Sequence record: PZ000615.1
Direction: 5' to 3' (one strand)
DNA length: 51,960 nucleotides
Source: a phage
Shown here: positions 1-51,960 of the stretch, one piece after another
How the letters are laid out: each line of letters opens with the position of its first letter
How positions within the stretch are numbered: position 1 is the first letter of the stretch
The notes under the pieces: generated by a model
Seen by the model: only the letters and a program-made list of their open reading frames with translations
Databases searched by the model: none
Told to the model about the DNA's origin: nothing
Position numbers and translations under genes: made by a program

Positions 1-355
1 CGTTCGAGTCAAATCTCAGGTCAAATCGGCAATAGCTTGCGCGAAATCCTTTGCACTTATTCCGGACGTAATCGCGATGAATAGCCATGGCACCGGACAC
101 GGAAATCATACCACGCTTGCGCCATTCGTAAAGTGTGGCGTGAGAGATCTTAATGGCCTTGACAAGGGCGGCGGGTGAGCCGTAGTATTCAATCACCTTT
201 TCGAGGCGATGCGCTAATCCGGCCTTTACCTCATCCTTCAGGACGTAATAGCCAGTTGGTTTCTTGCGCTCTTTCTTATCAGCTCCGCGTGAAGTCCCGT
301 TATTACCGTTGAGAGAACGTTTGTCTACCGCGCCGGATTTTGTCAGTTTCGTCAT
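1..355 (-). CDS. Partial CDS (start codon in window, 3' end beyond window edge): putative helix-turn-helix transcriptional regulator
   Basis: Minus-strand open frame from ATG at 355-353 with GAGGA Shine-Dalgarno upstream, no stop before position 1 (hence absent from ORF track); translation contains HTH-like segment ISHATLYEWRKRGMISVSGAMAI; divergent from helicase operon. Confidence 0.4.
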   Translation of the reverse strand, partial: MTKLTKSGAVDKRSLNGNNGTSRGADKKERKKPTGYYVLKDEVKAGLAHRLEKVIEYYGSPAALVKAIKISHATLYEWRKRGMISVSGAMAIHRDYVRNKCKGFRASYCRFDLRFDSN

Positions 356-367
356 GATATTTTCCTC

Positions 368-412
368 AATAGCACTTTTTGTTAAACCAGTTGTCTTGTT
401 GAGTGTTATTAT
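368..412 (+). promoter_or_regulatory. Promoter-like cassette (palindromic element + -10-like hexamer)
   Basis: AATAGCACTTTTTGTTAAA 368-386; TATTAT 407-412, 22 nt after TTGTTA; upstream of helicase. Confidence 0.4.
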
Positions 413-450
413 ATCGGAATATTACTGTAAACGTAAGAGATAAATGCGCT

Positions 451-2484
451 ATGACTATGAGTATTCAAAAGCAAATTGCCGCTCTTGATCCTGAGTACAT
501 GAAGAGGGTTAAGAGTCGATTCACGTTTGGCGATCTGGTTCCTTATGACTACCAGGTTGTCATGTACGGCGAGACGGCAAAGAGGATCGCCAATTACGAA
601 CATCCTTTCTACATCAAGGCGTCAGTGTCAGCAGGTAAGACCGTAGGTTTTGCCATGGTTGCTGCTCAATGCCAGGTCATGAATCTGCCTATGCTCATTC
701 TTGCTCGTCAGGCTGAGATTGTTCAGCAGGACAGCGAGGAACTTTCAAACTTTGGCGTGAAGAACTCCGTTTACTGCGCAGGGCTTAACACCAAGTCTGC
801 ATACTTCCCGATAGTAGTCGGATCTGAGGGTTCTGTTGCTAATGGCTTGGACAAGGCTCTTGCTGACTTTTATCCTATGGTTGTCGGCATTGATGAATGC
901 CATCAGGTAGACTGGGAGGACTTAGCTGAGGCCATTGAGAACAATGAATCAAGGGATCAGATGTCACGAGCGAAAGACAAGCCTTATCGCGTCAACGAGC
1001 ATCACGTGGCGGAGGATTACAAATTTCATGACTTCGATGTCGTCGAATATGGTACAGGGCGAGCACAGTACACAATCATCATCATGGAATTAATGCGTCG
1101 TTGCCGTGAGCGGTACGGTCGAGAGCTGAGAGTTTTCGGAATGACTGGATCAGAGTTTCGCGGCGTGGTTCCTATCCTGGTTGAAGATAAAAAGCATCGT
1201 GGTTTCTGGCGTGAGCAGGTCACTGACATCAACACATCTTACCTTGTTGATTTCGGCTCTGTTGTTCCGACAATATTTGGTGGCACTGACGGACTCAAGT
1301 ATGACCTTGATGAGTTCAAGGCATCCAGTCAGGATGGAACTGCTGATTTCGGCGCGAAAGAAATGAAAGCCATGGAGAAGAAAATTCATGAGTCAGCCAG
1401 CTTAACCAAACAGATCATGACCAAGGTTGCAGAAATGGCACAGACCAGGAACGCCGTACTGATAACGTGCGCGGGTCAGCGTCATTGTAAGGAGGCGGCT
1501 GAAGCGTTGCCACCTGGTAGCACTTACGCAATCATCACCGAAAAGACTAACGCCAAGAAGCGACAGCAGATCTTGGATGACGTAAGGGCGGGTAAAATAA
1601 AATACACCTTCCAGGTTATGGCTTTGACAACTGGCGTCAACGTTCCAAACTGGGACTTTAGCGTCATACTCCGCAAGATAGGGAGCTTGACACTCCTGAT
1701 CCAGTTGCTTGGGCGCGGGATGCGATTACTCAAAAAGCAACAGATTGAAATGGGTATGGTCAAAGAGGATCATCTCGTCTGGGACTTTGCCGGAACAATG
1801 GATGAACTCGGACAGCTTTACTTTGATCCGATTCTGGAGCAGTACCAATATCAGAGAAAAGGAGACCGCATCAAAGACCAGGAAAAATGCCCTATCTGTG
1901 GGACAATGAACAGTGGATTTGCTCGTCGCTGTATGCACCGAGACGAACACGGAAACCGTTGTGAGTATTTCTGGAAGTCTCAGATCTGCTCTGACATTGT
2001 CGACAAGCGAACCAACGAGATCATAAAGAAAGGTTGCGGAACCGAAAATGATGTGGTAGCAAGGGTATGCCGTTGCTGTGACGCTTCTCTAATCGATCCC
2101 AACGAGAAGCTATCCGGCAAGATGTACACGAAAAATGATTGGTGTGACGTTCTTGACTTCAAGGTCGGCATGACCAAGAGCCAAACCGGAATACTTTATC
2201 ATTACCGACTCAGGGACGCCGTAGGGGTTGAGTTTGACGCCGTGGAGAAGTTCTTCCCTGAGAGCGATAACAAGATCTGTAAAACGCTCTGGCGGTCAAA
2301 GGGGGTTACTCCTCACGTAGTCGGAAAGGACAACCGCAATTTACTCGGTCTGACAAAAAACGCTGTCAAGATTTTTAGCATGAAACACCTCATACTCTCA
2401 CCAATCCGAGTTACTCACCGGAAAAATGGGAAGGGTGAGGACATTATTAGCCGCAAAGACTTTGGAGGGGAAATTGATAACTGA
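451..2484 (+). CDS. SF2 (DEAD/DEAH-type) ATP-dependent helicase with C-terminal Cys-rich zinc-ribbon region
   Basis: Track ORF 403..2484; first ATG at 451; Walker A SAGKT, Walker B/DEAH-like GIDECHQ, C-terminal CPICG...RRC...RCCD cysteine clusters. Confidence 0.75.
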   Translation: MTMSIQKQIAALDPEYMKRVKSRFTFGDLVPYDYQVVMYGETAKRIANYEHPFYIKASVSAGKTVGFAMVAAQCQVMNLPMLILARQAEIVQQDSEELSNFGVKNSVYCAGLNTKSAYFPIVVGSEGSVANGLDKALADFYPMVVGIDECHQVDWEDLAEAIENNESRDQMSRAKDKPYRVNEHHVAEDYKFHDFDVVEYGTGRAQYTIIIMELMRRCRERYGRELRVFGMTGSEFRGVVPILVEDKKHRGFWREQVTDINTSYLVDFGSVVPTIFGGTDGLKYDLDEFKASSQDGTADFGAKEMKAMEKKIHESASLTKQIMTKVAEMAQTRNAVLITCAGQRHCKEAAEALPPGSTYAIITEKTNAKKRQQILDDVRAGKIKYTFQVMALTTGVNVPNWDFSVILRKIGSLTLLIQLLGRGMRLLKKQQIEMGMVKEDHLVWDFAGTMDELGQLYFDPILEQYQYQRKGDRIKDQEKCPICGTMNSGFARRCMHRDEHGNRCEYFWKSQICSDIVDKRTNEIIKKGCGTENDVVARVCRCCDASLIDPNEKLSGKMYTKNDWCDVLDFKVGMTKSQTGILYHYRLRDAVGVEFDAVEKFFPESDNKICKTLWRSKGVTPHVVGKDNRNLLGLTKNAVKIFSMKHLILSPIRVTHRKNGKGEDIISRKDFGGEIDN

Positions 2485-2902
2485 TAAAGGCGATTACCTT
2501 GAATATTACGAGCGCGATCCAAGCGACACCAGAAAGGAGGAGGCGCACCAAAACGATAGCGCCTCTTGGGTTAAGTATCACTATCCGGAAATAATTTTCT
2601 GGCACACGGTCAACGAGGGTAAGAAAACAATCACCCAGGCAGACCGAGATCAGAGAGCTGGATTATTGAAGGGGGTGAGCGATAACGTATTCCTGAATGG
2701 AGTTTGTTACAAATTCCCGTTTGGAGCCATTGAGCTTAAGCGCGTCAATAAGAGCGGAAAGGGGGCAGCGTCACCAGTCAGCGATGAACAGAAAGCATAT
2801 CTCAAGCGCGTTCGTTCTGCTGGAGGTTTCGCCGCCGTCGCTTACGGGTTCGAACAGTTCAAGCTGGCTTTCCTTGATATGATAGGGAAACAGCACGAAT
2901 AG
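2426..2902 (+). CDS. VRR-NUC-like (PD-(D/E)xK) nuclease
   Basis: Track ORF; motif region FWHTVNEG...GVSDNVFL...GAIELKRVNKSGKG...EQKAYL resembles VRR-NUC; start uncertain (59-nt overlap with helicase). Confidence 0.5.
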   Translation: MGRVRTLLAAKTLEGKLITDKGDYLEYYERDPSDTRKEEAHQNDSASWVKYHYPEIIFWHTVNEGKKTITQADRDQRAGLLKGVSDNVFLNGVCYKFPFGAIELKRVNKSGKGAASPVSDEQKAYLKRVRSAGGFAAVAYGFEQFKLAFLDMIGKQHE

Positions 2903-2933
2903 CTAAAACAGCCGGAAGGGAATCCGGTATTAT
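2889..2933 (+). promoter_or_regulatory. Promoter-like cassette (variant element)
   Basis: CAGCACGAATAGCTAAA variant; hairpin CCGGAAGGGAATCCGG in spacer; TATTAT 2928-2933; upstream of dam. Confidence 0.35.
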
Positions 2934-2960
2934 CATCTCAACTTAAACAGGAGATTGATT

Positions 2961-3695
2961 ATGAAAGACGTTGCAGACAAAGATACTCACGACGCTTTTG
3001 TCTCATTTGAGCAGATTGAGCGCGAAAACTTCATTACCAACGCGCTTGTTCCTGGGTGCGGTCATTATTCAGCAGTCAAGCCGGATACTTACTACCAGGT
3101 AACTGGCAACCGCTACGCCGGAAGCAAGACACCTGACATCGTTCGTGACCTTTGGGCTACAGATCCAGAAGTGATTGAGTTCATGGAGAAGCGTTTCGGC
3201 AAGTATGATCTTGACGCGGCGGCAAGCGAACAAAACGCGGTCTGTGAAAAGTTCTACGACGAAAAGACCGACTGCCTGAAACGCTGGTGGGGCAAGAACA
3301 AACACGTTTGGCTTAACCCTCCGTACTCACATCCGGACGTCTTTGTCAAAAAGGCAATTGAGCAGATGGAGCATGGAAACCAGATTGACATGCTGCTGCC
3401 TGGTGACAACTCAACCGCATGGTTTGCCGAAGCGCGTCGGAATGCTGCTGAGATTATCTGGATCGAGGGAGATATTGAAACCGACATCGACGGAACTGAG
3501 TACGCCCGAACCGGACGACTTTCTTTCATCTCGGCTCTCACCGGAAAGCCAGTTGACGGAAACAACAAAGGCTCTGTGATCTTTATCATGCGAGAGCTGA
3601 AAGAAGGTGAGAAACAGAAAACTCACTACATCCCAATTACTGAAATTTGCCCAGGCGTGAGCCGCAAGCGTGCTAAAAAACGGAGCGTAAAATAA
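2961..3695 (+). CDS. dam: DNA N6-adenine methyltransferase (phage Dam type)
   Basis: Track ORF 2955..3695 starts at TTG; ATG at 2961 preceded by CAGGAG; catalytic motif WLNPPYSH (NPPY). Confidence 0.8.
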   Translation: MKDVADKDTHDAFVSFEQIERENFITNALVPGCGHYSAVKPDTYYQVTGNRYAGSKTPDIVRDLWATDPEVIEFMEKRFGKYDLDAAASEQNAVCEKFYDEKTDCLKRWWGKNKHVWLNPPYSHPDVFVKKAIEQMEHGNQIDMLLPGDNSTAWFAEARRNAAEIIWIEGDIETDIDGTEYARTGRLSFISALTGKPVDGNNKGSVIFIMRELKEGEKQKTHYIPITEICPGVSRKRAKKRSVK

Positions 3696-3928
3696 TGAGT
3701 AACTTCAACATTAAATACCTTACAAAGTCTGAAAAGTGGGCTTTATATCGCGCTCTGGTTGTTCTGGTTCTTATTGAGTCTGGATATAACAAAGACCATT
3801 TCGAGCTTGCTGATTCTCTTGATATGTCATTTGAGGAGATCGAAAGCATCCCTTATGACCAGTGGAAAGCCTTGATCATGAAAGACCTGCACGAGATGAT
3901 CGCAGATTGTCCGGAGGACTTTGGCTAA
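3695..3928 (+). CDS. Hypothetical protein
   Basis: Track ORF; TAATG start/stop overlap with dam. Confidence 0.5.
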   Translation: MSNFNIKYLTKSEKWALYRALVVLVLIESGYNKDHFELADSLDMSFEEIESIPYDQWKALIMKDLHEMIADCPEDFG

Positions 3929-4170
3929 TGGATATTCGCGAGGGTAGAGCGGCAGTATGGGAGCACGCAAAGGAATGCGGGATTGATGAAGATATAGCAC
4001 GAATTGCTAAACATTTCGACATCAAAGAGATTAATATCTTCACTCCTGGCGACGGCGGCAAGCTTACATATTTAAACGAACGCCCTCGCAAATTTCACAA
4101 GATAGCGGTTGCAGCGAAATCAGAAAAAACGCTTGACCAATACCTTAAAGAGGCAAGAGGCAAGAAATGA
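3928..4170 (+). CDS. Hypothetical protein (contains an internal copy of the promoter element)
   Basis: ATG at 3928 overlapping upstream stop (TAATG); track ORF 3862..4170 has an upstream non-ATG extension. Confidence 0.4.
   Translation: MDIREGRAAVWEHAKECGIDEDIARIAKHFDIKEINIFTPGDGGKLTYLNERPRKFHKIAVAAKSEKTLDQYLKEARGKK
3993..4037 (+). promoter_or_regulatory. Promoter-like cassette located inside a coding region
   Basis: TATAGCACGAATTGCTAAA then TAATAT at 4032-4037 with the same 22-nt spacing; inside ORF 3928..4170. Confidence 0.3.
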
Positions 4171-4421
4171 ATTTACCAGGCTTGAACTTTGACGAAACAG
4201 TTTACTCCCTTACGTGGAGAGGCAATATCAAGTTCCGTGAGATTCCATTCTCTGACTGGTTGCCTCCCGATCACAAGGATGTCATTTGTTACGGAAACGG
4301 TCAGGTATTTGAGGCTTATTTTTCTCCTCTATCTGGTTTCATGGTTCCGTCAGAAAACTCCACGGCTCATTGTGCTTTTGAGCCATGCGAGCTTGATTAC
4401 TGGTTGAAAGAGGTGGAGTAA
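4167..4421 (+). CDS. Hypothetical protein
   Basis: Track ORF; ATGA overlap with upstream gene. Confidence 0.5.
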   Translation: MNLPGLNFDETVYSLTWRGNIKFREIPFSDWLPPDHKDVICYGNGQVFEAYFSPLSGFMVPSENSTAHCAFEPCELDYWLKEVE

Positions 4422-4501
4422 TGCGATACGCTTTGATCCCGTTGGCGACACTAATTGCAGTTGTCGCACTCTTTCAAACCATCATGATTTACAACTAAGG
4501 A
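4421..4501 (+). CDS. Small hydrophobic peptide (26 aa), possible membrane protein
   Basis: ATG at 4421 overlapping upstream stop; translation MRYALIPLATLIAVVALFQTIMIYN; below track length cutoff. Confidence 0.3.
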
Positions 4502-4507
4502 ATCACC

Positions 4508-5644
4508 ATGCAACAGAAGATTACAGACGAACAATTGATCGCTGAGCGCGAATCCGGCAAAACTCAGCGTCAGATCGCTCAAGAGTACGGAATGAACATC
4601 CGAACCATCGAGCAACGTTGCGCACGCCTTGCAAAGAAAGGCCATGGTCACGGAAACAAGCACGTGTCTGTTCACGTTCCAGAAGGTTTCGCCGTAAAGG
4701 GAACCTCCACCATGATTCGCGGCAACGGCGAGGAGGTTGTTCGTTGGGTTAAGACCGACCAGGACAAAGAAAAAATGGCGGCAATGATGGACGCTGCTAT
4801 CGAGGCTTTCTGTGAGGAAATCCCACGAGCAACTCCACAAGAAAACAAGCTTGATGGAAAGTTTGTTGAGGGTCAGCTAGCTCTATATCCGGTATTTGAT
4901 CTGCACATTGGCGCTATGGCTCATAAGCACGAATGCGGTGAAAACTACTCAACCGACATCTCTGAGAAAGTCCTTAAGGACTTCTTTGAATACGCTGTTG
5001 AGATTTCACCTCATGCAGAAAAGGCCGTTCTTTTAATCGGCGGTGACTTCTTGCACTCTGACGGATTGGACGCGGTGACACCTGCTAGCGGTCACGTTCT
5101 GGATCAGGACTCGCGCTACGCTAAGCTTGTTCACGTAGCTATCCGATCTGTTCGTCGTGCTGTTTCGAAAATGCTGGATAAGCACAATGAAGTTGAGATC
5201 CAGATTATCGAAGGGAACCACGACCAGGCCGGAATGATCTGGCTGCGCGCTTCAATGGCGGCATTCTATGAAGATGAGCCGCGAGTGAATGTCGACGTTA
5301 GCCCTATGATCCTACACCGGACAAAGTGGGGTAAAACGCTATTGGGTTATACTCACGGTCACACCATGAAGAAAGCCGAAACCCGACTCTCAGCCATGGC
5401 GACAGATTTCCGTGAAGAGTTCGGAACAAGCAAGTACATTTACACGCACTCCGGACACTGGCACCATCAGACAATCACTGAGCACAGCTTAGGCATTGAC
5501 GAGGTTCACGGTCAGCTCGGAGCTAAGGACGCATACGCAGCTCGCGGCGGCTGGCGCTCATATCGTCAGGCGGCTGTCATTGTCTACTCCAAAGAGTTTG
5601 GCGAAATCGGGCGCTTTGTGTATCGCCCAGAAATGAGCAAGTAA
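4508..5644 (+). CDS. Calcineurin-like metallophosphoesterase with N-terminal HTH domain
   Basis: AAGGA SD before ATG 4508; motifs DLHIG (DxH), GGDFLHSDG (GDxxD), EGNHDQ (GNHD/E), HSGHWHH (GHxH); N-terminal QRQIAQEYGMNIRTIEQR HTH-like. Confidence 0.65.
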   Translation: MQQKITDEQLIAERESGKTQRQIAQEYGMNIRTIEQRCARLAKKGHGHGNKHVSVHVPEGFAVKGTSTMIRGNGEEVVRWVKTDQDKEKMAAMMDAAIEAFCEEIPRATPQENKLDGKFVEGQLALYPVFDLHIGAMAHKHECGENYSTDISEKVLKDFFEYAVEISPHAEKAVLLIGGDFLHSDGLDAVTPASGHVLDQDSRYAKLVHVAIRSVRRAVSKMLDKHNEVEIQIIEGNHDQAGMIWLRASMAAFYEDEPRVNVDVSPMILHRTKWGKTLLGYTHGHTMKKAETRLSAMATDFREEFGTSKYIYTHSGHWHHQTITEHSLGIDEVHGQLGAKDAYAARGGWRSYRQAAVIVYSKEFGEIGRFVYRPEMSK

Positions 5645-5691
5645 AACCAACAAGGGGCGGCTTTCGCCCCTAACCATAAGGAATCACACCG

Positions 5692-6207
5692 ATGATTTTT
5701 GAGCCTCACTATGAAGCGCCTCGCGTCGTTATTTTTGACTATGACGGAACGCTATCCGATGGAACTCACCGTTTGCACCTGCTGCCAACGAAAGACCAAC
5801 ACTTAACTGAAACATGGATTCCGTTTAATGCGGCCTGTGTTTATGATTCTCCAATCCGTGACACAATTGACGTGATGAATGCAATGTATGACGCAGGATT
5901 TTACGTCATCATTCTGACTGGTCGAAGTGATCACGTTTACGATGAGTCAGTAAAATGGCTGAAAGATAACGGCGCTCGTTACCATCATATGGAGATGCGA
6001 AAGCAGACCGACAATCGCAGAGACACAATCATCAAAGAGGAATACTTGCGCGGCATCGGCCTTGAAAACATCGTTGCAGCCTGGGACGACAGCCCGAACG
6101 TTATTGAGCATTTCCGCAACCTTGGGATTACCGTTTACCAGGTTTTCGATTACGGCGACAAGCTTCACAGTCGCACAGACTTAAAATCTCACGGAGTAGA
6201 AAAATAA
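5692..6207 (+). CDS. HAD-superfamily phosphatase (nucleotidase / polynucleotide 3'-phosphatase-like)
   Basis: N-terminal VVIFDYDGTLSDG (DxDGT motif); AAGGA SD. Confidence 0.6.
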   Translation: MIFEPHYEAPRVVIFDYDGTLSDGTHRLHLLPTKDQHLTETWIPFNAACVYDSPIRDTIDVMNAMYDAGFYVIILTGRSDHVYDESVKWLKDNGARYHHMEMRKQTDNRRDTIIKEEYLRGIGLENIVAAWDDSPNVIEHFRNLGITVYQVFDYGDKLHSRTDLKSHGVEK

Positions 6208-6788
6208 TGATTATCATTTTGAACGCACCAGCCGGAGCCGGAAAAGACACCATTCAGCAAGCAATTGCGGAGCTGCATGAGGTGTCACAGCTCAGCTTTA
6301 AAAAGCCTATGTTCGCTATGGCTAATGCCATGCTTGGCGATCTGGGGTTCATGGAATTCATGGACGCCTACAACAACCGCGAGCGAAAAGAAAAGCCACT
6401 TGAATTGCTTCACGGCTCAAGCCCTCGGCAGTTCATGATCTGGCTGAGTGAGAGCGTTATTAAACCTCACTTTGGCGACAAGCATTTTGGTAATCTGCTT
6501 TATGACGATTACATTATGCACGAGAATGACGGCTACTATGTCGGAGTTGTCAGCGACGGCGGGTTTGAGAGTGAGACGATTGCTCTGATCGATACTGGAG
6601 TTCCGGTTCGTCTTGTTCGACTTCATCGTGACGGCTACTCGTTTGCCGGAGACTCACGCGATTATGTCAGTCTGCCGCTCTACGCTAATAGCCCTACGTA
6701 TGACTACCAAGAGTTTGACGTTCAGTTAACTGAAGGTTTGCCAGTTGTGGCGGCGCTGGATATTCTCTCAATGGTCGGGTTGAAATAG
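6207..6788 (+). CDS. P-loop kinase, deoxynucleoside monophosphate kinase-like
   Basis: N-terminal IIILNAPAGAGKDT (GxxxxGKD/T P-loop as in phage dNMP kinases); TAATG coupling to upstream gene. Confidence 0.55.
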   Translation: MIIILNAPAGAGKDTIQQAIAELHEVSQLSFKKPMFAMANAMLGDLGFMEFMDAYNNRERKEKPLELLHGSSPRQFMIWLSESVIKPHFGDKHFGNLLYDDYIMHENDGYYVGVVSDGGFESETIALIDTGVPVRLVRLHRDGYSFAGDSRDYVSLPLYANSPTYDYQEFDVQLTEGLPVVAALDILSMVGLK

Positions 6789-6828
6789 CACGAATTGCTA
6801 AAACTTGCGCAACGGAATGCGCTATTAT
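6784..6828 (+). promoter_or_regulatory. Promoter-like cassette
   Basis: AATAGCACGAATTGCTAAA 6784-6802 (contains stop TAG of upstream gene); hairpin GCGCA-ACGGAA-TGCGC; TATTAT 6823-6828. Confidence 0.4.
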
Positions 6829-6867
6829 CTTTTCAACGAAACGAAACACCCAAACAGGAGAAACACC

Positions 6868-6972
6868 ATGAAAAACGCAATCAACTACATCTTATCTACT
6901 GCTGGCGGCGTCCTGGTTGTTGGCTTTATGATTTGGGTTGTAACCTTAGCATCTAACTTTAACGGGTTCTAA
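6868..6972 (+). CDS. Small membrane peptide (34 aa)
   Basis: GGAGAAACACC-ATG; translation MKNAINYILSTAGGVLVVGFMIWVVTLASNFNGF with one hydrophobic helix; below track cutoff. Confidence 0.35.
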   Translation: MKNAINYILSTAGGVLVVGFMIWVVTLASNFNGF

Positions 6973-6973
6973 A

Positions 6974-7174
6974 ATGTCAAAATCAATCGCTGTAAAATGC
7001 ATTCGCAACGATTCTAAAACACTGCCTTTCGCTGTTAATGGCGTATATAACGCGGAGGATATCGGCGGTCAGTATAAGATCAGCTATATGACAGGCGCTT
7101 ATACTTCTGACTTTATTCACGCGCCGTTAAATGGTCACTATCTGGAATTTATTCCGGTGGACATTCAGAAGTAA
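6974..7174 (+). CDS. Hypothetical protein
   Basis: Track ORF, followed by hairpin terminator. Confidence 0.45.
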   Translation: MSKSIAVKCIRNDSKTLPFAVNGVYNAEDIGGQYKISYMTGAYTSDFIHAPLNGHYLEFIPVDIQK

Positions 7175-7193
7175 AATCAACACTTTCCATTGC

Positions 7194-7217
7194 GGGAGCC
7201 TTTAGGCTCCCTTTTTG
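7194..7217 (+). terminator. Rho-independent terminator
   Basis: GGGAGCC-TTTA-GGCTCCC followed by TTTTT. Confidence 0.6.
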
Positions 7218-7286
7218 CGTTGTTTCATTCCTTCCTCCATTCGGTTATTATTGAACCAACTTTCCCAACTAACCAAGGCTAACGCT

Positions 7287-7502
7287 ATGAGAGACTTTAT
7301 TAACTCTATCGCTGGCACTGGCGGCGGCGTTACCCTTGGCGGCGCGGCGGCTGGTCAGCTTATCATTGCCGGAATAGGCTTAATCATCATGACAGCTTTC
7401 GGAGCCTGGGGTGCATATCTGCGCTGGAAGGACTCAAAAGCACTACACAAGGCACTAGCCAACGGCGACATCAAAGAGGCCGTCAGGATCAGGAGTCAGT
7501 GA
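7287..7502 (+). CDS. Putative holin/pinholin (71 aa)
   Basis: ATG at 7287 inside track ORF 7215..7502; Gly/Ala-rich hydrophobic segment [33 protein letters not shown] then charged C-tail; immediately upstream of endolysin. Confidence 0.5.
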
Positions 7503-7503
7503 T

Positions 7504-7986
7504 ATGAGCAACGTTTTAAAATCCACTCTGACGGGCGTTATGCTCGTCACTGCTGGTCTACTATCTCAGCTTGAGGGTACGCATTACACGCCTTACATCG
7601 ACATCGCTGGCGTCCCAACCGTCTGTGAAGGGATTACTGGTAAGGATGTAATCTGGGGCAAGAAGTACACGCGGCGCGAGTGCGATAAGCTGTTAGAGAA
7701 GCATATCGCTGTTGCTGCTAAGGCAGTTGACGGAGCCGTTAAGGCTGAAATCCCCGACACCATGAGAGCGGCTCTGTATAGCTTCACATTCAACGCTGGT
7801 CAAGGGGCTTTCCGTTCGTCCACCCTGTTACGTTTAACGAACCAGGGGCGCTTATGGGAGGCTTGCGGCGAGCTGAATAAGTGGGTTTACTTCTACAACC
7901 CAAAAACCGGAAAGAAAGAGGTTGCGAAAGGCCTGAAAAACCGACGCGCCGTTGAATATCAATATTGCGTTAAGGATCTGAAATGA
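7504..7986 (+). CDS. SAR-type endolysin (lysozyme, GH24-like)
   Basis: N-terminal weakly hydrophobic signal-anchor-release segment [15 protein letters not shown] followed by lysozyme motif [16 protein letters not shown]; AGGAG SD. Confidence 0.7.
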
Positions 7987-8390
7987 AAAAGACAATCATC
8001 GCTTGTTGCGTATCTCTGGCTTTAATCGTATCTGGTTGCTCGGCTACGTCTGCTCTGACTGGTCTAATCGGCAGCAAGCCGGATGTCACAGCACAGGCCG
8101 GAGCCGAAAACACAAAACAGACTCTCGGACTGAACAGCAAGGTTGACCAATCCAGCAAGTCGGACAACACGATTAAGGATTCAGCCGTCGGCTCTGTTGA
8201 TAGCTCCAACGGCAAACGAGTTAACGCCTCAAGCATCACGGCGGATATGATCAAGGCAGACAAGATTGAGATCAGGAATAATGAGGCTTACGTGTGGGAA
8301 ATGGAGGCAGGGATGTTTGTCGTTGGCCTAATGGCGGGCGCTCTCGCAGTTACCATCTACGCGACACGCAGAAAGAACAAAGGAGCCTAA
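7983..8390 (+). CDS. Unimolecular spanin (lipoprotein signal + C-terminal TMD)
   Basis: N-terminal lipobox LIVSGC, C-terminal [24 protein letters not shown] overlap with endolysin; followed by terminator. Confidence 0.65.
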
Positions 8391-8404
8391 CGGCTCCTTT
8401 TTTT
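8382..8404 (+). terminator. Rho-independent terminator after spanin gene
   Basis: GGAGCC-TAAC-GGCTCC followed by TTTTTTT. Confidence 0.6.
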
Positions 8405-8565
8405 ATTCGTACAACTTGACGTGAAGGATACAAACCCCATCCTCATCATTAAGACCATGCTCAAAGTGACCGCTAGCCCTCATGCTGGTCGTCAACATTG
8501 ACAGCAGGGCGCAATTCAAACCCTCCCCGCTTATCCGGTTCACAGCCACACACTCAACGATTGAG

Positions 8566-8952
8566 TCAATTACTGTTTGAGCTTCCACGTATGGATCTGG
8601 CTCTTTCAATTTCGTGCCTCCTGAATAGATATTCGTCATCAAGCTTTCCGATGTTCATCATCTCTTTCATGTAAAGGCTCTCGCTTGCTTCCAGTGAATG
8701 CAGCTCAAAGTCAAACGGCCTGCTCTCTTTGTTCTTTACCCAAGCCTTTCCGCCCGACATATCCAGGTAGCCAAGCGTGCAAAGGCGCGGAATGAACTCA
8801 CGACCGACACAGGCGGCGAACTGCTTAGGAGTAACTCCGGCGCTCCTGGCTAATCGCTCACACTCGCGATGACCGAACACAAATGTTGATAACTCCTGGC
8901 GGGTAAATTCCCGCCGTGACTCTGCGAACCGATACAGATCAAGAATGAACAT
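8566..8952 (-). CDS. Hypothetical protein
   Basis: Track ORF; adjacent to stop of 526-aa gene; overlapped at 3' end by alternative-frame ORF 8403..8642. Confidence 0.4.
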   Translation of the reverse strand: MFILDLYRFAESRREFTRQELSTFVFGHRECERLARSAGVTPKQFAACVGREFIPRLCTLGYLDMSGGKAWVKNKESRPFDFELHSLEASESLYMKEMMNIGKLDDEYLFRRHEIERARSIRGSSNSN

Positions 8953-8954
8953 GA

Positions 8955-10535
8955 TTACCCCAGTAAGCGCGGGTTAACGTAAACGTCATCACCAATCAGG
9001 CAGACGTAACCTAATTCCTCAAGCTTTGGCAGCAGGTGATCACGAATGCGCTTTGTGACTCCAGACTGACCAAAGAAAGGTTTGATCTTGCGTACACCCT
9101 CATAGATTGAGCGGAACTTGATCACGCCTTTAGCGTTCTTGCCACGCTTGACGATGAAGTCAACGAGAACCCTCATCTCAGCATCGTCACCAGCATGACC
9201 AGCAGAGTTAGCTGATGAGAGATAAGTTTTGCTCAGCTCATAGAACATCGCAACAGCCTCTTGCATCGTGTCAAGGTCAACCGTCTTTGACTTCTGAGGG
9301 TTTGAGTTCTCACTCGACCAATTCCGGATCACGTGGATAACCGACGCAAGGCGAATCGCCTGTTTGTCAAACTTACCCATCGCACCGCGCAGCATCGTGT
9401 GAGAATACTTCCCACCATCCGCCAAGTGTGGCTCCATCTCCTGGCGTGCTCGGTTGAGATACTTCATCGCAGCCGCTCCCACCTTGAGCTTAATATCGCT
9501 CTCACTCATGATTTCGTGGATCAGCTTGTAGTATTTGGCGACAAGCTCTGAATCAATCGGGGTGTAAGTGCTTTCGCCTTTCTCATCGACGAACTTACGA
9601 CGACCCAAGTAAGACTCCTCACGAACCAGCAAGAAACGCTCCGATACACCGATACCACGCGAACCAGCCGCCATGATACCTTCTATCGTTTCGTCCTGAG
9701 CGATAACCGCAATCGCCCCCATAGCTACAAAGCTCATGTTGTTGTCAGCATTCGCACGAGCGATGGATACGTGACCGCTATCCCAGGCTTTAAGCACAAG
9801 TTCACTGTTCGTCTTGCGGCTCGCGTCCTGGTATGTCATGCCGAGCAATGAGTTGATACTCGTTGCCTCATCCGATATCACCGAGAAGTTGCCTTGTCGG
9901 TTGTTGATTCGAGCCAAGCCCTCCGGCGTGGTGTCGGATACAGGAAACACGATGTCACACATCTTTTCGAGTTTCTCCTCCAGATCCTCAAGCTCCTCGT
10001 AGAGGGATGCCATATCAGCTTTAGACTTCTCCCCCTTGAGTTCGGTCTTACACGCTGAGATCTTAGCCATTAAGCGTTTGCGCTCTTTCTTGCGCAGCTC
10101 GTTAAGGCGGTCAACCTCTGCGATCATTGGTTTGATTGCCATTGAGTTAATGGCTGATTTACCTGTCGATGGTGGCTGACTGGTTACGACGTAAAGCGCC
10201 GTTGGCTGATCTGTCCCGTGGTAGTCTACAGTGAATCGACCAAGCATAGCAGCAGACACGCACGCAAGAAAATGCATGTAAGCCGATGACTCTGGGAACT
10301 GAACAGAACGCGCCGCGTTTGCCGAAAGCTTTCCGACGATATCCAGATCGTTACCGAGAGAGATCACAGGATATTTGTCATTGCCGCCGTCAACGTCTTT
10401 AACCTCCGTCCAAAACGAGGACGAATGACGATACCCGTTAGCCTTTATTGCAACGCGCAGAGGTGAGATCCCCTCATTTTCTGCGATCACAATAATCTGC
10501 TGTGGCGTCATGGTCTGTTGCATATGGTCAAACAT
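8955..10535 (-). CDS. Large hypothetical protein with P-loop-like motif and coiled-coil segment; possibly replication-associated (DUF3987-like by recollection only)
   Basis: ATG with AAGGAG SD; PSTGKSA P-loop-like, SVISDEAT Walker-B-like, Glu/Lys-rich coiled coil ELEDLEEKLEK. Confidence 0.55.
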   Translation of the reverse strand: MFDHMQQTMTPQQIIVIAENEGISPLRVAIKANGYRHSSSFWTEVKDVDGGNDKYPVISLGNDLDIVGKLSANAARSVQFPESSAYMHFLACVSAAMLGRFTVDYHGTDQPTALYVVTSQPPSTGKSAINSMAIKPMIAEVDRLNELRKKERKRLMAKISACKTELKGEKSKADMASLYEELEDLEEKLEKMCDIVFPVSDTTPEGLARINNRQGNFSVISDEATSINSLLGMTYQDASRKTNSELVLKAWDSGHVSIARANADNNMSFVAMGAIAVIAQDETIEGIMAAGSRGIGVSERFLLVREESYLGRRKFVDEKGESTYTPIDSELVAKYYKLIHEIMSESDIKLKVGAAAMKYLNRARQEMEPHLADGGKYSHTMLRGAMGKFDKQAIRLASVIHVIRNWSSENSNPQKSKTVDLDTMQEAVAMFYELSKTYLSSANSAGHAGDDAEMRVLVDFIVKRGKNAKGVIKFRSIYEGVRKIKPFFGQSGVTKRIRDHLLPKLEELGYVCLIGDDVYVNPRLLG

Positions 10536-10610
10536 CTTTTCTCCTTAGTGGCGGTGAATAGTACACCGCCGATCATAAAACACTATCAGTCAAAAAGCCA
10601 GTTGGGGCGA

Positions 10611-11027
10611 TTACAAATATTTCGCTTCAAAAGTTGTTCCGTCAGCAATGCTAAAACCTACATCCTCGCGGTACAGGTTCCAGGGGCAACCGTCCTCATC
10701 AAAGATCAGACCAGCCACACCGCCAAGCGCTCGACCGGAATCCACCTGGTAACGCTTGCCAACCTTAAATGATTTCTTCATTGGGTTTTTGTGATCAAGC
10801 GACATGCACTTGAGGGTTTTGGTTTTCAGCTCAACGAACGTTGCAGCAACGACGCCATTACTTGAGATGAAGATTTCACCACTCACGCCAACCGACAGGA
10901 CAATCTTTTCCTTGCCCTTGCCAACGGTCACATTACCCTCGTCATCAACCTTTGCCTTTACCATATGGTTAGCGTTAAAAGCTTTGGTCAGTGACATTGT
11001 GCATTTCAGTTTGATTGATTTAGACAT
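10611..11027 (-). CDS. Hypothetical protein
   Basis: Track ORF. Confidence 0.5.
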   Translation of the reverse strand: MSKSIKLKCTMSLTKAFNANHMVKAKVDDEGNVTVGKGKEKIVLSVGVSGEIFISSNGVVAATFVELKTKTLKCMSLDHKNPMKKSFKVGKRYQVDSGRALGGVAGLIFDEDGCPWNLYREDVGFSIADGTTFEAKYL

Positions 11028-11038
11028 TTCTATGTTCC

Positions 11039-11200
11039 TTATGCAAAGTTTTTGAATTTACGAGCGCGGCGCTCCGCTATGATTCGATCCGACACATAGT
11101 GATCAACTCGGCTATCATTGAACTTTGTCACGATATCATCAACCACAAAGATAGCAAGCGGGAGGATAACGGAGATTGCCATGATGATTAAGATGATCAT
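11039..11200 (-). CDS. Small membrane protein (53 aa)
   Basis: Minus-strand ATG at 11200; translation MIILIIMAISVILPLAIFVVDDIVTKFNDS... with N-terminal TM helix; below track cutoff. Confidence 0.35.
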   Translation of the reverse strand: MIILIIMAISVILPLAIFVVDDIVTKFNDSRVDHYVSDRIIAERRARKFKNFA

Positions 11201-11236
11201 TTGTCGTTCCTTTGTGCGTTTCGTTTCGATGGAGCT

Positions 11237-11281
11237 AATATAACAAAACCCGCCGGAGCGGGTTTATCAAAAAGTGCTATT
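11237..11281 (-). promoter_or_regulatory. Promoter-like cassette (minus orientation) overlapping terminator hairpin
   Basis: Minus strand AATAGCACTTTTTGATAAA, hairpin CCCGCTCCGGCGGG in spacer, TATATT 22 nt after TTGATA; upstream of small membrane ORF. Confidence 0.35.
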
Positions 11282-11960
11282 TTCGATTAGCCTGGAAAAC
11301 TGCACGAGCGAAACCGCGAGGTGTGAGTGACCGTAACTGCTTGGTCTTTGATGACTTGCCTCCGAGGAACTTCCATCCCCAGAAGAACCAGACACCCTCA
11401 TCTTTAGGCAGTTCCATCTTAACTGGCTCCTTGAACCCGTTACCGCACCAGATACAGGTTTTCTTTGTGTACCCATCTCGCAACGGCATTTTAGGATGCC
11501 AGGAACCCTCATCAGCTCCTACGTAATATCCGAAATCGCGAGGGTGGAAATAAAAGTTCGGCTTGCCTAACTTGTCCTCGTTCGACATCTTCCCTACAGG
11601 ATTCTCAATCATCCATGGAATATCAAGTTCCTGGCCTATGTTCTTAACCACTTTCGCACACTCAAGAGCGTAAGCCATTTCATCCTCCTCGCGGAAGTGC
11701 TTAGCGCCGGAATGAGCAAACAGCGTGCAATCAGGGAACCCAAAGATGATGTCAGGGCGCGGAATGCCAAGCAGATCACACTTGATAAGAAAATCCTTAT
11801 CGATCCACATATTGACGTAACGAACCAGAGGGTGATTCATCTTCACGGCGTACTCACCATGATTTCCAGAGTCGGCGTTGAAGCAATACACCGTGTGACC
11901 ATGCTCAGCCCAAGGCAACCCCATAATGCCGGATCCGTCAAAAAGCGACCATACAATCAT
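11277..11960 (-). CDS. Compact DNA cytosine-C5 methyltransferase-like protein
   Basis: Motif I SLFDGSG (FxGxG), motif IV GFPDCTLFAHSG (catalytic Cys), motif VI WMIENPVG (ENV); only 227 aa; stop codon TAG lies inside promoter element copy. Confidence 0.55.
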   Translation of the reverse strand: MIVWSLFDGSGIMGLPWAEHGHTVYCFNADSGNHGEYAVKMNHPLVRYVNMWIDKDFLIKCDLLGIPRPDIIFGFPDCTLFAHSGAKHFREEDEMAYALECAKVVKNIGQELDIPWMIENPVGKMSNEDKLGKPNFYFHPRDFGYYVGADEGSWHPKMPLRDGYTKKTCIWCGNGFKEPVKMELPKDEGVWFFWGWKFLGGKSSKTKQLRSLTPRGFARAVFQANRK

Positions 11961-11969
11961 CTCACCACC

Positions 11970-12206
11970 TCACCAAAAAGGAACACATTCTTTGCAAGCG
12001 CCCGTCAACCTGCACTCGTCGTTACAATACGTCATGCCGTCATCGGCAACCATCGTCGGAACTACAGCTCCGCTCTCTGCGATCACATCCATATCACCAA
12101 GAGCGTCATCAAGCGTGATCTCTTGCGTTGCTACCTTCTCAGCCCACTCCGGATCTAATCCAGCCTTGCGAGCTTCATAATAACGGAATCTCTCTGAACG
12201 GTTCAT
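11970..12206 (-). CDS. Hypothetical protein
   Basis: Track ORF. Confidence 0.45.
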   Translation of the reverse strand: MNRSERFRYYEARKAGLDPEWAEKVATQEITLDDALGDMDVIAESGAVVPTMVADDGMTYCNDECRLTGACKECVPFW

Positions 12207-12526
12207 TTTTTATTCGCCTCTCTTAATTTTGCCGCGCATGATTTGCAGCACGTCTTGCCCCATCCGCGAGCAAGGTCTGAATTCCTTACCGGATATACCT
12301 TATCGCAACCTGGAGCCTCGCATTTCTTAAGCTTTCCAGCAGTGCGCTTTTTAAACTCATCAACCTGATTTGATTGCTCGGCCTTGCGCCAAAACTGTTG
12401 GATTGTTGCGATTTGCTCCCCGTCCTCATTAACCAAAATAAGGACTGATTTTGATTCGCTGGCGATCACATCGCAATGATGGGAGTCGCCATTTATTTCA
12501 ATCAGAACGCGATCACCAGCTTTCAT
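12203..12526 (-). CDS. Hypothetical protein with C-terminal Cys cluster (zinc-ribbon-like)
   Basis: Track ORF; C-terminal CEAPGC...CCKSC. Confidence 0.45.
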   Translation of the reverse strand: MKAGDRVLIEINGDSHHCDVIASESKSVLILVNEDGEQIATIQQFWRKAEQSNQVDEFKKRTAGKLKKCEAPGCDKVYPVRNSDLARGWGKTCCKSCAAKLREANKK

Positions 12527-12756
12527 TATTTCACCTCGGAAATGATTGGGAGCATTTCATTAACCAAACGGATAGCTGACTCAATGCCAACGCGCTTAAT
12601 TCCCGTTTCGTTATTCTTGCACAAAATAACGCTACCGATAGTTGAGCGGGTAATTACCAGGCGCTTAACGTTGTGGCCTTTGCTCGTGCGAATATCAACG
12701 GAGCCGTTAACAGCCACTTTATTCATAATTTCGGTCACGCTAAATTTGTTGTTCAT
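12526..12756 (-). CDS. Hypothetical protein
   Basis: Track ORF. Confidence 0.45.
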   Translation of the reverse strand: MNNKFSVTEIMNKVAVNGSVDIRTSKGHNVKRLVITRSTIGSVILCKNNETGIKRVGIESAIRLVNEMLPIISEVK

Positions 12757-12789
12757 TTCATTACCTTACTGTTTTGTTGGATTGAGTAA

Positions 12790-12836
12790 AGCTTAACGCC
12801 TTTCTCGTTATTTGTCTTTAGCAATTTGTGCTATTT
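12790..12836 (-). promoter_or_regulatory. Promoter element copy (minus orientation), weak -10
   Basis: Minus strand AATAGCACAAATTGCTAAA; hexamer at the expected position is TTAAGC (poor -10). Confidence 0.25.
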
Positions 12837-13194
12837 AATCGCGGGTAGTCTTGCCGTCGAAAGCTCTGAATTTAAAGTTCACAGTCGAGTTATAATGCGC
12901 TCGTGAATATCCGTCTGGGAAGTTAAAACCAGGCTCAATCTCACCGACGAAACATATAAAGTCACCGTTGTGATTGCTCAGATTAATACCACCATCAGCC
13001 AGGCTTAATTTAATCAAGTTGGCATTGTCTGCTGCCTTATAACCCTGAGGAAAGAATCGATCACACGCCGCTATAATCTCAGCTTTCTGCAACTCCAATA
13101 TCTCAGAGGTTGCTCTCTTTACGGCGTCAGTTACAGATCTCACAGGTTCAACCGGAGCGTAATATCGGGAGATGCTTACGTTTACATTTTTCAT
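12835..13194 (-). CDS. Hypothetical protein
   Basis: Track ORF. Confidence 0.45.
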   Translation of the reverse strand: MKNVNVSISRYYAPVEPVRSVTDAVKRATSEILELQKAEIIAACDRFFPQGYKAADNANLIKLSLADGGINLSNHNGDFICFVGEIEPGFNFPDGYSRAHYNSTVNFKFRAFDGKTTRD

Positions 13195-13430
13195 TCAACC
13201 ACCTCAAATGTTGCAACGCCGAGAATTGCCAGGCCGCGAGGCCAGCGAGTTAGAGCTATCCATCCGGAGCCGTGTTTATGCTCGCGATCAGCTCCAGTGA
13301 TAACGAACTCATTCGGGACTGTTTTGCCGTTAATAACCAAATCGGCAGCTTCGTACACCGAACCCTTTTTGAATGGAGTCAAGACCTTTTTGTCAGACGA
13401 CTCAATTACGTTTGAGCATTTTACTTTCAC
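13191..13430 (-). CDS. Hypothetical protein
   Basis: Track ORF, overlaps neighbours by 4 nt. Confidence 0.45.
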   Translation of the reverse strand: MKVKCSNVIESSDKKVLTPFKKGSVYEAADLVINGKTVPNEFVITGADREHKHGSGWIALTRWPRGLAILGVATFEVVE

Positions 13431-13678
13431 AGTTTTCGCCCCTCGTCAATAAAGCATTCCAGAAATACGCTCTTATCTTCCAAGTCGAGCGATGAGTGAT
13501 TCAGCCACTCAATCACAGTGCCGAGCTGAACATTGTCAGCGTAAGCCTGACGCCCTTCATTGCAGAGGTCAACCGAGTTAACAACCGGAGCCTCGACGGT
13601 GATTGTGTCGGCGTGAACTTCCCAGGCTGATCCAAGGATGCAAGCTGTTGCGATGATGATTGCAGTGATGCGTTTCAT
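13427..13678 (-). CDS. Small secreted/periplasmic protein (signal peptide)
   Basis: N-terminal MKRITAIIIATACILGSAWEVHA signal-peptide-like; first gene after a promoter element copy. Confidence 0.5.
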   Translation of the reverse strand: MKRITAIIIATACILGSAWEVHADTITVEAPVVNSVDLCNEGRQAYADNVQLGTVIEWLNHSSLDLEDKSVFLECFIDEGRKL

Positions 13679-13707
13679 GATGCGTTCTCCTCTGTTTCGT
13701 TGAGATA

Positions 13708-13752
13708 ACTATACCAAAGCCAGCCCCAGGAGTTTTAGCAATTCGTGCTATC
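13708..13752 (-). promoter_or_regulatory. Promoter-like cassette (minus orientation)
   Basis: Minus strand GATAGCACGAATTGCTAAA then TATAGT after 22 nt; upstream of secreted-protein gene. Confidence 0.4.
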
Positions 13753-13810
13753 TGAAAAGGCGGCGCGGAACATCCGCCCTTAATGTTTTTGACCAGTCAG
13801 AGCGTCGACG

Positions 13811-13969
13811 TTACTTTGCGTCATGCTCCTGTACCTCTGCGTAATAGTTAATCTCGTGATCGATTTCATGCTCTCGCTTTCGGGCGTCTGCCTCATCAAG
13901 CCAAACGCTATCAATCCAAGAGTCACCGCCTGACCAATTCTCATTCTTTGTTACGATCCAGACTTTCAT
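13811..13969 (-). CDS. Small acidic protein (52 aa)
   Basis: ATGA start/stop overlap with upstream gene 13966..14382; translation MKVWIVTKNENWSGGDSWIDSVWLDEADARKREHEIDHEINYYAEVQEHDAK; below track cutoff. Confidence 0.3.
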   Translation of the reverse strand: MKVWIVTKNENWSGGDSWIDSVWLDEADARKREHEIDHEINYYAEVQEHDAK

Positions 13970-14382
13970 GACAGTTCCTCCGGATGATACATTTTCTCGC
14001 GACGAATCTTGACATCAGCAATTCGATCCATTGTCGATTCAATGTGATGAACGGATGAGATCGCACGTTGCCATAACTTAAGATGACGATCCCATACGAA
14101 CGACATCCCAGAAATGACAGCAAAAGGATAACCGCGCTCTGAATGGTACAGCACGCCAGGGTATTCAATTTTCATCATGCTCTCAATGCGCTTGATCGCG
14201 TAGTTGATGAAGCAAGCCTGGCCGTTAGCGTTTCCGGTCGTGTAGGTATTGCGCCACACGATTTCCCAGTCCCGATATGCAACAACAACCTCAGTACGCC
14301 CGATTGAGTTGTGGTTACGCTGCACGCTAAAGCCAGCCTCACGAGCGCGTTTCAGTGCATCCTCAAGGTGATAGTGTCTCAT
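13966..14382 (-). CDS. Hypothetical protein
   Basis: Track ORF. Confidence 0.5.
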   Translation of the reverse strand: MRHYHLEDALKRAREAGFSVQRNHNSIGRTEVVVAYRDWEIVWRNTYTTGNANGQACFINYAIKRIESMMKIEYPGVLYHSERGYPFAVISGMSFVWDRHLKLWQRAISSVHHIESTMDRIADVKIRREKMYHPEELS

Positions 14383-14386
14383 TATC

Positions 14387-14650
14387 TCAGTCCTCTACTG
14401 TGAATTTGATCGGCTCTTTGCCGTCTGCTTTACGCTGCTTGTTAACCAGTGATTCGAACTTACTCATGCACTCCTTCAGATCTGTAAAGGTTGACGCCGT
14501 ACCCATAACCCGATACGACTCAACGTTTTTGCCGCGAACATAGTTGATAACCTTTTTGCAGATCTTGAACTTGTCACCCTTTGCGCTTGACTCCTGAAAC
14601 ACTGCGATTGTGGTTGAGCCATGCTTGAATGCTTTAGTGATGAATGCCAT
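14387..14650 (-). CDS. Hypothetical protein (first gene of leftward early operon)
   Basis: Track ORF; AGGAGG SD; preceded by promoter element copy. Confidence 0.5.
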   Translation of the reverse strand: MAFITKAFKHGSTTIAVFQESSAKGDKFKICKKVINYVRGKNVESYRVMGTASTFTDLKECMSKFESLVNKQRKADGKEPIKFTVED

Positions 14651-14674
14651 GAGAGCCTCCTGTTTCGATGAGAT

Positions 14675-14721
14675 GATTATGACCGATTCGAGACTGATTG
14701 GTTTAGCAAAAAGTGCTATTT
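14675..14721 (-). promoter_or_regulatory. Promoter-like cassette (minus orientation), first of leftward operon
   Basis: Minus strand AATAGCACTTTTTGCTAAA; CATAAT-like hexamer ~23 nt downstream; then CATCGAAACAGGAGG-ATG. Confidence 0.4.
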
Positions 14722-14902
14722 CTTGCAGATTGTCATAATGACTATATTGTTGCTGTATTGTTCATGATCGCATAACGCCTTTGCTCATATAGCAATAGTG
14801 ATTGTTGCTGTGATAGCAAATGTGTGCGCTCATTATTGCTTGATATGCATTAAGTTGAGAGGGGTAGAGATGGTGATTCGCTGTTCGCCTGATGACTGTT
14901 GG

Positions 14903-15445
14903 AAATTTCACGGAGGATTTGGGGAGGATTACGGAGGATTTCTCGGACTCAATTAGACGAACCTTTCAGAGCTACAGCTCATCTTTCTCCATCCCTGACT
15001 TGTCTGATATGCTACGGAGGGTTGCGGAGGATTACGGAGGATTTGCAATTCGGCTCTAGCCCTTGGTGCGCGTGGCTTGCGAGAGATTTACGCCGGAAAA
15101 TGTCGATTTCTCTATGGGGGCTGGTATAGATATACATAGAGAATGATGAGAAAGTGATGTGTCCATACGCTCACAGAAAAAATCCGATAACCCAATAATC
15201 AACATAATCCTCCGTAAACTATGAAACGATACCAATATACCAATAGAGAGATATAGTAATAATATATATAAAAACCCTTATATTACATATATATATAGTA
15301 TTATTATATACTATCTATACTGATTAGCTTGGTCATAAAATGAGCTGATTTTACGGAGGATGGTTCCGGCGCAATCCTCCGCGATTTCGATAAGTGTATG
15401 ATTTGCAAGGCTGCATTTACGGAGGGTATTTTCCGCAAAACACGT
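14903..15445. repeat. Iteron/AT-rich non-coding region A (candidate origin or regulatory hub)
   Basis: Tandem CGGAGGATT-like 10-11-bp repeats at 14911-14940 and 15015-15043, inverted/extra copies at 15206-15214, 15351-15362, 15371-15384, 15415-15428; AT-rich core 15225-15330; blocks shared with region B. Confidence 0.6.
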
Positions 15446-15458
15446 AAAAACAACCCAA

Positions 15459-15503
15459 AATAGCACTTTTTGCTAAAACCGCACCCCTGGCTTTTGCTAT
15501 TAT
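15459..15503 (+). promoter_or_regulatory. Promoter-like cassette, first of rightward array
   Basis: AATAGCACTTTTTGCTAAA 15459-15477; TATTAT 15498-15503; then CAACGAAACGAAAGG. Confidence 0.4.
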
Positions 15504-15539
15504 TATCTCAACGAAACGAAAGGCACAAAGGAAAACGTC

Positions 15540-15830
15540 ATGAAACTGGTACGCGAATCTATCAAGCTTGGCACTGAGTACAACGGCAAATGGTGGTTCA
15601 CTATCGACGGCAACGACGCCGATGAGCTGGAAGCTGCTCAAGATCGCCTTTCATCAATGGAGACTGGATCTCACACTGTTAAGGCTGACGGCTCACTGAA
15701 AGCCGAGAGATGGAATGACTACTGTGACGGATGCCCTTGTTATGAAGATGGTCACTCTGCTGGATACTGGATTCCTGTCGACATGGTTCCAGCATTCAAG
15801 GCAGCATGGAAGATTGCAAAGAAAGCCTAA
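15540..15830 (+). CDS. Hypothetical protein (first gene of rightward early array)
   Basis: Track ORF; stop TAA abuts promoter element. Confidence 0.5.
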   Translation: MKLVRESIKLGTEYNGKWWFTIDGNDADELEAAQDRLSSMETGSHTVKADGSLKAERWNDYCDGCPCYEDGHSAGYWIPVDMVPAFKAAWKIAKKA

Positions 15831-15873
15831 TAGCACGAATTGCTAAACATGAGCCGGAGCAATCCGGCATAAT
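15829..15873 (+). promoter_or_regulatory. Promoter-like cassette
   Basis: AATAGCACGAATTGCTAAA; hairpin CCGGAGCAATCCGG; CATAAT 15868-15873. Confidence 0.4.
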
Positions 15874-15913
15874 AGCCCCATCGAAACGAAACAGTAGCTA
15901 CAAGGAAAAGAAA

Positions 15914-16069
15914 ATGGTACAGTTCAACATCATCGATACTGGCAACAAGGCACTCCTCGGGTTCTTCCGGTTCAAGTGTACTGGTGACGGTTTCACAGGT
16001 TACGGCAACATCGAGCTCGACGCATACCAGGAATGGGCTGAGGCTCGCTACATTGGAGATAAAGACTGA
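15914..16069 (+). CDS. Small hypothetical protein (51 aa)
   Basis: ATG at 15914 with AAGGAAAAG SD; track ORF 15806..16069 has an upstream extension that reads through the promoter element. Confidence 0.35.
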   Translation: MVQFNIIDTGNKALLGFFRFKCTGDGFTGYGNIELDAYQEWAEARYIGDKD

Positions 16070-16212
16070 TGATACATATCGGATGGTTGGTAAACGGGAC
16101 GTTCTACCCTGCTAGCGAGGCTAAGCGGGTAGACATGATCAGAGAGTTCAGGGGCGACAAGGTCGACATCGTCGAGGTTTATGCGGAGCGTTATCCATGC
16201 GTAAAATACTGA
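16069..16212 (+). CDS. Small hypothetical protein (47 aa), uncertain
   Basis: ATG overlapping upstream stop, GGAGA SD; overlaps start of next gene. Confidence 0.25.
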   Translation: MIHIGWLVNGTFYPASEAKRVDMIREFRGDKVDIVEVYAERYPCVKY

Positions 16213-16712
16213 TGGTGGCCTCATACGTGGGGCTGTTCACCCTGGCAAACGTGAACGTCGCTATGTTCGGAGTGTGGGTTACACCGTTCAACGCGCTATT
16301 CATTATTGCTGCTGATATGGTGATACGCGACAGAATCCAGTATGACGGCGGAGCGCTTGTTGCAATATTCGCCTCACTGCTTGCTGGTTCTGCAACAATA
16401 GCCATAGTTCCGGATGCAGGTCGAATAGCCATAGCGTCAAGCTTGTCCGTTGTCCTTGCTGGCCTTGCCTCTGCTGTTGCATTTAGGTTGAGGCGTGGGG
16501 ATTTCTACAGAAAGTCATATCAGGCAAATGTGATCGCTGCTGCTGTTGACTCAATCGCTTTCCCTGTGATAGCGTTCGGCTCGGTCATGATGTATGTGAC
16601 ACTCGCGCAGTTTGCAGCCAAAGTCATTGGCGCTTCTGTCATACTCTACTTAATGAAAAGGTGTTTCAATAATGACAGTTCACTTTCACGGCTCTCCAAT
16701 AACGGGCGGTAA
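16197..16712 (+). CDS. YhhQ/VUT-family-like integral membrane protein (putative queuosine-precursor transporter)
   Basis: Multi-pass hydrophobic protein; segments FNALFIIAADMVIRDRI, AFRLRRGDFYRKSYQANVIAAAVDSIAFPVIAF and QFAAKVIGASVILYLM align by eye with recalled E. coli YhhQ; alternative start 16212. Confidence 0.55.
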   Translation: MRKILMVASYVGLFTLANVNVAMFGVWVTPFNALFIIAADMVIRDRIQYDGGALVAIFASLLAGSATIAIVPDAGRIAIASSLSVVLAGLASAVAFRLRRGDFYRKSYQANVIAAAVDSIAFPVIAFGSVMMYVTLAQFAAKVIGASVILYLMKRCFNNDSSLSRLSNNGR

Positions 16713-16719
16713 GGGTGAT

Positions 16720-17493
16720 ATGATGGCTCGCGTTGCATATCGCGGCGCGGGTGCATTCGTATCTTACGCTCACCCAAAGCAGATCAACATGACCCTTGAG
16801 GTTGCTGACGCTGTATGCATAGACAACGGCGCATTCTCAAAGAAGAATACCGGACGCGAGACGGATTGGAACGGGTTTTACAACGACTTTCTCCCAAGGT
16901 TTATCGACCATCCGAAACTCAGATTCTTTGTTATTCCGGATGACATAAGCGGAGACGACCAGGAGAACGACAGGCTTATCCGTGAGCTACCAGCGCACCT
17001 TAAACACAAAGGCGCTCCGGTATGGCACTTGCACGAGAGCATAGATCGCCTTGTTCACCTGGCTAACGAGTGGGAGTATGTATGTCTTGGCTCATCAGGA
17101 GAATACTACTCAATCCGATCCCCTAAGTGGCGAGCAAGGATGGATGAGGCATTCAACGCTCTGATCTCTCGCGGGTATTCTGCTAAGCTTCACGGCCTGA
17201 GGATGCTGGATGGTCGAGTTCTTGGCAATTATCCACTTGACCAGGCCGACTCAACCAATATCGCCATTAATGCGCCAAAGTGGTTATGCAAGCACGTGCA
17301 GATGACTATAGAGGCTTGCCGGATGCAGACGCATTTCAGTAAGTGGATTGACACAACAGATCCGAAGGTAGCTCTTGATAACCTGATCTCTGCCGGAGGA
17401 ACTAAAGAGCAAATGCTATCTCAGAGGTGCGCAATCCTGAAATCGTGCATTGAGTCAGTCAAACCTCCGCATAAGTCTGACTGGTTAAAATAG
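16720..17493 (+). CDS. TGT-fold protein, putative DpdA-like DNA transglycosylase (tentative)
   Basis: Track ORF 16672..17493; probable ATG 16720 after AGGGTGA; CIDNGAF resembles TGT DSGGFQ catalytic-Asp motif, YVCLGSSGEY resembles TGT YAVGGLAVGE; no zinc CxCxxC..H motif; adjacent to YhhQ-like gene. Confidence 0.4.
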   Translation: MMARVAYRGAGAFVSYAHPKQINMTLEVADAVCIDNGAFSKKNTGRETDWNGFYNDFLPRFIDHPKLRFFVIPDDISGDDQENDRLIRELPAHLKHKGAPVWHLHESIDRLVHLANEWEYVCLGSSGEYYSIRSPKWRARMDEAFNALISRGYSAKLHGLRMLDGRVLGNYPLDQADSTNIAINAPKWLCKHVQMTIEACRMQTHFSKWIDTTDPKVALDNLISAGGTKEQMLSQRCAILKSCIESVKPPHKSDWLK

Positions 17494-17533
17494 CACTTTT
17501 TGCTAAACGCCGCCCGACGTAATCGGGCATAAT
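17489..17533 (+). promoter_or_regulatory. Promoter-like cassette
   Basis: AATAGCACTTTTTGCTAAA; hairpin GCCCGACGTAATCGGGC; CATAAT 17528-17533. Confidence 0.4.
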
Positions 17534-17562
17534 GCAGTTACACCAATCAAAGGAGCAATACC

Positions 17563-17856
17563 ATGAAAAAGAAAACCAACCTCGTTCGCGTTCGTCTGCT
17601 CACTGACGGCTATTTCCGCGACAGCGACAATCTGAAAGTATGGCTCAAGCCGCGCACCTTTCCCGTCATCGTCAACGCTGAGATCGTGAAGTCTGAAAGC
17701 GGGTTGCCAGTTTTCGCAAAAGTGCCAATGTCAGAATGCGTGGCTATCGGCATGAATCAGGAAATCTTCGGTAACGGCCTGGAAGGGTGCGGATTGTCCT
17801 GGGCGCTGCATGAGGTTGATGACTTATGCGGAAACCCTGAAGCTGAGATCCTGTAA
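17563..17856 (+). CDS. Hypothetical protein
   Basis: Track ORF; AAGGAG SD. Confidence 0.5.
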   Translation: MKKKTNLVRVRLLTDGYFRDSDNLKVWLKPRTFPVIVNAEIVKSESGLPVFAKVPMSECVAIGMNQEIFGNGLEGCGLSWALHEVDDLCGNPEAEIL

Positions 17857-18083
17857 TGGCTCGCCGTCAAGTGACCTGCAAGTGTGGGGCTTACAGTTTC
17901 CCGCATAGGTTCGGCGGCGGCAAATGTGACGGGCTTGTCATCGTGATATCGGCGGCGGGTTCGTCCCACTGCCAATATTGCCACCTGAATAATAACGGCT
18001 GTGAAGTAATAAAAGGTCAGGAGCATCCGCGAGAGTGTCCGGCTGTGATTGACTTCTGTGAATATAACGAGGTGAAATTGTGA
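17856..18083 (+). CDS. Small Cys-rich (putative zinc-binding) protein
   Basis: 10 Cys in 75 aa (CKCG...C..C...CQYC...C...C...C); TAATG coupling. Confidence 0.45.
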   Translation: MARRQVTCKCGAYSFPHRFGGGKCDGLVIVISAAGSSHCQYCHLNNNGCEVIKGQEHPRECPAVIDFCEYNEVKL

Positions 18084-18346
18084 ATCAGTTGCTGCTTGAC
18101 ATGATCATAAGCAATCTTGATGTTGAGTGCTTAGTCATTCCATCAACTATGGAGTTCGTATGTCTCGACCTCGACGGCGATGTTTACGCATACGAGGGGT
18201 CTGTTTATCGTGACGATGACGAATGGGTCAACGAACCGGATGGGGATCTACATTACATCGGAACCATCTCCGGATTCAACTGTAGCAGGGTTTGGCGTGA
18301 ATGCCTGTTCACTGCTGACCAATGGCGCGAGGCTATCAGCAAATGA
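18080..18346 (+). CDS. Hypothetical protein
   Basis: Track ORF with GTG start after GAGGTG. Confidence 0.4.
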   Translation: MNQLLLDMIISNLDVECLVIPSTMEFVCLDLDGDVYAYEGSVYRDDDEWVNEPDGDLHYIGTISGFNCSRVWRECLFTADQWREAISK

Positions 18347-18540
18347 AAACCTTCGAGAGCAAAGAGTACCACGATGAGGACGGCGACGGCTTAAGCGTTG
18401 ACTGTCATGACACTCACGTTGAGATTATGACCTGGAGCACTACAGGCTGCGGCGTATTCTCCGATCCGAAAGTCCTGCGTGAGATTGCTGCTCAACTGGT
18501 ACGCGGCGCGGAAGAACTAGAAAGGCAGGCTAATTCATGA
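18343..18540 (+). CDS. Hypothetical protein
   Basis: ATGA coupling to upstream gene; track ORF 18322..18540 has an upstream extension. Confidence 0.4.
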   Translation: MKTFESKEYHDEDGDGLSVDCHDTHVEIMTWSTTGCGVFSDPKVLREIAAQLVRGAEELERQANS

Positions 18541-18803
18541 AAAAGGTTGACAAGGGTTTATCTTTCTTTGCTGCGCTGGCTATAGTGGCGGCTATCATCG
18601 GCGGAGCTACAGTGTCCGAGGGCTACAGGATTCACAAGCTGATCAACAGTGTCGATGATGACGGGAAAGTTATCTGTGCTCTGACTGGTAACGAGCGAAC
18701 GCGAACCTATCCGGTGCTGGCTGGTAAGGTAACGGTAATGCAAACAACCCAGGAACAAGAGTATTATTGCGCTCCAGGTAAATTATACTGGGTTGCGAAA
18801 TAG
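18537..18803 (+). CDS. Small protein with N-terminal hydrophobic anchor/signal
   Basis: N-terminal LSFFAALAIVAAIIGGA; stop TAG inside promoter element. Confidence 0.45.
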   Translation: MKKVDKGLSFFAALAIVAAIIGGATVSEGYRIHKLINSVDDDGKVICALTGNERTRTYPVLAGKVTVMQTTQEQEYYCAPGKLYWVAK

Positions 18804-18843
18804 CACTTTTTGTTAAACATACCCGCCGTCGTGCGGGTATTAT
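18799..18843 (+). promoter_or_regulatory. Promoter-like cassette
   Basis: AATAGCACTTTTTGTTAAA; hairpin ACCCGCCGTCGTGCGGGT; TATTAT 18838-18843. Confidence 0.4.
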
Positions 18844-18871
18844 TGTTTTAACGAAACGAAAGGAGCAAATC

Positions 18872-19105
18872 ATGAGTCATGTAATCAACCAGAGAGCTAT
18901 CAACGAAACTCACCGCCAGGTATTGTGGGCTATCTTCATCACTCGCGACGGTCAGCGCTATGCGGTGCGCGATCACGGGTTTAAATGCAACACATACGCC
19001 GAGTTAGACGGGCGTTGGGTTCACACCTCAAACCTGTCAAGCTTCTTGGTCTGGAATGGCGAGTTCCAAGGTCACGACGATATCAGCAGTCTGATCGAAG
19101 AATAG
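18872..19105 (+). CDS. Hypothetical protein
   Basis: Track ORF; AAGGAG SD; stop abuts promoter element. Confidence 0.5.
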   Translation: MSHVINQRAINETHRQVLWAIFITRDGQRYAVRDHGFKCNTYAELDGRWVHTSNLSSFLVWNGEFQGHDDISSLIEE

Positions 19106-19145
19106 CACGAATTGCTAAAACTCAATATTGGTGTTGCGCTATAGT
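19101..19145 (+). promoter_or_regulatory. Promoter-like cassette
   Basis: AATAGCACGAATTGCTAAA; TATAGT 19140-19145. Confidence 0.4.
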
Positions 19146-19175
19146 AACCCCAACAACCAATCAGAGGAAATACCG

Positions 19176-19490
19176 ATGCAAGTATTCATTAAACTCGTTG
19201 ACACCTACTACATGGCGGCTCAGGGTATGGCTGGCGTTATCGTTAAGGGTGAAACCTTAAGCTCACATCCGGATTACGCAGCAAAGTCAGGCGATTCCGT
19301 TTTTGTGGATATCCGCGATATGAGGCCTTTCATGCGTCCTGAGCATCACCATTTGTGTGACGACTGGCTCGATAAGCCGACGCGATACCTGTACACCATC
19401 CCAGGCGTGTATGACACAATGGCAACGTGCGAGGTCGTCGATAACCCGTTTGCGCACTGGAACCGCATCAAGAGCGGCGAACTACACTAA
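19176..19490 (+). CDS. Hypothetical protein
   Basis: ATG 19176 with GAGGAAA SD; track ORF 19128..19490 has an upstream extension. Confidence 0.45.
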   Translation: MQVFIKLVDTYYMAAQGMAGVIVKGETLSSHPDYAAKSGDSVFVDIRDMRPFMRPEHHHLCDDWLDKPTRYLYTIPGVYDTMATCEVVDNPFAHWNRIKSGELH

Positions 19491-19548
19491 GACGATAAAC
19501 CACCAGGGGAGAATTTACTCCCCTCACAACGCGATAGAGGGCGTTTAA

Positions 19549-19860
19549 ATGGCATCAAAAAACAACGAAATTCGACACATCCACGATCTGAAGATTTCCC
19601 CTGAGCATTTCCGAAATGTGTGCCTCGGACTTAAGACGGCAGAATACCGACGCAACGACCGGAATTTTGAGCAGTTCGATACAATCCGGCTGCGCGAGTA
19701 TGACAACGGGCATACTGGAAATGAGATCTCGGCAATTATCACCCACGTTCTGGATCTGGATGAGTTCCATGACTTCCCAGACAATGCGCCATTTGCTGGT
19801 TACGTCATGCTGTCAATCCAGTTAATCAAGGGGAGCCGGAAATGCGCAAGTATCGAATAG
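19549..19860 (+). CDS. ASCH/PUA-like (DUF3850-like) domain protein
   Basis: HDLKISPEHFRNVCLGLKTAEYRRNDRNFEQFDTIRLREYD matches recalled DUF3850 N-terminal pattern. Confidence 0.5.
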   Translation: MASKNNEIRHIHDLKISPEHFRNVCLGLKTAEYRRNDRNFEQFDTIRLREYDNGHTGNEISAIITHVLDLDEFHDFPDNAPFAGYVMLSIQLIKGSRKCASIE

Positions 19861-20054
19861 CTCTAATCGAAACAACATCCGCATTTGGCGATCCAATTAA
19901 GTGCTACGCCGTTCAGGTTCGTGTTGCTCTGTTCTGGTGGGTGACGGTTGAAACGTGCGGTCATCTCTGCCAGGCTCGCTATTGGATCAACAAGAGCGGC
20001 GCTCCACATCGCAAAGAGCATATCATTAAAATCGTGAATAGCACGAAAAGCTAA
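19842..20054 (+). CDS. Hypothetical protein
   Basis: Track ORF; GGGGAG SD; 3' end reads into promoter element. Confidence 0.4.
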   Translation: MRKYRIALIETTSAFGDPIKCYAVQVRVALFWWVTVETCGHLCQARYWINKSGAPHRKEHIIKIVNSTKS

Positions 20055-20081
20055 AACATCCAGGTGTGGTCTTGCTATAGT
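20037..20081 (+). promoter_or_regulatory. Promoter-like cassette (variant element)
   Basis: AATAGCACGAAAAGCTAAA; TATAGT 20076-20081. Confidence 0.35.
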
Positions 20082-20110
20082 GAGATCACACCAAACGAGA
20101 TGATTCGAAC

Positions 20111-20341
20111 ATGATCGTAAAGAATAAGTTGGGCGAATACCACGCGAGCGACAAGACCGTTGAGCATGGTTTCGGATGGGGCGGTGGGTTGTACTTTCGA
20201 ACCAAAACAGGAAAATGGAAGTTCAATGGCATCGGGCAACCAGTAGCGAATGCGCTGGAAGTCGAGAAGTCAGACATCAATCCGGAAACTAAACTCCCGT
20301 GGGGGTTAGATCCGTCAACTCATACAAAGGTGGAATCATGA
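20111..20341 (+). CDS. Hypothetical protein
   Basis: Track ORF. Confidence 0.45.
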   Translation: MIVKNKLGEYHASDKTVEHGFGWGGGLYFRTKTGKWKFNGIGQPVANALEVEKSDINPETKLPWGLDPSTHTKVES

Positions 20342-20655
20342 AACTCCTGTGTCTCAACTCACCAGTGAAAGGCCTCATCAAAGAGGGTAAGCGTTACGAC
20401 ATCGTTAACGAAAGCAGCAAGGCGACAACCAAGGTCATCTTTGACGAGTTCGGGGTTGCGTTCTACCTGACTCGGGTTCCTGGCTCGGCTGGTCTGTATC
20501 AAACACGAATCGGTAGCGGCGTATTCCTGTTCCGCATGGTTGACGACAGTTTTGAGAAGCATCAAAAGAAACTGCGCAACGAGCGCCGAATCGAGCTTGC
20601 GATCCTGTTTGTTGGGGTGCTTCTGGTAACTGGATACATGATGATGCAGGGGTAA
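20338..20655 (+). CDS. Hypothetical protein with C-terminal TM helix
   Basis: ATGA coupling; C-terminal LAILFVGVLLVTGYMMM. Confidence 0.45.
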   Translation: MKLLCLNSPVKGLIKEGKRYDIVNESSKATTKVIFDEFGVAFYLTRVPGSAGLYQTRIGSGVFLFRMVDDSFEKHQKKLRNERRIELAILFVGVLLVTGYMMMQG

Positions 20656-20657
20656 CA

Positions 20658-20948
20658 GTGGACGGCGAAAACATGCGCTTTTACCCTTCCCAGGCGGGAG
20701 GGGTTAAAACTCACTACATGCACGACTTGCCACCTGGCTTGACGATGAAACGCATTCGCGAGGTCGGAAAAGAGTACGCCAAGAACGCTGGCCTTGAGTT
20801 TAAGGCCAAAAAGATACGAGGACGCAACCTACTCGTGATCCGCATGAGCTTTGTTCCATGGTTGATGGATGACTTCTCGTTTGCAGATGGTGTCAAGGGT
20901 TGTCAGTGTGACGCTTGCGAGCGTTGGTATAAGGAATCAGGAAAATGA
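20658..20948 (+). CDS. Hypothetical protein
   Basis: Track ORF (GTG start after AGGGG). Confidence 0.4.
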   Translation: MDGENMRFYPSQAGGVKTHYMHDLPPGLTMKRIREVGKEYAKNAGLEFKAKKIRGRNLLVIRMSFVPWLMDDFSFADGVKGCQCDACERWYKESGK

Positions 20949-21154
20949 TTAAGCGTTTAAAGCCGATTGATATCAGGCCTGGCGATCTGGTTTATTGTGG
21001 ATGGACTGGTAAAAAGAAATGGCGTCGGGTTATCGGCGTGGAGTGTAAATCCGCCTATCGCTACAATCTGTATATGGGTGATCAATGGGCGATTAGCGCC
21101 GGATCTGCTTGCGAGTTCCTGGTGAAGTCAAATCGCAAGCCGCATGGTTTCTAA
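20945..21154 (+). CDS. Hypothetical protein
   Basis: ATGA coupling; stop abuts promoter element. Confidence 0.45.
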   Translation: MIKRLKPIDIRPGDLVYCGWTGKKKWRRVIGVECKSAYRYNLYMGDQWAISAGSACEFLVKSNRKPHGF

Positions 21155-21198
21155 ATAGCACGAATTGCTAAAACGGGATGTTCGCTGACTGGTATATT
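21154..21198 (+). promoter_or_regulatory. Promoter-like cassette
   Basis: AATAGCACGAATTGCTAAA; TATATT 21193-21198. Confidence 0.4.
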
Positions 21199-21230
21199 GT
21201 GTTCATCCCAACACGAAAGAGGAAATGAAG

Positions 21231-21467
21231 ATGGAACTAGTTAAAGTCATTGCAGCAATCATGGAAGCGATCCACAGAGATTCAGAGGCGGTTGTTGTTT
21301 TCGAAGAGTCTGAATCCAAAGGCATCAAGTCAATCACTTTTTACAGTGACAGCGAGGACGGGTTGACCGCGCACCTGATCGCATCGGCAGGGACTGGGAA
21401 GCGTGATTTTAAAAACGCTATCGGGCTTGTTGTTTATCACTCACGCGCTATCAAAGAGGTTATCTAA
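21231..21467 (+). CDS. Hypothetical protein
   Basis: ATG 21231 at better spacing from AAGAGGA than track start 21225. Confidence 0.45.
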   Translation: MELVKVIAAIMEAIHRDSEAVVVFEESESKGIKSITFYSDSEDGLTAHLIASAGTGKRDFKNAIGLVVYHSRAIKEVI

Positions 21468-21468
21468 C

Positions 21469-21981
21469 ATGAAAGAAAAATACATGCGTGCAACAGCAGT
21501 TTCATTCGTCGCGCCGTTCACAATGAACGGGTTCACAGCAGGGCGACGCTACTTTTCCAACAAGGGCGCTTATATCTTCCAGCATCGAAACGGAGATGTT
21601 TATGGCATCACGAGAACCGGAGTAACTGATGATGATGGGCAGGATCGTGTTGTCTGCCTGGTTGAGACAAGCCTTTTCAACGGTGAAACCCTGGTTGCTC
21701 GAATCGAACACGAATACGACGAAATCGCGGTGGCTCGAAAAATCAAGAGATACCGTCGCATGGCGATTAACGCCTTTGCAATGTACGCCCGTCGATGGTG
21801 GAACATGAGCAAGAAACAGGCTCGCGCCTGGGGTCGAATGCAAGCTGAGCCGTTCTTCTACAATGACGGCGACGTTGTCCCAGGAACTGTGATTCACGAC
21901 TTCATTGAGCAGTGCGATATTTGGGAAGTTGACCAGGAGCTTTTCAACGACGCTGTTTATGAAGAGATTTCATGCTGGTAA
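21469..21981 (+). CDS. Hypothetical protein
   Basis: ATG 21469 directly after upstream stop; track ORF 21403..21981 has an upstream extension. Confidence 0.45.
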   Translation: MKEKYMRATAVSFVAPFTMNGFTAGRRYFSNKGAYIFQHRNGDVYGITRTGVTDDDGQDRVVCLVETSLFNGETLVARIEHEYDEIAVARKIKRYRRMAINAFAMYARRWWNMSKKQARAWGRMQAEPFFYNDGDVVPGTVIHDFIEQCDIWEVDQELFNDAVYEEISCW

Positions 21982-22025
21982 ATAGCACTAATTGCTAATC
22001 TTGCGCGAGGTCATTTTGATATAGT
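21981..22025 (+). promoter_or_regulatory. Promoter-like cassette
   Basis: AATAGCACTAATTGCTAAT; hairpin GAGGTCA...TGACCTC spanning TATAGT 22020-22025. Confidence 0.4.
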
Positions 22026-22066
22026 GACCTCATTCAAGCAAAGCAACCAATCAGAGGAATGAACTC

Positions 22067-22795
22067 ATGAAATTATCACTCAAAGCCATCGCAACCAATC
22101 GCATCAACGGATCTGTAACCGCGTTCAAGGTGTACCCAGTGTTAAATGACATGCTGGCAAGCCTGACGGATTCCGGATACTGGTTCATCAACGATAATGG
22201 TGAGAAGCAGTTCGCACACAAAGGAATCGTTCGCGACGGTTTTAGCGATCCGAAAAAGCAATACAGTTTTGACCTTTGTTTGCAGGTCAAAACGCTGGAG
22301 GAAACTATAAAGAGTCAGATTGACAAGTCTATCCGGTATTCTTTAAAGCCAGGTGGTGATTTATACGGGGCTTTGCGTGGAGGATTCCAAGGCGGCGGAT
22401 ATGTTCGGGATTTTTCATTCAGCAATGCATCTAACGCGGCGGCAAGTGCAGTCAAGGAAATGCAATCTGTTTGCGGAATCATTGGTGACGGCACTATCAA
22501 AGTCAAGATCGGTGACTTGCGCAGCGATGAGAAAAAGGAGCGTGACGCGGCTGTTGCTGAACTTGATAAGCATCTTCCAGCATACCGACGTTCTGATAAA
22601 GGGTTTGGTCTGGTTGAAAGCATTGAGTGGATCGGCAAGCTTAACGCGGCTCACAGTTCAGACTGTCAGAAATATGAGGGTATACTTGAAGATCTTATGG
22701 AGGCGTTCGACATTCGCACCATTGACGGACTCAAGCATTTTGCCTCGAACCTGAAGCGCTCGTCTGAAATTATCGACGCTGTTCGCAAGAAATAG
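22067..22795 (+). CDS. Hypothetical protein (242 aa)
   Basis: Track ORF; GAGGAATGAAC SD; stop TAG inside promoter element. Confidence 0.5.
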   Translation: MKLSLKAIATNRINGSVTAFKVYPVLNDMLASLTDSGYWFINDNGEKQFAHKGIVRDGFSDPKKQYSFDLCLQVKTLEETIKSQIDKSIRYSLKPGGDLYGALRGGFQGGGYVRDFSFSNASNAAASAVKEMQSVCGIIGDGTIKVKIGDLRSDEKKERDAAVAELDKHLPAYRRSDKGFGLVESIEWIGKLNAAHSSDCQKYEGILEDLMEAFDIRTIDGLKHFASNLKRSSEIIDAVRKK

Positions 22796-22835
22796 CACTA
22801 ATTGCTAAAACAATGCCGGAGCAATCCGGCATAAT
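22791..22835 (+). promoter_or_regulatory. Promoter-like cassette
   Basis: AATAGCACTAATTGCTAAA; hairpin CCGGAGCAATCCGG; CATAAT 22830-22835. Confidence 0.4.
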
Positions 22836-22865
22836 GAACTCATCGAAACAAACGGAGCTATAGAG

Positions 22866-23099
22866 ATGAGCAAGGCACAATACAAACTGATTCAGATCGT
22901 AAACGTTAGTGATCGACATGATGATGACAGCTTAACACTCAAGGAGTGCGGGGTTGTTCAAGGTGAGAAGTTTTACGCCGATGTTTACGGTGGCGGCACA
23001 GCCTGGATTCGAGCCAAGCGTGACAATGCTGATAAGAGCATTCTTGCAGGTGACAACCTTTCGGTTGACTTTGGCGATTATATCGAGGTGGCAAAGTGA
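22866..23099 (+). CDS. Hypothetical protein
   Basis: Track ORF. Confidence 0.45.
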   Translation: MSKAQYKLIQIVNVSDRHDDDSLTLKECGVVQGEKFYADVYGGGTAWIRAKRDNADKSILAGDNLSVDFGDYIEVAK

Positions 23100-23389
23100 A
23101 ACTCATCTGGATTCACACCTATGAAACAGGAACGGCAACCAATCGGAAAACTGTTGAGAGCGTTCATCACGTATACAACGAGGCGCTTGAGCAGCAAACA
23201 CTGCTTGGAGGCACTGTTGAGGAGTTCCGCCAAATGCCAACGATCGCATGGTTCCGCGAGCAGTACCTACAGCAGCCAAAGCCGGAGCCGGAGTTAATCC
23301 AGGTTATGGGGCGCGGGTTGCGCGGTACAATGGCGAAATGTATCATGGTCGACTTTCACGACGGAGAGAAAAATGAAACTGACAAGTAA
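23096..23389 (+). CDS. Hypothetical protein
   Basis: Track ORF, ATGA coupling. Confidence 0.45.
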   Translation: MKLIWIHTYETGTATNRKTVESVHHVYNEALEQQTLLGGTVEEFRQMPTIAWFREQYLQQPKPEPELIQVMGRGLRGTMAKCIMVDFHDGEKNETDK

Positions 23390-23741
23390 TATGCCAAAGA
23401 ATGCTATCTACATGGTTCACACTGCTCCAAGCGTGAAAGTTGCTGGTTGCGTCCTGGTTCACTTTGACCGATACGGCGTTCCTCGCGGTCTTGTTTCCGG
23501 AACTGGTGATTCTAAGTTCTGGTTCTATCCTGATGAGATTTGGGTAAATCAAGATCTACATTGCCATATGGTGGCGAGCCATGAGCCTGATTTCCGCAAC
23601 ATCTCTCGCGGTCGAATCAAGCGGATCATTAAGCACTGGAATCGAAACGCTGACATCTGCAACAATGCAGAAGATGCGGGAGATTACACTCCAGTGATGT
23701 CCTGGTACGGCGGTTTCGTGCCAAGCCCACAAAACAAGTAA
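23373..23741 (+). CDS. Hypothetical protein
   Basis: Track ORF, GGAGAG SD. Confidence 0.45.
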   Translation: MKLTSNMPKNAIYMVHTAPSVKVAGCVLVHFDRYGVPRGLVSGTGDSKFWFYPDEIWVNQDLHCHMVASHEPDFRNISRGRIKRIIKHWNRNADICNNAEDAGDYTPVMSWYGGFVPSPQNK

Positions 23742-23807
23742 TTTTAACCATCATTTAAAGCGCCTCAATCGCATTGTGAGAGGCGCAAATTTAAGAGGTA
23801 TGATTTT

Positions 23808-24038
23808 ATGTTTGGACTGTCAGAGGCTCACTGGAACATCGTTAAACGTGCGGCTCGTGGGCTTAATGATGCAATCGGTGAGCTACCCAAAGCAGACCGA
23901 AAGAAAGAGGCTGTAGTTATCAAGGTGATCAGCAAACATCACGCTCCGGTTGAAACGTTGATTGACCGCTATAAATTTGTGTGGACGGCTGGATACCTGG
24001 CCGGACGCGTTGGTAATAAGGAGAGTGATTATGAGTAA
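23808..24038 (+). CDS. Hypothetical protein
   Basis: Track ORF. Confidence 0.45.
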   Translation: MFGLSEAHWNIVKRAARGLNDAIGELPKADRKKEAVVIKVISKHHAPVETLIDRYKFVWTAGYLAGRVGNKESDYE

Positions 24039-24228
24039 GGTCAAAGCTGGAGATCGAATCAAGTGCGTAACATCCATCATGCAAGGCTGTTTTACTGTTG
24101 GTTGTGAGTATGCGGCGGAGAAGGTTCTAAGTGGCGGGTTCGTTACGGTTTACAATGACAATGGCGATCCTACAATTCTGGATTACCCTCACGATCCGGA
24201 TTACGGAAAGTTTGAAAAAGTAGATTGA
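24031..24228 (+). CDS. Hypothetical protein
   Basis: ATG 24031 after AAGGAGAG; track ORF 23962..24228 has an upstream extension. Confidence 0.4.
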   Translation: MSKVKAGDRIKCVTSIMQGCFTVGCEYAAEKVLSGGFVTVYNDNGDPTILDYPHDPDYGKFEKVD

Positions 24229-24386
24229 CGGCATCTGCTCTGACTGGTACATTTAGAACCGTAGACGAAAGAGGCGCTTACATGCGCAACTTGCCGAGAA
24301 AGGCGACATAAAATAAATCGGGCATCCGTGAACGCGTAGACGCCAGGGGGAGTCGTAACCCCCAACCATTCAGAGGAGATTGACGA

Positions 24387-24572
24387 ATGCTCTATGACGT
24401 CAAAATCACAATTCGCAAGCTAGGCCGAGCGTGCGCCACTTGCAAGCAAGATCTTGTTGGTCAGTTTGAAGCTGACTCAGCAGAGGGAGCGGTTAAGGCC
24501 GCGAAAGATAGCGTGAGCGTCGATTGGGATACTCACCAGGCGTTAATTAACTATGTAAGGAAATCATCATGA
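24387..24572 (+). CDS. Hypothetical protein
   Basis: Track ORF, GAGGAG SD. Confidence 0.45.
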   Translation: MLYDVKITIRKLGRACATCKQDLVGQFEADSAEGAVKAAKDSVSVDWDTHQALINYVRKSS

Positions 24573-24934
24573 TCACAACTATCATCATGTGTTTAATCTT
24601 CTTTGTTTTGGGTGGCGGCTTTACGTTCGTCGTAATTGCGGCTGGTGTTACTGAGTGCGCCAAGGATGGAATCCTTGCGGCGGCTTTCTACTCAGAGAAG
24701 CGCAAGCGTTGGGAGGTGATCGGCAATTATATGACCGTCTCCGGCAAGATCGGCAATATCCTAAAATCAGAAAATGCAGCCGAAAAGCTACACTACGTTG
24801 ACCTTGATCCTAAACCCAAGGAAAACAAAGAGCCGCTTAGCAAGCGATTCAAGGTGAAGTTAGGCATCAAGCGATCTGGCAAGGGCTGGCGACTCGATAA
24901 AAATAAGTCTGCCAACTTCAAACAAAGTGAATAA
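24569..24934 (+). CDS. Membrane-anchored hypothetical protein
   Basis: N-terminal TM IIMCLIFFVLGGGFTFVVIAAGV; followed by terminator. Confidence 0.45.
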   Translation: MITTIIMCLIFFVLGGGFTFVVIAAGVTECAKDGILAAAFYSEKRKRWEVIGNYMTVSGKIGNILKSENAAEKLHYVDLDPKPKENKEPLSKRFKVKLGIKRSGKGWRLDKNKSANFKQSE

Positions 24935-24940
24935 AAACTA

Positions 24941-24963
24941 ACCCGCTACGGCGGGTTTTTTTT
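24941..24963 (+). terminator. Rho-independent terminator closing the early array
   Basis: CCCGC-TACG-GCGGG followed by T8. Confidence 0.6.
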
Positions 24964-24974
24964 CGTCTGTAATC

Positions 24975-24983
24975 TGGTATAAT
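24975..24983 (+). promoter_or_regulatory. Extended -10 promoter element (TGgTATAAT) upstream of terminase genes
   Basis: TGGTATAAT immediately after terminator T-tract, ~25 nt upstream of terminase small subunit start; no palindromic element. Confidence 0.35.
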
Positions 24984-25008
24984 CAGGCGACCAACAGAGG
25001 AGCGTAAA

Positions 25009-25539
25009 ATGAAAGACCAACGCAGCGCGAACGAGCGCATTACAGAGCGCGGCAACTTCAAAGAGTTGTACCGCAAAAAGTACGGTGACGTGATCTCCCG
25101 AACCAAGATCTTAACTCCTGAGCAGCTTTTTGATATGGGTGTCGCCTATTTCGAGTGGGCTGAGGCGAACCACATCAAGGCGGCTGAAACTGCATCCTTC
25201 CAGGGTGAGGTTAGCGAGAGCCTGGTTCACAAGGTGCGAGTGTTCACCCTCAACGGGTTTGCCCTGTATGCCGGATGCACGCTCAACACTCTCAACCGAT
25301 ACAGATCCGAACCAGCATACGCTGAGGTGATGGAGTTCATTGACTCGGTCGTGTATGAGCAGAAATTCCAGCTAGCGGCTAACGGCATCGTTAACCCTGG
25401 CTTTATTGGCAAAGATCTTGGCATCGACAAACCAGCAAACATCACCGTCGAAACCATTTCCAGCTCTCAGAGCAGCGCTATCGGAACGGTTGAGCAGCAA
25501 ATGGAACAGGCAGTTTCTAACGTTCTTGACAGCCTGTAA
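25009..25539 (+). CDS. Putative terminase small subunit
   Basis: Position immediately upstream of terminase large subunit, size 176 aa, follows terminator plus extended -10 promoter. Confidence 0.5.
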   Translation: MKDQRSANERITERGNFKELYRKKYGDVISRTKILTPEQLFDMGVAYFEWAEANHIKAAETASFQGEVSESLVHKVRVFTLNGFALYAGCTLNTLNRYRSEPAYAEVMEFIDSVVYEQKFQLAANGIVNPGFIGKDLGIDKPANITVETISSSQSSAIGTVEQQMEQAVSNVLDSL

Positions 25540-25548
25540 GGAGTTCTT

Positions 25549-27111
25549 ATGTTGCTATGGGAAGAGATGACCGCACAGGAAAAACTGGCGGTCAAGATGA
25601 TGAGCAAGCACTCATTTGAGAAGATGATCCGGATCTGGTTCCAGCTACAGCAAGCGCAGAAATTCCTGCCAAACTGGCATCACCTTTGGCTTTGTCATGA
25701 GGTAGAGGAAATTATTGCTGGTCGACGGGGTAACACGATCTTTAACGTCACCCCTGGCTCAGGTAAAACAGAGGTGTTTTCTATCCACCTTCCTGTTTAC
25801 TCAATGATAAACCTAAAGAAGATCCGAAACCTCAACATCTCGTTTGCTGACAGTCTTGTGAAACGTAACTCTAAGCGCGTGCGGGAAATCATCGCATCGA
25901 AAGAGTTCCAAGAGCTATGGCCTTGCAAGTTCGCAACATCCAAGGACGACGAAATCCAGATCCTAAACGGCGATGACAAGGTTTGGTTTGAGCTAATATC
26001 AAAGGCGGCTGGCGGTCAGATCACTGGCTCTCGTGGCGGCTACATGACGGATGGTTTTTCCGGCATGGTTATGCTTGACGATATCGACAAGCCTGATGAC
26101 ATGTTCTCAAAGGTGAAGCGCGAGCGAACGCACACGCTACTGAAAAACACCATTCGATCACGACGAATGAAGGACTCCACGCCAATCATTGCTATTCAGC
26201 AGCGATTGCACGCGCAGGATTCGACATGGTTCATGATGAATGGGGGGATGGGTATAGAGTTCGATCAGATCTCCATTCCGGCGCTGGTTACTGAGGAATA
26301 CGGCGAGTCGTTGCCTGACTGGTTAAAACCACACTTCCGAAAGGATGTGTTGGGATCTGAATCGGTAGAGATTGACGGAGTGAAGCATTACTCTTTCTGG
26401 CCTGAAAAGGAAAGCGTACATGACCTCTTGGCACTACGAGAAGCTGACCTTTACACTTTTGAATCTCAGTACCAGCAGCGACCAATCGCTCTCGGCGGCT
26501 CGGTTTTCAATGCCGAATGGTGGACTTATTACGGACACTCACTTGAGGCTCATGAGCCGTATCCTGAGAAATGGGAGTACAGATTCATCACGGCTGATAC
26601 CGCTCAGAAGAAAGGGGAGTTGAACGACTATTCCGTGTTTATCCTCTGGGGTCGCAAAGGTGATAAGGTCTACTTCATCGACGGCGTAAGGGGCAAGTTT
26701 GACGCTCCTGAGCTGAGGACTGAGTTTGAGGCGTTTGTTAAAAAGTGCTGGCGCGACAACAAAGCTCAAGGCGTGCTGAGAAAAATTTACGTGGAAGATA
26801 AAGCGAGCGGTACGGGTTTGATTCAGGATATGGAGAAGAAACTCCCGATCAAGATCACGCCGCTACAGCGAGACAAGGACAAGGTTACACGAGCGATGGA
26901 TGCTCAGCCAGTTATCAAGGCTGGTCGTGTCGTACTGCCGGAATCTCACCCTATGCTTGCCGAGTTCGTTGCGGAGCATAGCGCTTTCACGTATGATGAT
27001 ACTCATCCGCACGATGACATTGTAGATAACACGATGGATGCAGTGAATGAGGAATTGAACATTGCAAGCGATCCGGTTGCGCGAATGAAGCGTTTAGCGG
27101 GTATGAAATAA
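25549..27111 (+). CDS. Terminase large subunit
   Basis: Walker A TPGSGKT, Walker B MLDDIDKPDD, C-terminal nuclease-like acidic region; 520 aa. Confidence 0.8.
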   Translation: MLLWEEMTAQEKLAVKMMSKHSFEKMIRIWFQLQQAQKFLPNWHHLWLCHEVEEIIAGRRGNTIFNVTPGSGKTEVFSIHLPVYSMINLKKIRNLNISFADSLVKRNSKRVREIIASKEFQELWPCKFATSKDDEIQILNGDDKVWFELISKAAGGQITGSRGGYMTDGFSGMVMLDDIDKPDDMFSKVKRERTHTLLKNTIRSRRMKDSTPIIAIQQRLHAQDSTWFMMNGGMGIEFDQISIPALVTEEYGESLPDWLKPHFRKDVLGSESVEIDGVKHYSFWPEKESVHDLLALREADLYTFESQYQQRPIALGGSVFNAEWWTYYGHSLEAHEPYPEKWEYRFITADTAQKKGELNDYSVFILWGRKGDKVYFIDGVRGKFDAPELRTEFEAFVKKCWRDNKAQGVLRKIYVEDKASGTGLIQDMEKKLPIKITPLQRDKDKVTRAMDAQPVIKAGRVVLPESHPMLAEFVAEHSAFTYDDTHPHDDIVDNTMDAVNEELNIASDPVARMKRLAGMK

Positions 27112-27149
27112 ACCGAGGGGCGAAAGCCCCTCTTTAACGAGGGCTTAAT

Positions 27150-28436
27150 ATGAAGCACGTAAAATCAGACGGTTACAACCAGACGTTCGGGAATGATGAC
27201 GGCTCCGAGGGAGTTGGCATTGTTTCATTTCTTGGTACTGGTGGAGCCATTCAAGATCCGTTAGTCCAATTCTATTATGAAAACAACATTGCACGACGAA
27301 TTGTTGACGTCATCCCTGAGGAGATGGTTTCACCTGGGTTTAAGGTTAATGGCGTTAGCGATAACGACGCGTTCCAGTCGGAATGGACAGCCAAAAAGCT
27401 TGACGCTCAGATCGTAGATGCTCTCTGCTGGTCTCGCCTGTTCGGTGGCTCCGCTATCCTGGCTATGGTCAATGACCGTCGAAACCTGAAATCACCAGTT
27501 GGAGAGGGTACTCTCGAATCGGTTCGCGTTTACGACAAGACTCAGATTGAGATCTCAGAGAAGGAAACTAACCCTCGAAACGTTCGGTTTGGTCTGCCTA
27601 AGCTGTACACAATCAAGCCGGATGACGGCCTTGAATTTGACGTTCACTACAGCCGCCTACATATCCTTGACGGCGACAGAATCCCGAACAAGCTACGCAA
27701 GGAGCTTAAAGGGTGGGGTGTCAGCGTCCTATCTCCGGATCTCATCAAGGCTATTAAAGACTATTCGAACTGCCATTTCCTGGCGACTGAGTTACTGAAG
27801 CGCAAGCAACAGACCGTGTGGAAAGCAAAGGACTTGGCAGCGCTGTGTGATGATAATGAGGGCATGTACGCCGCACGTCTGCGACTGGCTCAGGTTTCTG
27901 AAAACTCCGGCGTAGGCAAGCCAGTTGGCATTGATGCAGACGATGAAGAGTACGACATCCTGAACAGCGACATCACTGGTGTGCCTGAGTTCATGACGAT
28001 GAAAATGGATCGCATTGTTGAGCTTTGCGGAATCCACGAAATCATCATTAAGAATAAGAACACTGGCGGCGTGAGCGCGAGTCAGAACACTGCATTGCAG
28101 ACGTTCTATAAGCTGATCGAGCGAAAACGAAAGGATGACTTACAACCAATCCTTGAGTTTCTCTTGGGTTTCATGCTTAATGCTGAGGAGTGGTCGGTTG
28201 AGTTTGAACCTCTGTCAATTCCGTCCGATACCGAAAAGGCGAAAATCCTCAAGGATAACGCTGACTCTGTAGAGAAGCTGGTAAATGGTCAGGTGATGGA
28301 TACGGATGAGGCTCGCGAAACCCTCGACAACATGAACCTCGGACTCAAGTTTAAGGCTGGATCTCCAAAGCTACCAACGCGAGAAGAGGTGAAGAAACAA
28401 CAGGCGCAGGAGAAAGAGAATGAGGTTGATTCCTAA
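27150..28436 (+). CDS. Portal protein
   Basis: 428-aa ORF between terminase and head morphogenesis genes; typical position and size. Confidence 0.7.
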   Translation: MKHVKSDGYNQTFGNDDGSEGVGIVSFLGTGGAIQDPLVQFYYENNIARRIVDVIPEEMVSPGFKVNGVSDNDAFQSEWTAKKLDAQIVDALCWSRLFGGSAILAMVNDRRNLKSPVGEGTLESVRVYDKTQIEISEKETNPRNVRFGLPKLYTIKPDDGLEFDVHYSRLHILDGDRIPNKLRKELKGWGVSVLSPDLIKAIKDYSNCHFLATELLKRKQQTVWKAKDLAALCDDNEGMYAARLRLAQVSENSGVGKPVGIDADDEEYDILNSDITGVPEFMTMKMDRIVELCGIHEIIIKNKNTGGVSASQNTALQTFYKLIERKRKDDLQPILEFLLGFMLNAEEWSVEFEPLSIPSDTEKAKILKDNADSVEKLVNGQVMDTDEARETLDNMNLGLKFKAGSPKLPTREEVKKQQAQEKENEVDS

Positions 28437-29172
28437 CTGGCGCTTTCCTGAATCAAGCGAGCGGCAATTAAGCCGCTCCTTACAGGAGGCAACAAGAGAC
28501 TCAGTAATCCTGATGCGTGATCGCCTTGGGTCGTTGAAGTTTGACGCCGATGAGAACGAGATCGCACAGGCCGAGGAGGATTTGGAGGCGGAAGTTTTAG
28601 CCATATTCCTTTCGGTGGCTTTCGGTCTGTACGCTATAGGCCGGACGGTTTACCGATTCAACTCCCAACAGTGGCTTGCAATTGCTATCACCTCAGGCGG
28701 CAAGGATAACGCGGCTGTTATGACTCTCGACAAGTTCGGGGCTAATGAGCAGGAGACATGGTTCAGACAGAAAATTGAATTATGGGAAGGTACGGCAAGG
28801 AACAGCGTAACGAAACTCGCAAAGGACATCGTCGCTGACTGGTCATCAAACGTCAGGGTTTCAGCGATGAAGGGCGCGAGCCGAAAAGAGGTTGACGCAA
28901 CTATAGAAAAGCGATACGCAATCTATGGGAGCTGGTCAAAGAATCGCGCTAGTGGTATCATTGGCACGTTCAACTCTATGCTGATGAAGCAAAGGCTTTA
29001 TGACGCTGGAGTCGCATTCTACATCTGGCGCGGCAAAATGGATGATCGCGAAAGGGCATCCCATATTCTACTTGAGGGCGTGAAGCGCTCAGTATTTGGA
29101 GAGGGGATTTTCCCAGGCGAGGAGTACAATTGTCGTTGTTGGGCTGTTCCATACTGGGGAGATAAAAAGTGA
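28420..29172 (+). CDS. Head morphogenesis protein (Mu F / SPP1 gp7-like)
   Basis: Position after portal; C-terminal FYIWRGKMDDRERASH...NCRCWAVPY. Confidence 0.55.
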   Translation: MRLIPNWRFPESSERQLSRSLQEATRDSVILMRDRLGSLKFDADENEIAQAEEDLEAEVLAIFLSVAFGLYAIGRTVYRFNSQQWLAIAITSGGKDNAAVMTLDKFGANEQETWFRQKIELWEGTARNSVTKLAKDIVADWSSNVRVSAMKGASRKEVDATIEKRYAIYGSWSKNRASGIIGTFNSMLMKQRLYDAGVAFYIWRGKMDDRERASHILLEGVKRSVFGEGIFPGEEYNCRCWAVPYWGDKK

Positions 29173-30302
29173 AAAAGCAACGTTATGATAGCGTAAGGGT
29201 AAAGGCTCGTTTCGATGAGAATGGTTTTCTTGTTGATACGCCTATCGTTGCGCGAATTGGTGCGCAGACCTACTACAAGGCCGACGGCACTCCGAGAGTC
29301 GAATTCCGTCCGGCATCCGAAGTTTTCAAGCCTGAGTCACTGGCTACCTATCAGGGCAAGCCGATCACTCTCGGTCACGTGACCGTAAACAGCAAGAACG
29401 CAAAGCAGGTCGTTGTTGGCTCCTGTTCCGGCGTTGGCGTTCGAGCTGATAATGGCGTTGAGGTTCCGGTAACTGTTTATGACAGTGAAGCAATCGGAAA
29501 GGCAAAGCAAAAGATCGCGGCGGAGTTGTCGGTAGGTTACACGTCTGTAGATATTGAAGAGCCTGGTTGGGGCTGTAACGAAACTGGTGAGTACATTCTC
29601 GACAAGGATAAGAATGACTCAGATCACATTCCCGCCTCATGGGTTCGATTTGATGCTCTGCAAACTGAAATCACAGTTAACCATGTTGCGATGGTTTTTC
29701 GTGGCAGGGCTGGAATTGCGAAATTAAACCTTGATAGCGAGCAAGAGTTCCCGTATGATGAACTCGTTCCTAACAAAACTGATGAGGGTTTAGAAATGAA
29801 GAAAATCAAAATTGACGGCGTTGAATATGAAGTTCCGGTTCAGGTTGCGATTGCTCTTGAGAAAGCTGACGCTGCTGTTTCCGGCATCTCTGTAAAAGTT
29901 GACGCTGCCGTTGACGCTGCTGTTGCAGTAATCACCGCCGAGCGCGATCAGTTAAAAGTGAAGGTTGACTCAATCCCTGAACTGATCAAGGCCGCTCTCG
30001 ACAAGGCGAAAACTGACGAGGCCGCACTCGTTGCCCTGGTAGCTACAGCCGCCGATTTCGGTGTTAAAGCTGACGGTATGGACGCGAAAGCGATCAAGCT
30101 GGCAGTAATCAAAGAGGCTTCAGGTATCGACGCGAGCGCAAAAGATGACGCTTATATTGATGCATCGTTTGATTTTGCTGTAAACTCTGATAAAATGGCG
30201 CAACAGCGTCTTACTGTAAACGGCAAAGAGAAAGGCGACGAGAAAGGCAAGAAGAACGACGCCGATGAGATTCCAAACCCTCAGAACCGTTTCCGTAAGT
30301 AA
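29169..30302 (+). CDS. Putative head scaffolding / prohead core protein
   Basis: GTG start overlapping upstream stop; C-terminal Ala/Lys/Asp-rich helical region; position between morphogenesis and capsid genes. Confidence 0.5.
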   Translation: MKKQRYDSVRVKARFDENGFLVDTPIVARIGAQTYYKADGTPRVEFRPASEVFKPESLATYQGKPITLGHVTVNSKNAKQVVVGSCSGVGVRADNGVEVPVTVYDSEAIGKAKQKIAAELSVGYTSVDIEEPGWGCNETGEYILDKDKNDSDHIPASWVRFDALQTEITVNHVAMVFRGRAGIAKLNLDSEQEFPYDELVPNKTDEGLEMKKIKIDGVEYEVPVQVAIALEKADAAVSGISVKVDAAVDAAVAVITAERDQLKVKVDSIPELIKAALDKAKTDEAALVALVATAADFGVKADGMDAKAIKLAVIKEASGIDASAKDDAYIDASFDFAVNSDKMAQQRLTVNGKEKGDEKGKKNDADEIPNPQNRFRK

Positions 30303-30354
30303 TACCGATCAGGGAGGTTAGCTCCTCCCTAAACTTTCCATTAAGGAGATTATC

Positions 30355-30882
30355 ATGGCTCTAATTCGTGCATCATATACAGTTCATCGTGGTCAGGCTT
30401 ACGTTGGTCAGATCGCGGATACCTCACTTTACAACATCGACGGCGCTTGCGCTGCTGACGGAGTAGTCCCGATTGGCATCCCTGTTGCAGTTCAAGAAGT
30501 TCAGCCGATTGAAGGTCACAAGGTAGTCAAGCTGGCAACTGACAACTCCCTGCCAATCCTGGGTGTAACAATTATGTCTCACTCAAACTCTCCTGCTGGT
30601 CAGTACGAGGATGGTTTGGCGGTAAACGTAATGACTCATGGCCGAGTGTGGGTTAAGGCGTCAAACGATCTGACTGAAGCTCAAGCGTCATTTGACAAGG
30701 TTGTTTCATTCGACGCTAACGGCGTTGTTACTGACGGCGGCGCGGTTAAGACTGGCTACAAATTCACTGGTGAGATCCTACAGGGTCAGCAGGAGCCAGG
30801 CGGTCAGCCGTTCAAGCTGGTTAAAATTCAGGTGCTGCAATCAGCCGCAATTCCTTCATCTGGCGGCGTGACTGGTGAGTAA
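30355..30882 (+). CDS. Putative head decoration/accessory protein
   Basis: AAGGAG SD; position directly upstream of major capsid gene; Gly/Val-rich. Confidence 0.4.
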   Translation: MALIRASYTVHRGQAYVGQIADTSLYNIDGACAADGVVPIGIPVAVQEVQPIEGHKVVKLATDNSLPILGVTIMSHSNSPAGQYEDGLAVNVMTHGRVWVKASNDLTEAQASFDKVVSFDANGVVTDGGAVKTGYKFTGEILQGQQEPGGQPFKLVKIQVLQSAAIPSSGGVTGE

Positions 30883-30888
30883 TTAATA

Positions 30889-30909
30889 GGGGGCGAAAGC
30901 CCCCTTTCT
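30889..30909 (+). terminator. Terminator/attenuator hairpin
   Basis: GGGGGC-GAAA-GCCCCC then TTTCT. Confidence 0.45.
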
Positions 30910-30926
30910 AATACCACAAATAATTG

Positions 30927-30954
30927 TTGACCGTTTAACAAAAAGTGCTATTAT
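30927..30954 (+). promoter_or_regulatory. Sigma70-like promoter (TTGACC-N16-TATTAT) with inverted palindromic element in spacer; upstream of capsid gene
   Basis: TTGACC 30927-30932, TATTAT 30949-30954; spacer contains TTTAACAAAAAGTGCTATT, the reverse complement of the early element. Confidence 0.45.
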
Positions 30955-31004
30955 GGAGCCGTGTTCAGCCAAAAGGCTCTATCAACCTAAAGAGGATAAT
31001 CATC

Positions 31005-31958
31005 ATGACGATGAAACTTGATTCATTCGAACAGAACGACATTGTAAACGGCCTCCGCAAGATGGGCGTTGAAGCAGATAAATGTGACCAGTTAGGAATT
31101 TGGACTGTTAACCAGCTCAAGCAGACGCTGAAGCGTCAATATGAGGCGATGTATCCTGAAACTTCAGCTCTCAAGCTGTTCCCAGTAACAACCGAGCTGG
31201 CTCCGACAACTACCAACTTTGAATACCTGAAGTTTGACGGCGTGGCAATGGCAAAAATCATCGCTGACTACACCGACGACCTTCCAACCGTTGAAGCGAT
31301 GTCAAGTGTCGAAACTGGTCGAGTTCACCGACTGGGTAACGCGTGGTTAATCTCCATTGATGAGATCAAAACTGGCGCGGCAATGGGTAACAGCCTGTCA
31401 GACCGTAAAGCGACTCTGGCTCGTGAAGCTCATGAAACCCTGGTTAACAAGCTGGTGTTTAAAGGCTCTCGTCCTCACAAAATCGTAAGCGTGTTCGACC
31501 ATCCGAACATTACCCGAATCACCTCCGCGCCTGGCGCTTGGGCTGATCCGGAACTGGCAAGCGAAGAGCTGACCGACCTGATCGAGAAAATCGAAACTGT
31601 TACTAACGGTCTGCACCGTGTAACCGATATCGTTATTCCTCCGTCTCAGCGTCGACTGCTGGCTAAGCGTATGCCGGAAACGACCATGACATATCTGGAC
31701 TGGTTCAAGTCTCAGAACAACGGCATCGAGATCACCTCTATTGCCGAGCTGGAAGATATCGACGGCGCTGGCACTAAGGCGGTTCTCGCTTACGAGAAAT
31801 CTCCGATGAATATGTCCATCGAGATTCCTGAGGCGTTTAACATGCTGCCTATGCAGCCGAAAGACCTGCACTTCAAAGTACCTTGCACCTCCAAAGCCAC
31901 TGGCTTGATCGTGTATCGTCCTCTGACCATGGCAATGCTCATCGGCGTAGGTAAGTAA
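31005..31958 (+). CDS. Major capsid protein (lambda gpE-like)
   Basis: ATG 31005 after AAGAGGA (track ORF 30945..31958 has an upstream extension); size, position, strong promoter upstream and strong terminator downstream. Confidence 0.7.
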   Translation: MTMKLDSFEQNDIVNGLRKMGVEADKCDQLGIWTVNQLKQTLKRQYEAMYPETSALKLFPVTTELAPTTTNFEYLKFDGVAMAKIIADYTDDLPTVEAMSSVETGRVHRLGNAWLISIDEIKTGAAMGNSLSDRKATLAREAHETLVNKLVFKGSRPHKIVSVFDHPNITRITSAPGAWADPELASEELTDLIEKIETVTNGLHRVTDIVIPPSQRRLLAKRMPETTMTYLDWFKSQNNGIEITSIAELEDIDGAGTKAVLAYEKSPMNMSIEIPEAFNMLPMQPKDLHFKVPCTSKATGLIVYRPLTMAMLIGVGK

Positions 31959-31963
31959 TCGAA

Positions 31964-31993
31964 AGCCCCTGATTAATTTCAGGGGCTTTTTTG
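31964..31993 (+). terminator. Rho-independent terminator after major capsid gene
   Basis: AGCCCCTGA-TTAAT-TTCAGGGGCT followed by TTTTTT. Confidence 0.7.
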
Positions 31994-32058
31994 TTGACTA
32001 ATCAATCCGCATAATGGTAATCTACAGACCTCAACAACAATTGACTAAGGAGTCAAAA

Positions 32059-32421
32059 ATGGCTGGTTTAACTAAAGAAGAAAAAGCAGCACGCGCAGCA
32101 GCAGCAGCGGCGGCAGCAGCAGAAACTGTAACTATCCCTGAGAATGAACTCCCTCGCGAGAATCATAAGATTGTCGTACTGGTTCACGGGCTGGTTCGCA
32201 TCGGTAAGCAGGACTTTGTTACTGACGACGTGGTTGAAATCACCGACGAGCAATTGCAATCTCAGGCGATCAAATATCTGTTCGTTAAGGGGTTCGTTGA
32301 GTTCCTGGACGCTCGCGATAAGACTCGCGAATTCGTGAAAGAAATCCGCTCCGGCAATCGAATCAAAGAGCAGCCCGAAAAGACGGTTGAAGAACTCGAA
32401 AAGGGCGCTGAGATTAAGTAA
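32059..32421 (+). CDS. Hypothetical structural-module protein with poly-Ala N-terminus
   Basis: ATG 32059 after AAGGAG; KAARAAAAAAAAE run; flanked by terminators. Confidence 0.45.
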   Translation: MAGLTKEEKAARAAAAAAAAAETVTIPENELPRENHKIVVLVHGLVRIGKQDFVTDDVVEITDEQLQSQAIKYLFVKGFVEFLDARDKTREFVKEIRSGNRIKEQPEKTVEELEKGAEIK

Positions 32422-32426
32422 CCGAA

Positions 32427-32455
32427 TGGGGCGCTACGGCGTCCCTTTTTTTTTA
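32427..32455 (+). terminator. Rho-independent terminator
   Basis: GGGGCGC-TACG-GCGTCCC followed by T9. Confidence 0.6.
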
Positions 32456-32471
32456 ACTGGAGAAAACCACA

Positions 32472-32876
32472 ATGAACGATTACCAGGAAATATTAGTTAT
32501 CATGCGCAGACTTGCTCCGCCTCTTGGTCAGGTTCCAGATGAGTTGTTGGTTGCCTGGGTTGAGCTAGCTAGCATGTTTGTATGCGGTCACAGGTTCAAA
32601 GACAAGCACGCTCACGCTTTGGCTCTGTACACGATGCACCTGATGTTTTTGGATGGTGCGATGAAAACTGAGGATGAGGACGTTGAGAGCTACTCGCGCC
32701 GAGTAACTGAATTCTCCCTGAACGGTGAATTTACTCAGCGATTCGCAAGCATCTCAAGCGAGAACCAGTCAGGGAAGGTTATACGCTCAACTCCGTGGGG
32801 TAAGATGTACGAGATCCTTAATAAAAAGATGGGCGGCGGGTTTGGTCTGATCACTGGGTTTAAGAGAGGTTGCTGA
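32472..32876 (+). CDS. Putative head-tail connector/adaptor
   Basis: Position after capsid; ~130 aa. Confidence 0.45.
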
Positions 32877-33250
32877 TGAACTACAAGCAGATTCAGAAAA
32901 TGGCTAGCGCTGGGATCAGAAACTTTTCTGACGATAACGGATGGTTTGATATCATCATTAGCGGCGGCGGGAAGAAAGTCGTTGGCGGGAAAGAGGTCAT
33001 TATTCCGGAGGAGAGAGGTATTCTCAAGGGTGCTGTTCGAGACGTTAATGATCGTGACGTAAACGGAGACTCCATCCGAGCTGGAGACAAACGCGGGTTT
33101 TTCACTTGCGATCAGGAAATAAAGCAGGGTATGCGCGTCATCATTGACGGCGAGATGTACACCGTAGTGAACGCGAGAGCCATAAAGCCAACTGGCACAG
33201 TGGTTGCTTACCGCCCTATACTCCGGCGCGTGGCGGTAGCAAATGGCTAA
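32876..33250 (+). CDS. Putative head closure / head-tail joining protein
   Basis: ATGA coupling; position. Confidence 0.4.
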   Translation: MNYKQIQKMASAGIRNFSDDNGWFDIIISGGGKKVVGGKEVIIPEERGILKGAVRDVNDRDVNGDSIRAGDKRGFFTCDQEIKQGMRVIIDGEMYTVVNARAIKPTGTVVAYRPILRRVAVANG

Positions 33251-33671
33251 CTACACCATAAAGCAGTTTCACAGCACTGTTGATGAGTGGATTAAAGCGG
33301 CTGAGAACAACCTATTCGAGGTCGTGAAAATAGCTTGCTCTGACATCCACCGCGACTTAGTTATGAACTCTCCGGTTGATACAGGGCGCTTTCGTGGCAA
33401 CTGGCAGATAACCTTTAACCGGATGCCACTGTACGCTCTAAATCAATATGACAAGGAGGGTGCTAAAACAATTGCGGAGGGTCAGCGAGCGCTTAGCCTT
33501 TTCGGTAAAGGCTCTGGCATAACGACCATCTATTTCTCCAATATGCTCATCTACGCTAACGCGCTTGAGTACGGTCATTCAAAACAGGCTCCGGCTGGCG
33601 TTCTTGGTATCGTAGCTGTCAGGCTGAGATCGTACTTTGCTAAAGCGGTGAGAGAGGCGAGGGCAAAATAA
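33243..33671 (+). CDS. HK97 gp10-like tail component
   Basis: SPVDTGRFRGNW resembles HK97 gp10 family VDTGxLRxS motif. Confidence 0.5.
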   Translation: MANYTIKQFHSTVDEWIKAAENNLFEVVKIACSDIHRDLVMNSPVDTGRFRGNWQITFNRMPLYALNQYDKEGAKTIAEGQRALSLFGKGSGITTIYFSNMLIYANALEYGHSKQAPAGVLGIVAVRLRSYFAKAVREARAK

Positions 33672-34075
33672 TGCATTACGAACTATATGAGGCTAGCGCT
33701 GAGTTTGTGGCGTCAATCATCCAGGATAGTGACAACCTTGTTGCCTGGGAGAATATCTCTTTCACTCCACCTGTAGACGGATCGGAATACTACCGATTCA
33801 ACTACAAAGAGGCTGACACGGTAACGGTATCACTTGATCGCAAGTGTGCTTACTTTGTCGGAATGGTTCAGGTCGATGTTGTGTTTGCGCCTGGCTCCGG
33901 CATTAGTGTAGCAAGAAAGTTAGCCGCCGATGTTGCAAAAAGTGCTGTCGATGGTACAATGCTTGCGACAGGTTATATTTTATCTCGTGGTGAGGTTCAC
34001 CCCGTTCAGAAATCAGACACGGGCTGGTTCATTCCGGTTCGGTTCTATGTTAGATGTGAAACAAAAGGAGCATAA
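33671..34075 (+). CDS. Putative tail terminator/completion protein
   Basis: TAATG coupling; position upstream of major tail gene. Confidence 0.4.
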   Translation: MHYELYEASAEFVASIIQDSDNLVAWENISFTPPVDGSEYYRFNYKEADTVTVSLDRKCAYFVGMVQVDVVFAPGSGISVARKLAADVAKSAVDGTMLATGYILSRGEVHPVQKSDTGWFIPVRFYVRCETKGA

Positions 34076-34076
34076 C

Positions 34077-34733
34077 ATGCACTTACCAAACGGTTCTCAA
34101 ATCTTTGTTGAAAACACTCGTGACGTTGAAGTCGCAGTGACCGAGCTAACCAACGCCAAAAACCCAGTCGCAACTGTTGCAGACGGGACAAAGTTCAAAG
34201 CTGGTGATTACGCGCTCGTGACCTTCTCCAGTTGGGCGGCTCTCACTAACCGCGTGGTTCGTATCAAGTCAGTGGCAACAAACGATCTGACTATTGAGGG
34301 TTTCGACTCCTCAGACACGAACAAATATCCGGCTGGTGCCACTGCGTCAATCGTCAAAATTCTGACCTGGGTTGAAATCCCTTGCGTTCAGGATCTGGCG
34401 CAGGAGGGTGGCGAGCAGCAGTTTTACAACTATCAGTGTCTTGCTGATGACCGTGAGCAGCAGTTGCCAACGTTCAAGTCAGCCGTGTCTCTGACGTATA
34501 CTTTTGCGCACGAATACGACAACCCGATCTATCCGGTTCTGTCGAAAGCGGAGGAGTCCGGCGAGGTAAAAGCTCTCCGCATGTTCATCCCTAAAGCGAA
34601 AGAGATGCGTATGTACTCCGGCGTTCTGTCGTTCAACGACATCCCACAGACGACCATGAACGAAATGGAAACCGTTTCGTTAGCCGTTGCTCTGAAAGGT
34701 AAATTCGAATCCGTTCCTGCTGAGGCGGTATAA
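34077..34733 (+). CDS. Major tail (tube) protein
   Basis: ATG 34077 after AAAAGGAG; position upstream of G/T chaperone pair; followed by terminator. Confidence 0.6.
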   Translation: MHLPNGSQIFVENTRDVEVAVTELTNAKNPVATVADGTKFKAGDYALVTFSSWAALTNRVVRIKSVATNDLTIEGFDSSDTNKYPAGATASIVKILTWVEIPCVQDLAQEGGEQQFYNYQCLADDREQQLPTFKSAVSLTYTFAHEYDNPIYPVLSKAEESGEVKALRMFIPKAKEMRMYSGVLSFNDIPQTTMNEMETVSLAVALKGKFESVPAEAV

Positions 34734-34738
34734 AATTA

Positions 34739-34768
34739 AGGGAGGGCGCTTGCTCTCCCTTTTCTTTT
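34739..34768 (+). terminator. Rho-independent terminator after major tail gene
   Basis: GGGAGGGCGC-TT-GCTCTCCC followed by TTTTCTTTT. Confidence 0.55.
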
Positions 34769-34814
34769 GTGTATAATCAACGCAACGAAACAACAAACCA
34801 CTGGAGTAAAACAA

Positions 34815-35141
34815 ATGGCTAAGATGAAACTCACTATCAAAAAACGTCCCGATTTCAAACTCAAGCTTGAGCTGCAAATGCCTGACACTGATGACGTTGC
34901 GGTTGTAGTCCTTGACGTTGAGCACCGCAAAGCCAAGGAGCTTGCAGATCTGTTCAATGCTCCGGATGAAAAGCGTCCTGATGATGTAACTTTCTTCAAG
35001 GAGTTCGTGAAGGGGTGGGATCTGGAGGAGGAGTTCAACGACGAGAACATTAAGGAAGTCATTGAATGGTTCCCGAACATCATGGTTACGTTCACCTATG
35101 AGTACATGAAAGCTCTCACGGGTCAGCGAGTAAAAAACTAA
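34815..35141 (+). CDS. Tail assembly chaperone (lambda gpG-like)
   Basis: Acidic ~108-aa protein upstream of tape measure; slippery heptamer A AAA AAC at its 3' end. Confidence 0.6.
   Translation: MAKMKLTIKKRPDFKLKLELQMPDTDDVAVVVLDVEHRKAKELADLFNAPDEKRPDDVTFFKEFVKGWDLEEEFNDENIKEVIEWFPNIMVTFTYEYMKALTGQRVKN
35132..35138 (+). other. Programmed -1 ribosomal frameshift slippery site (A AAA AAC)
   Basis: Heptamer X XXY YYZ in G frame, 1 nt before G stop; -1 frame reads KKLKRAVFLLHQKPPTDAEL into T ORF. Confidence 0.55.
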
Positions 35142-35158
35142 AAAGGGCTGTTTTCTTA

Positions 35159-35461
35159 TTGCACCAAAAGCCGCCAACAGATGCAGAACTTGAAGCAGCC
35201 GGATTCACCAGGGCTGACTATGAGGAAGATGAGGATAATCTCGAAGAGGTGATCTTCTCTGAAGAAATGGCGGCATCATGGGAGGTGTTTACGGCAATGT
35301 CAACGCAATGGAGATACGCTCCGAACGGAGTTATTACAGGGCTTGATTATAATACCTTTCCAATGGTGGCAAAACTCTATAAAATAGAGGACGAGGAAAT
35401 AGCCTTTGAAGATTTACGAGTTCTTGAGCGTGCCACGCTCGAAATAGCTCACAAACAATAG
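35159..35461 (+). CDS. Tail assembly chaperone T-like extension, probably expressed as G-T fusion by -1 frameshift
   Basis: Open frame in -1 relative to G with no convincing own start; continuous with G after shift at 35132-35138. Confidence 0.5.
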   Translation: MHQKPPTDAELEAAGFTRADYEEDEDNLEEVIFSEEMAASWEVFTAMSTQWRYAPNGVITGLDYNTFPMVAKLYKIEDEEIAFEDLRVLERATLEIAHKQ

Positions 35462-35499
35462 CGCTCCTCGTGGGCGCTTTTTTTATACCTGGAGGTTTT

Positions 35500-38448
35500 A
35501 TGTCTGAAAATCAAATCGCTGGCTTGAGTATGTCAGTCGACGTCTCCCAGGTGAATGAGGCGACTAAATCACTTGCCAATTTTAAACAGGCCAACAACGA
35601 GACAAAGCGAAGCGTTGAAGATCTGGCGGCGGCTGAGGCAATGGCGCGAGCCAAGGCAAAAGCCCTTAAAGAGGAGCAGGAAAATTTAGCGGCTGAAACA
35701 CTGGCGTTGAAGCGCGGCCTTGACGGTATCGTTAAGTCTATTGATCCCACGGCTGGGAAGATGCAAAAGCTCGCTGAGGCGGCAAAGCAATTAGACCGAG
35801 CCTGGGAGAAAGGGATTGTTCCTGATAAGGAGTTTTTCCGCCTTGGTGAGGTGATTGATAACCAGTCAGCGAAGTTACGCAATGCACAGCTCGCACTGAC
35901 TGAGGAAGGTCGTGCGGCGATTGAAAACTCTAAGGCCAAGCAGCGAGCAACAAGCGCGAGCAAGTCATTCCTTGATAGCTTGAGAGAGCAAGCCGAAACG
36001 ACTGGAATGAGCAAGATCGAGTTGCTCGAATACAAAGCCGCGCAGATGGGCGTAACGGCTCAAGCCGCTCCAATGATTGCAAAGCTTAACCAGCAGAACA
36101 AAGCAATGAACGTTGCAGGGTTGAGCGCCGGACGTTATCGCATGGCAATGCAGCAATTGCCAATGCAGATCACAGATGTGGTGACTTCACTTGCCTCTGG
36201 TATGCCTGTTTGGTTGGTGGCTATTCAGCAGGGCGGTCAAATTAAGGACAGCTTTGGCGGCGTAGGCAATACGTTCAAGTTACTGTTACAGCAGATCACG
36301 CCGTTACGTGTGGCGATGGTTGGACTCGTTGGGGCGATGGCTGGGATTGGGCTGTCAGCATACGACGCATACAAGGCGAACCGTCAGTTCGAAACATCTC
36401 TCATTCTGACTGGTAATTACGCAGCTACGTCAGCGGGTCAGTTATCAGAGTTGACGTCTGAGCTGAACAAGAACAGCCTTTCAACAATCGGATCTCTTGA
36501 TAAGATTGCTGGCACTCTGGCAAGCTCAGGGAAATACACTCTGAACCAGATCAAGGAGATCACGGCAGTAACGGCGGATTGGTCAGAGGTGACTGGAGAG
36601 TCAACAGATAAGATCATTGACTACTTCGACGACATCGCAAAAGATCCGGTTAAAGGTCTGGCGAAACTTAACGAGCAGTTTAACTTTTTGGATAAGGGTC
36701 AACTGACCTATATCTCGAACCTTGAGAAGACCAAAGGGAAAACGGCGGCTGTTACCGAAGCGACGAAACTGTTTGCTGATGTAATGGAAAACCGAATCGC
36801 CAAGATCGCAGACACCGCGACACCTCTTGAAAAGATGTGGACTGACATTAAGAAGTGGTCGGCTGATGCGTGGCGTTGGGTTGGAGATCATACGATTGGC
36901 GCTCTCAACCTGATAACTGACGTTGTGGCTGGTACGATTGAGCAGATCAGATACCTGATTAACTCAGGCGACATGATGATCAGTCAATTCGTGGTTGACA
37001 CTGCGAACGTCATGAGCAAGATTCCAGGAACAAGCAACTTCTTTAAGGGGATCGCAAAAGAACAGCAGCAGTTTGTTGACGATACCAAGCAGAAGAACGC
37101 AGACCTGCTAAAGAGCATTGCTGAGCGTGACGCTCGAATCCGTAAGGGTGAGATGGGGTACATTGAAGCAGCCAAGAAGCGCGGAGAAGCTGACAAGCAG
37201 TACGCCGAAACCACAAAGGACGCGGTACGGAAAGAGGCTGAGCAGTTAGCCAAAAAGAACGCGGTTCGTAAGCAAGGAGTCGCAGACGGAATCAAAGTTT
37301 CGGAACAGTACCAGGCTGAGCTACTTGCTCTTGAAGCTCAACTGAAAGTTTTGCAGGATCACAAGGCGCTTGACGATAAGATTTCACAGCAGCGTAAAAC
37401 ATACTGGAACGATGTCGCCAAATTCCAGATTCTTGAGCAAGCAGCAAAGACCAGAGCACTGACGGCGGATGAGAAATCATTGTTAGCCAACAAGTCAATC
37501 ATCCTTGCATACTCTGAGCAGAAAGCTTTGCTCGGTGATAAGATCGTAGGCCAGGAGAGAATGAACGCCTTACTTGATAAGAGCGCGAAAACAATCCTTG
37601 AGCTGGATCAGAAAATGGCATCAATGGACGCCACTAAAGGCATGGGTGACATGGCTAAGCGCCGAGCTGATGAGATTGCCAAGATGAAAGCCGACTGGGA
37701 GAAAGGCGGGGGAAGTCTTGACGACAAGGCTTATCAGGATATGGAGAAAAAGCAAGTAGAGTATTATGAGCGAGAGGATTCATTGCGCTCTGACTGGTTG
37801 GCTGGCGCTGCGAATGGATTTGCGACTTGGGCGGAGAATGCTGGTAATATGTACGCTCAGACGGGAGCTGTTGCTCAGGCGACTATGTCGGGCATGACGG
37901 ATGAGATCACGAACTTTGTTACAACTGGCAAGGCTGACTTTGCAGACTTCACGGCTAACATCCTCAAGATGATCGCCAAGATGCTTGTCCAAATGGCTTT
38001 GCTTAACGCAATGAAAGCCGCGTTTGGTGGCACTGCTTTTGGTAACATGATGGGGATGTCATCTCATGCAAACGGCGGCGTTGTTGGTAACGGGTTCGCT
38101 CGTGGCGGTTATACCGGAAACGGCGGTAAGTATGAACCAGCCGGAATTGTTCACCGTGGTGAGTTCGTTTTCACCAAGGAGGCAACAAAAAGGATTGGTG
38201 TCGCAAACCTTCACAGAATGATGCGTGGTTACGCGAGCGGCGGAGTTGTTGGTGGCTCATCCTCTGGCGGTGGCTCTGGCGGCGGTGGTGTTGTGATCGG
38301 AGTTGGCGATATCAATATCAACGGGATGGGTGGAGTCGACCAGTCAGCAGCGAAAGGAATGGAACAGGGTGTTCGTCAGGTCGTCATGGATGTGCTTAAC
38401 AGAGAGTGCAGCCAGGGCGGTAGAATTTACCAGCTTGTGAGGGGCTAA
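35500..38448 (+). CDS. Tail tape measure protein
   Basis: ATG 35500 after GGAGG; ~980 aa, helical N-terminal two-thirds, Gly-rich C-terminal region, position after G/T. Confidence 0.8.
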   Translation: MSENQIAGLSMSVDVSQVNEATKSLANFKQANNETKRSVEDLAAAEAMARAKAKALKEEQENLAAETLALKRGLDGIVKSIDPTAGKMQKLAEAAKQLDRAWEKGIVPDKEFFRLGEVIDNQSAKLRNAQLALTEEGRAAIENSKAKQRATSASKSFLDSLREQAETTGMSKIELLEYKAAQMGVTAQAAPMIAKLNQQNKAMNVAGLSAGRYRMAMQQLPMQITDVVTSLASGMPVWLVAIQQGGQIKDSFGGVGNTFKLLLQQITPLRVAMVGLVGAMAGIGLSAYDAYKANRQFETSLILTGNYAATSAGQLSELTSELNKNSLSTIGSLDKIAGTLASSGKYTLNQIKEITAVTADWSEVTGESTDKIIDYFDDIAKDPVKGLAKLNEQFNFLDKGQLTYISNLEKTKGKTAAVTEATKLFADVMENRIAKIADTATPLEKMWTDIKKWSADAWRWVGDHTIGALNLITDVVAGTIEQIRYLINSGDMMISQFVVDTANVMSKIPGTSNFFKGIAKEQQQFVDDTKQKNADLLKSIAERDARIRKGEMGYIEAAKKRGEADKQYAETTKDAVRKEAEQLAKKNAVRKQGVADGIKVSEQYQAELLALEAQLKVLQDHKALDDKISQQRKTYWNDVAKFQILEQAAKTRALTADEKSLLANKSIILAYSEQKALLGDKIVGQERMNALLDKSAKTILELDQKMASMDATKGMGDMAKRRADEIAKMKADWEKGGGSLDDKAYQDMEKKQVEYYEREDSLRSDWLAGAANGFATWAENAGNMYAQTGAVAQATMSGMTDEITNFVTTGKADFADFTANILKMIAKMLVQMALLNAMKAAFGGTAFGNMMGMSSHANGGVVGNGFARGGYTGNGGKYEPAGIVHRGEFVFTKEATKRIGVANLHRMMRGYASGGVVGGSSSGGGSGGGGVVIGVGDININGMGGVDQSAAKGMEQGVRQVVMDVLNRECSQGGRIYQLVRG

Positions 38449-38450
38449 GA

Positions 38451-38801
38451 ATGGCGTTAGAGACTTTTACCTGGTGTACGCAGGTTCAAAATAACGGAGG
38501 CGCTGGAAGCGTCTCCGACAACGTGAGAGGCATTCAATTTGGAAATGGTTTTAGACAACTGGCAACGGCTGGTCTAAATACCATCCGAAGAGAGTTCAAT
38601 ATCGTTTACGGCGGCAAGAGCTGGGAGGACGTTTACAACTTTCTAACTCGCCATACCTACAAGCCGTTTATCTGGAAAGCTCCAGATGGTAAGCTTGGCG
38701 TGTTCACGGTTAAGAGCGGCAGCATTGCAACAAGGCCGATCAAAAACGGAATGCTTGAGGTGACTTGCCAGGTCAGCGAGGAATTCACGAGCGCACGATA
38801 A
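38451..38801 (+). CDS. Minor tail protein (lambda gpM-like)
   Basis: Pattern FTW...IQFGNGFRQLATAGLN...VYGG...FL..H.YKPFIWKAPDG matches recalled lambda gpM. Confidence 0.6.
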   Translation: MALETFTWCTQVQNNGGAGSVSDNVRGIQFGNGFRQLATAGLNTIRREFNIVYGGKSWEDVYNFLTRHTYKPFIWKAPDGKLGVFTVKSGSIATRPIKNGMLEVTCQVSEEFTSAR

Positions 38802-38873
38802 GTCAAAAGGCTACCTTTCGAGGTGGCCTTTTTTATTGTACAATGTTCGAACCATTTAACAGGAGGTCTTGAC

Positions 38874-39629
38874 ATGACGCCAAATATTAGCGAAAAGTTT
38901 GTTAACTGCTTGCAGAAGCTATACCCTGGAGAGATTCTCACACTGGTGGAGGTTGACGGGACGCGGTTCGGTGCGCAGGTTTACCGATTCCACAACGAGA
39001 ACATCCAGTTCACACAGGAGGAGTTACTCCTCGCAACCTCAACCGGAACCCTGCCGGACAAGGTTATCCGGTTTAACGGTAATGAGTTCGGAGGTCGTCC
39101 GTTCGGACTTTCCGGTTTCACTATGTCGAGCGATGGAACTCCCGACAAGCCTCAGCTAACCCTGTCAAATATTGACTCTCAGGTTTCAGCCCTAATCCGA
39201 TCCTACAACGGCATGATGCAAGCCAAGGTCACTATCTGGATTATCGTTCGGGACTTGCTGAAAGACGACTGGACTGTTGACGAGGGAGATTTCCGCAAGC
39301 TGGTTTACTACGTAGAGCGGCCTAACTACTGCGATCACACACGTGCAACATTCGATCTGACATCTCCATACGATATGGATGGGATTATGATCCCAGGTCG
39401 ACTATCTCAAAGTGTTTGCTACTGGGCGCAACGCGGATGGTACAAGAGCGGAAAGGGTTGCATGTACAACGGTCAGAACGGATACTTTGACAAGGACGGG
39501 AATCAGGTATCAGATCCGTCACAGGATTATTGCCCTGGCACAGTGAACGCCTGTAAGCTCAGATACAAAGAGGGTGAGCTTGATTTCGGCGGGTGCGCGG
39601 CAGCTTCATTAGTTCGGAGGAGATCATAA
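38874..39629 (+). CDS. Minor tail protein (lambda gpL-like)
   Basis: ATG 38874 after AGGAGG; C-terminal Cys cluster CPGTVNAC...GGC as in gpL. Confidence 0.6.
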   Translation: MTPNISEKFVNCLQKLYPGEILTLVEVDGTRFGAQVYRFHNENIQFTQEELLLATSTGTLPDKVIRFNGNEFGGRPFGLSGFTMSSDGTPDKPQLTLSNIDSQVSALIRSYNGMMQAKVTIWIIVRDLLKDDWTVDEGDFRKLVYYVERPNYCDHTRATFDLTSPYDMDGIMIPGRLSQSVCYWAQRGWYKSGKGCMYNGQNGYFDKDGNQVSDPSQDYCPGTVNACKLRYKEGELDFGGCAAASLVRRRS

Positions 39630-40375
39630 TGCTACAGCCAAAAATTAACCTTCACATCTTTCAGCACGCCAATGAGGTTTACCCTAACGAGTGCGCTGGA
39701 TTGATTACGCAGAAGTCACGGGTACAGAAGTATCACAGGATCGACAACGTGAGCAAAACTCCAGAGGAGCACTGCGAACCAGATCCGCAACAGTACGGTG
39801 ATGTTGTTGTTTGGGCTGAGGGGAACGGTCACGAGATTATCGGGTTTGTTCACTCGCACACCGGAGACGGCGCAACAACTCTACCAAGCGCACACGATCT
39901 GTGTATGTGCAACGAGTTCAAAATCCCGTTCGTCATCGTCAGCATTCCGGAGGGTGACTTACGAATCGTTGAGCCAACGGACATGCCTCTGACTGGTCGG
40001 CCTTGGGCGCTTGGCTCTTATGACTGTTGGGGCTTGATCATGGCATTTCATGAACTTCACGGCGTAAAGCTGAATGACTTCAGAAAGCCATACGAATGGT
40101 GGAAAGAGGGCGAAAACCTTTACCAGGATAACTATCTTGAAGAGGGTTTTATTCCTGTTGATGGTCGTGAACCTGTGTTCGGTGATATGATCATATTTCA
40201 GCTACAATCTGAGGTGTGGAACCACGCAGGGATTTACGTCGGTGATAACCAAATCCTTCATCATGGGTTTGGGAAGTTATCGCGTCGTGATATTTACTCA
40301 GGCTGGTATCAGCAACACAACGTTATGATTTGCAGACATAAGGATCTAAAATATGACATCTCTCAAACGTATTAA
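39629..40375 (+). CDS. Tail assembly protein (lambda gpK-like; MPN/JAB + NlpC/P60-like)
   Basis: TAATG coupling; HSHTGDGATTLPSAHD JAB-like motif and downstream Cys/His region. Confidence 0.65.
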   Translation: MLQPKINLHIFQHANEVYPNECAGLITQKSRVQKYHRIDNVSKTPEEHCEPDPQQYGDVVVWAEGNGHEIIGFVHSHTGDGATTLPSAHDLCMCNEFKIPFVIVSIPEGDLRIVEPTDMPLTGRPWALGSYDCWGLIMAFHELHGVKLNDFRKPYEWWKEGENLYQDNYLEEGFIPVDGREPVFGDMIIFQLQSEVWNHAGIYVGDNQILHHGFGKLSRRDIYSGWYQQHNVMICRHKDLKYDISQTY

Positions 40376-40952
40376 GCTCACAGGGTCGTTAGGCAAACGG
40401 TTCGGTGTTTTCCATGAGCTTGCTGTTGATTCCTTCACGGAGGGCGTTCGCGCTCTGTCGTCTCAGGTTGATGGGTTCAGGGAGTTCATGAATAGCGAGG
40501 TCGGGCAACGAATGAGATTCGCCCTTTTCGTTGATGGAAAGAACATTGGACTCGCAGACGATAGCGCGTTCAAGTGTGCTCGTGAGATCAGAATCATTCC
40601 AATCCCGACAGCATCAAAGAGCGGCGGGTTGCTGAACATCGTTATCGGAGCGGCGATTATGGTTGCGGCGTTCTATACTGGCGGCGCTTCACTTGCTGCG
40701 ATGGGCGCTCTTTCCTCTGCGGCGTTTATGGCTGGCGGAGCCATGGTTCTTGGAGGTGTAACTCAGATGTTATCTCCTCAGCCTGGCGGTATGGATATGT
40801 CTCCAAAGTCAGCGTCAAACACTCCATCATACGCTTTCGGCGGGGCTATCAATACCACGGCGGCGGGTTATCCTCTCGCCCTTCCATACGGAGAGAGAAC
40901 GAACGGCGGGGCGGTTTGGTCTGCCGGATCTTACGCCGAGGACATCGCTTAA
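40353..40952 (+). CDS. Tail assembly protein (lambda gpI-like)
   Basis: Position after K-like gene; Gly/Ala-rich hydrophobic C-terminal half. Confidence 0.6.
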   Translation: MTSLKRIKLTGSLGKRFGVFHELAVDSFTEGVRALSSQVDGFREFMNSEVGQRMRFALFVDGKNIGLADDSAFKCAREIRIIPIPTASKSGGLLNIVIGAAIMVAAFYTGGASLAAMGALSSAAFMAGGAMVLGGVTQMLSPQPGGMDMSPKSASNTPSYAFGGAINTTAAGYPLALPYGERTNGGAVWSAGSYAEDIA

Positions 40953-40962
40953 TTAAGTCAAC

Positions 40963-40990
40963 GCCTCCTATGGTATAGGGGGCTTTTTTT
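40963..40990 (+). terminator. Rho-independent terminator
   Basis: GCCTCCTAT-GGT-ATAGGGGGC followed by T7; TATAAT follows at 40994-40999. Confidence 0.5.
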
Positions 40991-41026
40991 GTTTATAATG
41001 GGCGCTCTATTAACGGAGGGTCAGTT

Positions 41027-44000
41027 ATGGCTAAAATCATTTCCGCCCGTAAGGGTGGCGGCAGTAAGCCGCATCAACCTCGCGAGATGGACGACAACCT
41101 AATCTCACGCGACAAAATCAAAATATTGCTAGCGCTCTCTGATGGTGAAGTGGATGAGGGATTCACCCTGAAAGATCTGCTTTTCGATGACGTTCCGGTT
41201 GTTGCAGCCGATGGGACAGAGAACTATCAGAATGTTAGAGCTGAGTTCCGCTACGGTACGCAAGAACAATCTTACATTCCAGGGTTCACCGAGTCGAACA
41301 ACGAAATCACCGTTCAGCGTGACGTATCGACTGAAACGCCATACGTAATCAGCGTTACTAACCAAGTATTGAGCGCTATCCGAATTCGAATGATGACGGA
41401 TCGAATTGCTCACACCAAGGATAACGGCGACACCGTAGGCGCAAAAGTTGAGTATAGATTCGACATGGCTATCAACGGCGGCGCGTATGAGGAAGTGACG
41501 CGAACTGTGTTTGACGGTAAGAATACAAGCGGGTATGACCGTTCGATCAGGATCAACTTGCCGGAGAGTTACCAGCAGGTATTGATTCGAGTTGTGCGAC
41601 TTACTCCGGACGACTCAAGCGACAGGACTCAAAGCAAGTTCAGGGTTCAGAGCTACAGCGAAGTGATTGACGCTAAGTTTCGCTATCCTCTGACGGCTTT
41701 ACTGTTCGTTGAGTTTGATTCTGACCTGTTCCCGAACCAGTTGCCGACAATCTCAGTCAAGAAGAAATGGAAAAAGATTCAGGTTCCAGTGAACTACGAT
41801 CCGGTTTCCCGAACTTACTCCGGCACTTGGAACGGCATGTTCAAAACCGCATGGTCTAACAACCCTGCATGGGTTCTGTATGACCTGATCATGAATCAGC
41901 GTTACGGGCTTGATCAGAAGGAACTCGGAATTGACGTGGATAAGTGGAGCCTCTACGAGGTTGCTCAATACTGCGATCAGATGGTTCCAGATGGTCACGG
42001 TGGACAGGAGCCGCGCTACCTTTGCGATATGGTTGTTCAATCTCAGGTTGAGGCTTACCGACTGATTCGTGACGTTTGCTCTATTTTCCGTGGGATGTCG
42101 TTCTACAACGGTGAGAGCTTGTCAATCGTAATCGACAAGCCGCGAGATCCGGTTTACCTGTTCACGAATGACAACGTTGTCGACGGCGCGTTTGCCAGGG
42201 TGTTCGCTTCAGAGAAAAGCATGTACACGAGCGTTAACGTGATGTTTGATGACCGAGAGAACATGTTTAACCAGGACGTCGAGCCAGTGTTTGATAATGA
42301 GGCATCTCGCCGTTTTGGTAACAACCCGACAGACATCACGGCAATCGGATGCACGCGACGCAGTGAGGCTAACCGCCGAGGTCGCTGGATTATCAAAACG
42401 AACCTCCGGAGCACGACGGTAAACTTTGCGACTGGGCTTGAGGGCATGATTCCGATGATTGGCGATGTTATCGCAGTTTCCGATAACCATTGGCAACACA
42501 ACATCATGTATAACCTTTCCGGTCGACTGATGGAGGTTTCAGGAGTGCAGGTGTTCACGTCGTTCCGTGTCGATGCAAGGCCAGGTGATTTCATTATCGT
42601 TAACAGACCTGACGGCAAGCCACAGAAGAGAACAATCTCCCGCGTATCGTCAGACGGAAAAACGATAACGCTGAACGTAGGTTTCGGGTTTGCTGTTCAG
42701 CCTGACGCTGTTTTCGCGATTGAGCGCTCCGATCTGACGTTTGAACAATACGTTGTTACCAAGATCGAGAAGGGAGACGGCGACGAGGAATTTGTTCACC
42801 GCATCACGGCGATTGAATACGATCCGACCAAATATGACGCCATTGACTACGGTGTCGTGATTGACCAGCGACCAACAAGCATTGTTGATCCTGATCACCT
42901 GAAAGCGCCTGAAGGAATCAAGATTTCCTCTTTCTCTCGCGTAGTTCAGGGGATGAGCATTGAAACGATGGTTGTGAACTGGAATAAGGTTCAGTATGCA
43001 AACCGATACGAAATGCAGTGGCGCAAGGATAATGGCAACTGGAACAACACTCCACAAACAGCAGCAACCGAGATTGACGTTGAGGGGATTTACGCTGGTG
43101 TTTATGAGGTTCGAGTTCGCGCAGTGTCGGCAGCGGGTAACGTGTCGCCATGGTCAGAGATTGAGGTTAAATCCCTGACTGGTAAAACTGGCAAGCCGAA
43201 CAAGCCGATTAACCTCACAGCTACAGACGGTGAAGTTTTCGGTATTCGTGTCAAGTGGGGTATGCCTGAAGGATCTGGTGATACTGCTTACGTAGAGTTA
43301 CAGCAAGCTCCTGACGACAACGCCGGAGGTTATTTACCTGAGGCGGCGACTCTGGTTAGCATGGTTCCTTACCCTCAGCATGAATACTGGCACAGCGTAC
43401 TACCGAGCGGCTTCATCAACTGGTATCGCGTTCGCTCAGTGGACAAGATCGGAAACGTGTCGGACTGGACTGATTTCGTTCGCGGAATGGCTACGGATGA
43501 CGTAGACAAAATTGGCGAGGTTGTCAAGATTGAGTTTGAAGAGACGGAAGGTTTCAAGGAATTGAAAAAAACCGTTGAGGAGTTGGTTGGTCAGCTTGAC
43601 GAGCAAAGCGAAGAACTCAAAGAGACAGGCGATACCATGAAGGACTACGGAGCCAAACTCAGAGCACAGGCTGAGGCTGATATTGAGAACGCGCTAGCGA
43701 ACAACACGGATGTGATCCGGATGACCAAGGAGAACGGAAAGCGTAAGGCTGAGTTCAGATTTGCGGTTAACCTGGTTGCTACGGAGAGTGAGGCGAGAGC
43801 GGAGGCTATCACCAAGCTATCAGCACAGTTTGACGAGGATATCGGGGCGGCGGTCACTCGCATGGATCAGGCAATCGCGAAAGAAGGTGAGGCGCGAGCG
43901 AAAGCAATCGCAGATCTGAAAGCGCAGATTGACGATGAGGTAGTGGCTCAGATTACAACCGTTCAGGAGGCGCTGGCGAAGGAAACGGAAACTCGCGTCA

Positions 44001-44929
44001 CTCAGTACCAGGAAATGAGCGCCAGACTTGGTAAAGCCGAGGGTAGCATTACCAATAACGCAACGGCTATCGTGACGGAGAGAGAGGCAAGGGTTCAGCA
44101 GTACAACCAGCTCAACTCTAAGATCGACGGCAACCAGACATCAACAAATGCAAGCATCGGCAGACTTGACCAGGCAATCACGACGGAAACAAACGCTCGT
44201 GTTAGCCAGTACAACGAGCTTAACGCAAGCATCAAGGGAGTAGATACTAAGGTTGACGGGCAGGTCAAACGACTTGATCAGGCTATTGTTGATGAGCGTA
44301 ACGCGCGAGTGACTTCAATCACTCAAGTTACGGCAACGGCAAACGCGGCGCAGTCTACCGCAAACACTGCAAACGGAAAGGCAGACCAGGCTAACACTAA
44401 AGCAGGACAGGCGCAGACGACAGCTAACCAGGCACAGGCGACGGCAAGCACTAAGCTTGATGCCAACGCAAGCACTAGCGGAGCGGTAAACGCGTCTTAC
44501 ACTGTGAACCTTGGCGTTAAGATGGTTGATGGTAAGCAGGTAAACGCAGGTATGATGATCGACATTACAGGGACTACGGCGGCACCTAAGGGAAGGGTTT
44601 TCTTTAACGTTGATCAGTTTGGTGTTGGTAAAATTGCTGGCGGTAAGATTATCGCAATGCCGTTCTTTATGGAAGGTAACGCGGTATACATGCAAGCTGC
44701 ATTTATCAAGAACGGTACAATCGACAACGCCAAGATCGGGAGCTTTATCCAGTCAAACAACTACGTAGCAAACTCTGCTGGTTGGCGGCTTGATAAGAAC
44801 GGGACGTTTGTTAACTTTGGCTCTACTGCTAACGAAGGGTCAATGAAGCAGGATAACCAAACGATCACCGTAAGGGACAGGAACGCAAGGGTAAGAGTTC
44901 AGATTGGACGCATTACCGGAGTGTGGTAA
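41027..44929 (+). CDS. Central tail fibre / host specificity protein (lambda gpJ-like)
   Basis: 1300-aa ORF after I-like gene; C-terminal region with repeated coiled-coil units. Confidence 0.8.
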   Translation: MAKIISARKGGGSKPHQPREMDDNLISRDKIKILLALSDGEVDEGFTLKDLLFDDVPVVAADGTENYQNVRAEFRYGTQEQSYIPGFTESNNEITVQRDVSTETPYVISVTNQVLSAIRIRMMTDRIAHTKDNGDTVGAKVEYRFDMAINGGAYEEVTRTVFDGKNTSGYDRSIRINLPESYQQVLIRVVRLTPDDSSDRTQSKFRVQSYSEVIDAKFRYPLTALLFVEFDSDLFPNQLPTISVKKKWKKIQVPVNYDPVSRTYSGTWNGMFKTAWSNNPAWVLYDLIMNQRYGLDQKELGIDVDKWSLYEVAQYCDQMVPDGHGGQEPRYLCDMVVQSQVEAYRLIRDVCSIFRGMSFYNGESLSIVIDKPRDPVYLFTNDNVVDGAFARVFASEKSMYTSVNVMFDDRENMFNQDVEPVFDNEASRRFGNNPTDITAIGCTRRSEANRRGRWIIKTNLRSTTVNFATGLEGMIPMIGDVIAVSDNHWQHNIMYNLSGRLMEVSGVQVFTSFRVDARPGDFIIVNRPDGKPQKRTISRVSSDGKTITLNVGFGFAVQPDAVFAIERSDLTFEQYVVTKIEKGDGDEEFVHRITAIEYDPTKYDAIDYGVVIDQRPTSIVDPDHLKAPEGIKISSFSRVVQGMSIETMVVNWNKVQYANRYEMQWRKDNGNWNNTPQTAATEIDVEGIYAGVYEVRVRAVSAAGNVSPWSEIEVKSLTGKTGKPNKPINLTATDGEVFGIRVKWGMPEGSGDTAYVELQQAPDDNAGGYLPEAATLVSMVPYPQHEYWHSVLPSGFINWYRVRSVDKIGNVSDWTDFVRGMATDDVDKIGEVVKIEFEETEGFKELKKTVEELVGQLDEQSEELKETGDTMKDYGAKLRAQAEADIENALANNTDVIRMTKENGKRKAEFRFAVNLVATESEARAEAITKLSAQFDEDIGAAVTRMDQAIAKEGEARAKAIADLKAQIDDEVVAQITTVQEALAKETETRVTQYQEMSARLGKAEGSITNNATAIVTEREARVQQYNQLNSKIDGNQTSTNASIGRLDQAITTETNARVSQYNELNASIKGVDTKVDGQVKRLDQAIVDERNARVTSITQVTATANAAQSTANTANGKADQANTKAGQAQTTANQAQATASTKLDANASTSGAVNASYTVNLGVKMVDGKQVNAGMMIDITGTTAAPKGRVFFNVDQFGVGKIAGGKIIAMPFFMEGNAVYMQAAFIKNGTIDNAKIGSFIQSNNYVANSAGWRLDKNGTFVNFGSTANEGSMKQDNQTITVRDRNARVRVQIGRITGVW

Positions 44930-44935
44930 AGTATT

Positions 44936-44964
44936 GGGACTGCTAAGGCAGTCCCTTTTTTTTT
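44936..44964 (+). terminator. Rho-independent terminator after J-like gene
   Basis: GGGACTGC-TAAG-GCAGTCCC followed by T9. Confidence 0.7.
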
Positions 44965-44982
44965 ATTAGAGAGGTTTTAACA

Positions 44983-45297
44983 ATGGCTGAATATGGTGTA
45001 GCAACGTGGGACGGGAACGGGAGGCCGAACAACTATGGCATAAAGCCTGTAAGCGTAAGTGGAACTTTGCAGTTATCAAGGGGGCAGAAGTCAGGATCTT
45101 ATTCTGTAGCTGTTCCACCTGGCTGCAAGCTAACATACTTCCAAGTGTCAAATGACGCAAACTACACAACTCAGAGGAGGAAGATAAACATAAATGGTGG
45201 AAATGTGTCTATTACCGGAGTTTCAGATACTGATTATTCCGCAAACACAGAGCCAGCAATAGCGGCTTTTCTTATATTTCAGATAGAGGCTTCTTAA
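44983..45297 (+). CDS. Hypothetical protein (paralogue of next gene)
   Basis: Starts MAEYGV; low-GC segment downstream of J. Confidence 0.45.
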   Translation: MAEYGVATWDGNGRPNNYGIKPVSVSGTLQLSRGQKSGSYSVAVPPGCKLTYFQVSNDANYTTQRRKININGGNVSITGVSDTDYSANTEPAIAAFLIFQIEAS

Positions 45298-45963
45298 ATG
45301 GCTGATTATGGTGTTTTACTATCAACAACAAGCGGCGGAGTGTGGGTTACTCCAGAAAGCACACCCATAGCATTACAGGCGAAGAAAACCGCCAATTTAC
45401 AGGCAACTTCAGGATTTAACGTAAAAATATCCCACACCTTTCCAGCGGGGAAACCAGTAATACCTTTCGTTCATGTTACTGCTGAGTGCGAGATAACTTC
45501 ATCAATAAGTGGCAATGTTATAACAATTGATTTCCTTAGACCTACAGCAAATGGTGTTGCTGAGGTTTACTTCTTTAGTATATTCCCCCAAACCAAACCT
45601 CAATACGGTTTAGCTGTTTGGGATGCGGCTGGTGTTTTGGTTCTAACAAATGAAACCAAAACGCTTACAGACGTTGAGCGGATTGGCGCGCCAGGATCGG
45701 AAAGTTCAGGTTACAACATAAATGTGACAAGATCCGGAAAGTGGGCTTGCATACCTGGAATGCTTGGATTGATAACAGGAGTAATATCAACTGGTATGCC
45801 AAGGCCTTACCAGGCAATATACAAAACAATAGCCTTAAGGGAGGGGGCTAACACAAGGATAAAAGCGAGACCCCAATCAGCCCCAGGAGGTCCGATCCAA
45901 AACGTCATGTACAGCAACATGAGAAATTCCATAATGGCAATAAATGTTGCTAACTATGATTAA
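45298..45963 (+). CDS. Hypothetical protein (paralogue of previous gene)
   Basis: Starts MADYGV; low-GC; followed by terminator. Confidence 0.45.
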   Translation: MADYGVLLSTTSGGVWVTPESTPIALQAKKTANLQATSGFNVKISHTFPAGKPVIPFVHVTAECEITSSISGNVITIDFLRPTANGVAEVYFFSIFPQTKPQYGLAVWDAAGVLVLTNETKTLTDVERIGAPGSESSGYNINVTRSGKWACIPGMLGLITGVISTGMPRPYQAIYKTIALREGANTRIKARPQSAPGGPIQNVMYSNMRNSIMAINVANYD

Positions 45964-45985
45964 GCGCCTGCGGGCGCTTTTTTTG
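45964..45985 (+). terminator. Rho-independent terminator
   Basis: GCGCC-TGC-GGGCGC followed by T7. Confidence 0.55.
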
Positions 45986-46010
45986 TTTCTTACTCAATGG
46001 TACAATAGCG

Positions 46011-46029
46011 TTTAGCAAAAAGTGCTATT
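46011..46029 (+). promoter_or_regulatory. Inverted copy of palindromic element upstream of tail fibre gene
   Basis: TTTAGCAAAAAGTGCTATT (reverse complement of AATAGCACTTTTTGCTAAA) embedded in larger inverted repeat AATAGCG...GCTATT; between terminator 45964-45985 and tail fibre start. Confidence 0.3.
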
Positions 46030-46049
46030 CATAACATGAGGGCTTGACA

Positions 46050-48029
46050 ATGGCAATTTATAGAAAAGGTGAGGCATCACTCGCGGCAGACGGTACTGTT
46101 ACCGGATACGGTACGAACTGGAAAGATCAGCTTGCTCTGGTTCGAATCGGCGCGACCGTCGTATTCCTGACTGGTAACGCAATTAGCGCTATCGGGACGG
46201 TATCGGCTATCGTGTCTGAAACTCAACTTCAAACCATTCAGACTGACGGCGCTGTCGTTGCCCGTGGTAAGTATTTCATCCTACTGCATGACTCGCTGAC
46301 GGTTGACGGCCTGGCGCAAAACGTTGCTGAGACACTCCGTTATTATCAGTCACAAGAAACTGAGATTGCTGACGCGGTTGATTATTTCAGAACTTTCGAC
46401 TGGGAGAAGTTTGAGAAGATCGCGACATCGGTTAAGACCAGCGCGGCGGCTGCTAAGGTTTCAGAAACCAACGCCAAAACATCAGAGACGAACGCCAAGG
46501 CTAGCGAGAATGCGTCACTGCAAAGCAAGAACTCGGCGGCAGGTTCAGCTACGGCAGCAAAAACCAGTGAGACTAACGCAAAGACGTCTGAGACTCGCTC
46601 AAAGACTTCAGAGACTAACTCTGCTGCATCGGCTGTAACGGCAACCAACGAGGCAGACCGAGCCAAGCGTGAAGCTGATCGCGCTGCGGCGGCTAACCCT
46701 GACAACGCGTTACTGAAAGCGAATAACCTGAGTGACGTTCCGGATAAGGCGGCTGCAAGGGCTAACCTTCAAATCGATAGATTTAACCAAGACTCAACAA
46801 CTGAGACAAGGATTCTGTCTGGTGATAAGTCTCAGGCTATGATTGTGTCAACTGGTTCCACGTGGGGAGTGTACAGGTTTGGATCTGGTTGGGTTCCTCT
46901 AGAGATTGCTCAGGGCGGAACCGGAGCAAGCAATGCAGAAGGGGCAAGGAAGAGCTTGCAGTTAAGTGGTGATGACTACGTCAACTTTAATGGATTATCT
47001 TTGAAAAACCAGTTAACGATGAGTAGCAACGGGCAGCCAATTTCACCAACGCTGCTTACAAGGGTGTTTGATGCAAGTGGAAGCAACCTTCTCGGTTCTG
47101 CTGAATTGAGAGCTAACTCAAATGGTAACGTAGAACTCGTTAATAGGATTTCTGGATCGCCAAGGGCGCTGGCGCTATTCCCTGATGGTTCTGTTGCTTT
47201 TTCATCGTTTAATGGCAGATTCATAAGTCAAGGCATGGGTCTTGGGGTCGGTCGAGATATTTCTACTGGTTACGTACTCAATGCAATGAAGGATGTCATC
47301 AACAACGGAGAAACTCAGGCGTTCAGGGTTACTGGGACTGGTGGCATGGTTATTGGTGGAGTTAACTTCCAATATGCACCTTCAATGTCATTCCATTCTG
47401 GAGATGTAGTAGGGGCTTTGTGGGTTGACTACAGGACTGGTAACGCAATGACTGTTTCCGGAACAAGGTCATCTATACTTGGTAACACGACTCCAAATCA
47501 GAACGTGTTATGGGGTACTGCTAACACAACTGTTGACGCTAACGGATTTTTGAAAAGGGCATCACCAATAGTCAAGATTATGAGTAATTCATTTGAGACT
47601 AATGAAGAGTCCGAGGGCGTTTTAGTAACAAGGGTTGGAGTTGGTGAATATCTTGTTTCGGGATGTCTTGGGCTTCATTCAGATCTTGCGTGGGGTGGCG
47701 TAGATGGAGGATTTGAAGTTCCAAAAGACAGGAATGGACAGAACAAGATATGGGTTGACTATGACATGAAAGAGGATGGTTCAATTCTGGTTAAAACCTA
47801 CCACAGGGAGTATAAAGACGTTCCTGAGTTCGCCAAAAACAAGAAGGATGGTTTTGAGGATGGTCAGCCTATTGATATCCCATATGACTCATTCTTAAGC
47901 ATTCGAGTTGAAATGCCGGAGGACAGCGCATACAACAAGAGAATTAGGGAGGCCGAATCAGATGTAAGAAGCAACGCAAACAGGGAATGGTGGAGTAAAA
48001 TACACGAAACTGGTTGCGAGGAGGAATAA
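46050..48029 (+). CDS. Tail fibre protein
   Basis: ATG 46050; N-terminal repeated KTSETNAK / Ala-Ser-Thr-rich collar motif typical of phage tail fibres; divergent C-terminal domain. Confidence 0.7.
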
Positions 48030-48059
48030 AAAAAGGAGCCGTAAGGCTCCTTTTCTTTT
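48027..48059. terminator. Bidirectional terminator between convergent tail fibre and ssb genes
   Basis: A-run, GGAGCC-GTAA-GGCTCC, T-run; same stem sequence as terminator at 8382. Confidence 0.6.
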
Positions 48060-48061
48060 GC

Positions 48062-48502
48062 TTAGAATGGAATATCGTCGTCGAAATCCATCGGTGGGCT
48101 GTTTTGTGGTTTATTGCTTTGCTGCTGTTGTTGTCGTGGCTGTTGATTTCCTTTTGGCTGCTGAGGCTCACCCCATGCGCCTTGTTGCTGCTGCTGAGAT
48201 CGCTGGCTGTAGATTAGTTGAGCAAATCCGGCTGGCTGCAACGTTACGTAGGTTGTTCCGTTGTGCTCGCGAATGACTGGCTTGAGCTGATCGCACTGCA
48301 CAGAGATTGTTTTTCCTAGCTGGAACGCATCGCGATACCAGTTCATCAGGCCGTCTGTTTTCGCGTTGAAAAAGAACGTGTAGTTAGTATACTCTCGCGT
48401 CCCTTCACGGTTCTTGTACGACTCGCTAAGCTCAATGATGAATGTCGTTTCGTTGTGGATGCGCGGCTCTTTGCGGATCTCTCCGGTGATAATATGAGGC
48501 AT
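48062..48502 (-). CDS. ssb: Single-stranded DNA-binding protein
   Basis: OB-fold-sized N-terminus, Gln/Pro-rich linker, acidic C-terminal tail DFDDDIPF. Confidence 0.8.
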   Translation of the reverse strand: MPHIITGEIRKEPRIHNETTFIIELSESYKNREGTREYTNYTFFFNAKTDGLMNWYRDAFQLGKTISVQCDQLKPVIREHNGTTYVTLQPAGFAQLIYSQRSQQQQQGAWGEPQQPKGNQQPRQQQQQSNKPQNSPPMDFDDDIPF

Positions 48503-48546
48503 GGTTAACTCCTGATTGGTTGGCGGGTTTCCCCGCCTGTTTTGAT

Positions 48547-49218
48547 TTAGTCGAAGCTCTCAATATCTTGAGGCTCTGGCTGTTTTTTTGATTCAGGTTC
48601 GGATTTTACAGCATCCTTAACCTTGTTTACAGCTTTCTTTTGAACGGCTGTAAATCCACCTGCTGATCCGACAGTTAGAGCTGCCTTGCGTTTCTCATAG
48701 CGTTCCTGGATGATTGGCTTATCAACAGGGCTTGAAGCGCTCCAGGCTTTACCAAACTGCTCAGTCAACTCATCCATACTCTCACACTTGTCGAGTCGCT
48801 TGTTCCAGTCCTTGGCGCTCATCACTGCAATTTGCGCGTCATCGTCTGCCTGAGATAAACCAAGCGCAGCAACCAGGCCGTAACGACGGGCGTATGTGAA
48901 AGCAGATCCCATTCCCTGAGGGTCAGCCTTTACTACAGGGAGAACAGCCAAGTAAGAGATGAACTGACCTGATACGTGTCGTATGGTGGTTATTACGCGA
49001 ATCTCTTTGCTGTTGCTCTCTTCAGACATTGACTGCTCAATCATCAGCATCTCGCTTTCAAGCGGAGGAGTCACAGTGTCAAGAACGCTGTCAAGAGTAG
49101 CATATTTACCCTTACCAGCTCCGCCGTTAACCTTGTCTTTCAGAACCTTTACGAACTTCTGTCGCGCTCGAAAGATCGCAGGGAAAAGTTCAGTTGTAAC
49201 GTTTGATTGCATTTTCAT
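48547..49218 (-). CDS. erf: Erf-family single-strand annealing protein
   Basis: Segment GMGSAFTYARRYGLVAALGL typical of Erf family; adjacent to SSB and exonuclease. Confidence 0.6.
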   Translation of the reverse strand: MKMQSNVTTELFPAIFRARQKFVKVLKDKVNGGAGKGKYATLDSVLDTVTPPLESEMLMIEQSMSEESNSKEIRVITTIRHVSGQFISYLAVLPVVKADPQGMGSAFTYARRYGLVAALGLSQADDDAQIAVMSAKDWNKRLDKCESMDELTEQFGKAWSASSPVDKPIIQERYEKRKAALTVGSAGGFTAVQKKAVNKVKDAVKSEPESKKQPEPQDIESFD

Positions 49219-49275
49219 TATTCATGCCTTTTGTGTTTTGTAGGGTGGCAGTATATCACCGCCACCGATTAAATG

Positions 49276-50325
49276 CTATTGGTTATCTTGAGAGAAAAGC
49301 TCTTTGAATTGGTACTTCACAAACTCCGGAGTAGGGAGTTCAACTTCATCGGCGTTATTCTCATAACTAGGCCAAACGTCATTTTTTACGCACTCAGCAA
49401 ACACGTGAATGACGCTGGTGTACTGCTGACGACCAATCGTTAACTGAGCGTGGTTCATAGTGAAACCGAGTGGCAGGAAAGGCATTTTCTTTTCCTGAGC
49501 CAGGAACCGGATAACGATAGGTCGAGTCTCCTCAAACGCCGCCTTGAACAGATCCCGTTGCAATGCCATTTTCAGGTAATAGCCAAGGTTAAACGCATGG
49601 CGAGCAAATTCAGAAGGCTTAACACTCTGAGTGGTCTTGTAGTCAGTAATAACCACAATCTCCGGATGAATCTCAGGATCGTAACCGTATCGACGGATTA
49701 TGTCTGGGTCTGTGATCGTGTCGACGTGATCGAGTCTAACCTTAACCTTAACCCCGAAAATGGTTCCGAAGATTGAAATCTCACGCAATGCTGTTTTGCT
49801 GTTGATGGTTGCAGCGTGGCGCGGGATGTTCAGTAACGTCTGACGCATGTATTTGCAAGAGTCATAATCCTCAGCCTTAACGAGTTCCTTACCCTCACTT
49901 TTCGCGTTCCACTCCGCGAGCATATCCTCAAGCCACAGAACGTTTACATCAATTTCGTTCTTTGCCGCCATAACCAGCAACTCAGGATATCCCTTACCGC
50001 TAGTACCAATCAGGCCACACGCCTTTAGCTTTGACGCCAGGGCTGTTTGACTCGTGATGCAGTCTTTCAGCTCTCCAGCCATAACACCGCGAGCGTACAA
50101 GCTTTCAAACTTCTCGACCTCAAGCATCATCGTATGTGACTGAGTACCGAAAGCCAAAGCTTGAGTTTCAACTCGCTCCTTGAATTTCCAACTCGCTGGT
50201 GACTTCTCGTGAATCTCTGCGAGAGATGATCCTGATACATACTCAGAAACCCAAGTATCCTCAGCGTGATACTCATCGTTTGACATCTCCTCGTTGAGGA
50301 AATACTGAAAGCGTGGCTGTTCCAT
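49276..50325 (-). CDS. PD-(D/E)xK-type exonuclease (recombination exonuclease)
   Basis: Track ORF 49276..50388 starts at TTG; ATG at 50325 after CAGGAG; motifs RLDHVD and VITDYKT (D...D/ExK). Confidence 0.55.
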   Translation of the reverse strand: MEQPRFQYFLNEEMSNDEYHAEDTWVSEYVSGSSLAEIHEKSPASWKFKERVETQALAFGTQSHTMMLEVEKFESLYARGVMAGELKDCITSQTALASKLKACGLIGTSGKGYPELLVMAAKNEIDVNVLWLEDMLAEWNAKSEGKELVKAEDYDSCKYMRQTLLNIPRHAATINSKTALREISIFGTIFGVKVKVRLDHVDTITDPDIIRRYGYDPEIHPEIVVITDYKTTQSVKPSEFARHAFNLGYYLKMALQRDLFKAAFEETRPIVIRFLAQEKKMPFLPLGFTMNHAQLTIGRQQYTSVIHVFAECVKNDVWPSYENNADEVELPTPEFVKYQFKELFSQDNQ

Positions 50326-50355
50326 ATCTGACTCCTGTTCGTTTGTGTGTTGTGG

Positions 50356-50399
50356 AGTATACCCGATCTCATTCGTTGCGTTTAGCAAAAAGTGCTAAT
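50356..50399 (-). promoter_or_regulatory. Promoter-like cassette (minus orientation) upstream of exonuclease-erf-ssb operon
   Basis: Minus strand AATTAGCACTTTTTGCTAAA then TATACT ~21 nt downstream, then CAGGAG SD and ATG 50325. Confidence 0.4.
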
Positions 50400-50407
50400 T
50401 TTCACTC

Positions 50408-50860
50408 AACGGAGGATTGCGGAAATTTACGGAGGATTTGAAATCTGGCTCTAAGCCTTGCCACTACTGGATTTGTCGACAATCTACGCCGGAAAATGTC
50501 GATTTTCTCGCTCTATAGACACCAAAAACGCAGAAAACAGGCACAAAAAAAGATCCAATAACCCAATAATCAACATAATCCTCCGTAAATAAATAATATA
50601 CATCACATAGATAATGATAATATCTATATATATTAGACACTTACGTATATCTAAAGGTTGAAAATAGCTCATTATTTGAACGAAATTCGCGGAGGATTGA
50701 TCCGGCGTAAATTCCGCAAATTCTGTAAGTAACTGATTTTGTTGAATGCAATTGCGGAGGATTTTTTCGTGAATCTCCCGTAAATCGGCCTTGTTTAAGT
50801 TTGTTAAATCTTTTTCCGGAGGATTGCGGAGGATTGCGGAGGGTTTGCGGAGGATTTTTC
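50408..50860. repeat. Iteron/AT-rich non-coding region B, paralogous to region A
   Basis: CGGAGGATT copies at 50410-50440, 50575-50588 (inverted), 50688-50700, 50750-50765, four tandem copies 50816-50856; AT-rich core 50580-50660; shares TACGCCGGAAAATGTCGATTT and ATAACCCAATAATCAACATAATCCTCCGTAAA with region A. Confidence 0.6.
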
Positions 50861-50887
50861 CGGCGTAAAAAAACCCGCCGAAGCGGG

Positions 50888-51829
50888 TTAGTTTTTGCGG
50901 TTGATTAGGACTATCGGATCGTAAAGTGCTCGCTTGCAACCGGATTTGAATCCTGAGCGGTCATCATTTGGAATGATAACTTTCAACTCCCTGTCATCTG
51001 CCATGTATAGAGTATCAAGATCGCCTGACGCACAAGCCACTCTAAGCTCACGCTCTCCGGTATACCTGTATGCGACAATCTCAAGGTTGCTAGGCTCAAT
51101 GCACGCCCAACACTCTTGGCCTGTAGCCTCATGAACTCGGACGGCATCAAACCACGAATTAACAAGGTATATGGCTTTGTCTGTCGATCCTACCTTTATG
51201 ACTGCTCCTCTCGTGTAGTCTCTGGCATAGAACCGCTCATCGCCAAGCTCATCTATAAATAGAAGGTTGCAGTATTCATCATCAAGATCATCTCCCTGCA
51301 CGAGCTGCATCGGGAGTACGTGAAAAACGCTCTCAGCTCCATTCTCAAGGGTTTTCACGCCTACATCGAATGATTCACCTATTAGCCCCTCAAACATCGT
51401 CAGAGGCGTCTGCGCTCGCTTCTCAGTCCTATCCAGAACCGCCTGGCATTTGTCATGCTCGGCAGTAGCTCCAAAGCTGTAGCCTGGGTCTTTCGCGGCT
51501 CTCTTGTTCTGCTTGATTACATATTCCTGAGGAACCTTGCCGAGGAATCTACCGAGGATGTTAATGCATTCACTGTAAGGCTCGCCGGACAACTTCATAA
51601 GCCAGCCAATCCCTTTGTCAGCTCCGCAATTGTTGCAATAAGCCCAACCGTCACCGACCTTGTTGTCCTTTTTGTTTGTCCAACGAAATCTATCCTTACC
51701 GCCACAGTGAGGGCAGTCCTGATGCTTGCCGTTGAAGTATTTCGAGTTCAGGCCGCAAATGCTTTGGAGCGCGTCTTGCCACATGTTAGCCATGTATGGG
51801 ATCACGTCCTCCTCCTGGTACATCATCAT
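50888..51829 (-). CDS. DNA primase (zinc-ribbon + TOPRIM-like)
   Basis: N-terminal CPHCGG...RFRW...CNNCG zinc ribbon; C-terminal acidic motifs GDLDTLY and IIPNDDRSG. Confidence 0.55.
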   Translation of the reverse strand: MMMYQEEDVIPYMANMWQDALQSICGLNSKYFNGKHQDCPHCGGKDRFRWTNKKDNKVGDGWAYCNNCGADKGIGWLMKLSGEPYSECINILGRFLGKVPQEYVIKQNKRAAKDPGYSFGATAEHDKCQAVLDRTEKRAQTPLTMFEGLIGESFDVGVKTLENGAESVFHVLPMQLVQGDDLDDEYCNLLFIDELGDERFYARDYTRGAVIKVGSTDKAIYLVNSWFDAVRVHEATGQECWACIEPSNLEIVAYRYTGERELRVACASGDLDTLYMADDRELKVIIPNDDRSGFKSGCKRALYDPIVLINRKN

Positions 51830-51854
51830 TTTTCAATTCTCCAAAATAGAAACG

Positions 51855-51900
51855 GGCGCGATCATAATAACCGCGCCCGTGTGGGATTGTTTAGCTTTTA
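51855..51900 (-). promoter_or_regulatory. Promoter-like cassette (minus orientation, variant) upstream of primase
   Basis: Minus strand AATAAGCACTAAAAGCTAAA; hairpin GGGCGCGG...CGCGCCC in spacer; TATTAT; GGAGA SD. Confidence 0.35.
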
Positions 51901-51960
51901 GTGCTTATTTTACTACTCGGAGCATTTCTCGACGGTCACAGCGAGTGGTTAGAGCCTTGC

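Follow-up and report, generated by a model that had tools for sequence, protein, structure and literature searches.

A stand-alone DUF3987 protein with an MCM-like AAA+ fold as the probable replicative helicase of a T1-like phage

The window analyzed here is the whole of sequence record PZ000615.1, a phage DNA of 51,960 nt. The largest gene of its leftward cluster (8403..14650), as an earlier note on this DNA had observed and the list of open reading frames bears out, encodes a protein of 526 aa (Table 1). It lies between a 138-aa gene upstream in the same transcription unit and a 128-aa gene that follows after a gap of 2 nt. The 128-aa protein is conserved across the Drexlerviridae, and its AlphaFold2 model (pLDDT 80) yields generic winged helix-turn-helix (wHTH) matches.

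Table 1. Genes, protein elements and sequence features of the 526-aa gene, its neighborhood and the distant regions discussed in the text
Feature	Coordinates	Strand	Basis
DUF3987/MCM-like AAA+ gene for the probable helicase, 526 aa, T1 ST9 ortholog	8955..10535	-	Open reading frame list, ATG start; Pfam, PHROG, T1 synteny
Shine-Dalgarno sequence AAGGAG, 5 nt ahead of the ATG	10541..10546	-	Read from the sequence
N-terminal all-helical domain, residues 1–97; possible collar or partner-binding domain	10245..10535	-	AlphaFold2
Strand beta1 and Walker A P-loop, residues 119–127 (SQPPSTGKS)	10155..10181	-	Invariant QPPxxGKS; strand 115–119 precedes
Charged helical hairpin after the Walker A helix, residues 126–191	9963..10160	-	Helices 126–168 and 172–191; inside the DUF3987 match
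Strand beta3 and Walker B, residues 217–223 (FSVISDE), E223 invariant	9867..9887	-	Alignment and AlphaFold2
Pre-sensor-1 beta-hairpin, residues 255–270, invariant R260	9726..9773	-	Strands 255–258 and 267–270 (AlphaFold2)
Sensor-1 strand 273–279, then Q280-D281-E282; putative arginine-finger motif G-x-S-E-R300-F	9636..9719	-	Alignment, AlphaFold2
Helical lid, residues 329–405, candidate sensor 2	9321..9551	-	Invariant R383, G384, G387, K388, D390, K391; AlphaFold2
C-terminal winged-helix domain, residues 446–526	8958..9200	-	AlphaFold2
Downstream gene, 128 aa, T1 ST10 ortholog, winged-helix, translationally coupled; candidate accessory or DNA-binding partner	8566..8952	-	
Upstream gene in the same transcription unit, 138 aa, T1 ST7 ortholog	10611..11027	-	Open reading frame list, T1 synteny
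ATAGCACnnnTTGnTAAA copy nearest upstream of the 526-aa gene	11263..11280	-	Promoter-associated repeat
Bidirectional terminator-like hairpin closing the leftward unit	8379..8400	.	
Region A: AT-rich core with CGGAGGATT repeats on either side, between divergent early operons; candidate origin or control region	14895..15400	.	
Region B: paralog of region A, adjoining the primase gene on its downstream side	50395..50885	.	
Phage primase, 313 aa, zinc ribbon of primase-helicase type; presumed partner	50888..51829	-	PHROG 510, E = 2e-102; PF08273

Nucleotide and protein searches place the genome in the Drexlerviridae (T1-like phages), within the Eclunavirus group. Its closest relatives are the Enterobacter phages Phc and Ec_L1 (genus Eclunavirus), with 86–87% nucleotide identity across the 526-aa gene, and the encoded protein is 98.7% identical to the Phc ortholog (QYU38200.1). 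When the two ends of the record are joined, an intact gene of 136 aa emerges whose product shares 98% identity with a Phc protein, so PZ000615.1 is a complete, circularly permuted genome. This gene, split across the genome ends, encodes a Cro-like HTH protein and adjoins the primase gene. The T1 ortholog of the 526-aa gene is ST9 (YP_003936.1; 44517–46085 in T1), and protein identity to T1 and Sfin-1 is ∼56%. The ST9 neighborhood matches the one described here, with ST7 upstream, ST10 downstream and the lysis cassette adjoining, and the ST7–ST9–ST10 order is also kept in KLPN1 and Sfin-1. The 526-aa gene is a core gene of the Drexlerviridae. Homologs occur in 1151 deposited phage genomes, chiefly those of Drexlerviridae and Vibrio phages; the Drexlerviridae orthologs are variously labeled ‘hypothetical protein’, ‘DNA helicase’ or ‘DNA replication protein’.

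Profile searches assign the protein to a defined family. The Pfam profile DUF3987 (PF13148) matches residues 81–431 along profile positions 3–351 of 364 with E = 2.5e-41 and 142.5 bits (curated cut-off, 27 bits), and all 25 aligned homologs match it as well. The earlier note had guessed at a primase-associated family of the DUF3987 type, and this guess is confirmed both by the Pfam match, which points to DUF3987 and not to a structural or unrelated enzymatic family, and by relatives that are fused to primases. PHROG 2373 (‘DNA helicase’) matches the protein with E = 1e-242, and PHROG 7327 matches its C-terminal 95 residues by themselves. At E ≤ 1e-3, an exhaustive profile search retrieved 6456 representative clusters. 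Additional domains were sought in ten N-terminally extended relatives; these include fusions to DnaG CHC2 zinc-ribbon primase, Prim-Pol and BT4734-type AEP domains, as well as to the helix-bundle domain (HBD) of NrS-1 polymerase and the DnaB N-terminal domain. The DnaG fusion, P0149, joins its primase to a region that matches the T1-type protein over its full length; its primase part has no homology to the phage primase by BLASTP.

Other sequence-level searches were silent. NCBIfam returned nothing meaningful for the 526-aa protein, searches of PDB sequences with the single protein and with the 25-sequence profile gave coiled-coil noise and no true match, and a Pfam scan of the 25 homologs at E ≤ 1 contained no MCM, AAA, D5_N or DnaB match. 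The profile of the MCM family proper (PF00493) thus matches none of the 25 members at this threshold, and the protein lacks the OB-fold/zinc-finger tier of that family. For SF3 D5_N or D5-like primase-helicases and SF4 DnaB helicases, there was neither a profile match nor a RecA- or SF3-type fold.

The aligned homologs, which extend down to 35% identity, highlight the nucleotide-binding motifs. The PSTGKSA and SVISDEAT segments picked out in the earlier note are located at residues 122–128 and 218–225, respectively, and overlap a set of invariant positions: Q120-P-P-x-x-G125-K126-S127, S221 and E223. Further invariant residues are R260, I278-A279 and E299-R300, together with the six lid residues of Table 1. 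Such invariance across 25 homologs indicates that the Walker A- and Walker B-like motifs are not chance matches. The other acidic residue of Walker B is less constant; D222 is aspartate in close relatives and alanine in distant homologs. The gene is under very strong purifying selection, with dN/dS of about 0.02. It differs from its counterparts in the two nearest phages at ∼13% of nucleotides, yet at just 7 to 15 amino-acid positions (dN/dS 0.015–0.021), and the N-terminal, ATPase and C-terminal parts behave alike; for the N-terminal domain, dN/dS against Phc is about 0.

The alignment of 25 sequences served as input for an AlphaFold2 model (pLDDT 88.2, pTM 0.85), which predicts an AAA+ protein. 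Its elements follow the AAA+ order of Walker A, Walker B, pre-sensor-1 hairpin, sensor 1, arginine finger and lid, and the model adds a short strand followed by helix 204–214, a strand at 217–221, a helix at 281–291 and a strand at 301–305. The N-terminal domain (residues 1–97) consists entirely of helices in the model and shows neither an OB fold nor a zinc finger. Between Walker A and Walker B lies a helical hairpin, which the earlier note had described as an acidic coiled coil. That description is half right: the hairpin is present, and one helix is basic (net +7) and the other acidic (net −5), for a total of net +2. When the model was compared with the PDB using Foldseek, the best 50 matches were all MCM subunits. 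Ranked below them were RavA, the magnesium chelatase subunit BchI, the SCCmec helicase Cch, ComM, BrxL and the SaPI5 primase-helicase, and the MCM matches lead every other fold neighbor by 3–5 Z units. HMMER sequence searches gave no MCM or AAA link, so the relationship to MCM is demonstrable here by predicted fold; beyond this it rests on published HHsearch results. By profile-profile comparison, DUF3987 has been connected with MCM and placed among the SF6 helicases as a divergent family (Kazlauskas et al., PMC4889955).

Element order and conservation suggest roles for individual residues. By analogy with MCM, the hairpin bearing R260 is probably a DNA-contacting pore loop. Similarly, the position of the G-x-S-E-R300-F motif in the predicted order of elements suggests that it is the counterpart of the ‘SRF’ arginine finger of MCM.

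The remainder of the genome supplies further replication genes. PZ000615.1 encodes an SSB, an Erf recombinase, a PDDEXK exonuclease and the primase of Table 1; the T1 primase carries an annotation of similarity to P4-type alpha proteins, and a PDB sequence search with the phage primase found nothing. The primase gene is not adjacent to the 526-aa gene and lies ∼10 kb from it across the circular junction. The only other helicase in the genome is an SF2 protein (403..2484) that most resembles the repair helicase RadD and is followed by a VRR-NUC gene. Among the remaining sizeable reading frames, we found no DNA polymerase, DnaB-type helicase or helicase loader. T1 and TLS also lack a DNA polymerase (PMC11447400). 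In more distant phage contigs, with a 35–36% identical homolog, this gene comes first in an operon that also encodes an SF2 helicase, VRR-NUC, a PDDEXK exonuclease, AAA_24 or DUF1351, and SSB.

Given a genome that supplies its own primase and SSB and a RadD-like helicase but no polymerase or other ring helicase, we consider it likely that the 526-aa protein is the replicative DNA helicase of the phage, a stand-alone DUF3987 member and divergent MCM-like (SF6) AAA+ ATPase. A role in replication is well supported, and in all likelihood no other protein could plausibly serve the phage replisome as ring helicase. The 526-aa protein would be expressed early, from the leftward operon, and would assemble into a ring, probably a hexamer. 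ATP would be bound between subunits, with K126 and S127 of Walker A and the catalytic E223 of Walker B contributed by one subunit and R300 of its neighbor serving as the arginine finger. Single-stranded DNA may be threaded through a pore lined by the R260 hairpin. We propose that the helicase works with the separately encoded primase and the phage SSB, and, since the phage lacks a polymerase, that this helicase/primase system uses host DNA polymerase III. Three modules, namely the N-terminal helical domain, the charged hairpin and the winged helix, could serve in docking or regulation; their possible partners are DNA, the phage primase and the 128-aa protein encoded downstream.

Several observations weigh against the replicative-helicase reading. 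The MCM/AAA link is absent at the sequence level by HMMER, the primase gene is distant rather than adjacent, and the Walker B aspartate becomes alanine in distant homologs. In addition, classical studies reported that T1 requires host elongation genes to synthesize its DNA; were dnaB among them, the main helicase at the fork might not be the phage protein.

Expression of the gene may start from more than one element. The earlier note had it transcribed from region A, which is plausible but not exclusive, as three more promoter-associated repeats and two terminator-like hairpins (13361–13342 and 11265–11246) intervene. The repeat in question, the 21-nt promoter-associated Drexlerviridae element ATAGCACnnnTTGnTAAA, has 18 copies in the genome against 0.01 expected, and those on the minus strand of the leftward cluster lie, along the direction of transcription, at 14702, 13734, 12817 and 11263. 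The repeat has been described for phage TLS, with no function assigned to it (PMC11447400). Given the intervening copies and hairpins, the helicase gene may be read from region A, from the 11263 element, or from both.

Region A and its paralog, region B, have an origin-like architecture. The CGGAGGATT repeats, already pointed out in the earlier note, are real: there are 35 matches with at most one mismatch against 11 expected, and none of 100 shuffles reached 35. Each region carries tandem repeats at 10–11 bp spacing on both flanks of ∼100 bp of near-pure A+T, and the two regions share ∼67% identity over ∼400 columns, including an identical block of 40 nt. Phc carries CGGAGGATT repeats in both corresponding regions. 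In T1, Sfin-1 and KLPN1 these regions hold other short repeats, and within each of these phages the two regions share no repeat, so binding of both regions by one protein does not hold as a rule across the family. Outside the repeats, the conserved blocks of the two regions are genus-specific. Recent Drexlerviridae genome papers found no origin and named the RadD-like SF2 helicase as the replication helicase.

These repeats raise the possibility, put forward in the earlier note, that the 526-aa protein is itself an initiator. P4 alpha unites a primase, an SF3 helicase and, at its C-terminus, a winged helix with iteron-binding activity at two loci, ori and crr. By analogy, the winged helix of the phage protein would read CGGAGGATT in region A, region B or both, and the protein would assemble there, melt the adjacent AT-rich core and load itself. 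The domain follows the ATPase, and its third helix has a polar or basic N-terminal half that varies from genus to genus. The repeats likewise differ between genera, which is what a specific binder co-evolving with its sites would lead one to expect; their spacing, their position beside AT-rich DNA and their occurrence in two paralogous elements, one abutting the primase gene, are also consistent with this proposal, as is the P4 alpha-like annotation of the T1 primase. Drexlerviridae have no known origin or initiator, and DUF3987 ‘primase’ genes are the hallmark replication genes of minimal PICMI satellites (PMC10803314).

Several findings argue against an initiator. The CGGAGGATT cluster nearest the helicase gene, at 14911, is 4.4 kb away from the start of that gene, and no CGGAGGATT repeats occur in or beside the gene, which thus lacks an adjacent iteron/AT-rich origin feature; initiator genes usually adjoin their own iterons. 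Two other proteins are candidate binders, namely the 128-aa winged-helix protein and the Cro-like HTH protein beside the primase, and the repeats could instead be transcriptional operators. C-terminal winged helices of MCM- and ORC-type proteins often make protein contacts instead of reading sequence. We also compared repeats and candidate binders across five genomes, and everything follows phylogeny with T1 and Sfin-1 as the one discordant pair. Part of region A, including the CGATTAACA repeats of T1, is replaced in Sfin-1, yet the helicase winged helices of the two phages are 99% identical; the Cro-like regulators and the primases are each 97% identical, and the 128-aa winged-helix proteins look near-identical by eye in an unscored alignment. 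With all candidates this alike, the comparison singles out none of them as the binder. The different repeats at the two regions of T1, KLPN1 and Sfin-1 also count against the proposal. On balance an initiator-helicase is a tentative reading that we regard as unlikely, if a testable one. Its most specific version, in which the helicase and a separate alpha-type primase together form a T1-like initiator, with the winged helix on CGGAGGATT in both regions and no need for a loader, is speculative and about as unlikely.

The protein could also assist in recombination-dependent replication, fork restart or concatemer formation as an accessory helicase, with host DnaB as the main fork helicase. This would fit the reported dependence of T1 on host elongation functions, the Erf/exonuclease module of T1-like phages and the company of the gene in distant phages, where PDDEXK exonuclease, AAA_24 or DUF1351, SSB and VRR-NUC share its operon. 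We consider it improbable. The phage already has a RadD-like SF2 helicase and VRR-NUC for fork processing, its own primase argues for a primosome of its own, and one DUF3987 relative bears the primase-binding N-terminal domain of DnaB. Moreover, the group of Kazlauskas et al. listed DUF3987 among the modules that stand in for DnaB, RepA or MCM in primase fusions (PMC5862659). A non-unwinding AAA+ machine, such as a loader or remodeler of host DnaB or a host-takeover or anti-defense ATPase, would suit the non-helicase AAA+ proteins (RavA, BchI, BrxL) among the lower-ranked fold neighbors and is very improbable in view of the lead of the MCM matches, the pre-sensor-1 hairpin with its invariant arginine, the primases fused to relatives and a proven helicase in the family, AgaPH (PMC11724360). 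PADLOC gave no match to the 526-aa protein, and a role as a defense system was rejected.

The replicative-helicase reading is ordinary in kind, since the family is already described and partly characterized and orthologs are already annotated as DNA helicases. What remains of interest is the uncharacterized T1 replisome and the twin origin-like elements. T1 is a classical phage and, to our knowledge, its origin, initiator and fork helicase have never been established by experiment. A DUF3987 protein as the likely ring helicase, together with two origin-like elements, provides a very large phage family with a concrete replisome model that can be tested, and offers a tractable E. coli-type system in which an MCM-like motor would cooperate with a bacterial-type primase and polymerase. 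Were the two-gene initiator to prove true, a bacterial virus would be running an MCM-like helicase with a DnaG-type primase and host Pol III.

Comparison with known systems defines what is shared and what is particular to the phage protein. MCM helicases (SF6; archaeal MCM, Mcm2-7 and MCM8/9) have the same order of elements, apparently including an S-x-R-F arginine finger, and a C-terminal winged helix. The phage protein differs from them in lacking the N-terminal OB-fold/zinc-finger tier and a Pfam MCM match, and in the charged helical hairpin, 66 residues long, that comes behind its Walker A helix. Polarity may differ too: MCM translocates 3′-5′, against 5′-3′ for the one DUF3987 helicase tested. 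The staphylococcal MCM-like proteins with DUF927, SCCmec Cch and the SaPI primase-helicase/Rep, belong to another Pfam family and lie farther away than MCM in the fold search. With P4 alpha, the phage shares the logic of primase, ring helicase and winged helix and the presence of two separate iteron-bearing cis elements in the genome; unlike P4 alpha, its helicase is MCM-like rather than SF3, its primase is a separate gene and its iterons are not adjacent to the helicase gene.

The nearest functional precedents lie within DUF3987. [quoted passage not shown] AgaPH, a PriCT-DUF3987 protein from a Seonamhaeicola mobile element, is an oligomeric, ATP/dATP-dependent 5′-3′ helicase that binds its own primase-polymerase, and mutation of Walker A or Walker B abolishes its activity (PMC11724360). 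The phage protein resembles AgaPH and N4 dns in its end-to-end DUF3987 core, conserved Walker A and B motifs and small C-terminal domain, and it may share their link to a primase, here encoded in the same genome but not adjacent, and to the replication of a phage or mobile element. It differs from them in having no PriCT or AEP domain, in an N-terminal helical domain kept only in close relatives and in a presumed partner primase of the DnaG/P4-alpha zinc-ribbon type that is encoded at a distance. From its Drexlerviridae orthologs (T1 ST9, Phc QYU38200.1 and Ec_L1 gp18; PHROG 2373) it shows materially no difference.

The intergenic DNA of this phage carries two origin-like elements, regions A and B, which by comparison of their sequences are paralogs of each other: they share ∼67% identity, including a 40-nt block that is identical between the two copies in the window. 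In both regions CGGAGGATT is repeated in tandem with a spacing of 10–11 bp, and the arrays flank ∼100 bp of almost pure A+T, an architecture that resembles that of an origin. Enterobacter phage Phc, a close relative, shares the CGGAGGATT repeats at positions equivalent to regions A and B; at the equivalent sites in T1, KLPN1, and Sfin-1, the repeats differ from CGGAGGATT.

The window is a circular permutation, and joining its ends makes whole the gene for a 136-aa Cro-like HTH protein, an ortholog of T1 ST23 that is encoded between the primase and SF2 helicase genes. This protein is a candidate for binding the repeats. For the SF2 protein itself, the greatest similarity is to RadD, a repair helicase; it and the VRR-NUC nuclease appear to be a pair for fork processing, not a replicative helicase.

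Several further features were noted (see table), two of them adjoining the gene of the 526-aa DUF3987/MCM-like protein (hereafter, the helicase). The 128-aa protein encoded downstream is an ortholog of T1 ST10 that is kept across the Drexlerviridae; it is without a family assignment, and its N-terminal part is predicted to adopt a winged-helix fold. The hairpin on the other side lacks a T tract and may play a part in RNA stability or translational control. Elsewhere, the 273-aa protein may be an enzyme of the DpdA type, acting in the modification of DNA with 7-deazaguanine.

Features of the window and their coordinates
Feature	Position	Strand	Remarks
Cro-like HTH protein	51906–51960 joined to 1–356	−	
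SF2 protein	403–2484	+	customarily named the phage ‘DNA helicase’
VRR-NUC nuclease	2426–2902	+	follows the SF2 gene
128-aa protein	8566–8952	−	starts 2 nt past the helicase stop codon
G+C-rich hairpin	10550–10570	−	GGCGGTG...CACCGCC; closely precedes the ribosome-binding site of the helicase gene
Origin-like element, region A	14895–15400		between divergent early operons
273-aa protein	16672–17493	+	matches PHROG 887 ‘queuine tRNA-ribosyltransferase’ (E = 1e-70)
Origin-like element, region B	50395–50885		directly downstream of the primase gene
CTGACTGGT, example sites	4252, 10176, 17477, 26315, 46167	+	
CTGACTGGT, example sites	2773, 13792, 32764	−	
ATAGCACnnnTTGnTAAA, some of 18 sites	369, 11263(−), 14702(−), 15460, 17490, 50381(−)		

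Two short sequences are over-represented. The 9-mer CTGACTGGT occurs 20 times in the window (∼0.4 expected), with 15 copies on the plus strand and five on the minus, for the most part within genes. It is likewise over-represented in T1 (14 copies), Sfin-1 (13), and Phc (10), and a variant, CTGATTGGT, is present in 11–12 copies in T1, KLPN1, and Sfin-1. The 9-mer does not correspond to Chi of Escherichia coli. The Drexlerviridae 21-nt repeat ATAGCACnnnTTGnTAAA has 18 copies, where 0.01 would be expected; almost every one precedes a gene and is oriented along transcription. This repeat was previously reported in phage TLS (PMC11447400).

Follow-up and report, generated by a model that had tools for sequence, protein, structure and literature searches.

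Compact Dcm-like cytosine methyltransferases of phages are the closest described relatives of the protein analyzed here. In phage K42, a relative of KarlJaspers/Bas06 at 95% identity, every mutation that allowed escape from retron Ec86 disrupted one 711-bp Dcm-like gene; the K42 Dcm triggers retron Ec86 (Eco1), its expression raises the 5mC of msDNA as measured by LC-MS, and a C82A/E128A/K175A/K176A mutant was inactive (bioRxiv 10.1101/2023.08.16.553469). In the same study, mutation of either cytosine in the CCTGG of the msDNA abolished retron triggering and defence, and in MG1655 the retron remained silent until the phage enzyme was expressed, the msDNA 5mC being low without this enzyme. The CCWGG specificity of the K42 Dcm was taken over by analogy from the host Dcm and is backed only by the mutation of the msDNA site (bioRxiv 10.1101/2023.08.16.553469).

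Other phages were studied through the digestion of their virion DNA. Digestion with MboI and EcoRII led the authors of the work on the Pantoea phage AAS23 (Sauletekiovirus) to report that its DNA carries Dam and Dcm methylation; by BLASTP they saw no conserved domain in gp52, but HHpred related this protein to the Dcm structure 3ME5 with 99.7% probability. For the Klebsiella phage KP36 (Webervirus), a study published in 2013 obtained no EcoRII bands from DNA with 155 predicted EcoRII (CCWGG) sites, and its authors, who found no cytosine methyltransferase gene, credited the host Dcm. The EcoRII resistance of both DNAs could indeed come partly from host Dcm. In phage TLS, the gene name dcm has long been in use.

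Among the canonical C5-methyltransferases, M.HhaI and E. coli Dcm/M.EcoRII (PF00145) were used for comparison. The proline of their Pro-Cys pair is a signature residue of C5-methyltransferases, and PROSITE PS00094 demands P-C. The eukaryotic enzymes DNMT3A and DNMT3B act at CpG and form oligomers with DNMT3L.

The gene described below is a further member of this known, widespread and partly characterised phage family. We estimate at about 80% the probability that its product is an active enzyme that methylates DNA cytosines at C5 with SAM, acts as an orphan, and belongs to the compact 'phage Dcm' family, in which sequence comparison also places TLS Dcm, K42/KarlJaspers Dcm, AAS23 gp52 and KP36_073.

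Genome Context and Gene Boundaries

The window, i.e., the whole stretch of 51,960 nucleotides that was analyzed (PZ000615.1), is a whole T1-like genome. Its DNA is 85-88% identical to that of the Enterobacter phages Ec_L1 and Phc (Drexlerviridae, Eclunavirus). The methyltransferase gene (Table 1) lies among small ORFs clustered on the minus strand (leftward), with a DUF3987 helicase-like gene two genes downstream, and this arrangement near the helicase gene is common to Ec_L1, KarlJaspers, AAS23, KP36, and TLS. The coding sequence extends over 227 codons from an ATG start to a TAG stop. An earlier note on this DNA had described the same 227-aa ORF, with three motifs at residues 5-11, 74-85, and 118-123, and our reading matches it exactly.

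The GAGG core of a Shine-Dalgarno-like sequence is located 7 nt 5′ of the ATG; it shares letters with the TGA codon that ends the preceding ORF (11970..12206). Directly 3′ of the stop codon lies a terminator-like hairpin, and in KP36 a stem-loop is annotated at the equivalent spot downstream of KP36_073. The neighbour ORFs 10611..11027 and 11970..12206 gave no Pfam match, and their PHROG matches are all of unknown function. Comparison with the Ec_L1 ortholog yielded a dN/dS of 0.05 at a dS of ~1.0. The gene is under strong purifying selection, and 11277..11960 is a real gene, not a chance ORF.

Table 1. Features of the methyltransferase gene and of the other DNA modification genes in PZ000615.1, with the evidence on which each rests.
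Feature	Position	Strand	Evidence
Dam-family N6-adenine methyltransferase gene	2955..3695	+	PF05869, E = 2.6e-60; phrog_111, E = 4e-84
Terminator-like hairpin, 8-bp stem, 5 G-C pairs	11246..11265	-	Pattern scan; putative function
Compact C5-cytosine DNA methyltransferase CDS (predicted)	11277..11960	-	ORF list and sequence; PHROG 757; tblastn; dN/dS
Motif IX-like, R210-S-L-T-P214-R-G-F-A-R219-A-V	11298..11333	-	Conservation; spacing
Minimal target-recognition region (putative), residues 169-209 (about 41 aa)	11334..11456	-	VIII-IX spacing; DNA-recognition role inferred
Motif VIII-like, Y164-T-K166-K167-T168 (Lys for the Arg of R-x-R)	11457..11471	-	Conservation; K42 alignment; spacing
Motif VI, I118-E119-N-P-V-G123 (ENP for ENV)	11592..11609	-	Conservation; K42 and HhaI alignment
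Motif IV catalytic loop, G74-F-P-D77-C78-T-L-F-A-H-S-G85	11706..11741	-	Conservation; HhaI and K42 alignment
Motif I SAM-binding loop, S5-L-F7-D-G9-S-G11 (F-x-G-x-G)	11928..11948	-	Conservation; hhalign; PF00145 in relatives
Shine-Dalgarno-like GAGGTGG	11965..11971	-	Read from sequence; putative function
DpdA-like transglycosylase gene	16672..17493	+	phrog_887 'queuine tRNA-ribosyltransferase', E = 9.6e-71

Family Assignment and Distribution

A profile search against C5-methyltransferase families had been proposed as a check of the earlier assignment, and its outcome was divided. It was positive for PHROG 757 "DNA methyltransferase" (E = 2.1e-76), residues 1-226 of the protein aligning with profile positions 15-219 of 247. 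It was negative elsewhere: the search with the 227-aa protein gave zero matches in Pfam even at E ≤ 10 and zero in NCBIfam, and phmmer with the single protein gave zero among PDB sequences. When a profile of 40 family sequences was compared with PDB sequences, chance matches alone were obtained (fibronectin-binding protein and REV1, E about 1). The protein thus differs from canonical C5-methyltransferases in having no Pfam or NCBIfam match. Among the 40 relatives, 11 matched PF00145 weakly, always over profile positions 3-100 of 324, which correspond to motifs I-IV; a single one (P0043) exceeded the curated PF00145 cutoff (27.3 vs 22 bits), with motifs I-IV only. The empty Pfam, NCBIfam, and PDB searches do not refute homology, and on the profile and alignment evidence the protein is a methyltransferase homolog.

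Pairwise comparisons led to the same assignment. The highest identity to a studied phage protein was found with KP36_073 (62%, E = 9e-107; sequence JF501022), which is annotated as hypothetical, followed by TLS dcm (46%, tblastn), AAS23 gp52 (44%, E = 8e-62), and KarlJaspers bas06_0055 (43% over the full length, E = 2e-60), a 711-bp gene in syntenic position. The hosts of KP36 and AAS23 differ from that of the window phage. The K42/KarlJaspers Dcm belongs to the same protein family, is encoded by a Drexlerviridae genome, and shares with our protein a similar size (236 vs 227 aa), homology over its full length and synteny upstream of the DUF3987 helicase gene; several small indels distinguish the two. 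Residues C78, E119, K166, and K167 align exactly with C82, E128, K175, and K176 of K42/KarlJaspers. Also, the predicted fold is nearest to C5-cytosine methyltransferases in a fold search of the model, and the fold class is that of M.HhaI and E. coli Dcm/M.EcoRII. The identity with the catalytic domains of DNMT3A and DNMT3B is only 11-16%, and even these domains exceed our protein by about 50 residues. With the PHROG 757 match, the fold matches, the 43% identity to the K42/KarlJaspers Dcm, and the four key residues kept, the earlier reading of the gene as C5-cytosine-methyltransferase-like was correct, if ordinary.

The fold search also bears on the nature of the substrate, since methylation of RNA (tRNA m5C, as by DNMT2) instead of DNA could be envisaged for a protein of this class. 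We consider it extremely improbable: the DNA methyltransferases 3g7u, DNMT3B, MET1, and DNMT1 score higher, the nearest of the tested homologs methylates DNA (msDNA), and the DNAs of phages with family members resist EcoRII.

The family is widespread. By tblastn, the gene was present in 1,485 of 50,697 phage records, nearly always at full length, and when 1.84 billion representatives were searched with a profile, 1,830 clusters (50% identity) were recovered, almost always with lengths of 200-260 aa. The median length in the family is 226 aa, and with 227 aa our protein lies within the compact range of phage and prophage orphans (about 215-260 aa). Copies in bacterial genomes sit in lambdoid prophages, and no restriction gene was found near these copies in the contexts inspected, which rules out a restriction-modification context and indicates that the enzyme is an orphan. 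Similarly, no vsr or cognate restriction endonuclease gene adjoining the methyltransferase gene was found, either among the neighbour ORFs or beside the prophage copies, another difference from canonical C5-methyltransferases.

As neither Pfam nor NCBIfam nor PDB sequence searches reveal the family, many copies bear the label 'hypothetical protein', for example those of Phc (93% identical) and KP36 (KP36_073). This annotation blind spot explains why the 2013 study credited the complete EcoRII resistance of KP36 to the host Dcm.

Motif IV and the Residue Preceding the Catalytic Cysteine

Motif IV (GFPDCTLFAHSG, residues 74-85) contains Cys78, the codon of which is at 11727..11729. This residue is invariant in close relatives, is kept in 125 of 127 divergent representatives, and aligns with C82 of K42 and Cys81 of HhaI. 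The canonical proline before the catalytic cysteine (PC signature) is absent, and Asp77 is found instead. The K42, AAS23, and TLS enzymes keep the proline, so that K42/KarlJaspers has FPPCT where our protein has FPDCT; both of the biochemically linked homologs, K42 and AAS23, are thus canonical Pro-Cys enzymes. KP36 gp073 resembles our protein in having no proline before the cysteine (FPSCT, with Ser).

The earlier note had taken P-D-C for an insertion in motif IV that could indicate altered chemistry. The insertion was ruled out by two observations. Firstly, position 77 varies with no change of length: it is D in 93, S in 16, P in 13, and Q in 1 of 123 close relatives; the 127 divergent representatives mostly have P (100), others having E (11), V (8), D (4), or S (2). 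Secondly, hhalign aligned I-P-R-P-D-I-I-F-G-F-P-D-C-T-L with I-P-D-H-D-I-L-C-A-G-F-P-C-Q-A of HhaI without a gap, D77 falling on Pro80, in an alignment of the family with M.HhaI that is consistent at the motif level and statistically weak. A second run, in which the family profile comprised 127 sequences and the HhaI side 120 homologs, gave the same placement but brought no gain in significance because the HhaI set was more than 70% identical; a -glob alignment was spurious and was discarded. The majority of Pro in divergent relatives and the gapless alignment indicate that Pro-Cys is the ancestral state. Asp77 is thus a lineage-specific Pro-to-Asp substitution in an enterobacterial-phage subclade, and there is no support for altered chemistry. 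The residue concerned belongs to the signature and does not act as the nucleophile. A swap of Asp between residues 77 and 80 of this loop was also considered; it was ruled out, as there is no strict covariation.

The variation within the family shows, at the level of sequence, that the Pro-Cys proline naturally tolerates Asp, Ser, Glu, or Val. Nevertheless, the replacement of a signature residue could mean that the Asp77 variant is catalytically impaired and acts as a DNA- or SAM-binding protein, e.g., a regulator or a decoy, and we found no published assay of any Asp77 variant in the literature. This reading is very improbable in our view: within the Asp subclade the remaining catalytic and SAM-binding residues are all invariant, a dN/dS as low as that given above argues against loss of function, Ser, Glu, and Val also occur at position 77 in an otherwise conserved family, and the DNA of KP36, a phage with the Ser variant, resists EcoRII. 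It is on the invariance of the other key residues, the purifying selection, and the resistance of KP36 DNA that the indirect case for an active Asp77 enzyme is built. In the predicted model, loop residues 82-89 have low pLDDT.

Other Motifs and Compactness of the Protein

Outside position 77, motifs I, IV, and VI and the motif VIII-like segment follow one another as in M.HhaI and E. coli Dcm/M.EcoRII, with equivalent spacing, and the catalytic Cys and the ENV-type Glu of canonical enzymes are both present. In motif I, F7-D-G9-S-G11 aligns with F18-A-G-L-G22 of HhaI by hhalign, and D8, G9, S10, and G11 are invariant in the close-relative alignment. Position 28 is Asn here, as in the K42 enzyme, and Asp in 119 of 127 relatives. 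In motif VI, E119 is present in all 127 representatives, N120 in 123, and P121 in 126; E119 aligns with E128 of K42 and, in the weak hhalign alignment, with E119 of HhaI. The protein differs from canonical enzymes by Asp for Pro in motif IV, ENP for ENV in motif VI, and K-K-T for R-x-R in the motif VIII-like segment. In the latter, Y164, K166, and T168 are kept in at least 123 of 127 representatives; K166 is conserved in 124, and K167 in 58, a further 28 having Arg. The spacing and the superposition of the K42 enzyme on DNMT3A by its authors suggest that Y164-T168 is equivalent to motif VIII. In the motif IX-like segment, R210, S211, T213, P214, and G216 are invariant in close relatives and conserved in at least 83% of the representatives, and the R-x3-P-x4-R spacing equals that of R272/P276/R281 in HhaI.

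The protein is about 100 residues shorter than canonical C5-methyltransferases. The distances between motif anchors were compared with those of M.HhaI, the sequence of which was identical to PDB 10mh_A, and were found to be close over most of the protein: 71 vs 63 residues for I-IV, 41 vs 38 for IV-VI, and 47 vs 46 for VI-VIII. The difference lies in the VIII-IX segment, which holds the target-recognition domain (TRD) and has 44 residues vs 107 in M.HhaI, in the tail after motif IX R219, which has 8 residues vs 46, and in the N-terminus, which is 11 residues shorter. The earlier proposal that a minimal TRD accounts for the small size is therefore borne out by the first two of these distances. 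In the model, residues 169-209 form one strand and short helices. Only 6 residues follow motif IX, including the conserved N225, and an 8-residue tail after R219 leaves no separate motif X segment; accordingly, no motif X is recognisable, another difference from canonical enzymes.

The residue N225 is invariant in close relatives and is present in 93 of 127 representatives. It is a possible counterpart of N304 of HhaI. This position matters for the transfer of a group other than methyl, e.g., carboxymethyl from Cx-SAM as by phage CmoX, the selectivity of which depends on Arg at the position of HhaI Asn304 and on a link with the cmoA and cmoY genes (PMC12783734). Such a transfer is scarcely credible for our protein. 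If the equivalence holds, the family has a conserved Asn where CmoX has Arg; also, no cmoA- or ligase-like ORF is present among about 20 ORFs scanned, the K42 homolog makes 5mC, and the difference in motif IV is a substitution of an ancestral Pro.

Target Site

The motif CCWGG occurs 134 times in the genome vs 117.5 expected; among 85 palindromes ordered by avoidance, it comes 83rd. The Dam site GATC was observed 289 times vs 321 expected. Other sites are purged, with observed/expected counts of 0/34 for CCSGG, 1/29 for GGWCC, 0/14 for GGSCC, 0/14 for CAGCTG, and 62/147 for GGCC. These counts agree with a shielding of CCWGG and GATC by methylation and with a removal of other sites by selection. 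In Drexlerviridae with the gene, the observed/expected ratio of CCWGG was 1.00-1.35 in six genomes and 0.73 in AugustePiccard, and in those without the gene it was 0.83 (T1) and 0.78 (RTP), a weak trend, with AugustePiccard as an exception and two negative genomes in all, to which we give no weight for the specificity. By analogy with the studied homologs, we predict CCWGG as the target with odds somewhat better than even.

The main competing possibility is an active C5-methyltransferase directed at a target other than the inner C of CCWGG, e.g., the outer cytosine, or a site that is shorter or degenerate. The reduction of the VIII-IX segment to 44 residues would be compatible with such a change, as would the low ratio in AugustePiccard, which has the gene, and the fact that the specificity of the K42 Dcm was assumed without methylome mapping. 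The retron experiments can be read both ways. MG1655, the host of the K42 assays, is dcm+; the retron nevertheless stayed silent and msDNA 5mC low until the phage enzyme was expressed, so that this enzyme does something that the host Dcm does not, and it may differ from the host Dcm in site, strand, or efficiency. On the other hand, both cytosines of the msDNA CCTGG are needed for retron triggering, and the DNAs of KP36 and AAS23 resist EcoRII. Moreover, CCWGG is little avoided in our genome and CCSGG, GGWCC, and GGSCC are purged, a contrast that speaks against broad specificity of the CCNGG or GGNCC type. Taken together, a different target appears rather unlikely, and methylation of CCWGG remains our preferred prediction.

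Proposed Mode of Action and Implications

Homology, conservation of catalytic residues, fold, purifying selection, and orphan context are established for this gene. By analogy with M.HhaI and DNMT3, the target cytosine would be flipped out of the helix. Cys78 would then attack C6, Glu119 would protonate or hold N3/N4, and the methyl group of SAM, held by motif I and by acidic or polar residues at positions 28/30 and 54, would be transferred to C5 before release of the enzyme by beta-elimination. Lys166 and Lys167 may stand in for the motif VIII arginines. The DNA would be recognised by a region of only about 40 residues, CCWGG being the likeliest target. The formation of 5mC and the resistance to EcoRII are expected here from the literature on homologs only.

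We infer for the Asp77 variant that it is active, that it targets CCWGG, and that it has a protective role. Replicating phage DNA would be methylated during infection and thereby shielded against EcoRII-type restriction, with possible sensing by retron Ec86/Eco1 as a side effect. For phages that carry the gene, we thus predict protection from EcoRII-type restriction and exposure to retron Ec86/Eco1, a point of relevance for the choice of therapeutic phages and of production hosts. At about 227 aa, the protein may also serve as a minimal C5-methyltransferase scaffold for engineering. The value of the finding lies in the annotation blind spot and in the natural substitution tolerance at the Pro-Cys proline.

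A bolder, and doubtful, reading has two separate parts. In the first, Asp77, which prevails among the close relatives, would mark a functional shift. The shift might concern the target cytosine or sequence, or the dynamics of the catalytic loop. If loop dynamics had changed, phage DNA could be protected without methylation of msDNA, and sensing by Ec86/Eco1 would be avoided. In the second, a C5-methyltransferase that still reads a 5-bp site with a recognition region of ~40 residues would be the smallest sequence-specific DNA C5-methyltransferase scaffold known.

Other DNA Modification Genes

The earlier note had also named Dam and a DpdA-like gene together with the C5-methyltransferase gene, and the PF05869 and phrog_887 matches confirm that the three share this genome (Table 1). 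The DpdA-like protein gave no Pfam match and no PDB sequence match. Three kinds of DNA modification could be encoded, as judged from gene content, and the corresponding marks may be made. As a separate observation, the genome purges many restriction sites.

Relation of the phage enzyme to host Dcm

Strain MG1655 is dcm+. It was in this strain that the retron Ec86 experiments were run, and, before expression of the phage enzyme, 5mC on the retron msDNA was low and the retron silent (bioRxiv 10.1101/2023.08.16.553469). As this was the case despite the host gene, the phage enzyme must be unlike host Dcm in its target cytosine, its substrate preference (hairpin msDNA) or its level of activity. In the same work, the specificity of K42 Dcm, the phage enzyme that triggers the retron, was an assumption rather than the result of mapping (bioRxiv 10.1101/2023.08.16.553469).

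The DNA of Klebsiella phage KP36 was fully resistant to EcoRII in the 2013 KP36 paper. This resistance was attributed there to host Dcm because no cytosine methyltransferase gene was found. KP36_073 (see table) is a member of the compact Dcm-like family, with the FPSCT variant, and the attribution to the host enzyme probably needs revising.

Coordinates of the features discussed
Feature	Locus	Position	Strand	Remarks
G+C-rich hairpin	window	11246..11265	-	directly 3' of methyltransferase stop codon
171-aa ORF	window	16197..16712	+	upstream of DpdA-like gene, 3' end overlapping it
DpdA-like gene	window	16672..17493	+	phrog_887, E=9.6e-71
242-aa ORF, putative	window	22067..22795	+	
KP36_073, annotated 'hypothetical protein'	L004 (KP36, JF501022)	47552..48244	-	62% identical to window methyltransferase
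KP36 counterpart hairpin, G+C-rich	L004 (KP36, JF501022)	47515..47536		annotated stem_loop, directly 3' of KP36_073 stop codon
AugustePiccard Dcm-like gene	L010 (AugustePiccard)	24418..25107	-	adjoins tail-tip and lipoprotein region

Site avoidance and methyltransferase genes

The whole genome of the window phage showed extreme avoidance of many GC-rich palindromes, with observed/expected counts of 0/34 for CCSGG, 1/29 for GGWCC, 0/14 for both GGSCC and CAGCTG, 0/11 for GGCGCC, 0/10 for CTGCAG, 0/9 for CCGCGG and 62/147 for GGCC; CCWGG (134/118) and GATC (289/321) were not avoided. The partial locus of the Enterobacter phage Ec_L1 presented a matching pattern.

Among the relatives compared, avoidance of GATC tracks the absence of a Dam methyltransferase. 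RTP and AugustePiccard, two Braunvirinae phages without an annotated Dam gene, are a clean example: the site was strongly avoided in both (72/204 and 77/230, respectively, over whole loci), as against observed/expected ratios of about 0.8-1.1 in relatives encoding Dam. The corresponding link between CCWGG avoidance and absence of the Dcm-like gene was much weaker. AugustePiccard carries such a gene, away from the usual site of the family upstream of the DUF3987 helicase, and its CCWGG ratio (0.73) was close to that of RTP (0.78), a relative lacking the methyltransferase. Together, the position of the gene and this ratio may reflect a recent acquisition.

Possible variation in the SAM pocket

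In the family alignment, divergent members carry Y, R, H or F where the window protein has G9, the middle glycine of motif I. Of the 127 representatives, 119 have Asp at position 28, whereas the window subclade, to which the active K42 enzyme belongs, has Asn. From these two positions, the SAM pocket may therefore differ between Dcm-like subclades, although the variation in the motif I column could be an alignment artefact.

Neighbouring features

The hairpin that follows the methyltransferase gene, which has a counterpart in KP36, could terminate transcription within the leftward cluster, attenuate it or affect RNA stability. Elsewhere in the window, the 242-aa ORF had no match in Pfam or PHROG at the thresholds used, and the DpdA-like gene had none in Pfam or in PDB sequence searches. 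The 171-aa ORF gave a sub-threshold Pfam match (E=0.0024) to PF02592 (Vut_1), the family of YhhQ-type queuosine-precursor transporters. Judged from sequence, this ORF and the DpdA-like gene form a pair that suggests a 7-deazaguanine DNA modification made from an imported or host-made precursor.

Follow-up and report, generated by a model that had tools for sequence, protein, structure and literature searches.

A candidate replication origin and its paralogous twin in the genome of a T1-like phage

Introduction

T1 belongs to the original set of seven T phages. Its relatives, the T1-like phages, commonly contaminate laboratories and fermentations and are also candidates for therapy. No replication origin of these phages was reported in the papers searched. 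The window analysed here, a 51,960-nucleotide stretch of phage DNA (sequence record PZ000615.1), comes from a T1-like phage of the family Drexlerviridae, genus Eclunavirus, and contains a non-coding gap at 14651–15539, referred to below as region A, which raises the question of what this DNA does for the phage. A preliminary description, made from the letters of the window, had proposed a replication origin with iterons spaced by the helical turn and a DNA-unwinding element. After testing, this is the best-supported reading, one that we infer from a paralogous copy, from conservation, from minima of duplex stability and from an associated helicase. The right two-thirds of region A (~14905–15431) are probably a phage-specific bidirectional replication origin, with a second region, region B, as its paralogous twin.

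Genome context and coding status of region A

The gap at 14651–15539 separates divergent operons, as had been recognized from the sequence, and is bounded by a leftward gene (14387–14650) and a rightward DUF5417 gene (15540–15830). Among the unannotated gaps contained wholly in the record of the annotated relative Ec_L1, the two largest are its gap A (893 bp) and the gap between recE and the primase gene (574 bp). A protein-coding reading of region A was rejected: all tested ORFs wholly within the gap are interrupted in Ec_L1 and/or in another relative, Phc, and region A is therefore non-coding. These ORFs include 14899–15129, already suspected of being spurious, whose reading frame contains stops or frameshifts in Ec_L1 and/or Phc. 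The predicted ORF at 15417–15641 runs on the opposite strand across the beginning of the Pfam-supported DUF5417 gene.

Region A is composite, with a left third (14702–14891) that lies outside a repeated module and right two-thirds (~14905–15431) that constitute this module. Alignment to other phages at the DNA level was obtained for Ec_L1 and Phc only, and what the other genera have in common with the window is the layout, not the sequence. GC skew changes sign at region A but tracks gene orientation, so that replication and transcription are inseparable in this signal and it is uninformative.

Iterons and the A+T-rich core

The short tandem iterons of the preliminary description were confirmed as units of CGGAGGATT, spaced 10–11 bp apart on both sides of an A+T-rich core. 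With up to one mismatch, CGGAGGATT is found 35 times in the window, compared with 11.1 ± 3.2 times in shuffled sequences (0 of 100 shuffles reach 35), and nine of the 35 matches fall at 14911–15381. Tandem Repeats Finder independently called arrays at 14905–14941 and 15013–15043 (period 10, 3.1–3.4 copies), and the hexamer CGGAGG has a density of 10.1 per kb in region A versus 0.53 per kb outside the two clusters (Poisson 2e-9).

Array 1 (14905–14941, plus strand) consists of the units CGGAGGATT, GGGAGGATT and CGGAGGATT at spacings of 11 and 10 bp. Array 2 (15012–15044, plus strand), with which the stretch paralogous to region B begins, consists of CGGAGGGTT, CGGAGGATT and CGGAGGATT, both spacings being 10 bp. 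Two conserved blocks follow. The block TTTACGCCGGAAAATGTCGATTT at 15087–15109 is common to region B (50484–50506) and contains CGCCGGAA, which is inverted relative to TTCCGGCG at 15364. The second block (15182–15218, minus strand) is identical to 50553–50589 of region B at 32 of 33 positions and terminates in the inverted iteron AATCCTCCGTAAA (15206–15218), touching the left edge of the A+T-rich core. The right-hand iterons (15350–15431) comprise TTTACGGAGGATG (15350–15362, plus strand), TTCCGGCGCAATCCTCCGC (15364–15382), which includes a minus-strand unit at 15373–15381, and TTTACGGAGGGTA (15416–15428, plus strand). To the left of the core there are thus six units, and to the right three to four. 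Both orientations are represented, as had been claimed, by units at 15206–15214 (minus), 15354 (plus), 15373–15381 (minus) and 15420 (plus), and a perfect 12-nt inverted pair (15207–15218 and 15350–15361) faces itself across the core at a distance of 131 bp. The right two-thirds of region A are probably an origin of the type in which iterons, an A+T-rich core and inverted iterons succeed one another.

Among the window, Ec_L1 and Phc, 92% of the iteron columns are invariant in region A and 98% in region B, versus 69% and 77%, respectively, of the columns outside core and iterons (Fisher 2e-6 and 4e-7). A search of IMG/VR for the iteron pair recovered Ec_L1 as the only true relative; the four other matches were single, and the two that were inspected lie in coding sequence. 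The same search of 100,044 species genomes gave 17 single matches in unrelated taxa, consistent with chance, so no satellite or island with these iterons was found in either collection.

The core itself (15230–15330), which the duplex stability scan marks as a candidate DNA-unwinding element, is real, although its earlier characterization as near-pure A+T was slightly overstated: the A+T content is 85% over 80 bp (15234–15313) and at least 88% in 60-bp windows at 15249–15319. The segment 15234–15313 is the least stable 80-bp duplex genome-wide (z = 7.07), and the second least stable (50586–50665, z 5.96) is the core of region B. The cores of gaps A and B are likewise the two least stable 80-bp segments in Phc, T1, Rtp, NJS2, KLB19 and TLS; across genomes, the z-scores of the cores are 5–7 as opposed to ~3.5 for the third-ranked segment. 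In Ec_L1, for which the scan covered bases 1–50000 and gap A only, gap A is the minimum. The sequence of the region A core is poorly conserved (61% invariant columns) but its A+T content is held at 83–85% in relatives, as expected for an unwinding element. A conserved cruciform was considered and rejected, with modest folding in core A (z −2.1) and none in core B (z −0.4), and a GAAAAT/ATTTTC hairpin common to both cores is not significant.

Involvement of DnaA or IHF, which the preliminary description had put forward for checking, was not borne out by a site scan. Neither module contains an IHF consensus or a DnaA box (TTWTNCACA, found once in the whole window), unlike an oriC-type origin, and GATC is depleted rather than enriched in region A. 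The lack of DnaA boxes and IHF sites fits a phage-encoded initiator.

A second, paralogous module

Region B (50400–50870), which had escaped the preliminary description, lies 16 kb from region A, between the 3' end of the primase gene and the promoter-associated repeat of recE, and forms a second cluster with nine iteron units at 50410–50856. It is made up of an iteron triple (50410–50438), the block in common with region A, an inverted iteron (50577–50585), single iterons at 50690 and 50755, and a four-unit array (50817–50856). The inverted iteron forms a pair with 50690–50698 across the core. Between Ec_L1 and the window, region B differs by one whole 11-bp unit. Region B may itself be a second origin, or it may enhance the first; for the latter role there is a precedent in crr, the origin-enhancing partner of phage P4.

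Comparison across T1-like genera

T1, Rtp, TLS, NJS2, KLB19, Ec_L1 and Phc all have a pair of modules, at positions equivalent to those of regions A and B. The repeat words are lineage-specific and are used in both gaps of each genome: CGGAGGATT in Eclunavirus, GTAAGAT in NJS2 (13 of its 19 genome copies are in the gaps), ACGATTAACAC and GTGTAACA in T1, GTGAACA and TGGAACA in TLS, TTGTTAT in KLB19, and GTTACGCC in Rtp. The words of T1, Rtp and KLB19, defined by eye and by k-mer counts, are fuzzier than that of the window. In the window, in Phc and in most of the other modules examined, repeats on one side of the core are inverted relative to those on the other, except that gap B of TLS has no inverted pair and the pair in gap B of Rtp is formed by a non-iteron word. 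According to the 2024 re-annotation of TLS, there are no iteron-like repeats anywhere in that genome (PMC11447400); contrary to this, both gaps of TLS proved to contain such repeats.

Alignment of copy A with copy B was scored in six genomes. Three of them give 113–146 bits, compared with a median of 34 and a maximum of 55 bits between genomes of different genera, whereas the scores for T1, TLS and KLB19 (44–57 bits) are within the between-genome range. Such scores in three of the six genomes suggest that the two copies may undergo concerted evolution, which we list in support of an origin function. In NJS2 the copies are inverted relative to each other while the gene order is as in the window, which argues for a function that is independent of orientation.

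The repeat words also bear on the idea that region A acts as RNA, its transcribed GGAGG units serving as Shine-Dalgarno-like decoys that titrate ribosomes or as parts of a structured RNA. GGAGG is indeed present in every unit, and there are possible promoters upstream of the region. We give this idea hardly any credence: the units are found on both strands, the relatives keep the same layout with words that lack GGAGG (GTAAGAT, GTGTAACA, GTGAACA), and the folding of the two cores is weak and unequal (z −2.1 and −0.4). Comparison with Rfam gave no match to known RNA families at the gathering score across the whole window, and none even at E up to 1 over 14600–15600.

Promoter repeats at the borders of the modules

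Region A is bordered at both ends, and region B at its left end, by a separate known element, the 21-nt T1-like repeat aaATAGCACnnnTTGnTAAAA. Nineteen copies of this repeat were counted in the window, each in the orientation of a gene and ~60–80 nt upstream of a start codon; the repeat was already described in TLS and T1 as a repeat of unknown function (PMC11447400). The copy of the leftward operon, TTTAGCAAAAAGTGCTATTT, is at 14702–14721 (minus strand). That of the rightward operon, at 15458–15477 (plus strand), is followed by a TATTAT −10-like hexamer, a ACGAAACGAAA leader and the ATG at 15540, and that of recE is at 50381–50397. The first two form a perfect 20-bp inverted repeat. All three match aaATAGCACnnnTTGnTAAAA, which is characterized by a position ~76 nt upstream of a co-oriented gene, and the CGGAGGATT units are not members of this family.

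The modules might accordingly control transcription, the iterons being operators or enhancers for a phage DNA-binding protein that sets the early and recE promoters, such as the Cro-like regulator whose gene spans the ends of the window, and the core being a UP-like or bending element. Both modules adjoin copies of the promoter repeat (14702, 15461 and 50381), module B is upstream of recE in every genome, whatever its other neighbour, and the gene for the Cro-like HTH regulator adjoins the primase gene. We nevertheless regard such a role as unlikely. The 16 other promoter repeats of the genome work without a module of this kind, and direct repeats at helical spacing, combined with an inverted pair 100–130 bp apart round each of the two stability minima, are not the layout of an operator. 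A and B are not oriented to each other in NJS2 as they are in the window, despite equal gene order, and similar modules accompany DUF3987 helicase genes in unrelated phages. In a consensus scan, sigma-70 promoters and terminators were no commoner in the gap than in shuffles, the only terminator found being that of the primase gene (50872–50889).

Transcriptional and origin roles are not exclusive, and origins often overlap promoters.

The left third of region A and packaging

The left third of region A also contains three 15-bp palindromes of the form TTGC-N7-GCAA, read from the sequence at 14781–14795, 14805–14819 and 14836–14850, and a block, GTTGAGAGGGGTAGAGATGGTGATTCGCTGTTCGCCTG (14854–14891), that is nearly invariant in Ec_L1 and Phc and has GTGAGAGGGGGGATCTAGTGTTACCAGGTTCGCCTGG as its counterpart in gap A of T1. 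The palindrome cluster is specific to gap A, being absent from region B; palindromes of this type are also found in gap A of T1, Rtp and NJS2 and are absent or diverged in Phc. They may be a pac element or an operator. In T1 the left genome end lies in this part of the gap: the 2.8-kb terminal repeat starts at position 1 of the record, within the palindrome cluster of gap A.

In phages P1 and SPP1, the small terminase recognises a pac in which repeats flank a central region, and T1 is packaged as a single series. By analogy, the iterons of the module could be a pac recognised by the small terminase, the first headful cut being made in or near the core. The T1-like pac has been placed in the untranslated region corresponding to gap A (PMC7718038), the T1 record and its terminal repeat begin in the equivalent gap, and the small terminase, like the repeat words, varies between genera in its N-terminal part; no usable pac coordinate was given in the Drexlerviridae papers searched. 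The presence of this genome end, the pac region of T1, in the same gap as module A counts against an origin there. Even so, we consider it very unlikely that the iterons are a pac. The module is present twice per genome, which argues against such a role, since T1-like packaging is described as beginning from one pac (PMC11447400). Moreover, position 1 of T1 is in the palindrome cluster that only gap A possesses, outside the iteron and A+T module, the terS gene (25009–25536) is 9.5 kb distant, and in other phages the module tracks helicase, not terminase, genes.

Helicase, primase and a possible route of initiation

A DUF3987 MCM-like replicative helicase (8955–10535, minus strand) is encoded in the leftward operon headed by region A. 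Fold comparison indicates an MCM-like fold with a C-terminal winged helix, a build for which we refer to PMC4889955. Fold comparison alone was successful here, as neither phmmer nor profile searches matched the helicase to solved structures by sequence, and a word-indexed protein search with the 77-aa winged helix returned a single near-identical match only. The helicase gene is ~4.1 kb from region A, which heads the same operon, and is not adjacent to region B; directly adjoining region B is the gene for a DNA primase (50888–51829, minus strand) with a primase-helicase-type Zn ribbon (Pfam PF08273, 1.9e-8; phrog_510 DNA primase). Among contigs of other phages that encode more distant homologs of the helicase (31–39% identity), five of five informative ones have their least stable segment in a divergent gap that immediately precedes the helicase operon, flanked in each by contig-specific repeats in both orientations.

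The product of 8955–10535 had been named earlier as a candidate for binding the repeats, and it is also the putative iteron binder that we favour, the proposed reader being its winged helix (~8958–9254). The winged helix diverges faster between genera than the motor core (for example, 44% versus 72%), which as a signal of specificity is only suggestive. Comparison between genera revealed no sharply hypervariable domain in the helicase, the primase, the regulator, terS or the SNF2-type helicase, and the absence of such a domain tracking the repeat word counts against an origin function.

If the modules are origins, the helicase would bind the repeats, the core would melt and replication would start within the modules. 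The helicase might read the CGGAGGATT units through its C-terminal winged helix and assemble into complexes on the oppositely oriented units that flank the core. The easily melted core could then open, the helicase could load itself without a DnaA-type initiator, and the neighbouring primase would prime synthesis both ways. A bolder version holds that both modules are working origins, that the helicase self-loads as two opposed complexes through contacts between winged helix and iterons without a separate initiator or loader, that concerted evolution keeps the twins alike, and that word and winged helix co-diversify; taken together, these proposals are tentative and somewhat more doubtful than probable. 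Were they true, T1-like phages would be the first family of virulent phages of enterobacteria with demonstrated initiation in the style of SaPI and MCM, and each lineage would replicate only its own DNA in mixed infections.

For each genome, in seven genera, the analysis yields two short and precisely placed candidate origins, together with a named candidate reader, the winged helix of the helicase. If confirmed, they would carry the model of a self-loading MCM-like initiator-helicase beyond staphylococcal islands, to a large virulent phage family, and would provide cis elements with which to engineer or block these phages, for example by means of origin-decoy plasmids against contaminating T1-like phages.

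Comparison with known systems

Like the lambda origin and those of iteron plasmids, the modules combine repeated sites for a putative initiator with an A+T-rich stretch. In lambda, however, iterons of ~19 bp lie inside the initiator gene and host DnaB is recruited via the P protein, whereas the window has units of 9–11 bp in non-coding DNA, with no iterons of 17–22 bp and none within a gene. No match to an O- or RepA-type initiator was found among the flanking genes and replication candidates scanned.

The ori and crr regions of P4, to which the alpha primase-helicase binds, resemble the modules in that the same short repeat is present in two separate cis regions. The P4 type I repeat is TGTTCACC, and both GTGAACA of TLS and GTGTAACA of T1 resemble it. 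The primase of the window has the same Zn ribbon as the P4-alpha-type primase, and the T1 record carries a note that compares the T1 primase to alpha proteins. The difference is that in P4 primase, helicase and DNA-binding domain are united in one protein with an SF3 motor, whereas here primase and MCM-like (SF6) helicase are separate genes.

The origins of SaPIs contain 6–12 short iterons, divided equally between the two flanks of an A+T-rich region and oppositely directed on them, and these are bound by the winged helix of the self-loading Rep helicase (PMC9371898). SaPI and SCCmec elements, with Rep and Cch, differ from the case described here in that they are staphylococcal islands and not virulent enterobacterial phages, in that their units are 5–6 nt rather than 9–11 bp long, and in that the genomes studied here have two paralogous modules each; the helicase has no detectable sequence-level homology to Rep or Cch. 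SaPI origins also directly follow rep, while region A is upstream of the helicase gene and region B comes after the primase gene, so that the location of the helicase gene, 4 kb from region A and not beside region B, counts against an origin function. The likeness extends to two sets of iterons that flank an A+T-rich centre in opposite orientations, to the lack of DnaA boxes, and to a AAA+ helicase with a C-terminal winged helix, hexameric there and predicted to be so here, that is accompanied by a separate or fused primase.

An iteron-containing intergenic region and its paralog

The window is a complete, circularly closed T1-like phage genome of 51,960 bases, whose ends join, as shown by the gene for a Cro-like HTH regulator (136 aa, minus strand, 1-343 joined to 51893-51960; weak Pfam P22_Cro match; phrog_2856), which crosses from end to start. 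Its closest deposited relatives are the Enterobacter phages Ec_L1 (Drexlerviridae, Eclunavirus), which is 82-87% identical to it across most of the genome, and Phc. In the Ec_L1 record, the same regulator gene is cut in two by the record ends and is unannotated. The replication and recombination genes are arranged in the order SNF2-type helicase (451-2484, plus strand), Cro-like regulator across the junction, primase (50888-51829, minus strand) and, beyond a 560-bp gap, recE, erf and ssb, all on the minus strand.

Region A (14651-15539), which had attracted attention as a conspicuous gap, is genuinely intergenic. It is flanked by a leftward gene (14387-14650, minus strand) and a DUF5417 gene (15540-15830, plus strand) and lies at the head of the leftward operon that runs from 14650 down to 8403 and includes the DUF3987 helicase gene. 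The ORFs within it, including 14899-15129, contain stops or frameshifts in Ec_L1 and/or Phc, as befits the non-coding status proposed for them in the preliminary description; ORF 15417-15641 overlaps the beginning of the DUF5417 gene in antisense orientation. The iteron unit, CGGAGGATT, occurs 35 times in the window with at most one mismatch, as opposed to 11.1 +/- 3.2 times in shuffled sequences, and nine of these copies are found in region A. The tandem 10-11-bp repeats reported there were recovered as two arrays, 14905-14941 (spacings of 11 and 10 bp) and 15013-15043 (10 and 10 bp), both identified independently by Tandem Repeats Finder, and additional units are present on both strands, again as described. 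The CGGAGG core of the unit has a ~20-fold higher density in region A than elsewhere in the genome (Poisson 2e-9). The A+T-rich core is real, and no other duplex segment of the genome is less stable (z 7.1), but "near-pure AT" was slightly generous for a segment with 85% A+T over 80 bp. GATC is found 289 times in the window, at 5.6 per kb versus the 3.9 per kb that length alone would predict, yet region A (889 bp) has a single site; the phage has genes for Dam-like methyltransferases.

A second CGGAGGATT cluster, with nine units at 50410-50856, occupies the gap between primase and recE. Alignment of the two gaps identified 15012-15440 and 50405-50770 as paralogs that share the order iteron triple, TTACGCCGGAAAATGTCGATTT, ATAACCCAATAATCAACATAATCCTCCGTAAA, A+T core and CGGAGGAT.G.TCCGGCG. 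In duplex stability, the core of this second module (region B, 50400-50870) ranks second lowest among all windows of the genome (z 5.96, with 3.5 for the third). In each module the units nearest the core are mutually inverted, with 12 perfectly matching nucleotides 131 bp apart in region A and nine nucleotides 104 bp apart in region B. Judged from the sequence, a replication origin is the best supported interpretation of region A, as had been proposed, in view of its paralog, the stability minima, the conservation in the family and the link to the helicase.

Conservation of the paired modules

Both modules are kept in Ec_L1 and Phc, and region A is a conserved island, since the genes on both sides have no counterpart in Ec_L1. 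Among the window, Ec_L1 and Phc, 92% of the iteron columns are invariant in region A and 98% in region B, as compared to 69% and 77% of the other non-core columns (Fisher 2e-6 for A, 4e-7 for B) and 61% and 80% of the A+T core columns. The core sequence drifts while its A+T content stays at 81-85%. Nearly invariant iterons together with a maintained core composition fit protein-binding sites around a composition-constrained region. Iteron number changes by whole units, because the region B array has five units in Ec_L1 (about 1750-1800) versus four in the window (50817-50856) and Phc, the difference being a clean 11-bp insertion.

The comparison was extended, using 80-bp stability windows, to T1, Rtp, TLS, NJS2 (Webervirus) and KLB19 (Vilniusvirus). 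In all five genomes, the two least stable windows (z 5.0-6.3; next 3.4-3.6) are located in gap A, between the divergent early operons, and gap B, upstream of recE. Short, lineage-specific repeats flank each core and are inverted across it in most modules; no inverted pair was detected in TLS gap B. The repeat word CGGAGGATT of the window, Ec_L1 and Phc is replaced by ACGATTAACAC, as three tandem 11-bp units, and GTGTAACA/GTGTTACA in T1, by GTTACGCC and TCCGCGGAA in Rtp, by GTGAACA/TGGAACA in TLS, by GTAAGAT in NJS2 (13 of the 19 genome copies are in the two gaps) and by TTGTTAT/ATAACA in KLB19. A 2024 paper on TLS states that this phage has no iteron-like repeats and gives no origin, and in a 2020 paper on phage SU57 an origin was sought but not found. 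The sequence ATACCC(C)TCCGC is present once per module in KLB19 (gaps at 38342-39082 and 18108-18607) and once in Rtp gap A; it may represent an ancestral single site, whose CCTCCG core was multiplied into arrays in Eclunavirus.

An RNA role of the repeats is unlikely, as the repeat words of the relatives lack GGAGG, the units are on both strands, no consistent structure was seen and region A had no match in Rfam even at permissive thresholds.

In three of the six genomes (window, Rtp, NJS2), copies A and B are much more alike than any between-genera module pair, with top HSPs of 113-146 bits (median 34, maximum 55 bits for between-genome pairs); those of T1, TLS and KLB19 (44-57 bits) fall inside the between-genome range. 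The two modules of NJS2 (350-429 and 35086-35165) have opposite orientations, whereas in the window both point the same way, despite the same gene order and orientation in both genomes. These scores and the NJS2 inversion point to concerted evolution of the pair within a genome, fast divergence between lineages and a function that would be independent of orientation, a pattern expected for cis sites that are recognised by a trans factor specific to each lineage.

The DUF3987 helicase as a candidate trans factor

The product of 8955-10535 (minus strand) is a DUF3987 protein (Pfam 2.5e-41). Its AlphaFold model, built from 52 homologs (pLDDT 91.5), retrieved solely MCM2-7 subunits among the top 50 Foldseek matches. 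The last 99 residues form a separable domain with its own PHROG family match and a predicted helix-strand-helix-helix-strand-strand order, that is, a winged helix, which matches those of MCM4 and MCM8 best, with weak E-values (0.015 at best). This is a re-derivation of a published classification, which assigns DUF3987 proteins to the MCM-like SF6 phage helicases and gives them a winged helix at the C-terminus (PMC4889955); helicase activity has been demonstrated for one member (PMC11724360). DnaG-type, PriCT or DnaB N-terminal domains are found in longer homologs. Between genera, divergence is faster in the winged helix than in the motor core, with, for example, 44% versus 72% identity between the window and NJS2; as a sign that the winged helix reads the repeats, this is only suggestive.

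Contigs from unrelated phages that encode distant homologs of this helicase (31-39% identity) were inspected for a similar module; two further contigs that ended at the operon start were left out. In all five informative contigs, the least stable window (z 3.8-5.2) lies in the divergent gap directly upstream of the helicase operon, flanked by contig-specific repeats in both orientations (GGGGTGGG; TAGGGAAG/CTTCCCT; CTCGGGGC; ATGCCCAC; TACCCTA). Region A is the positional counterpart of these modules, because it heads the helicase operon. Computationally, the strongest argument for a joint function of module and helicase is this co-occurrence in genomes that are unrelated. One of these contigs has two perfect DnaA boxes (TTATCCACA) beside its module (about 4010-4050), so some phages with a DUF3987 helicase may also recruit host DnaA; none were found in region A or B of the window.

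Promoter repeats and palindromes in region A

Region A is composite, since its ends are 21-nt repeats and its left third has elements absent from region B. At the ends (14702-14721 and 15458-15477), two copies of a repeat already described for T1-like phages, and left unexplained in the TLS paper, form a perfect inverted pair of 20 bp. This repeat, TAGCAC-N5-TGCTAAA, has 19 copies in the window, all co-oriented with genes (370, 3995, 6786, 11279, 12833, 13750, 14718, 15461, 15831, 17491, 18801, 19103, 21156, 21983, 22793, 30950, 33947, 46027 and 50397). Most copies are followed ~20 nt downstream by a TATTAT/CATAAT/TATAGT hexamer, then often by a ACGAAACGAAA-type leader, and a start codon comes next in most cases. 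The centre of the palindrome would fall near -41.5 of the inferred transcript start, a class II activator position, which could be a reason why few sigma-70 promoters have been found in T1-like phages. The main rival to an origin is a purely transcriptional role, given that both modules adjoin promoters and module B is constantly upstream of recE. However, 16 other promoter repeats have no such module, the layout is unlike that of an operator, the modules vary in orientation and, in other phages, such a module goes with helicase genes.

In the left third of region A, at 14781-14891, three TTGC-N7-GCAA palindromes are accompanied by a conserved block, GTTGAGAGGGG...GTTCGCCTG (also given as GAGAGGGG...GTTCGCCTG); region B lacks counterparts of both. 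T1, Rtp and NJS2 have equivalent palindromes in their gap A, and in T1 the equivalents of palindromes and block (48800-48836 and 1-90) enclose record position 1, the start of the 2.8-kb terminal repeat, which lies inside the palindrome cluster. This T1 genome end suggests a packaging site, but the module is present in duplicate and the T1 end is in the gap-A-specific part; the palindromes and the conserved block, rather than the iteron module, are candidates for a pac site or an operator.

Comparison with a known origin type

In the proposed origin, the winged helix of the helicase would bind the iterons, melting would occur at the A+T core and replication would start bidirectionally. In the staphylococcal SaPI islands, the origin has 6-12 short iterons, which are divided equally between the two sides of an A+T-rich region and point in opposite directions. 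The Rep helicase binds them via its winged helix at the C-terminus and is self-loading, probably as two hexamers, with no need for ATP or a loader (PMC9371898). The two layouts agree point for point except in position, as SaPI origins directly follow rep and the window modules are placed otherwise. By this analogy, the modules would belong to a known kind of origin, an iteron/A+T-rich one served by a self-loading initiator-helicase; new here is such an element for T1-like phages, as a conserved pair.

Follow-up and report, generated by a model that had tools for sequence, protein, structure and literature searches.

The window analysed here, the complete 51,960-nt sequence of record PZ000615.1, comes from an Eclunavirus-like, T1-like member of the Drexlerviridae and contains numerous copies of a short element placed at a fixed distance from hexamers that resemble the -10 box, which raises the question of what this element is and which protein reads it. 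This repeat was described in 2024 for phage TLS, and also for T1, Rtp and Rogue1, with its function left open (PMC11447400). In the literature, we found no source that names the TLS-type repeat a marbox and no paper that maps the start sites of Drexlerviridae promoters.

The repeated element and the marbox

A fuzzy 20-mer search of the window identified 22 copies of AATAGCAC-N3-TTGYTAAAM, 19 of which are directed toward a downstream gene; the core TAGCA-N5-TGCTA, with at most one mismatch, yields 20 matches against 1.55 expected (none of 100 shuffles reaches 20). The 13 plus-strand positions given in the original prediction are all correct, whereas among the six on the minus strand three are correct and three are off by 1 to 8 nt (the elements are at 11281, 12835, 13752, 14720, 50399 and 51908). 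That list was also incomplete, lacking two reversed copies in the late region, at 30952 and 46029, one of them within the sigma-70 promoter of the capsid gene. A degenerate intragenic copy at 33949 is seen only with a looser search.

By its sequence, the repeated element is a marbox, a 20-bp asymmetric site. Marboxes are read by MarA, SoxS, Rob and, in Enterobacter and Klebsiella, RamA, which are monomeric, two-HTH activators that belong to the AraC/XylS family; MarA, SoxS and Rob are activators of the bacterial antibiotic and stress responses. The marbox definition GCAnnWWnTGnnAAA (PMC12052159) is matched perfectly by 17 window copies, with 0.76 expected by chance, and the confirmed consensus AYnGCACnnWnnRYYAAAY (PMC3709825), with at most one mismatch, by 20 copies, with 0.79 expected. 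Among 119 copies from 8 genomes, 13 of the 14 specified positions of the latter consensus are satisfied in at least 96%, and so are the degenerate positions (W in 100%; Y at position 15 is C in 61% and T in 34%). The last consensus position (Y) is satisfied in just 34% of the copies; micF, too, has A at this position. Of the 20 positions in the mar marbox ATGCCACGTTTTGCTAAATC, 16 agree with the phage consensus. We put at ~1e-5 the probability that an unrelated 19-mer, in the class II orientation, would fit the marbox at each of its 10 specified positions. In the control phage phiEt88, a lambdoid phage with a related terminase, there is 1 marbox match against 0.98 expected.

The element had been described as a palindromic operator, but the dyad is limited to arms that are complementary over 5 bp only, and the conserved flanks are asymmetric, with A2, C8, T12 and A18 pairing with the dyad partner in 0-2% of the 119 copies; the flanking bases of the marbox are asymmetric likewise. 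The arms are also unequal in tolerance: G5 is invariant and its partner is C or T. The suggestion of a phage-specific recognition element gives way to the host marbox consensus, which is satisfied except at one specified position and in the class II geometry of micF. Between this phage and Ec_L1, the marboxes differ at 4.1% of positions, compared with 15-16% for the upstream coding sequence and spacer and 22% for the downstream region, a pattern that we count as indicative of selection on the marbox.

Promoter architecture of the cassettes

A hexamer of the -10 type (at least 4 of 6 matches, with A as second and T as sixth base) begins at element position 40, that is, 39 nt after the element start as predicted, in 17 of the 21 scored window copies, those that pass a stricter core filter (which excludes the copy at 51908); the distance of 22 nt proposed originally is right if it is measured between the last base of TGCTA (position 17) and the hexamer. 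The cassette occurs throughout the Drexlerviridae, and in 8 genomes the hexamer occupies this position in 119 of 162 copies (73%) against a per-position background of 1.9%. For the -35 box, the best match is 2-3 of 6 in 104 of the 119 copies, and canonical sigma-70 promoters show no enrichment in a scan (15 against 21 expected). The leader is conserved, albeit more loosely than had been claimed: C51 is present in 74% and A52 in 88% of the copies, and CGAAAC at positions 54-59 in ~55-75%. Three features tie the element to initiation, in agreement with the prediction of promoter cassettes: the constant position of the hexamer, the lack of a -35 box and the conservation of C-A where transcription would start. 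The cassettes in the window are as follows.

368..419, plus strand: cassette with the helicase gene downstream (marbox 368-388, -10 TATTAT 407-412, predicted start ~419); 0 mismatches to both consensus patterns, Ec_L1 orthologue identical; overlaps the region in which the Cro-like regulator gene has its face-to-face promoter
2889..2940, plus strand: cassette with the Dam methyltransferase gene (ATG 2961; Pfam match) downstream (marbox 2889-2909, -10 TATTAT 2928-2933); spacer hairpin CCGGA..TCCGG, in Ec_L1 GTGCA..TGCGC instead
3993..4044, plus strand: intragenic marbox TATAGCACGAATTGCTAAAC with TAATAT 4032-4037, within the small ORF 3862-4170; conserved in place in Ec_L1 (3984) and T1 (40293); may be an internal promoter
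6784..6835, plus strand: cassette before the small genes preceding the lysis cassette (marbox 6784-6804, -10 TATTAT 6823-6828, leader CAACGAAACGAAAC); spacer hairpin GCGCA..TGCGC
11230..11281, minus strand: cassette (marbox 11281-11261, -10 TATATT 11242-11237, gene start 11200); spacer hairpin CCGC..GCGG followed by a T-run, terminator-like by scan
12784..12835, minus strand: marbox with a weak -10 (TTAAGC/TAAGCT), gene start 12756; perfect match to the published pattern despite the poor -10
13701..13752, minus strand: cassette (marbox 13752-13732, -10 TATAGT 13713-13708, gene start 13678)
14669..14720, minus strand: cassette, first of the leftward array (marbox 14720-14700, -10 CATAAT 14681-14676, gene start 14650)
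15459..15510, plus strand: cassette, first of the rightward array (marbox 15459-15479, -10 TATTAT 15498-15503, gene start 15540, DUF5417)
15829..15880, plus strand: cassette with the exact 20-mer consensus (-10 CATAAT 15868-15873, leader CATCGAAACGAAAC, gene start 15914); upstream stop TAA overlaps element positions 1-2
17489..17540, plus strand: cassette (-10 CATAAT 17528-17533, gene start 17563); upstream stop TAG is element positions 3-5
18799..18850, plus strand: cassette (-10 TATTAT 18838-18843, gene start 18872); spacer hairpin and T-rich tail, terminator-like by scan; upstream side orthologous to Ec_L1 and downstream side not, hence a mosaic junction
19101..19152, plus strand: cassette (-10 TATAGT 19140-19145, gene start 19176); -10 enclosed by a hairpin
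20037..20088, plus strand: cassette (-10 TATAGT 20076-20081, gene start 20111); -10 enclosed by a 13-bp hairpin (dG -19.7, z -6.2)
21154..21205, plus strand: cassette (-10 TATATT 21193-21198, gene start ~21225-21231)
21981..22032, plus strand: cassette (-10 TATAGT 22020-22025, gene start 22067)
22791..22842, plus strand: cassette (-10 CATAAT 22830-22835, gene start 22866)
50348..50399, minus strand: cassette with the exonuclease VIII-like gene (ATG 50325) downstream (-10 TATACT one base early, 50361-50356)
51857..51908, minus strand: weaker marbox ATAAGCACTAAAAGCTAAAC with the primase gene (ATG 51829) downstream (TATTAT 51869-51864); -10 in the loop of a terminator-like hairpin behind the regulator gene, a terminator-around-promoter layout also found in T1 (35982) and U136B (35144)

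About 19 forward marboxes are each separated by 18 bp from a downstream sigma-70 -10 hexamer, often with G or TG at -14/-15. In class II promoters of the Mar/Sox/Rob type, the bound activator touches the alpha-CTD and sigma region 4, substituting for -35 recognition. The G of GCAC (G5) in the phage element is 35 nt before the hexamer, as it is in the E. coli class II promoter micF, where the box, likewise in the forward orientation, has its centre at -41.5 counted from the annotated 5' end of micF (geometry from PMC9638938). The phage cassettes follow the published class II rules, namely forward orientation, clustering near -41 and no recognisable -35 (PMC10268841). The predicted centre near -42, like that of a class II activator site, stands, as does the point that TTGCTA is too distant from the hexamer for a -35 role.

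The spacer hairpin that had been pointed out is real and family-wide: across the Drexlerviridae, element positions 18-62 fold with a mean z of -2.74 compared with -0.20 for random windows (p=1e-19). It sits wholly upstream of the predicted start site, however, and so would belong to the transcript of the upstream gene rather than to the promoter's own RNA. The variable G+C-rich hairpin between marbox and start site would be a terminator or 3'-end structure of the upstream gene's RNA. As noted originally, most tandem cases have the upstream gene's stop codon inside the element or running into it (ORF ends compared with element positions); with the hairpin as the upstream terminator, each cassette would combine stop codon, terminator and promoter in ~80 nt.

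Candidate readers of the element

The main rival to a host activator is a regulator encoded by the phage itself.

1..352 (5' part) and 51905..51960 (3' end), minus strand: gene of a Cro-like HTH regulator, a 136-aa ORF across the circular junction (junction translation)

According to this explanation, which we regard as unlikely, a dimer of the Cro-like protein would bind TAGCA-N5-TGCTA near -42 and activate RNA polymerase by contacting sigma region 4, in the manner of lambda cI at PRM, and the likeness to the marbox would be coincidence or convergence. The regulator gives a weak P22_Cro Pfam match, its homologues carry PF15943/PF14549, and its stop codon is within the 51908 element. It is conserved in the family (51-60% identity to the regulators of T1, U136B and Rogue1), with homologues in 825 phage records (tblastn), where all 25 of those listed across the ranking are Drexlerviridae-type records of at most 52 kb. 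It has a Cro/YdaS-type HTH with conserved recognition-helix residues S71, Q73, W78 and R81; an HTH dimer would fit the inverted 5-bp arms with their 10-bp spacing, lambda cI at PRM being a precedent for a dimeric HTH activator centred at -42, and one element lies in the 5' leader region of the regulator gene itself. The T1 regulator gene has a good sigma-70 promoter as read from sequence (TTGAAT-17-TATAAT), which fits an immediate-early activator. Against such an operator stand the asymmetric flanks (A2/A18 and C8/T12 complementary in 0-2%), the different tolerance of the arms and the low estimated chance (~1e-5) of an accidental marbox in class II orientation. Furthermore, helix positions 72 and 76 of the regulator are highly variable (entropy 3.5 and 2.8 bits), whereas the DNA motif is invariant across the subfamilies, and the unrelated, T4-like phages Lw1, RB16, RB43, Matisse and JC03 keep a homologous cassette (marbox, -10 and leader) before small genes, yet none is among the listed regulator homologues.

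RNA polymerase might also read the element itself, by UP-like alpha-CTD or unusual sigma region 4 contacts together with an extended -10, so that the promoters would be constitutive. The T- and A-runs in the element favour this scenario, as do G at -14 in 84% and TG in 45% of the copies, which make the promoters partly of the extended -10 type. We consider it improbable: the UP consensus is A/T-only and spans -59 to -38, whereas the element has six invariant G/C positions (G5, C6, C8, G14 and others) foreign to that consensus and extends from ~-51 to -32 relative to the predicted start site, and the exact marbox match is left unexplained. UP-like enhancers were proposed by the TLS authors, who also raised the analogy with stoperators (PMC11447400). 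A repeat without a role in initiation, either a stoperator-type roadblock or a recombination boundary travelling beside promoters, would accord with copies that are intergenic and aligned with transcription and with the several window/Ec_L1 pairs that are orthologous on one side only, such that recombination junctions coincide with the element. Mosaic junctions are expected beside any conserved repeat, however, and the fixed -10 in 73% of the 162 copies, the missing -35 box and the C-A start context, along with the virulent lifestyle of these phages, in which no repressor or immunity system is annotated, render this possibility very unlikely. Least credible of all is sigma appropriation in the style of T4, with TTTGCTAAA read by a phage MotA/AsiA-type pair. 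This sequence does resemble the T4 MotA box, of consensus (a/t)(a/t)(a/t)TGCTT(t/c)A, but that box has its centre at -30, at a distance of 11-13 bp from the -10, and the phage TGCT ends 23 bp before the hexamer, so that the spacing contradicts a MotA-box reading of TTTGCTAAA; the invariant GCAC half would remain unexplained, and neither MotA nor AsiA domains came up in a Pfam scan that covered most of the 67 non-structural ORFs.

A proposed host activator and the copies in the late region

The same Pfam scan, which took in most of the 67 non-structural ORFs (those outside the chunk with SSB, annealing protein and exonuclease) as ten concatenated strings, detected neither HTH_AraC nor HTH_18; MarA and SoxS compared with all ORFs gave only E > 1 (phmmer), and MarA matched 137 phage records in tblastn, none of them Drexler-type. 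Because the phage thus has no detectable AraC-type activator, the activator would be that of the host, and we consider it reasonably probable that the cassettes are class II promoters of the MarA/SoxS/Rob/RamA type. The marbox would take the place of the missing -35 box, and transcription would start at the conserved C-A, 7 nt past the hexamer, continuing into the A-rich leader ATCGAAACGAAA, the Shine-Dalgarno sequence and the start codon. Rob, being constitutively made, would serve as the default activator, and MarA, SoxS or RamA would act under stress. Ordinary broth supports vigorous growth of T1-like phages. MarA and SoxS are kept low as long as the cell is unstressed, and Rob is then mostly in inactive aggregates (PMC10268841). 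With the activators low or inactive and the phage nonetheless vigorous, either basal Rob would suffice on near-consensus sites or infection would activate the host factor.

One cassette-bearing GenBank record has Pseudomonas syringae as its host label (as given by the record); to our knowledge, Pseudomonas lacks MarA and Rob. We count this label and the mismatch at the last Y against a host activator; likewise, part of the asymmetry of the element could reflect contacts made by RNA polymerase and not by the activator.

Three copies in the window stand apart from the forward cassettes, and one of them coincides with the capsid promoter.

30927..30954, plus strand: strong sigma-70 promoter close to consensus (TTGACC-16 nt-TGc-TATTAT), lying ~50 nt before the major capsid gene (ATG 31006)
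46009..46029, minus strand: reversed marbox with a terminator on one side and the tail-fibre gene (ATG 46051) on the other
33929..33949, minus strand: degenerate intragenic copy GACAGCACTTTTTGCAACATC, 2 mismatches to the 19-nt consensus

The 33949 copy lies within a tail gene, has no downstream gene and is probably non-functional. The 46029 copy has no class II -10 on its own strand; it is conserved in Ec_L1 (45484), and in T1 a similar copy adjoins the tail-fibre gene (34887). The reversed marbox 30933-30952 makes up the capsid promoter's spacer and extends 4 nt into its -10, an architecture common to six genomes (this phage, T1, U136B, SECphi27, cp17 and Ec_L1), and the capsid promoter is similar to that part of the E. 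coli rob promoter which is proximal to the -10. In pbpG, a marbox in the spacer leads to repression by MarA, SoxS and Rob (PMC12052159), and repression is accordingly to be predicted for the capsid promoter, where the marbox-binding protein would act as a repressor while activating the early promoters. As predicted originally, most non-structural genes could answer to one regulator, and the near-perfect marboxes in place of the -35 box in about twenty promoters suggest that the phage borrows MarA, SoxS or Rob to turn on most of its early genes.

The repeat and its match to the marbox consensus

The window is apparently a complete phage genome in circularly permuted form, and the genome of Enterobacter phage Ec_L1 (Drexlerviridae, Eclunavirus) is ~85% identical to it. 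A fuzzy search with the 20-mer element found 22 copies in the window, and the inverted arms alone (TAGCA-N5-TGCTA, one mismatch or fewer) occur 20 times compared to 1.55 expected. The 13 plus-strand positions in the original prediction were all recovered by this search; the six minus-strand copies predicted there do exist, at coordinates that needed small corrections, and two reversed copies in the late region, at 30952 and 46029, are additional to that list, as is a degenerate intragenic copy at 33949 that came from a looser search. Between 17 and 25 copies each are present in Ec_L1, T1, U136B (Tlsvirus), Rogue1, Klebsiella phage cp17 (Webervirus), SECphi27 (Warwickvirus) and 12469II (Braunvirinae), for a total of 162 copies over the eight genomes, the window included. 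A -10-like hexamer at a fixed distance, also part of the original prediction, is found exactly at position 40, counting from the start of the element, in 17 of the 21 scored window copies and in 119 of the 162 family copies (73%), against a background of 1.9% per position. Start codons follow 70-86 nt after the element start, and comparison of ORF ends with element positions bears out the claim that the stop codon of the upstream gene usually lies inside the element or abuts it.

The repeat itself is already known. In the 2024 re-annotation of phage TLS, DeGiulio, Ramsey, Kropinski and Misra described a 21-nt direct repeat, aaATAGCACnnnTTGnTAAAA, in 21 places, oriented with transcription and located ~76 nt ahead of start codons; they reported repeats of this type in T1, Rtp and Rogue1 as well, identified only three sigma-70-like promoters in TLS, suggested that the repeats could be stoperators, enhancer sites or UP-like elements, and counted their function among the open questions of T1-like phages (PMC11447400). 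We confirmed the TLS-type repeat in T1, Rogue1 and one TLS-like phage, and the window element is of the same type: it shares with the TLS repeat the sequence (aaATAGCACnnnTTGnTAAAA, in ~18-21 copies), the orientation with transcription and a start-codon distance of ~76 nt. Four features that the TLS paper does not mention are added here: the match to the marbox, the -10 hexamer at a fixed distance, the hairpin, and the reversed copy at the capsid promoter. Our literature search turned up no paper that identifies the repeat as a class II marbox promoter; apart from the TLS study, it yielded nothing that links the marbox, Rob, MarA or SoxS with phages or Drexlerviridae, and no start-site maps for this family.

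The marbox consensus has been given in a long form, AYnGCACnnWnnRYYAAAY (PMC3709825), and in a short form, gcannwwntgnnaaa (PMC12052159). The short form has 17 exact matches in the window compared to 0.76 expected, and the long form 8 exact matches compared to 0.03 expected, or 20 compared to 0.79 when one mismatch or fewer is allowed. Among the 119 family copies with the hexamer exactly at position 40, each of 13 positions, out of the 14 that the long consensus specifies, is satisfied in at least 96% of the copies, and the degenerate positions of that consensus are satisfied as well (W in 100%; Y at position 15 is C in 61% and T in 34%); all 10 positions of the short consensus are satisfied in at least 93%. 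The mar marbox, ATGCCACGTTTTGCTAAATC, and the phage consensus agree at 16 of 20 positions, and the phage element has additional invariant bases, A4, T12 and T13.

One copy with these features lies within a gene:
3993-4044, plus strand: intragenic marbox followed by TAATAT, inside ORF 3862-4170; encodes ..DIARIAKHFDIKEINIF..
It is conserved, at the same place, in Ec_L1 and T1.

Complementarity within the element is confined to the 5-bp arms, positions 3-7 and 13-17. The bases A2, C8, T12 and A18 are equally conserved, with the dyad partners (A2/A18 and C8/T12) complementary in 0-2% of the copies, and G5 is invariant, its dyad partner being C in 61% and T in 34%. Such a pattern is expected of an asymmetric site for a monomer and not of a symmetric one for a dimer; part of the asymmetry could come from contacts with RNA polymerase. 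The description of the element as a palindromic, phage-specific operator is therefore unsupported, given that the element is asymmetric outside the arms and fits the host marbox consensus.

The marbox centre (positions 9-11, all genomes) is bimodal, with 55 TTT and 45 GAA compared to 10 TAA and 4 AAA, and orthologous elements switch between the TTT and GAA classes; the two centres could represent affinity or timing classes. Divergence across 15 orthologous pairs from the window and Ec_L1 amounts to 4.1% of positions in the marbox, nearly all of these being positions 9-11, compared to 15-16% in the adjacent coding sequence and spacer and 22% in the downstream region. For the elements at 18799, 20037, 21981, 30952, 14720 and 11281, orthology with Ec_L1 extends on one side only, so that recombination or mosaic junctions between gene modules coincide with the conserved promoter cassette.

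Core promoter geometry and the spacer hairpin

Class II promoters lack a recognisable -35 hexamer; a forward-oriented marbox overlaps that position, and sites are clustered near -41 (PMC10268841; PMC12052159); in the archetype, micF, the box is centred at -41.5 (PMC9638938). The micF promoter extracted from the MG1655 genome consists of ACAGCACTGAATGTCAAAAC, 18 nt and TAGAAT, with the G of GCAC 35 nt ahead of the hexamer and the centre of the box at -41.5 from the annotated 5' end. The phage element likewise has 35 nt between G5 and the hexamer at position 40, in the orientation of micF, and all 19 gene-proximal window copies are oriented as the micF marbox is, with GCAC distal and AAA proximal. 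The best match to a -35 hexamer reaches 2-3 of 6 bases in 104 of the 119 copies. The -10 hexamer is of the sigma-70 type (consensus TATAaT, with A2 and T6; variants TATAGT, TATTAT and CATAAT), and G is found at -14 in 84% of the 119 copies and TG in 45%. Positions 51/52, the expected location of the start site, have conserved C (74%) and A (88%). Thus, the class-II-like arrangement suggested in the original prediction is supported by the micF orientation, the 35-nt spacing, the centre at -41.5 and the lack of a -35 hexamer, and its argument that TTGCTA lies too far from the hexamer to act as a sigma-70 -35 box holds at the 23-nt spacing. A sigma-70 scan, moreover, yields fewer sites than shuffled sequence: canonical -35/-10 promoters are not enriched at 8-25.5 kb of the window, where 15 were found compared to 21 expected from shuffles.

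On sequence and geometry, we favour the interpretation of the cassettes as putative class II marbox promoters. The phage element shares with the class II Mar/Sox/Rob promoters (micF, and also lpxC P2, lpxL P1 and rfaY P1) a 20-bp asymmetric forward marbox, and both the A site GCAC and the B site YYAAA are common to the class II marboxes of E. coli and Salmonella and to the phage element. However, the bacterial sites are scattered and degenerate whereas in the phage ~19 copies, all near the consensus, are packed into a virulent genome of 52 kb, and the bimodal centre, the selected spacer hairpin, the conserved transcribed leader and the upstream stop codon in the box are found in the phage only.

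Three other classes of element were rejected because of their position or composition. The UP element, contacted by alpha-CTD, has a consensus that consists of A/T only and extends from -59 to -38; the phage element contains invariant G/C positions and spans about -51 to -32. The middle promoters of T4 resemble the cassettes in that an upstream box replaces the -35 hexamer, the sigma-70 -10 is kept and the promoters form a phage-wide class, but the MotA box is centred at -30, 11-13 bp from the -10, and is bound by a phage-encoded factor, whereas the box described here is near -41 and the factor is a putative host protein; the TGCT of the phage element ends 23 bp before the hexamer, and Pfam found no MotA or AsiA domains in most of the 67 non-structural ORFs. 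The stoperator of mycobacteriophage L5, an asymmetric, repressor-bound repeat that blocks elongation, shares with the phage repeat the orientation with transcription; it is not tied to promoters, whereas the -10 hexamer is at a fixed position in 73% of the phage copies, and the annotation of the phage includes no repressor or immunity module.

A hairpin in the spacer, as originally predicted, is detectable statistically: positions 18-62 fold with a mean z of -2.74 compared to -0.20 for controls (p = 1e-19), and 61% of the copies fold at z < -2. The paired bases all fall within positions 21-51, downstream of the marbox and ahead of the predicted start. The stem has one of two layouts: it either ends just before the -10 or encloses it. 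The stem sequences vary between copies, with compensatory change between orthologues, as in CCGGA..TCCGG at window position 2889 and GTGCA..TGCGC in the Ec_L1 counterpart, or GGGGTA..TACCCC in the T4-like phage Lw1 and GGGATA..TATCCC in a related 178-kb contig. Because the stem lies upstream of the predicted start site, only transcripts that originate at the upstream gene could contain the hairpin. The hairpin of the primase promoter is clearly a terminator: it has a T-run, and the -10 lies in its loop, a layout that is kept in T1 and U136B; a simple terminator scan accepts only 2 of the spacer hairpins, the others being without a clean T-run, and no known RNA family or tRNA was found in the cassette. 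We infer that the spacer hairpins are terminators or 3'-end structures nested in the next promoter.

The capsid promoter and the late region

Three further features are relevant here:
24225-24386, plus strand: good sigma-70 promoter TTGACG-17-(TG)TACATT, after the last small early gene
30927-30954, plus strand: near-consensus sigma-70 promoter TTGACC-16-TGcTATTAT, ~50 nt before the major capsid ATG at 31006
46009-46029, minus strand: reversed marbox between a terminator (~45964-45985) and the tail-fibre ATG at 46051

The reversed marbox at 30933-30952 coincides with the spacer of the capsid promoter and the first four bases of its -10, and this layout is kept in six genomes (the window, T1, U136B, SECphi27, cp17 and Ec_L1). 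In a 2006 study by Schneiders and Levy, MarA reportedly repressed rob by way of a marbox located between the promoter hexamers. The -10-proximal parts of the E. coli rob promoter, CAAAAAATGCTATTAT, and of the phage capsid promoter, CAAAAAGTGCTATTAT, are nearly identical, and in the capsid promoter, as in those of the pbpG/rob type, the marbox lies between the -35 and the -10 of a competent sigma-70 promoter. At pbpG, a marbox in the promoter spacer leads to repression by MarA, SoxS and Rob (PMC12052159). By analogy with this arrangement, a marbox-binding protein is predicted to repress the capsid promoter while activating the ~19 other promoters.

The reversed marbox at 46009-46029 lies 22 nt before the tail-fibre start codon and has no class II -10 on its own strand; in T1, similar copies adjoin tail-fibre genes at 34887 and 25021. 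The promoter at 24225 is followed by a leader of ~130 nt with two copies of CGTAGACG (~24261 and ~24337), and promoter and leader together sit ahead of the genes that precede terminase. The 24225-24386 segment may be a late-operon promoter with a structured leader.

The candidate activator and its implications

Searches for a phage-encoded marbox-binding protein were negative: phmmer found no MarA/SoxS homologue at E < 1 among all 594 stop-to-stop ORFs of the window, Pfam found no AraC-type HTH domain in most of the 67 non-structural ORFs (analysed as ten concatenated strings, with one chunk that contained SSB, the annealing protein and the exonuclease excluded), and a tblastn search of 50,697 phage records with MarA found no match of the Drexler type. 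The sole recognisable DNA-binding protein among those scanned is a Cro-like regulator of 136 aa, which is conserved across the family; in its recognition helix, positions 71, 73, 78 and 81 are conserved and positions 72 and 76 highly variable. The gene, on the minus strand, spans the window ends (1-352 and 51905-51960), and its putative promoter has a perfect TATAAT that faces and overlaps the -10 of the helicase marbox promoter (~407-414). The first ~45 residues of a phosphoesterase-like protein (N-terminus at 4508-4640, plus strand), ..ESGKTQRQIAQEYGMNIRTIEQRCARLAKKG.., also look like a helix-turn-helix, with none reported by Pfam at E <= 0.01.

That the element is a site for the Cro-like regulator is a serious rival to the host-activator interpretation. 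Lambda cI, a dimeric HTH protein, activates PRM from a site centred at -42, which provides a precedent, and the phage element resembles that site in its location near -42, where it touches the -35 region, and in its 5-bp inverted arms. Unlike the lambda site, however, it is asymmetric outside the arms and is not accompanied by any -35 box, and the two-fold symmetry with equally constrained half-sites that would be characteristic of a Cro/cI-type site is not seen. The phylogenetic distribution bears on the same question. Homologues of the Cro-like regulator were detected by tblastn in 825 phage records, and the 25 listed from along the ranking are all of the Drexlerviridae type, at 52 kb or less, whereas the cassette is also present in T4-like phages. 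A homologous cassette, consisting of the marbox, TATAGT, the CATCGAAAC leader, a Shine-Dalgarno sequence and ATG, precedes small genes in Lw1, RB16, RB43, Matisse, JC03 and others, and this portability favours a host factor as the binder. In Escherichia phage Lw1 (Pseudotevenvirus) and in related T4-like phages of Klebsiella, Cronobacter and Enterobacter, the cassette is found in the dexA-dda region; Lw1 has copies at 10296, 10912 and 9967, all on the minus strand, and others are present in two further comparison genomes (L078 and L086). The -10 of the Lw1 copy at 10912 lies ~11 bp further from the marbox, and the copy at 9967 has the -10 and the leader without a marbox. The lambdoid phage phiEt88 carries a related terminase, and the only genes it shares are those of the head; used as a negative control and not to probe host range, it has marboxes at chance number.

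Taken together, the lack of an AraC-type protein among the phage ORFs scanned, the portable cassette and the chance-level outgroup favour a host protein as the predicted activator. Rob, which is made constitutively, would be the default candidate, and MarA, SoxS or RamA would add to the activation under stress. Rob has a much higher affinity for the marbox than MarA or SoxS and is mostly aggregated in unstressed cells (PMC10268841). The vigour of T1-like phages in unstressed cultures, in which little MarA or SoxS is present and most of the Rob is sequestered, is a difficulty for the host-activator interpretation that needs explaining. The cassette is also carried by 'Pseudomonas phage PsgS01F' (PP134917.1, 44.7 kb), for which the listed host is Pseudomonas syringae pv. 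garcae; this label, if correct, would be awkward for a model that depends on Rob, MarA or SoxS.

From the sequences compared here, we propose, tentatively and with somewhat less than even confidence, that Drexlerviridae conduct almost all early and middle transcription through host Rob, MarA, SoxS or RamA, by way of ~20 near-consensus class II marboxes per genome, with the capsid promoter wired in the opposite sense. The class II marbox identification turns what has been explicitly listed as an open question into a simple experiment and, if correct, would make available a compact, portable terminator-promoter-leader cassette for engineering. It would also explain transcription in a very common phage family; to our knowledge, no virulent phage has previously been found to rely, genome-wide, on activators of the host stress regulon. 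Under this scenario, phage development would be coupled to the antibiotic and stress state of the host, replicating phage DNA could bring about the early-to-late switch by titrating the activator, and mar, ram and sox up-mutants, which are common among multidrug-resistant clinical isolates, could be better hosts. Phage fitness would thereby be tied to the regulators of efflux-mediated resistance in E. coli, Klebsiella and Enterobacter, in a family that includes many therapeutic Klebsiella and E. coli phages and in which TLS and U136B use as the receptor TolC, itself among the known MarA targets (PMC12052159 supplement).

Follow-up and report, generated by a model that had tools for sequence, protein, structure and literature searches.

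Modification of DNA with 7-deazaguanines is a recognised counter-defence of phages. The Seuratvirus CAjan replaces ~32% of its G with dPreQ0, and deletion of dpdA abolishes dPreQ0 in the phage DNA. Deletion of its yhhQ homologue leaves the modification unaffected, because CAjan makes its own preQ0. There is also a large "DpdA-only" class of phages, which is poorly understood. Hutinet et al. (2019) described 76 phages encoding DpdA only (their group 3), already stated the idea of precursor salvage, and saw "no correlation" between the YhhQ homologues of phages and any group of phages. For two such phages the levels are known, and the base is dADG, not dPreQ0: DNA of Salmonella phage 7-11 contains 50 dADG per 10^6 nt (0.02% of G) and that of Pantoea phage MED16, in which DpdA is the only deazaguanine gene, contains 354 dADG per 10^6 nt (0.13% of G). 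Most G-containing restriction enzymes still cut MED16 DNA.

Several cellular proteins are relevant to the comparison. The bacterial DpdA of S. Montevideo (PDB 7ui4) has 413 aa, four insertions and a CxCx2Cx22H zinc site, and needs the ATPase DpdB; its Asp95 serves as general acid/base and its Asp256 as nucleophile, and the base is read by a third Asp. E. coli YhhQ (COG1738) is a queuosine precursor transporter. In type IV CBASS, Cap10 (PDB 9ntn) depends on Cap9 and binds the NDG-bearing N-terminus of a CD-NTase. In the literature we found no papers discussing DpdA in Drexlerviridae, the family to which the relatives of the phage described here belong. The gene pair of this phage is a new example of a salvage arrangement that had already been predicted for phages in 2019, not a new kind of system.

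An accessory cassette in an Enterobacter phage

The window analysed here, the whole 51,960-nt stretch of Enterobacter phage PZ000615.1, is the complete genome of a T1-like siphovirus, which encodes a terminase, portal, major capsid, tape measure, GpJ-like tip, ERF, helicase, DUF3987 primase, lysozyme and Dam. Its nucleotide identity to the Enterobacter phages Phc and Ec_L1 (Drexlerviridae, Eclunavirus) is ~85%. A rightward block of small ORFs contains, roughly 650 nt from its start, a tight group of four ORFs (Table 1), the last two of which, ORF A and ORF B, are the subject of this work. In blastn comparisons, homology to Ec_L1 breaks off at 15881 and restarts at 17490, where the final sense codon of ORF B lies; the ~0.8 kb that Ec_L1 has between these points consists of small, unrelated ORFs, whereas Phc is collinear throughout. 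Since the pair is present in Phc and replaced in Ec_L1, it is an accessory cassette.

Table 1. Features of the cassette region in PZ000615.1 (positions refer to the window).
Feature	Coordinates	Strand	Length	Description
Small ORF	15914..16069	+	51 aa	Read from M37 of ORF 15806..16069
Small ORF	16069..16212	+	47 aa	ATGA overlap with 15914..16069; 16-nt overlap with ORF A
ORF A	16197..16712	+	171 aa	Short six-helix VUT/COG1738 (YhhQ-family) membrane protein; putative 7-deazaguanine-precursor importer
ORF B	16672..17493	+	273 aa	Predicted compact DpdA-type DNA-guanine transglycosylase without Zn site; 41-nt overlap with ORF A
Accessory cassette	15881..17490	none		Extent relative to Eclunavirus Ec_L1 (blastn)

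By homology, the 51-aa small ORF travels with the cassette: its product has 97.5% amino acid identity to its counterpart in Phc and 48% to one in the Tunavirus Lg3, encoded directly upstream of the VUT-DpdA pair of that phage. The product of the second small ORF is 95.7% identical in Phc, where it is unannotated, and 44.7% identical in Lg3, where it occupies the same position. Neither product matches a PHROG. A scan for promoter and terminator consensus sequences around the cassette was uninformative, giving fewer sites than shuffled sequence.

Both reading frames of the pair exist on the plus strand as proposed by the initial annotation, which had the coordinates of ORF A right (GGAG precedes its ATG by 8 nt) and set the start of ORF B, wrongly, at 16720. 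Translation of ORF B almost certainly begins instead at the ATG at 16672, inside ORF A, because invariant positions (H4, H6, G7, P9 and G12 in 58 homologues) fall within the first 16 residues, the alignment to PHROG 887 and those from tblastn set in at residue 1–3, AAAGGTG stands 8 nt upstream of this ATG, and the 822-nt ORF annotated in Phc is the same ORF that this start gives. Numbered from there, the two ORF B motifs quoted in the same annotation are present, CIDNGAF at residues 49–55 and YVCLGSSGE at 136–144.

Family and fold of the two proteins

ORF A had been described as a multi-pass membrane protein, and this is borne out by an AF2 model with six long helices (pLDDT 89) and a hydropathy maximum of 2.3 over 19 residues. 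The accompanying statement that its segments align by eye with YhhQ is weak at the pairwise level (BLASTP E 0.025) and holds at the profile level, where the ORF A family gives an hhalign probability of 77.7% against E. coli YhhQ (E 1.9e-5, 117 columns; family HMM 1.5e-5). On its own, ORF A scores 18.7 bits (E 0.0024) against Pfam Vut_1 (PF02592), below the cut-off of 27.2. Within its 25-sequence family alignment, by contrast, 18 proteins match Vut_1, the best at 4.9e-14, and for 15 homologues a PF02592 assignment was available precomputed. The family of ORF A, if not the single sequence, thus falls in the Pfam family of YhhQ; the two proteins have in common a multi-helix architecture and the motifs D..R, IA.AS and D(S/T)..F, and YhhQ is longer (221 aa). 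Similarity is closer to CAjan gp41, a 'putative preQ0 transporter' (hhalign 96.8%, E 2.2e-10; family HMM 4.7e-14) that belongs to the same PHROG, 4899, as ORF A (E 1.9e-21), both transporters being of the short form of ~160–170 aa. From these profiles we assign ORF A to the VUT/YhhQ family, as a short membrane protein and putative precursor importer.

The resemblance of ORF B to the tRNA-guanine transglycosylase (TGT) family, noted at first from two motifs, proved well founded, and it points to the DpdA type. Residues 1–272 of ORF B match PHROG 887 (E 9.6e-71), a family that includes the CAjan DpdA, gp35 (8.2e-96). Direct comparisons with CAjan DpdA agree: the ORF B family HMM matches it with E 1.2e-8, phmmer gives 9.4e-5, and hhalign reaches 92.9% probability. 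Four motif pairs stand opposite each other in the hhalign alignment (ORF B first): IDNGAFS and LDSGAFS, PVWHLHE and PCFHFGE, GSSGE and GGMVG, and QADST and SCDSS. Ten residues, D51, N52, D90, G140, S142, G143, H174, D180, D193 and S194, are invariant in the 58 homologues, and F55 is nearly so. Among these are the active-site aspartates (D51, D90 and D193) and the stacking phenylalanine (F55) that define phage DpdA membership: in the alignment with CAjan DpdA, D51/F55 stand opposite LDSGAF and D193 opposite CDSS, and the D-x-x-x-F spacing is that of the Asp95/Phe99 pair in the S. Montevideo enzyme. The equivalent of the middle aspartate is probably D90, where the hhalign register is off by 3.

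Structural comparison places ORF B in the TGT superfamily as well. Its TIM-barrel fold scores highest against Cap10 (15.2), followed by the DNA preQ0 insertase DpdA (7ui4) in second place (13.9) and ArcTGT in third (13.7), with TGT sixth (12.8) and QTRT2 seventh (12.4). Against viral predicted structures there were 27 matches at E<=1e-3, all the named ones being phage queuine tRNA-ribosyltransferases; a Foldseek search of the PDB returned generic TIM barrels only. By sequence, neither ORF B alone nor its 58-sequence profile matched anything in Pfam, NCBIfam or PADLOC (all at E<=1) or in the PDB.

The ranking of Cap10 raises the possibility that ORF B works, in the manner of the type IV CBASS protein, on a 7-deazaguanine that is linked to protein or is otherwise not part of DNA, for example as an anti-CBASS factor directed against deazaguanylated CD-NTases. 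The small difference in Z may simply reflect the shorter Cap10 chain, and ORF B is detectably related in sequence to CAjan DpdA and to no PDB chain, Cap10 included. A Pfam scan of the 73 other ORFs finds no gene for a Cap9/QueC-like protein (PF06508) or for a CD-NTase or other nucleotidyltransferase, and no PADLOC model is matched at E<=1. Moreover, the obligate partner of ORF B (see below) is a putative transporter of the free base, and the DNA of a relative, MED16, is modified. Taken together, these points make a Cap10-like role extremely improbable.

The label 'queuine tRNA-ribosyltransferase', carried by PHROG 887 and by many GenBank records, and the superfamily membership of the fold would both suit a different role, in which ORF B is a tRNA-guanine transglycosylase that works with the transporter to remodel the queuosine of host or phage tRNA and so tune translation. 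We consider this very unlikely. PHROG 887 includes the CAjan DpdA, which acts on DNA; ORF B does not match the Pfam TGT family (PF01702), is far shorter than E. coli Tgt (375 aa) and has no zinc subdomain; and hhalign of the ORF B family against the single E. coli Tgt sequence is null (0.2%). Enterobacteriaceae hosts already have a Tgt of their own, which also counts against such a role.

The zinc site separates these groups of proteins. E. coli Tgt and the bDpdA-like protein of L010 share the CxCxxC...H motif, which is found neither in ORF B, nor in any of the 58 family members, nor in CAjan DpdA. ORF B differs from the bacterial DpdA in its length too, and in matching no PADLOC DpdA model; likewise, a Pfam scan of the 73 other ORFs gave no DpdB-like (DndB/ParB-like ATPase) partner. 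Because the zinc site is missing from ORF B and from the functional CAjan DpdA alike, ORF B is classed here as a compact phage-type DpdA, neither a tRNA TGT nor a bacterial DpdA. Taken alone, the homology assignments of both genes are, in our judgement, very probably correct.

Linkage of short VUT and compact DpdA genes

An ORF A-like protein is encoded in 21 GenBank phage records, and in 14 of them an ORF B homologue is directly adjacent: Phc, Opt-719, Opt-79, Phleasolo, Sadiya, LHE71, Lg3, RCIP0319, Flyfo Tbat1_6 (two records), PEAT2 (two records), ECO111 5-P and Acinetobacter AB3P2 (for Opt-79 and Phleasolo, adjacency was deduced from their near-identity to Opt-719). The seven records of the mEp021 group are the exception, with the same VUT and no DpdA nearby. 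Here the VUT gene lies between genes for a Dam methyltransferase and a DUF6378 protein on one side and another DNA methyltransferase on the other. A 252-aa protein encoded downstream of the mEp021-like VUT was considered as a cryptic DpdA and rejected (hhalign 0.1%; it belongs to PHROG 757, DNA methyltransferase).

Viral contigs show the same linkage on a larger scale. Relatives of ORF A are encoded on >518 IMG/VR contigs, and among the 80 loci most similar to ours a gene of the ORF B family adjoins the VUT gene on the same strand in 78, the remaining two being cut at the contig end. The usual order is DpdA then VUT; in six loci it is VUT then DpdA, as in the Enterobacter phage. None of the 80 loci has a CAjan-like FolE, QueD, QueC or QueE within 4 kb, as far as a test of limited sensitivity can tell. 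A bacterial dpd cluster (dpdA-dpdB-...-dpdD) carries this short VUT too, located between dpdB and dpdD. Adjacency in both orders and in distant lineages is strong evidence for a functional link between VUT and DpdA, and it suggests that the supply of precursor is the limiting step. The near-obligatory coupling of short VUT and compact DpdA is a modest new element, and the figure of 78 in 80 viral contigs sharpens the "no correlation" remark of 2019.

Proposed precursor salvage and its probable product

The initial annotation had seen no genes resembling queC, queD, queE or folE, and dedicated searches confirm their absence. The Pfam scan of the 73 other ORFs, part of which covered the best 25 of 27 matched families, contained no GTP cyclohydrolase I (FolE), PTPS/QueD, radical-SAM QueE, QueC or QueF homologue, and a phmmer search of every six-frame ORF of >=40 aa, with the FolE, QueD, QueC and QueE of CAjan as queries, gave nothing at E<=1. 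For a phage with a VUT and a DpdA and without preQ0 biosynthesis genes, salvage of the precursor from the host or the medium is thus the only available route.

How the Enterobacter phage relates to the two described phage arrangements follows from this. With CAjan it shares both proteins at the level of PHROGs; CAjan also encodes FolE, QueD, QueE and QueC, whereas the Enterobacter phage has no biosynthesis genes, and its transporter and DpdA genes, unlike those of CAjan, overlap directly. With the DpdA-only phages of Pantoea (MED16) and Salmonella (SEN1, SW9 and 7-11) it shares the lack of a preQ0 pathway, hence a dependence on the host for the precursor, and ORF B is 45–49% identical to the proteins of the first three (45% for MED16) and 31.6% identical to that of 7-11. 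The difference is that MED16 and 7-11 have no VUT homologue (tblastn list).

Our preferred reading, which we hold to be reasonably likely, is that ORF A and ORF B form a two-gene, translationally coupled salvage module for 7-deazaguanine modification of DNA. ORF A would insert in the inner membrane as a six-helix carrier of the VUT/YhhQ type and raise the amount of free 7-deazaguanine base in the cell, be it preQ0 or a closely related base such as preQ1, ADG or CDG. Since the phage is without folE, queD, queE and queC, this base must come from the host queuosine pathway, from import, or from both. ORF B, as a compact DpdA1-like TIM-barrel transglycosylase, would then act after replication on double-stranded phage DNA, flipping out particular guanines and exchanging them by way of a covalent intermediate between Asp193 and the deoxyribose; the 7-deazaguanine would displace the enzyme, and the modified base would be left in the DNA. 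The sequence analysis shows the homology of both proteins, the fold, the conservation of catalytic residues, the lack of biosynthesis genes and the near-constant adjacency of the two families; the identity of the substrate, DNA as the target, the modification level and the biological benefit are points that we infer. Judging by the DpdA-only relatives, the expected product would be a sparse, motif-specific modification, possibly dADG, and not a bulk replacement. Several observations count against this reading: the lack of Pfam, NCBIfam, PADLOC and PDB sequence matches for ORF B, its missing zinc site (also missing in CAjan DpdA), the sub-threshold Vut_1 score of ORF A, the unchanged modification of CAjan on loss of yhhQ (in a phage with its own preQ0 synthesis), the very low dADG and slight restriction protection of the DpdA-only relatives, and the seven mEp021-like phages with the VUT and no DpdA.

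The initial annotation, made from the sequence alone, had identified both genes correctly, and precursor salvage, as first proposed there, stands as the best available reading, although the proposal had misplaced the start of ORF B and overstated the anti-restriction benefit. An anti-restriction strategy is doubtful: at the 0.02–0.13% of G found as dADG in the DpdA-only relatives, there is little protection from restriction. These low values, together with the cutting of MED16 DNA by most enzymes tested, lend some weight to an alternative in which the genes are what they appear to be and the modification is too sparse to protect from restriction, the cassette being kept for another reason, such as a DNA mark for packaging or replication, evasion of one specific defence, or an effect of the membrane protein itself, for example superinfection exclusion. 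It is in keeping with this that the genus can dispense with the cassette, which Ec_L1 lacks, and that the phage also carries a Dam-family methyltransferase (2955..3695). The strict coupling of DpdA and VUT across viral contigs argues against it, by indicating that the enzyme is limited by the supply of its precursor, on which selection acts, and we rate this alternative as possible and on balance unlikely.

A bolder version of the salvage module, to which we attach a low probability, would be a mobile and self-sufficient unit whose transporter, in place of the host pathway, determines the inserted base and its amount. If this were true, ADG, CDG or preQ1 from lysed neighbouring cells might be imported, which would account for the dADG, so far unexplained, of phages without a preQ0-modifying enzyme, and modification in the present layout would far exceed that of 7-11 and MED16, which have no VUT.

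The phage, its relative Phc and the coliphages Opt-719, Lg3 and LHE71 provide a culturable enterobacterial system, with Ec_L1 as a cassette-free sister, and the coupling of DpdA and VUT makes the role of precursor supply directly testable in an enterobacterial phage. The homologues of ORF A and ORF B in Phc are currently labelled "hypothetical", and both of these genes can now be named.

Gene order and partners of the VUT-DpdA pair

The two cassette genes occur in both possible orders. DpdA precedes VUT, with a short overlap between them, in approximately 72 of the 78 environmental viral loci (IMG/VR, among L019-L098), while the order found here, VUT followed by DpdA, is that of the enterobacterial phages and of 6 environmental loci from the same set. 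The two genes have come together, or have swapped their order, on more than one occasion.

VUT is also found in other company. Seven records of mEp021-like coliphages carry the same short VUT (PHROG 4899) without any DpdA, in a block ordered Dam methyltransferase, DUF6378, VUT and DNA methyltransferase (PHROG 757), where the VUT gene overlaps its neighbours. In a bacterial dpd cluster on a Logan contig (L010), the short VUT gene is flanked by dpdB (DndB family) and dpdD and adjoins a DpdA that bears the zinc motif; this is a chromosomal Dpd system carrying its own putative precursor transporter.

Features of the phage genome and of the compared loci
Feature	Location	Strand	Remark
Dam-family N6-adenine methyltransferase	window 2955-3695	+	Pfam PF05869, E 2.6e-60
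Stretch of ~890 nt without convincing ORF	window 14650-15540		
Tiny ORF, 51 aa	window 15914-16069	+	conserved beside cassette
Tiny ORF, 47 aa	window 16069-16212	+	conserved beside cassette
ORF B	window 16672-17493	+	H-x-H pairs
Bacterial dpd cluster	L010 (Logan contig ERR11637135_230198) 326-5548		
mEp021-type VUT block	L014 (phage mEp021) 1991-4259		also in L015 (MagusPhagus)

Surroundings of the cassette

Directly upstream of ORF A lie two tiny ORFs joined to each other by an ATGA overlap, and this small block overlaps ORF A by 16 nt. Their counterparts in Enterobacter phage Phc are 97% (51 aa) and 96% (47 aa) identical at the amino acid level, the latter being unannotated there, and Tunavirus Lg3 has homologues of both (48% and 45% identity) immediately upstream of its own VUT-DpdA pair. 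A PHROG search with the two ORFs gave no match; they could be additional components of the module. Further to the left, the long stretch devoid of convincing ORFs divides the leftward genes, which end at 14650, from the rightward block bearing the cassette. It probably serves for divergent early regulation; a consensus promoter scan was uninformative.

Histidine pairs of ORF B and probable adenine methylation

ORF B has two H-x-H pairs, H4/H6 on strand 1 and H119/H121 on a later strand, and all four histidines are invariant in the 58 homologues aligned, whereas the DpdA of Escherichia phage CAjan has a counterpart for H119 only. These pairs could form a candidate metal or substrate site peculiar to the ORF B subfamily.

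Since the genome also encodes a Dam-family protein, similar to the Dam of mEp021 (phmmer, 6e-30), this phage probably methylates adenine besides carrying the cassette, as does the Pantoea phage MED16, a relative with DpdA only.
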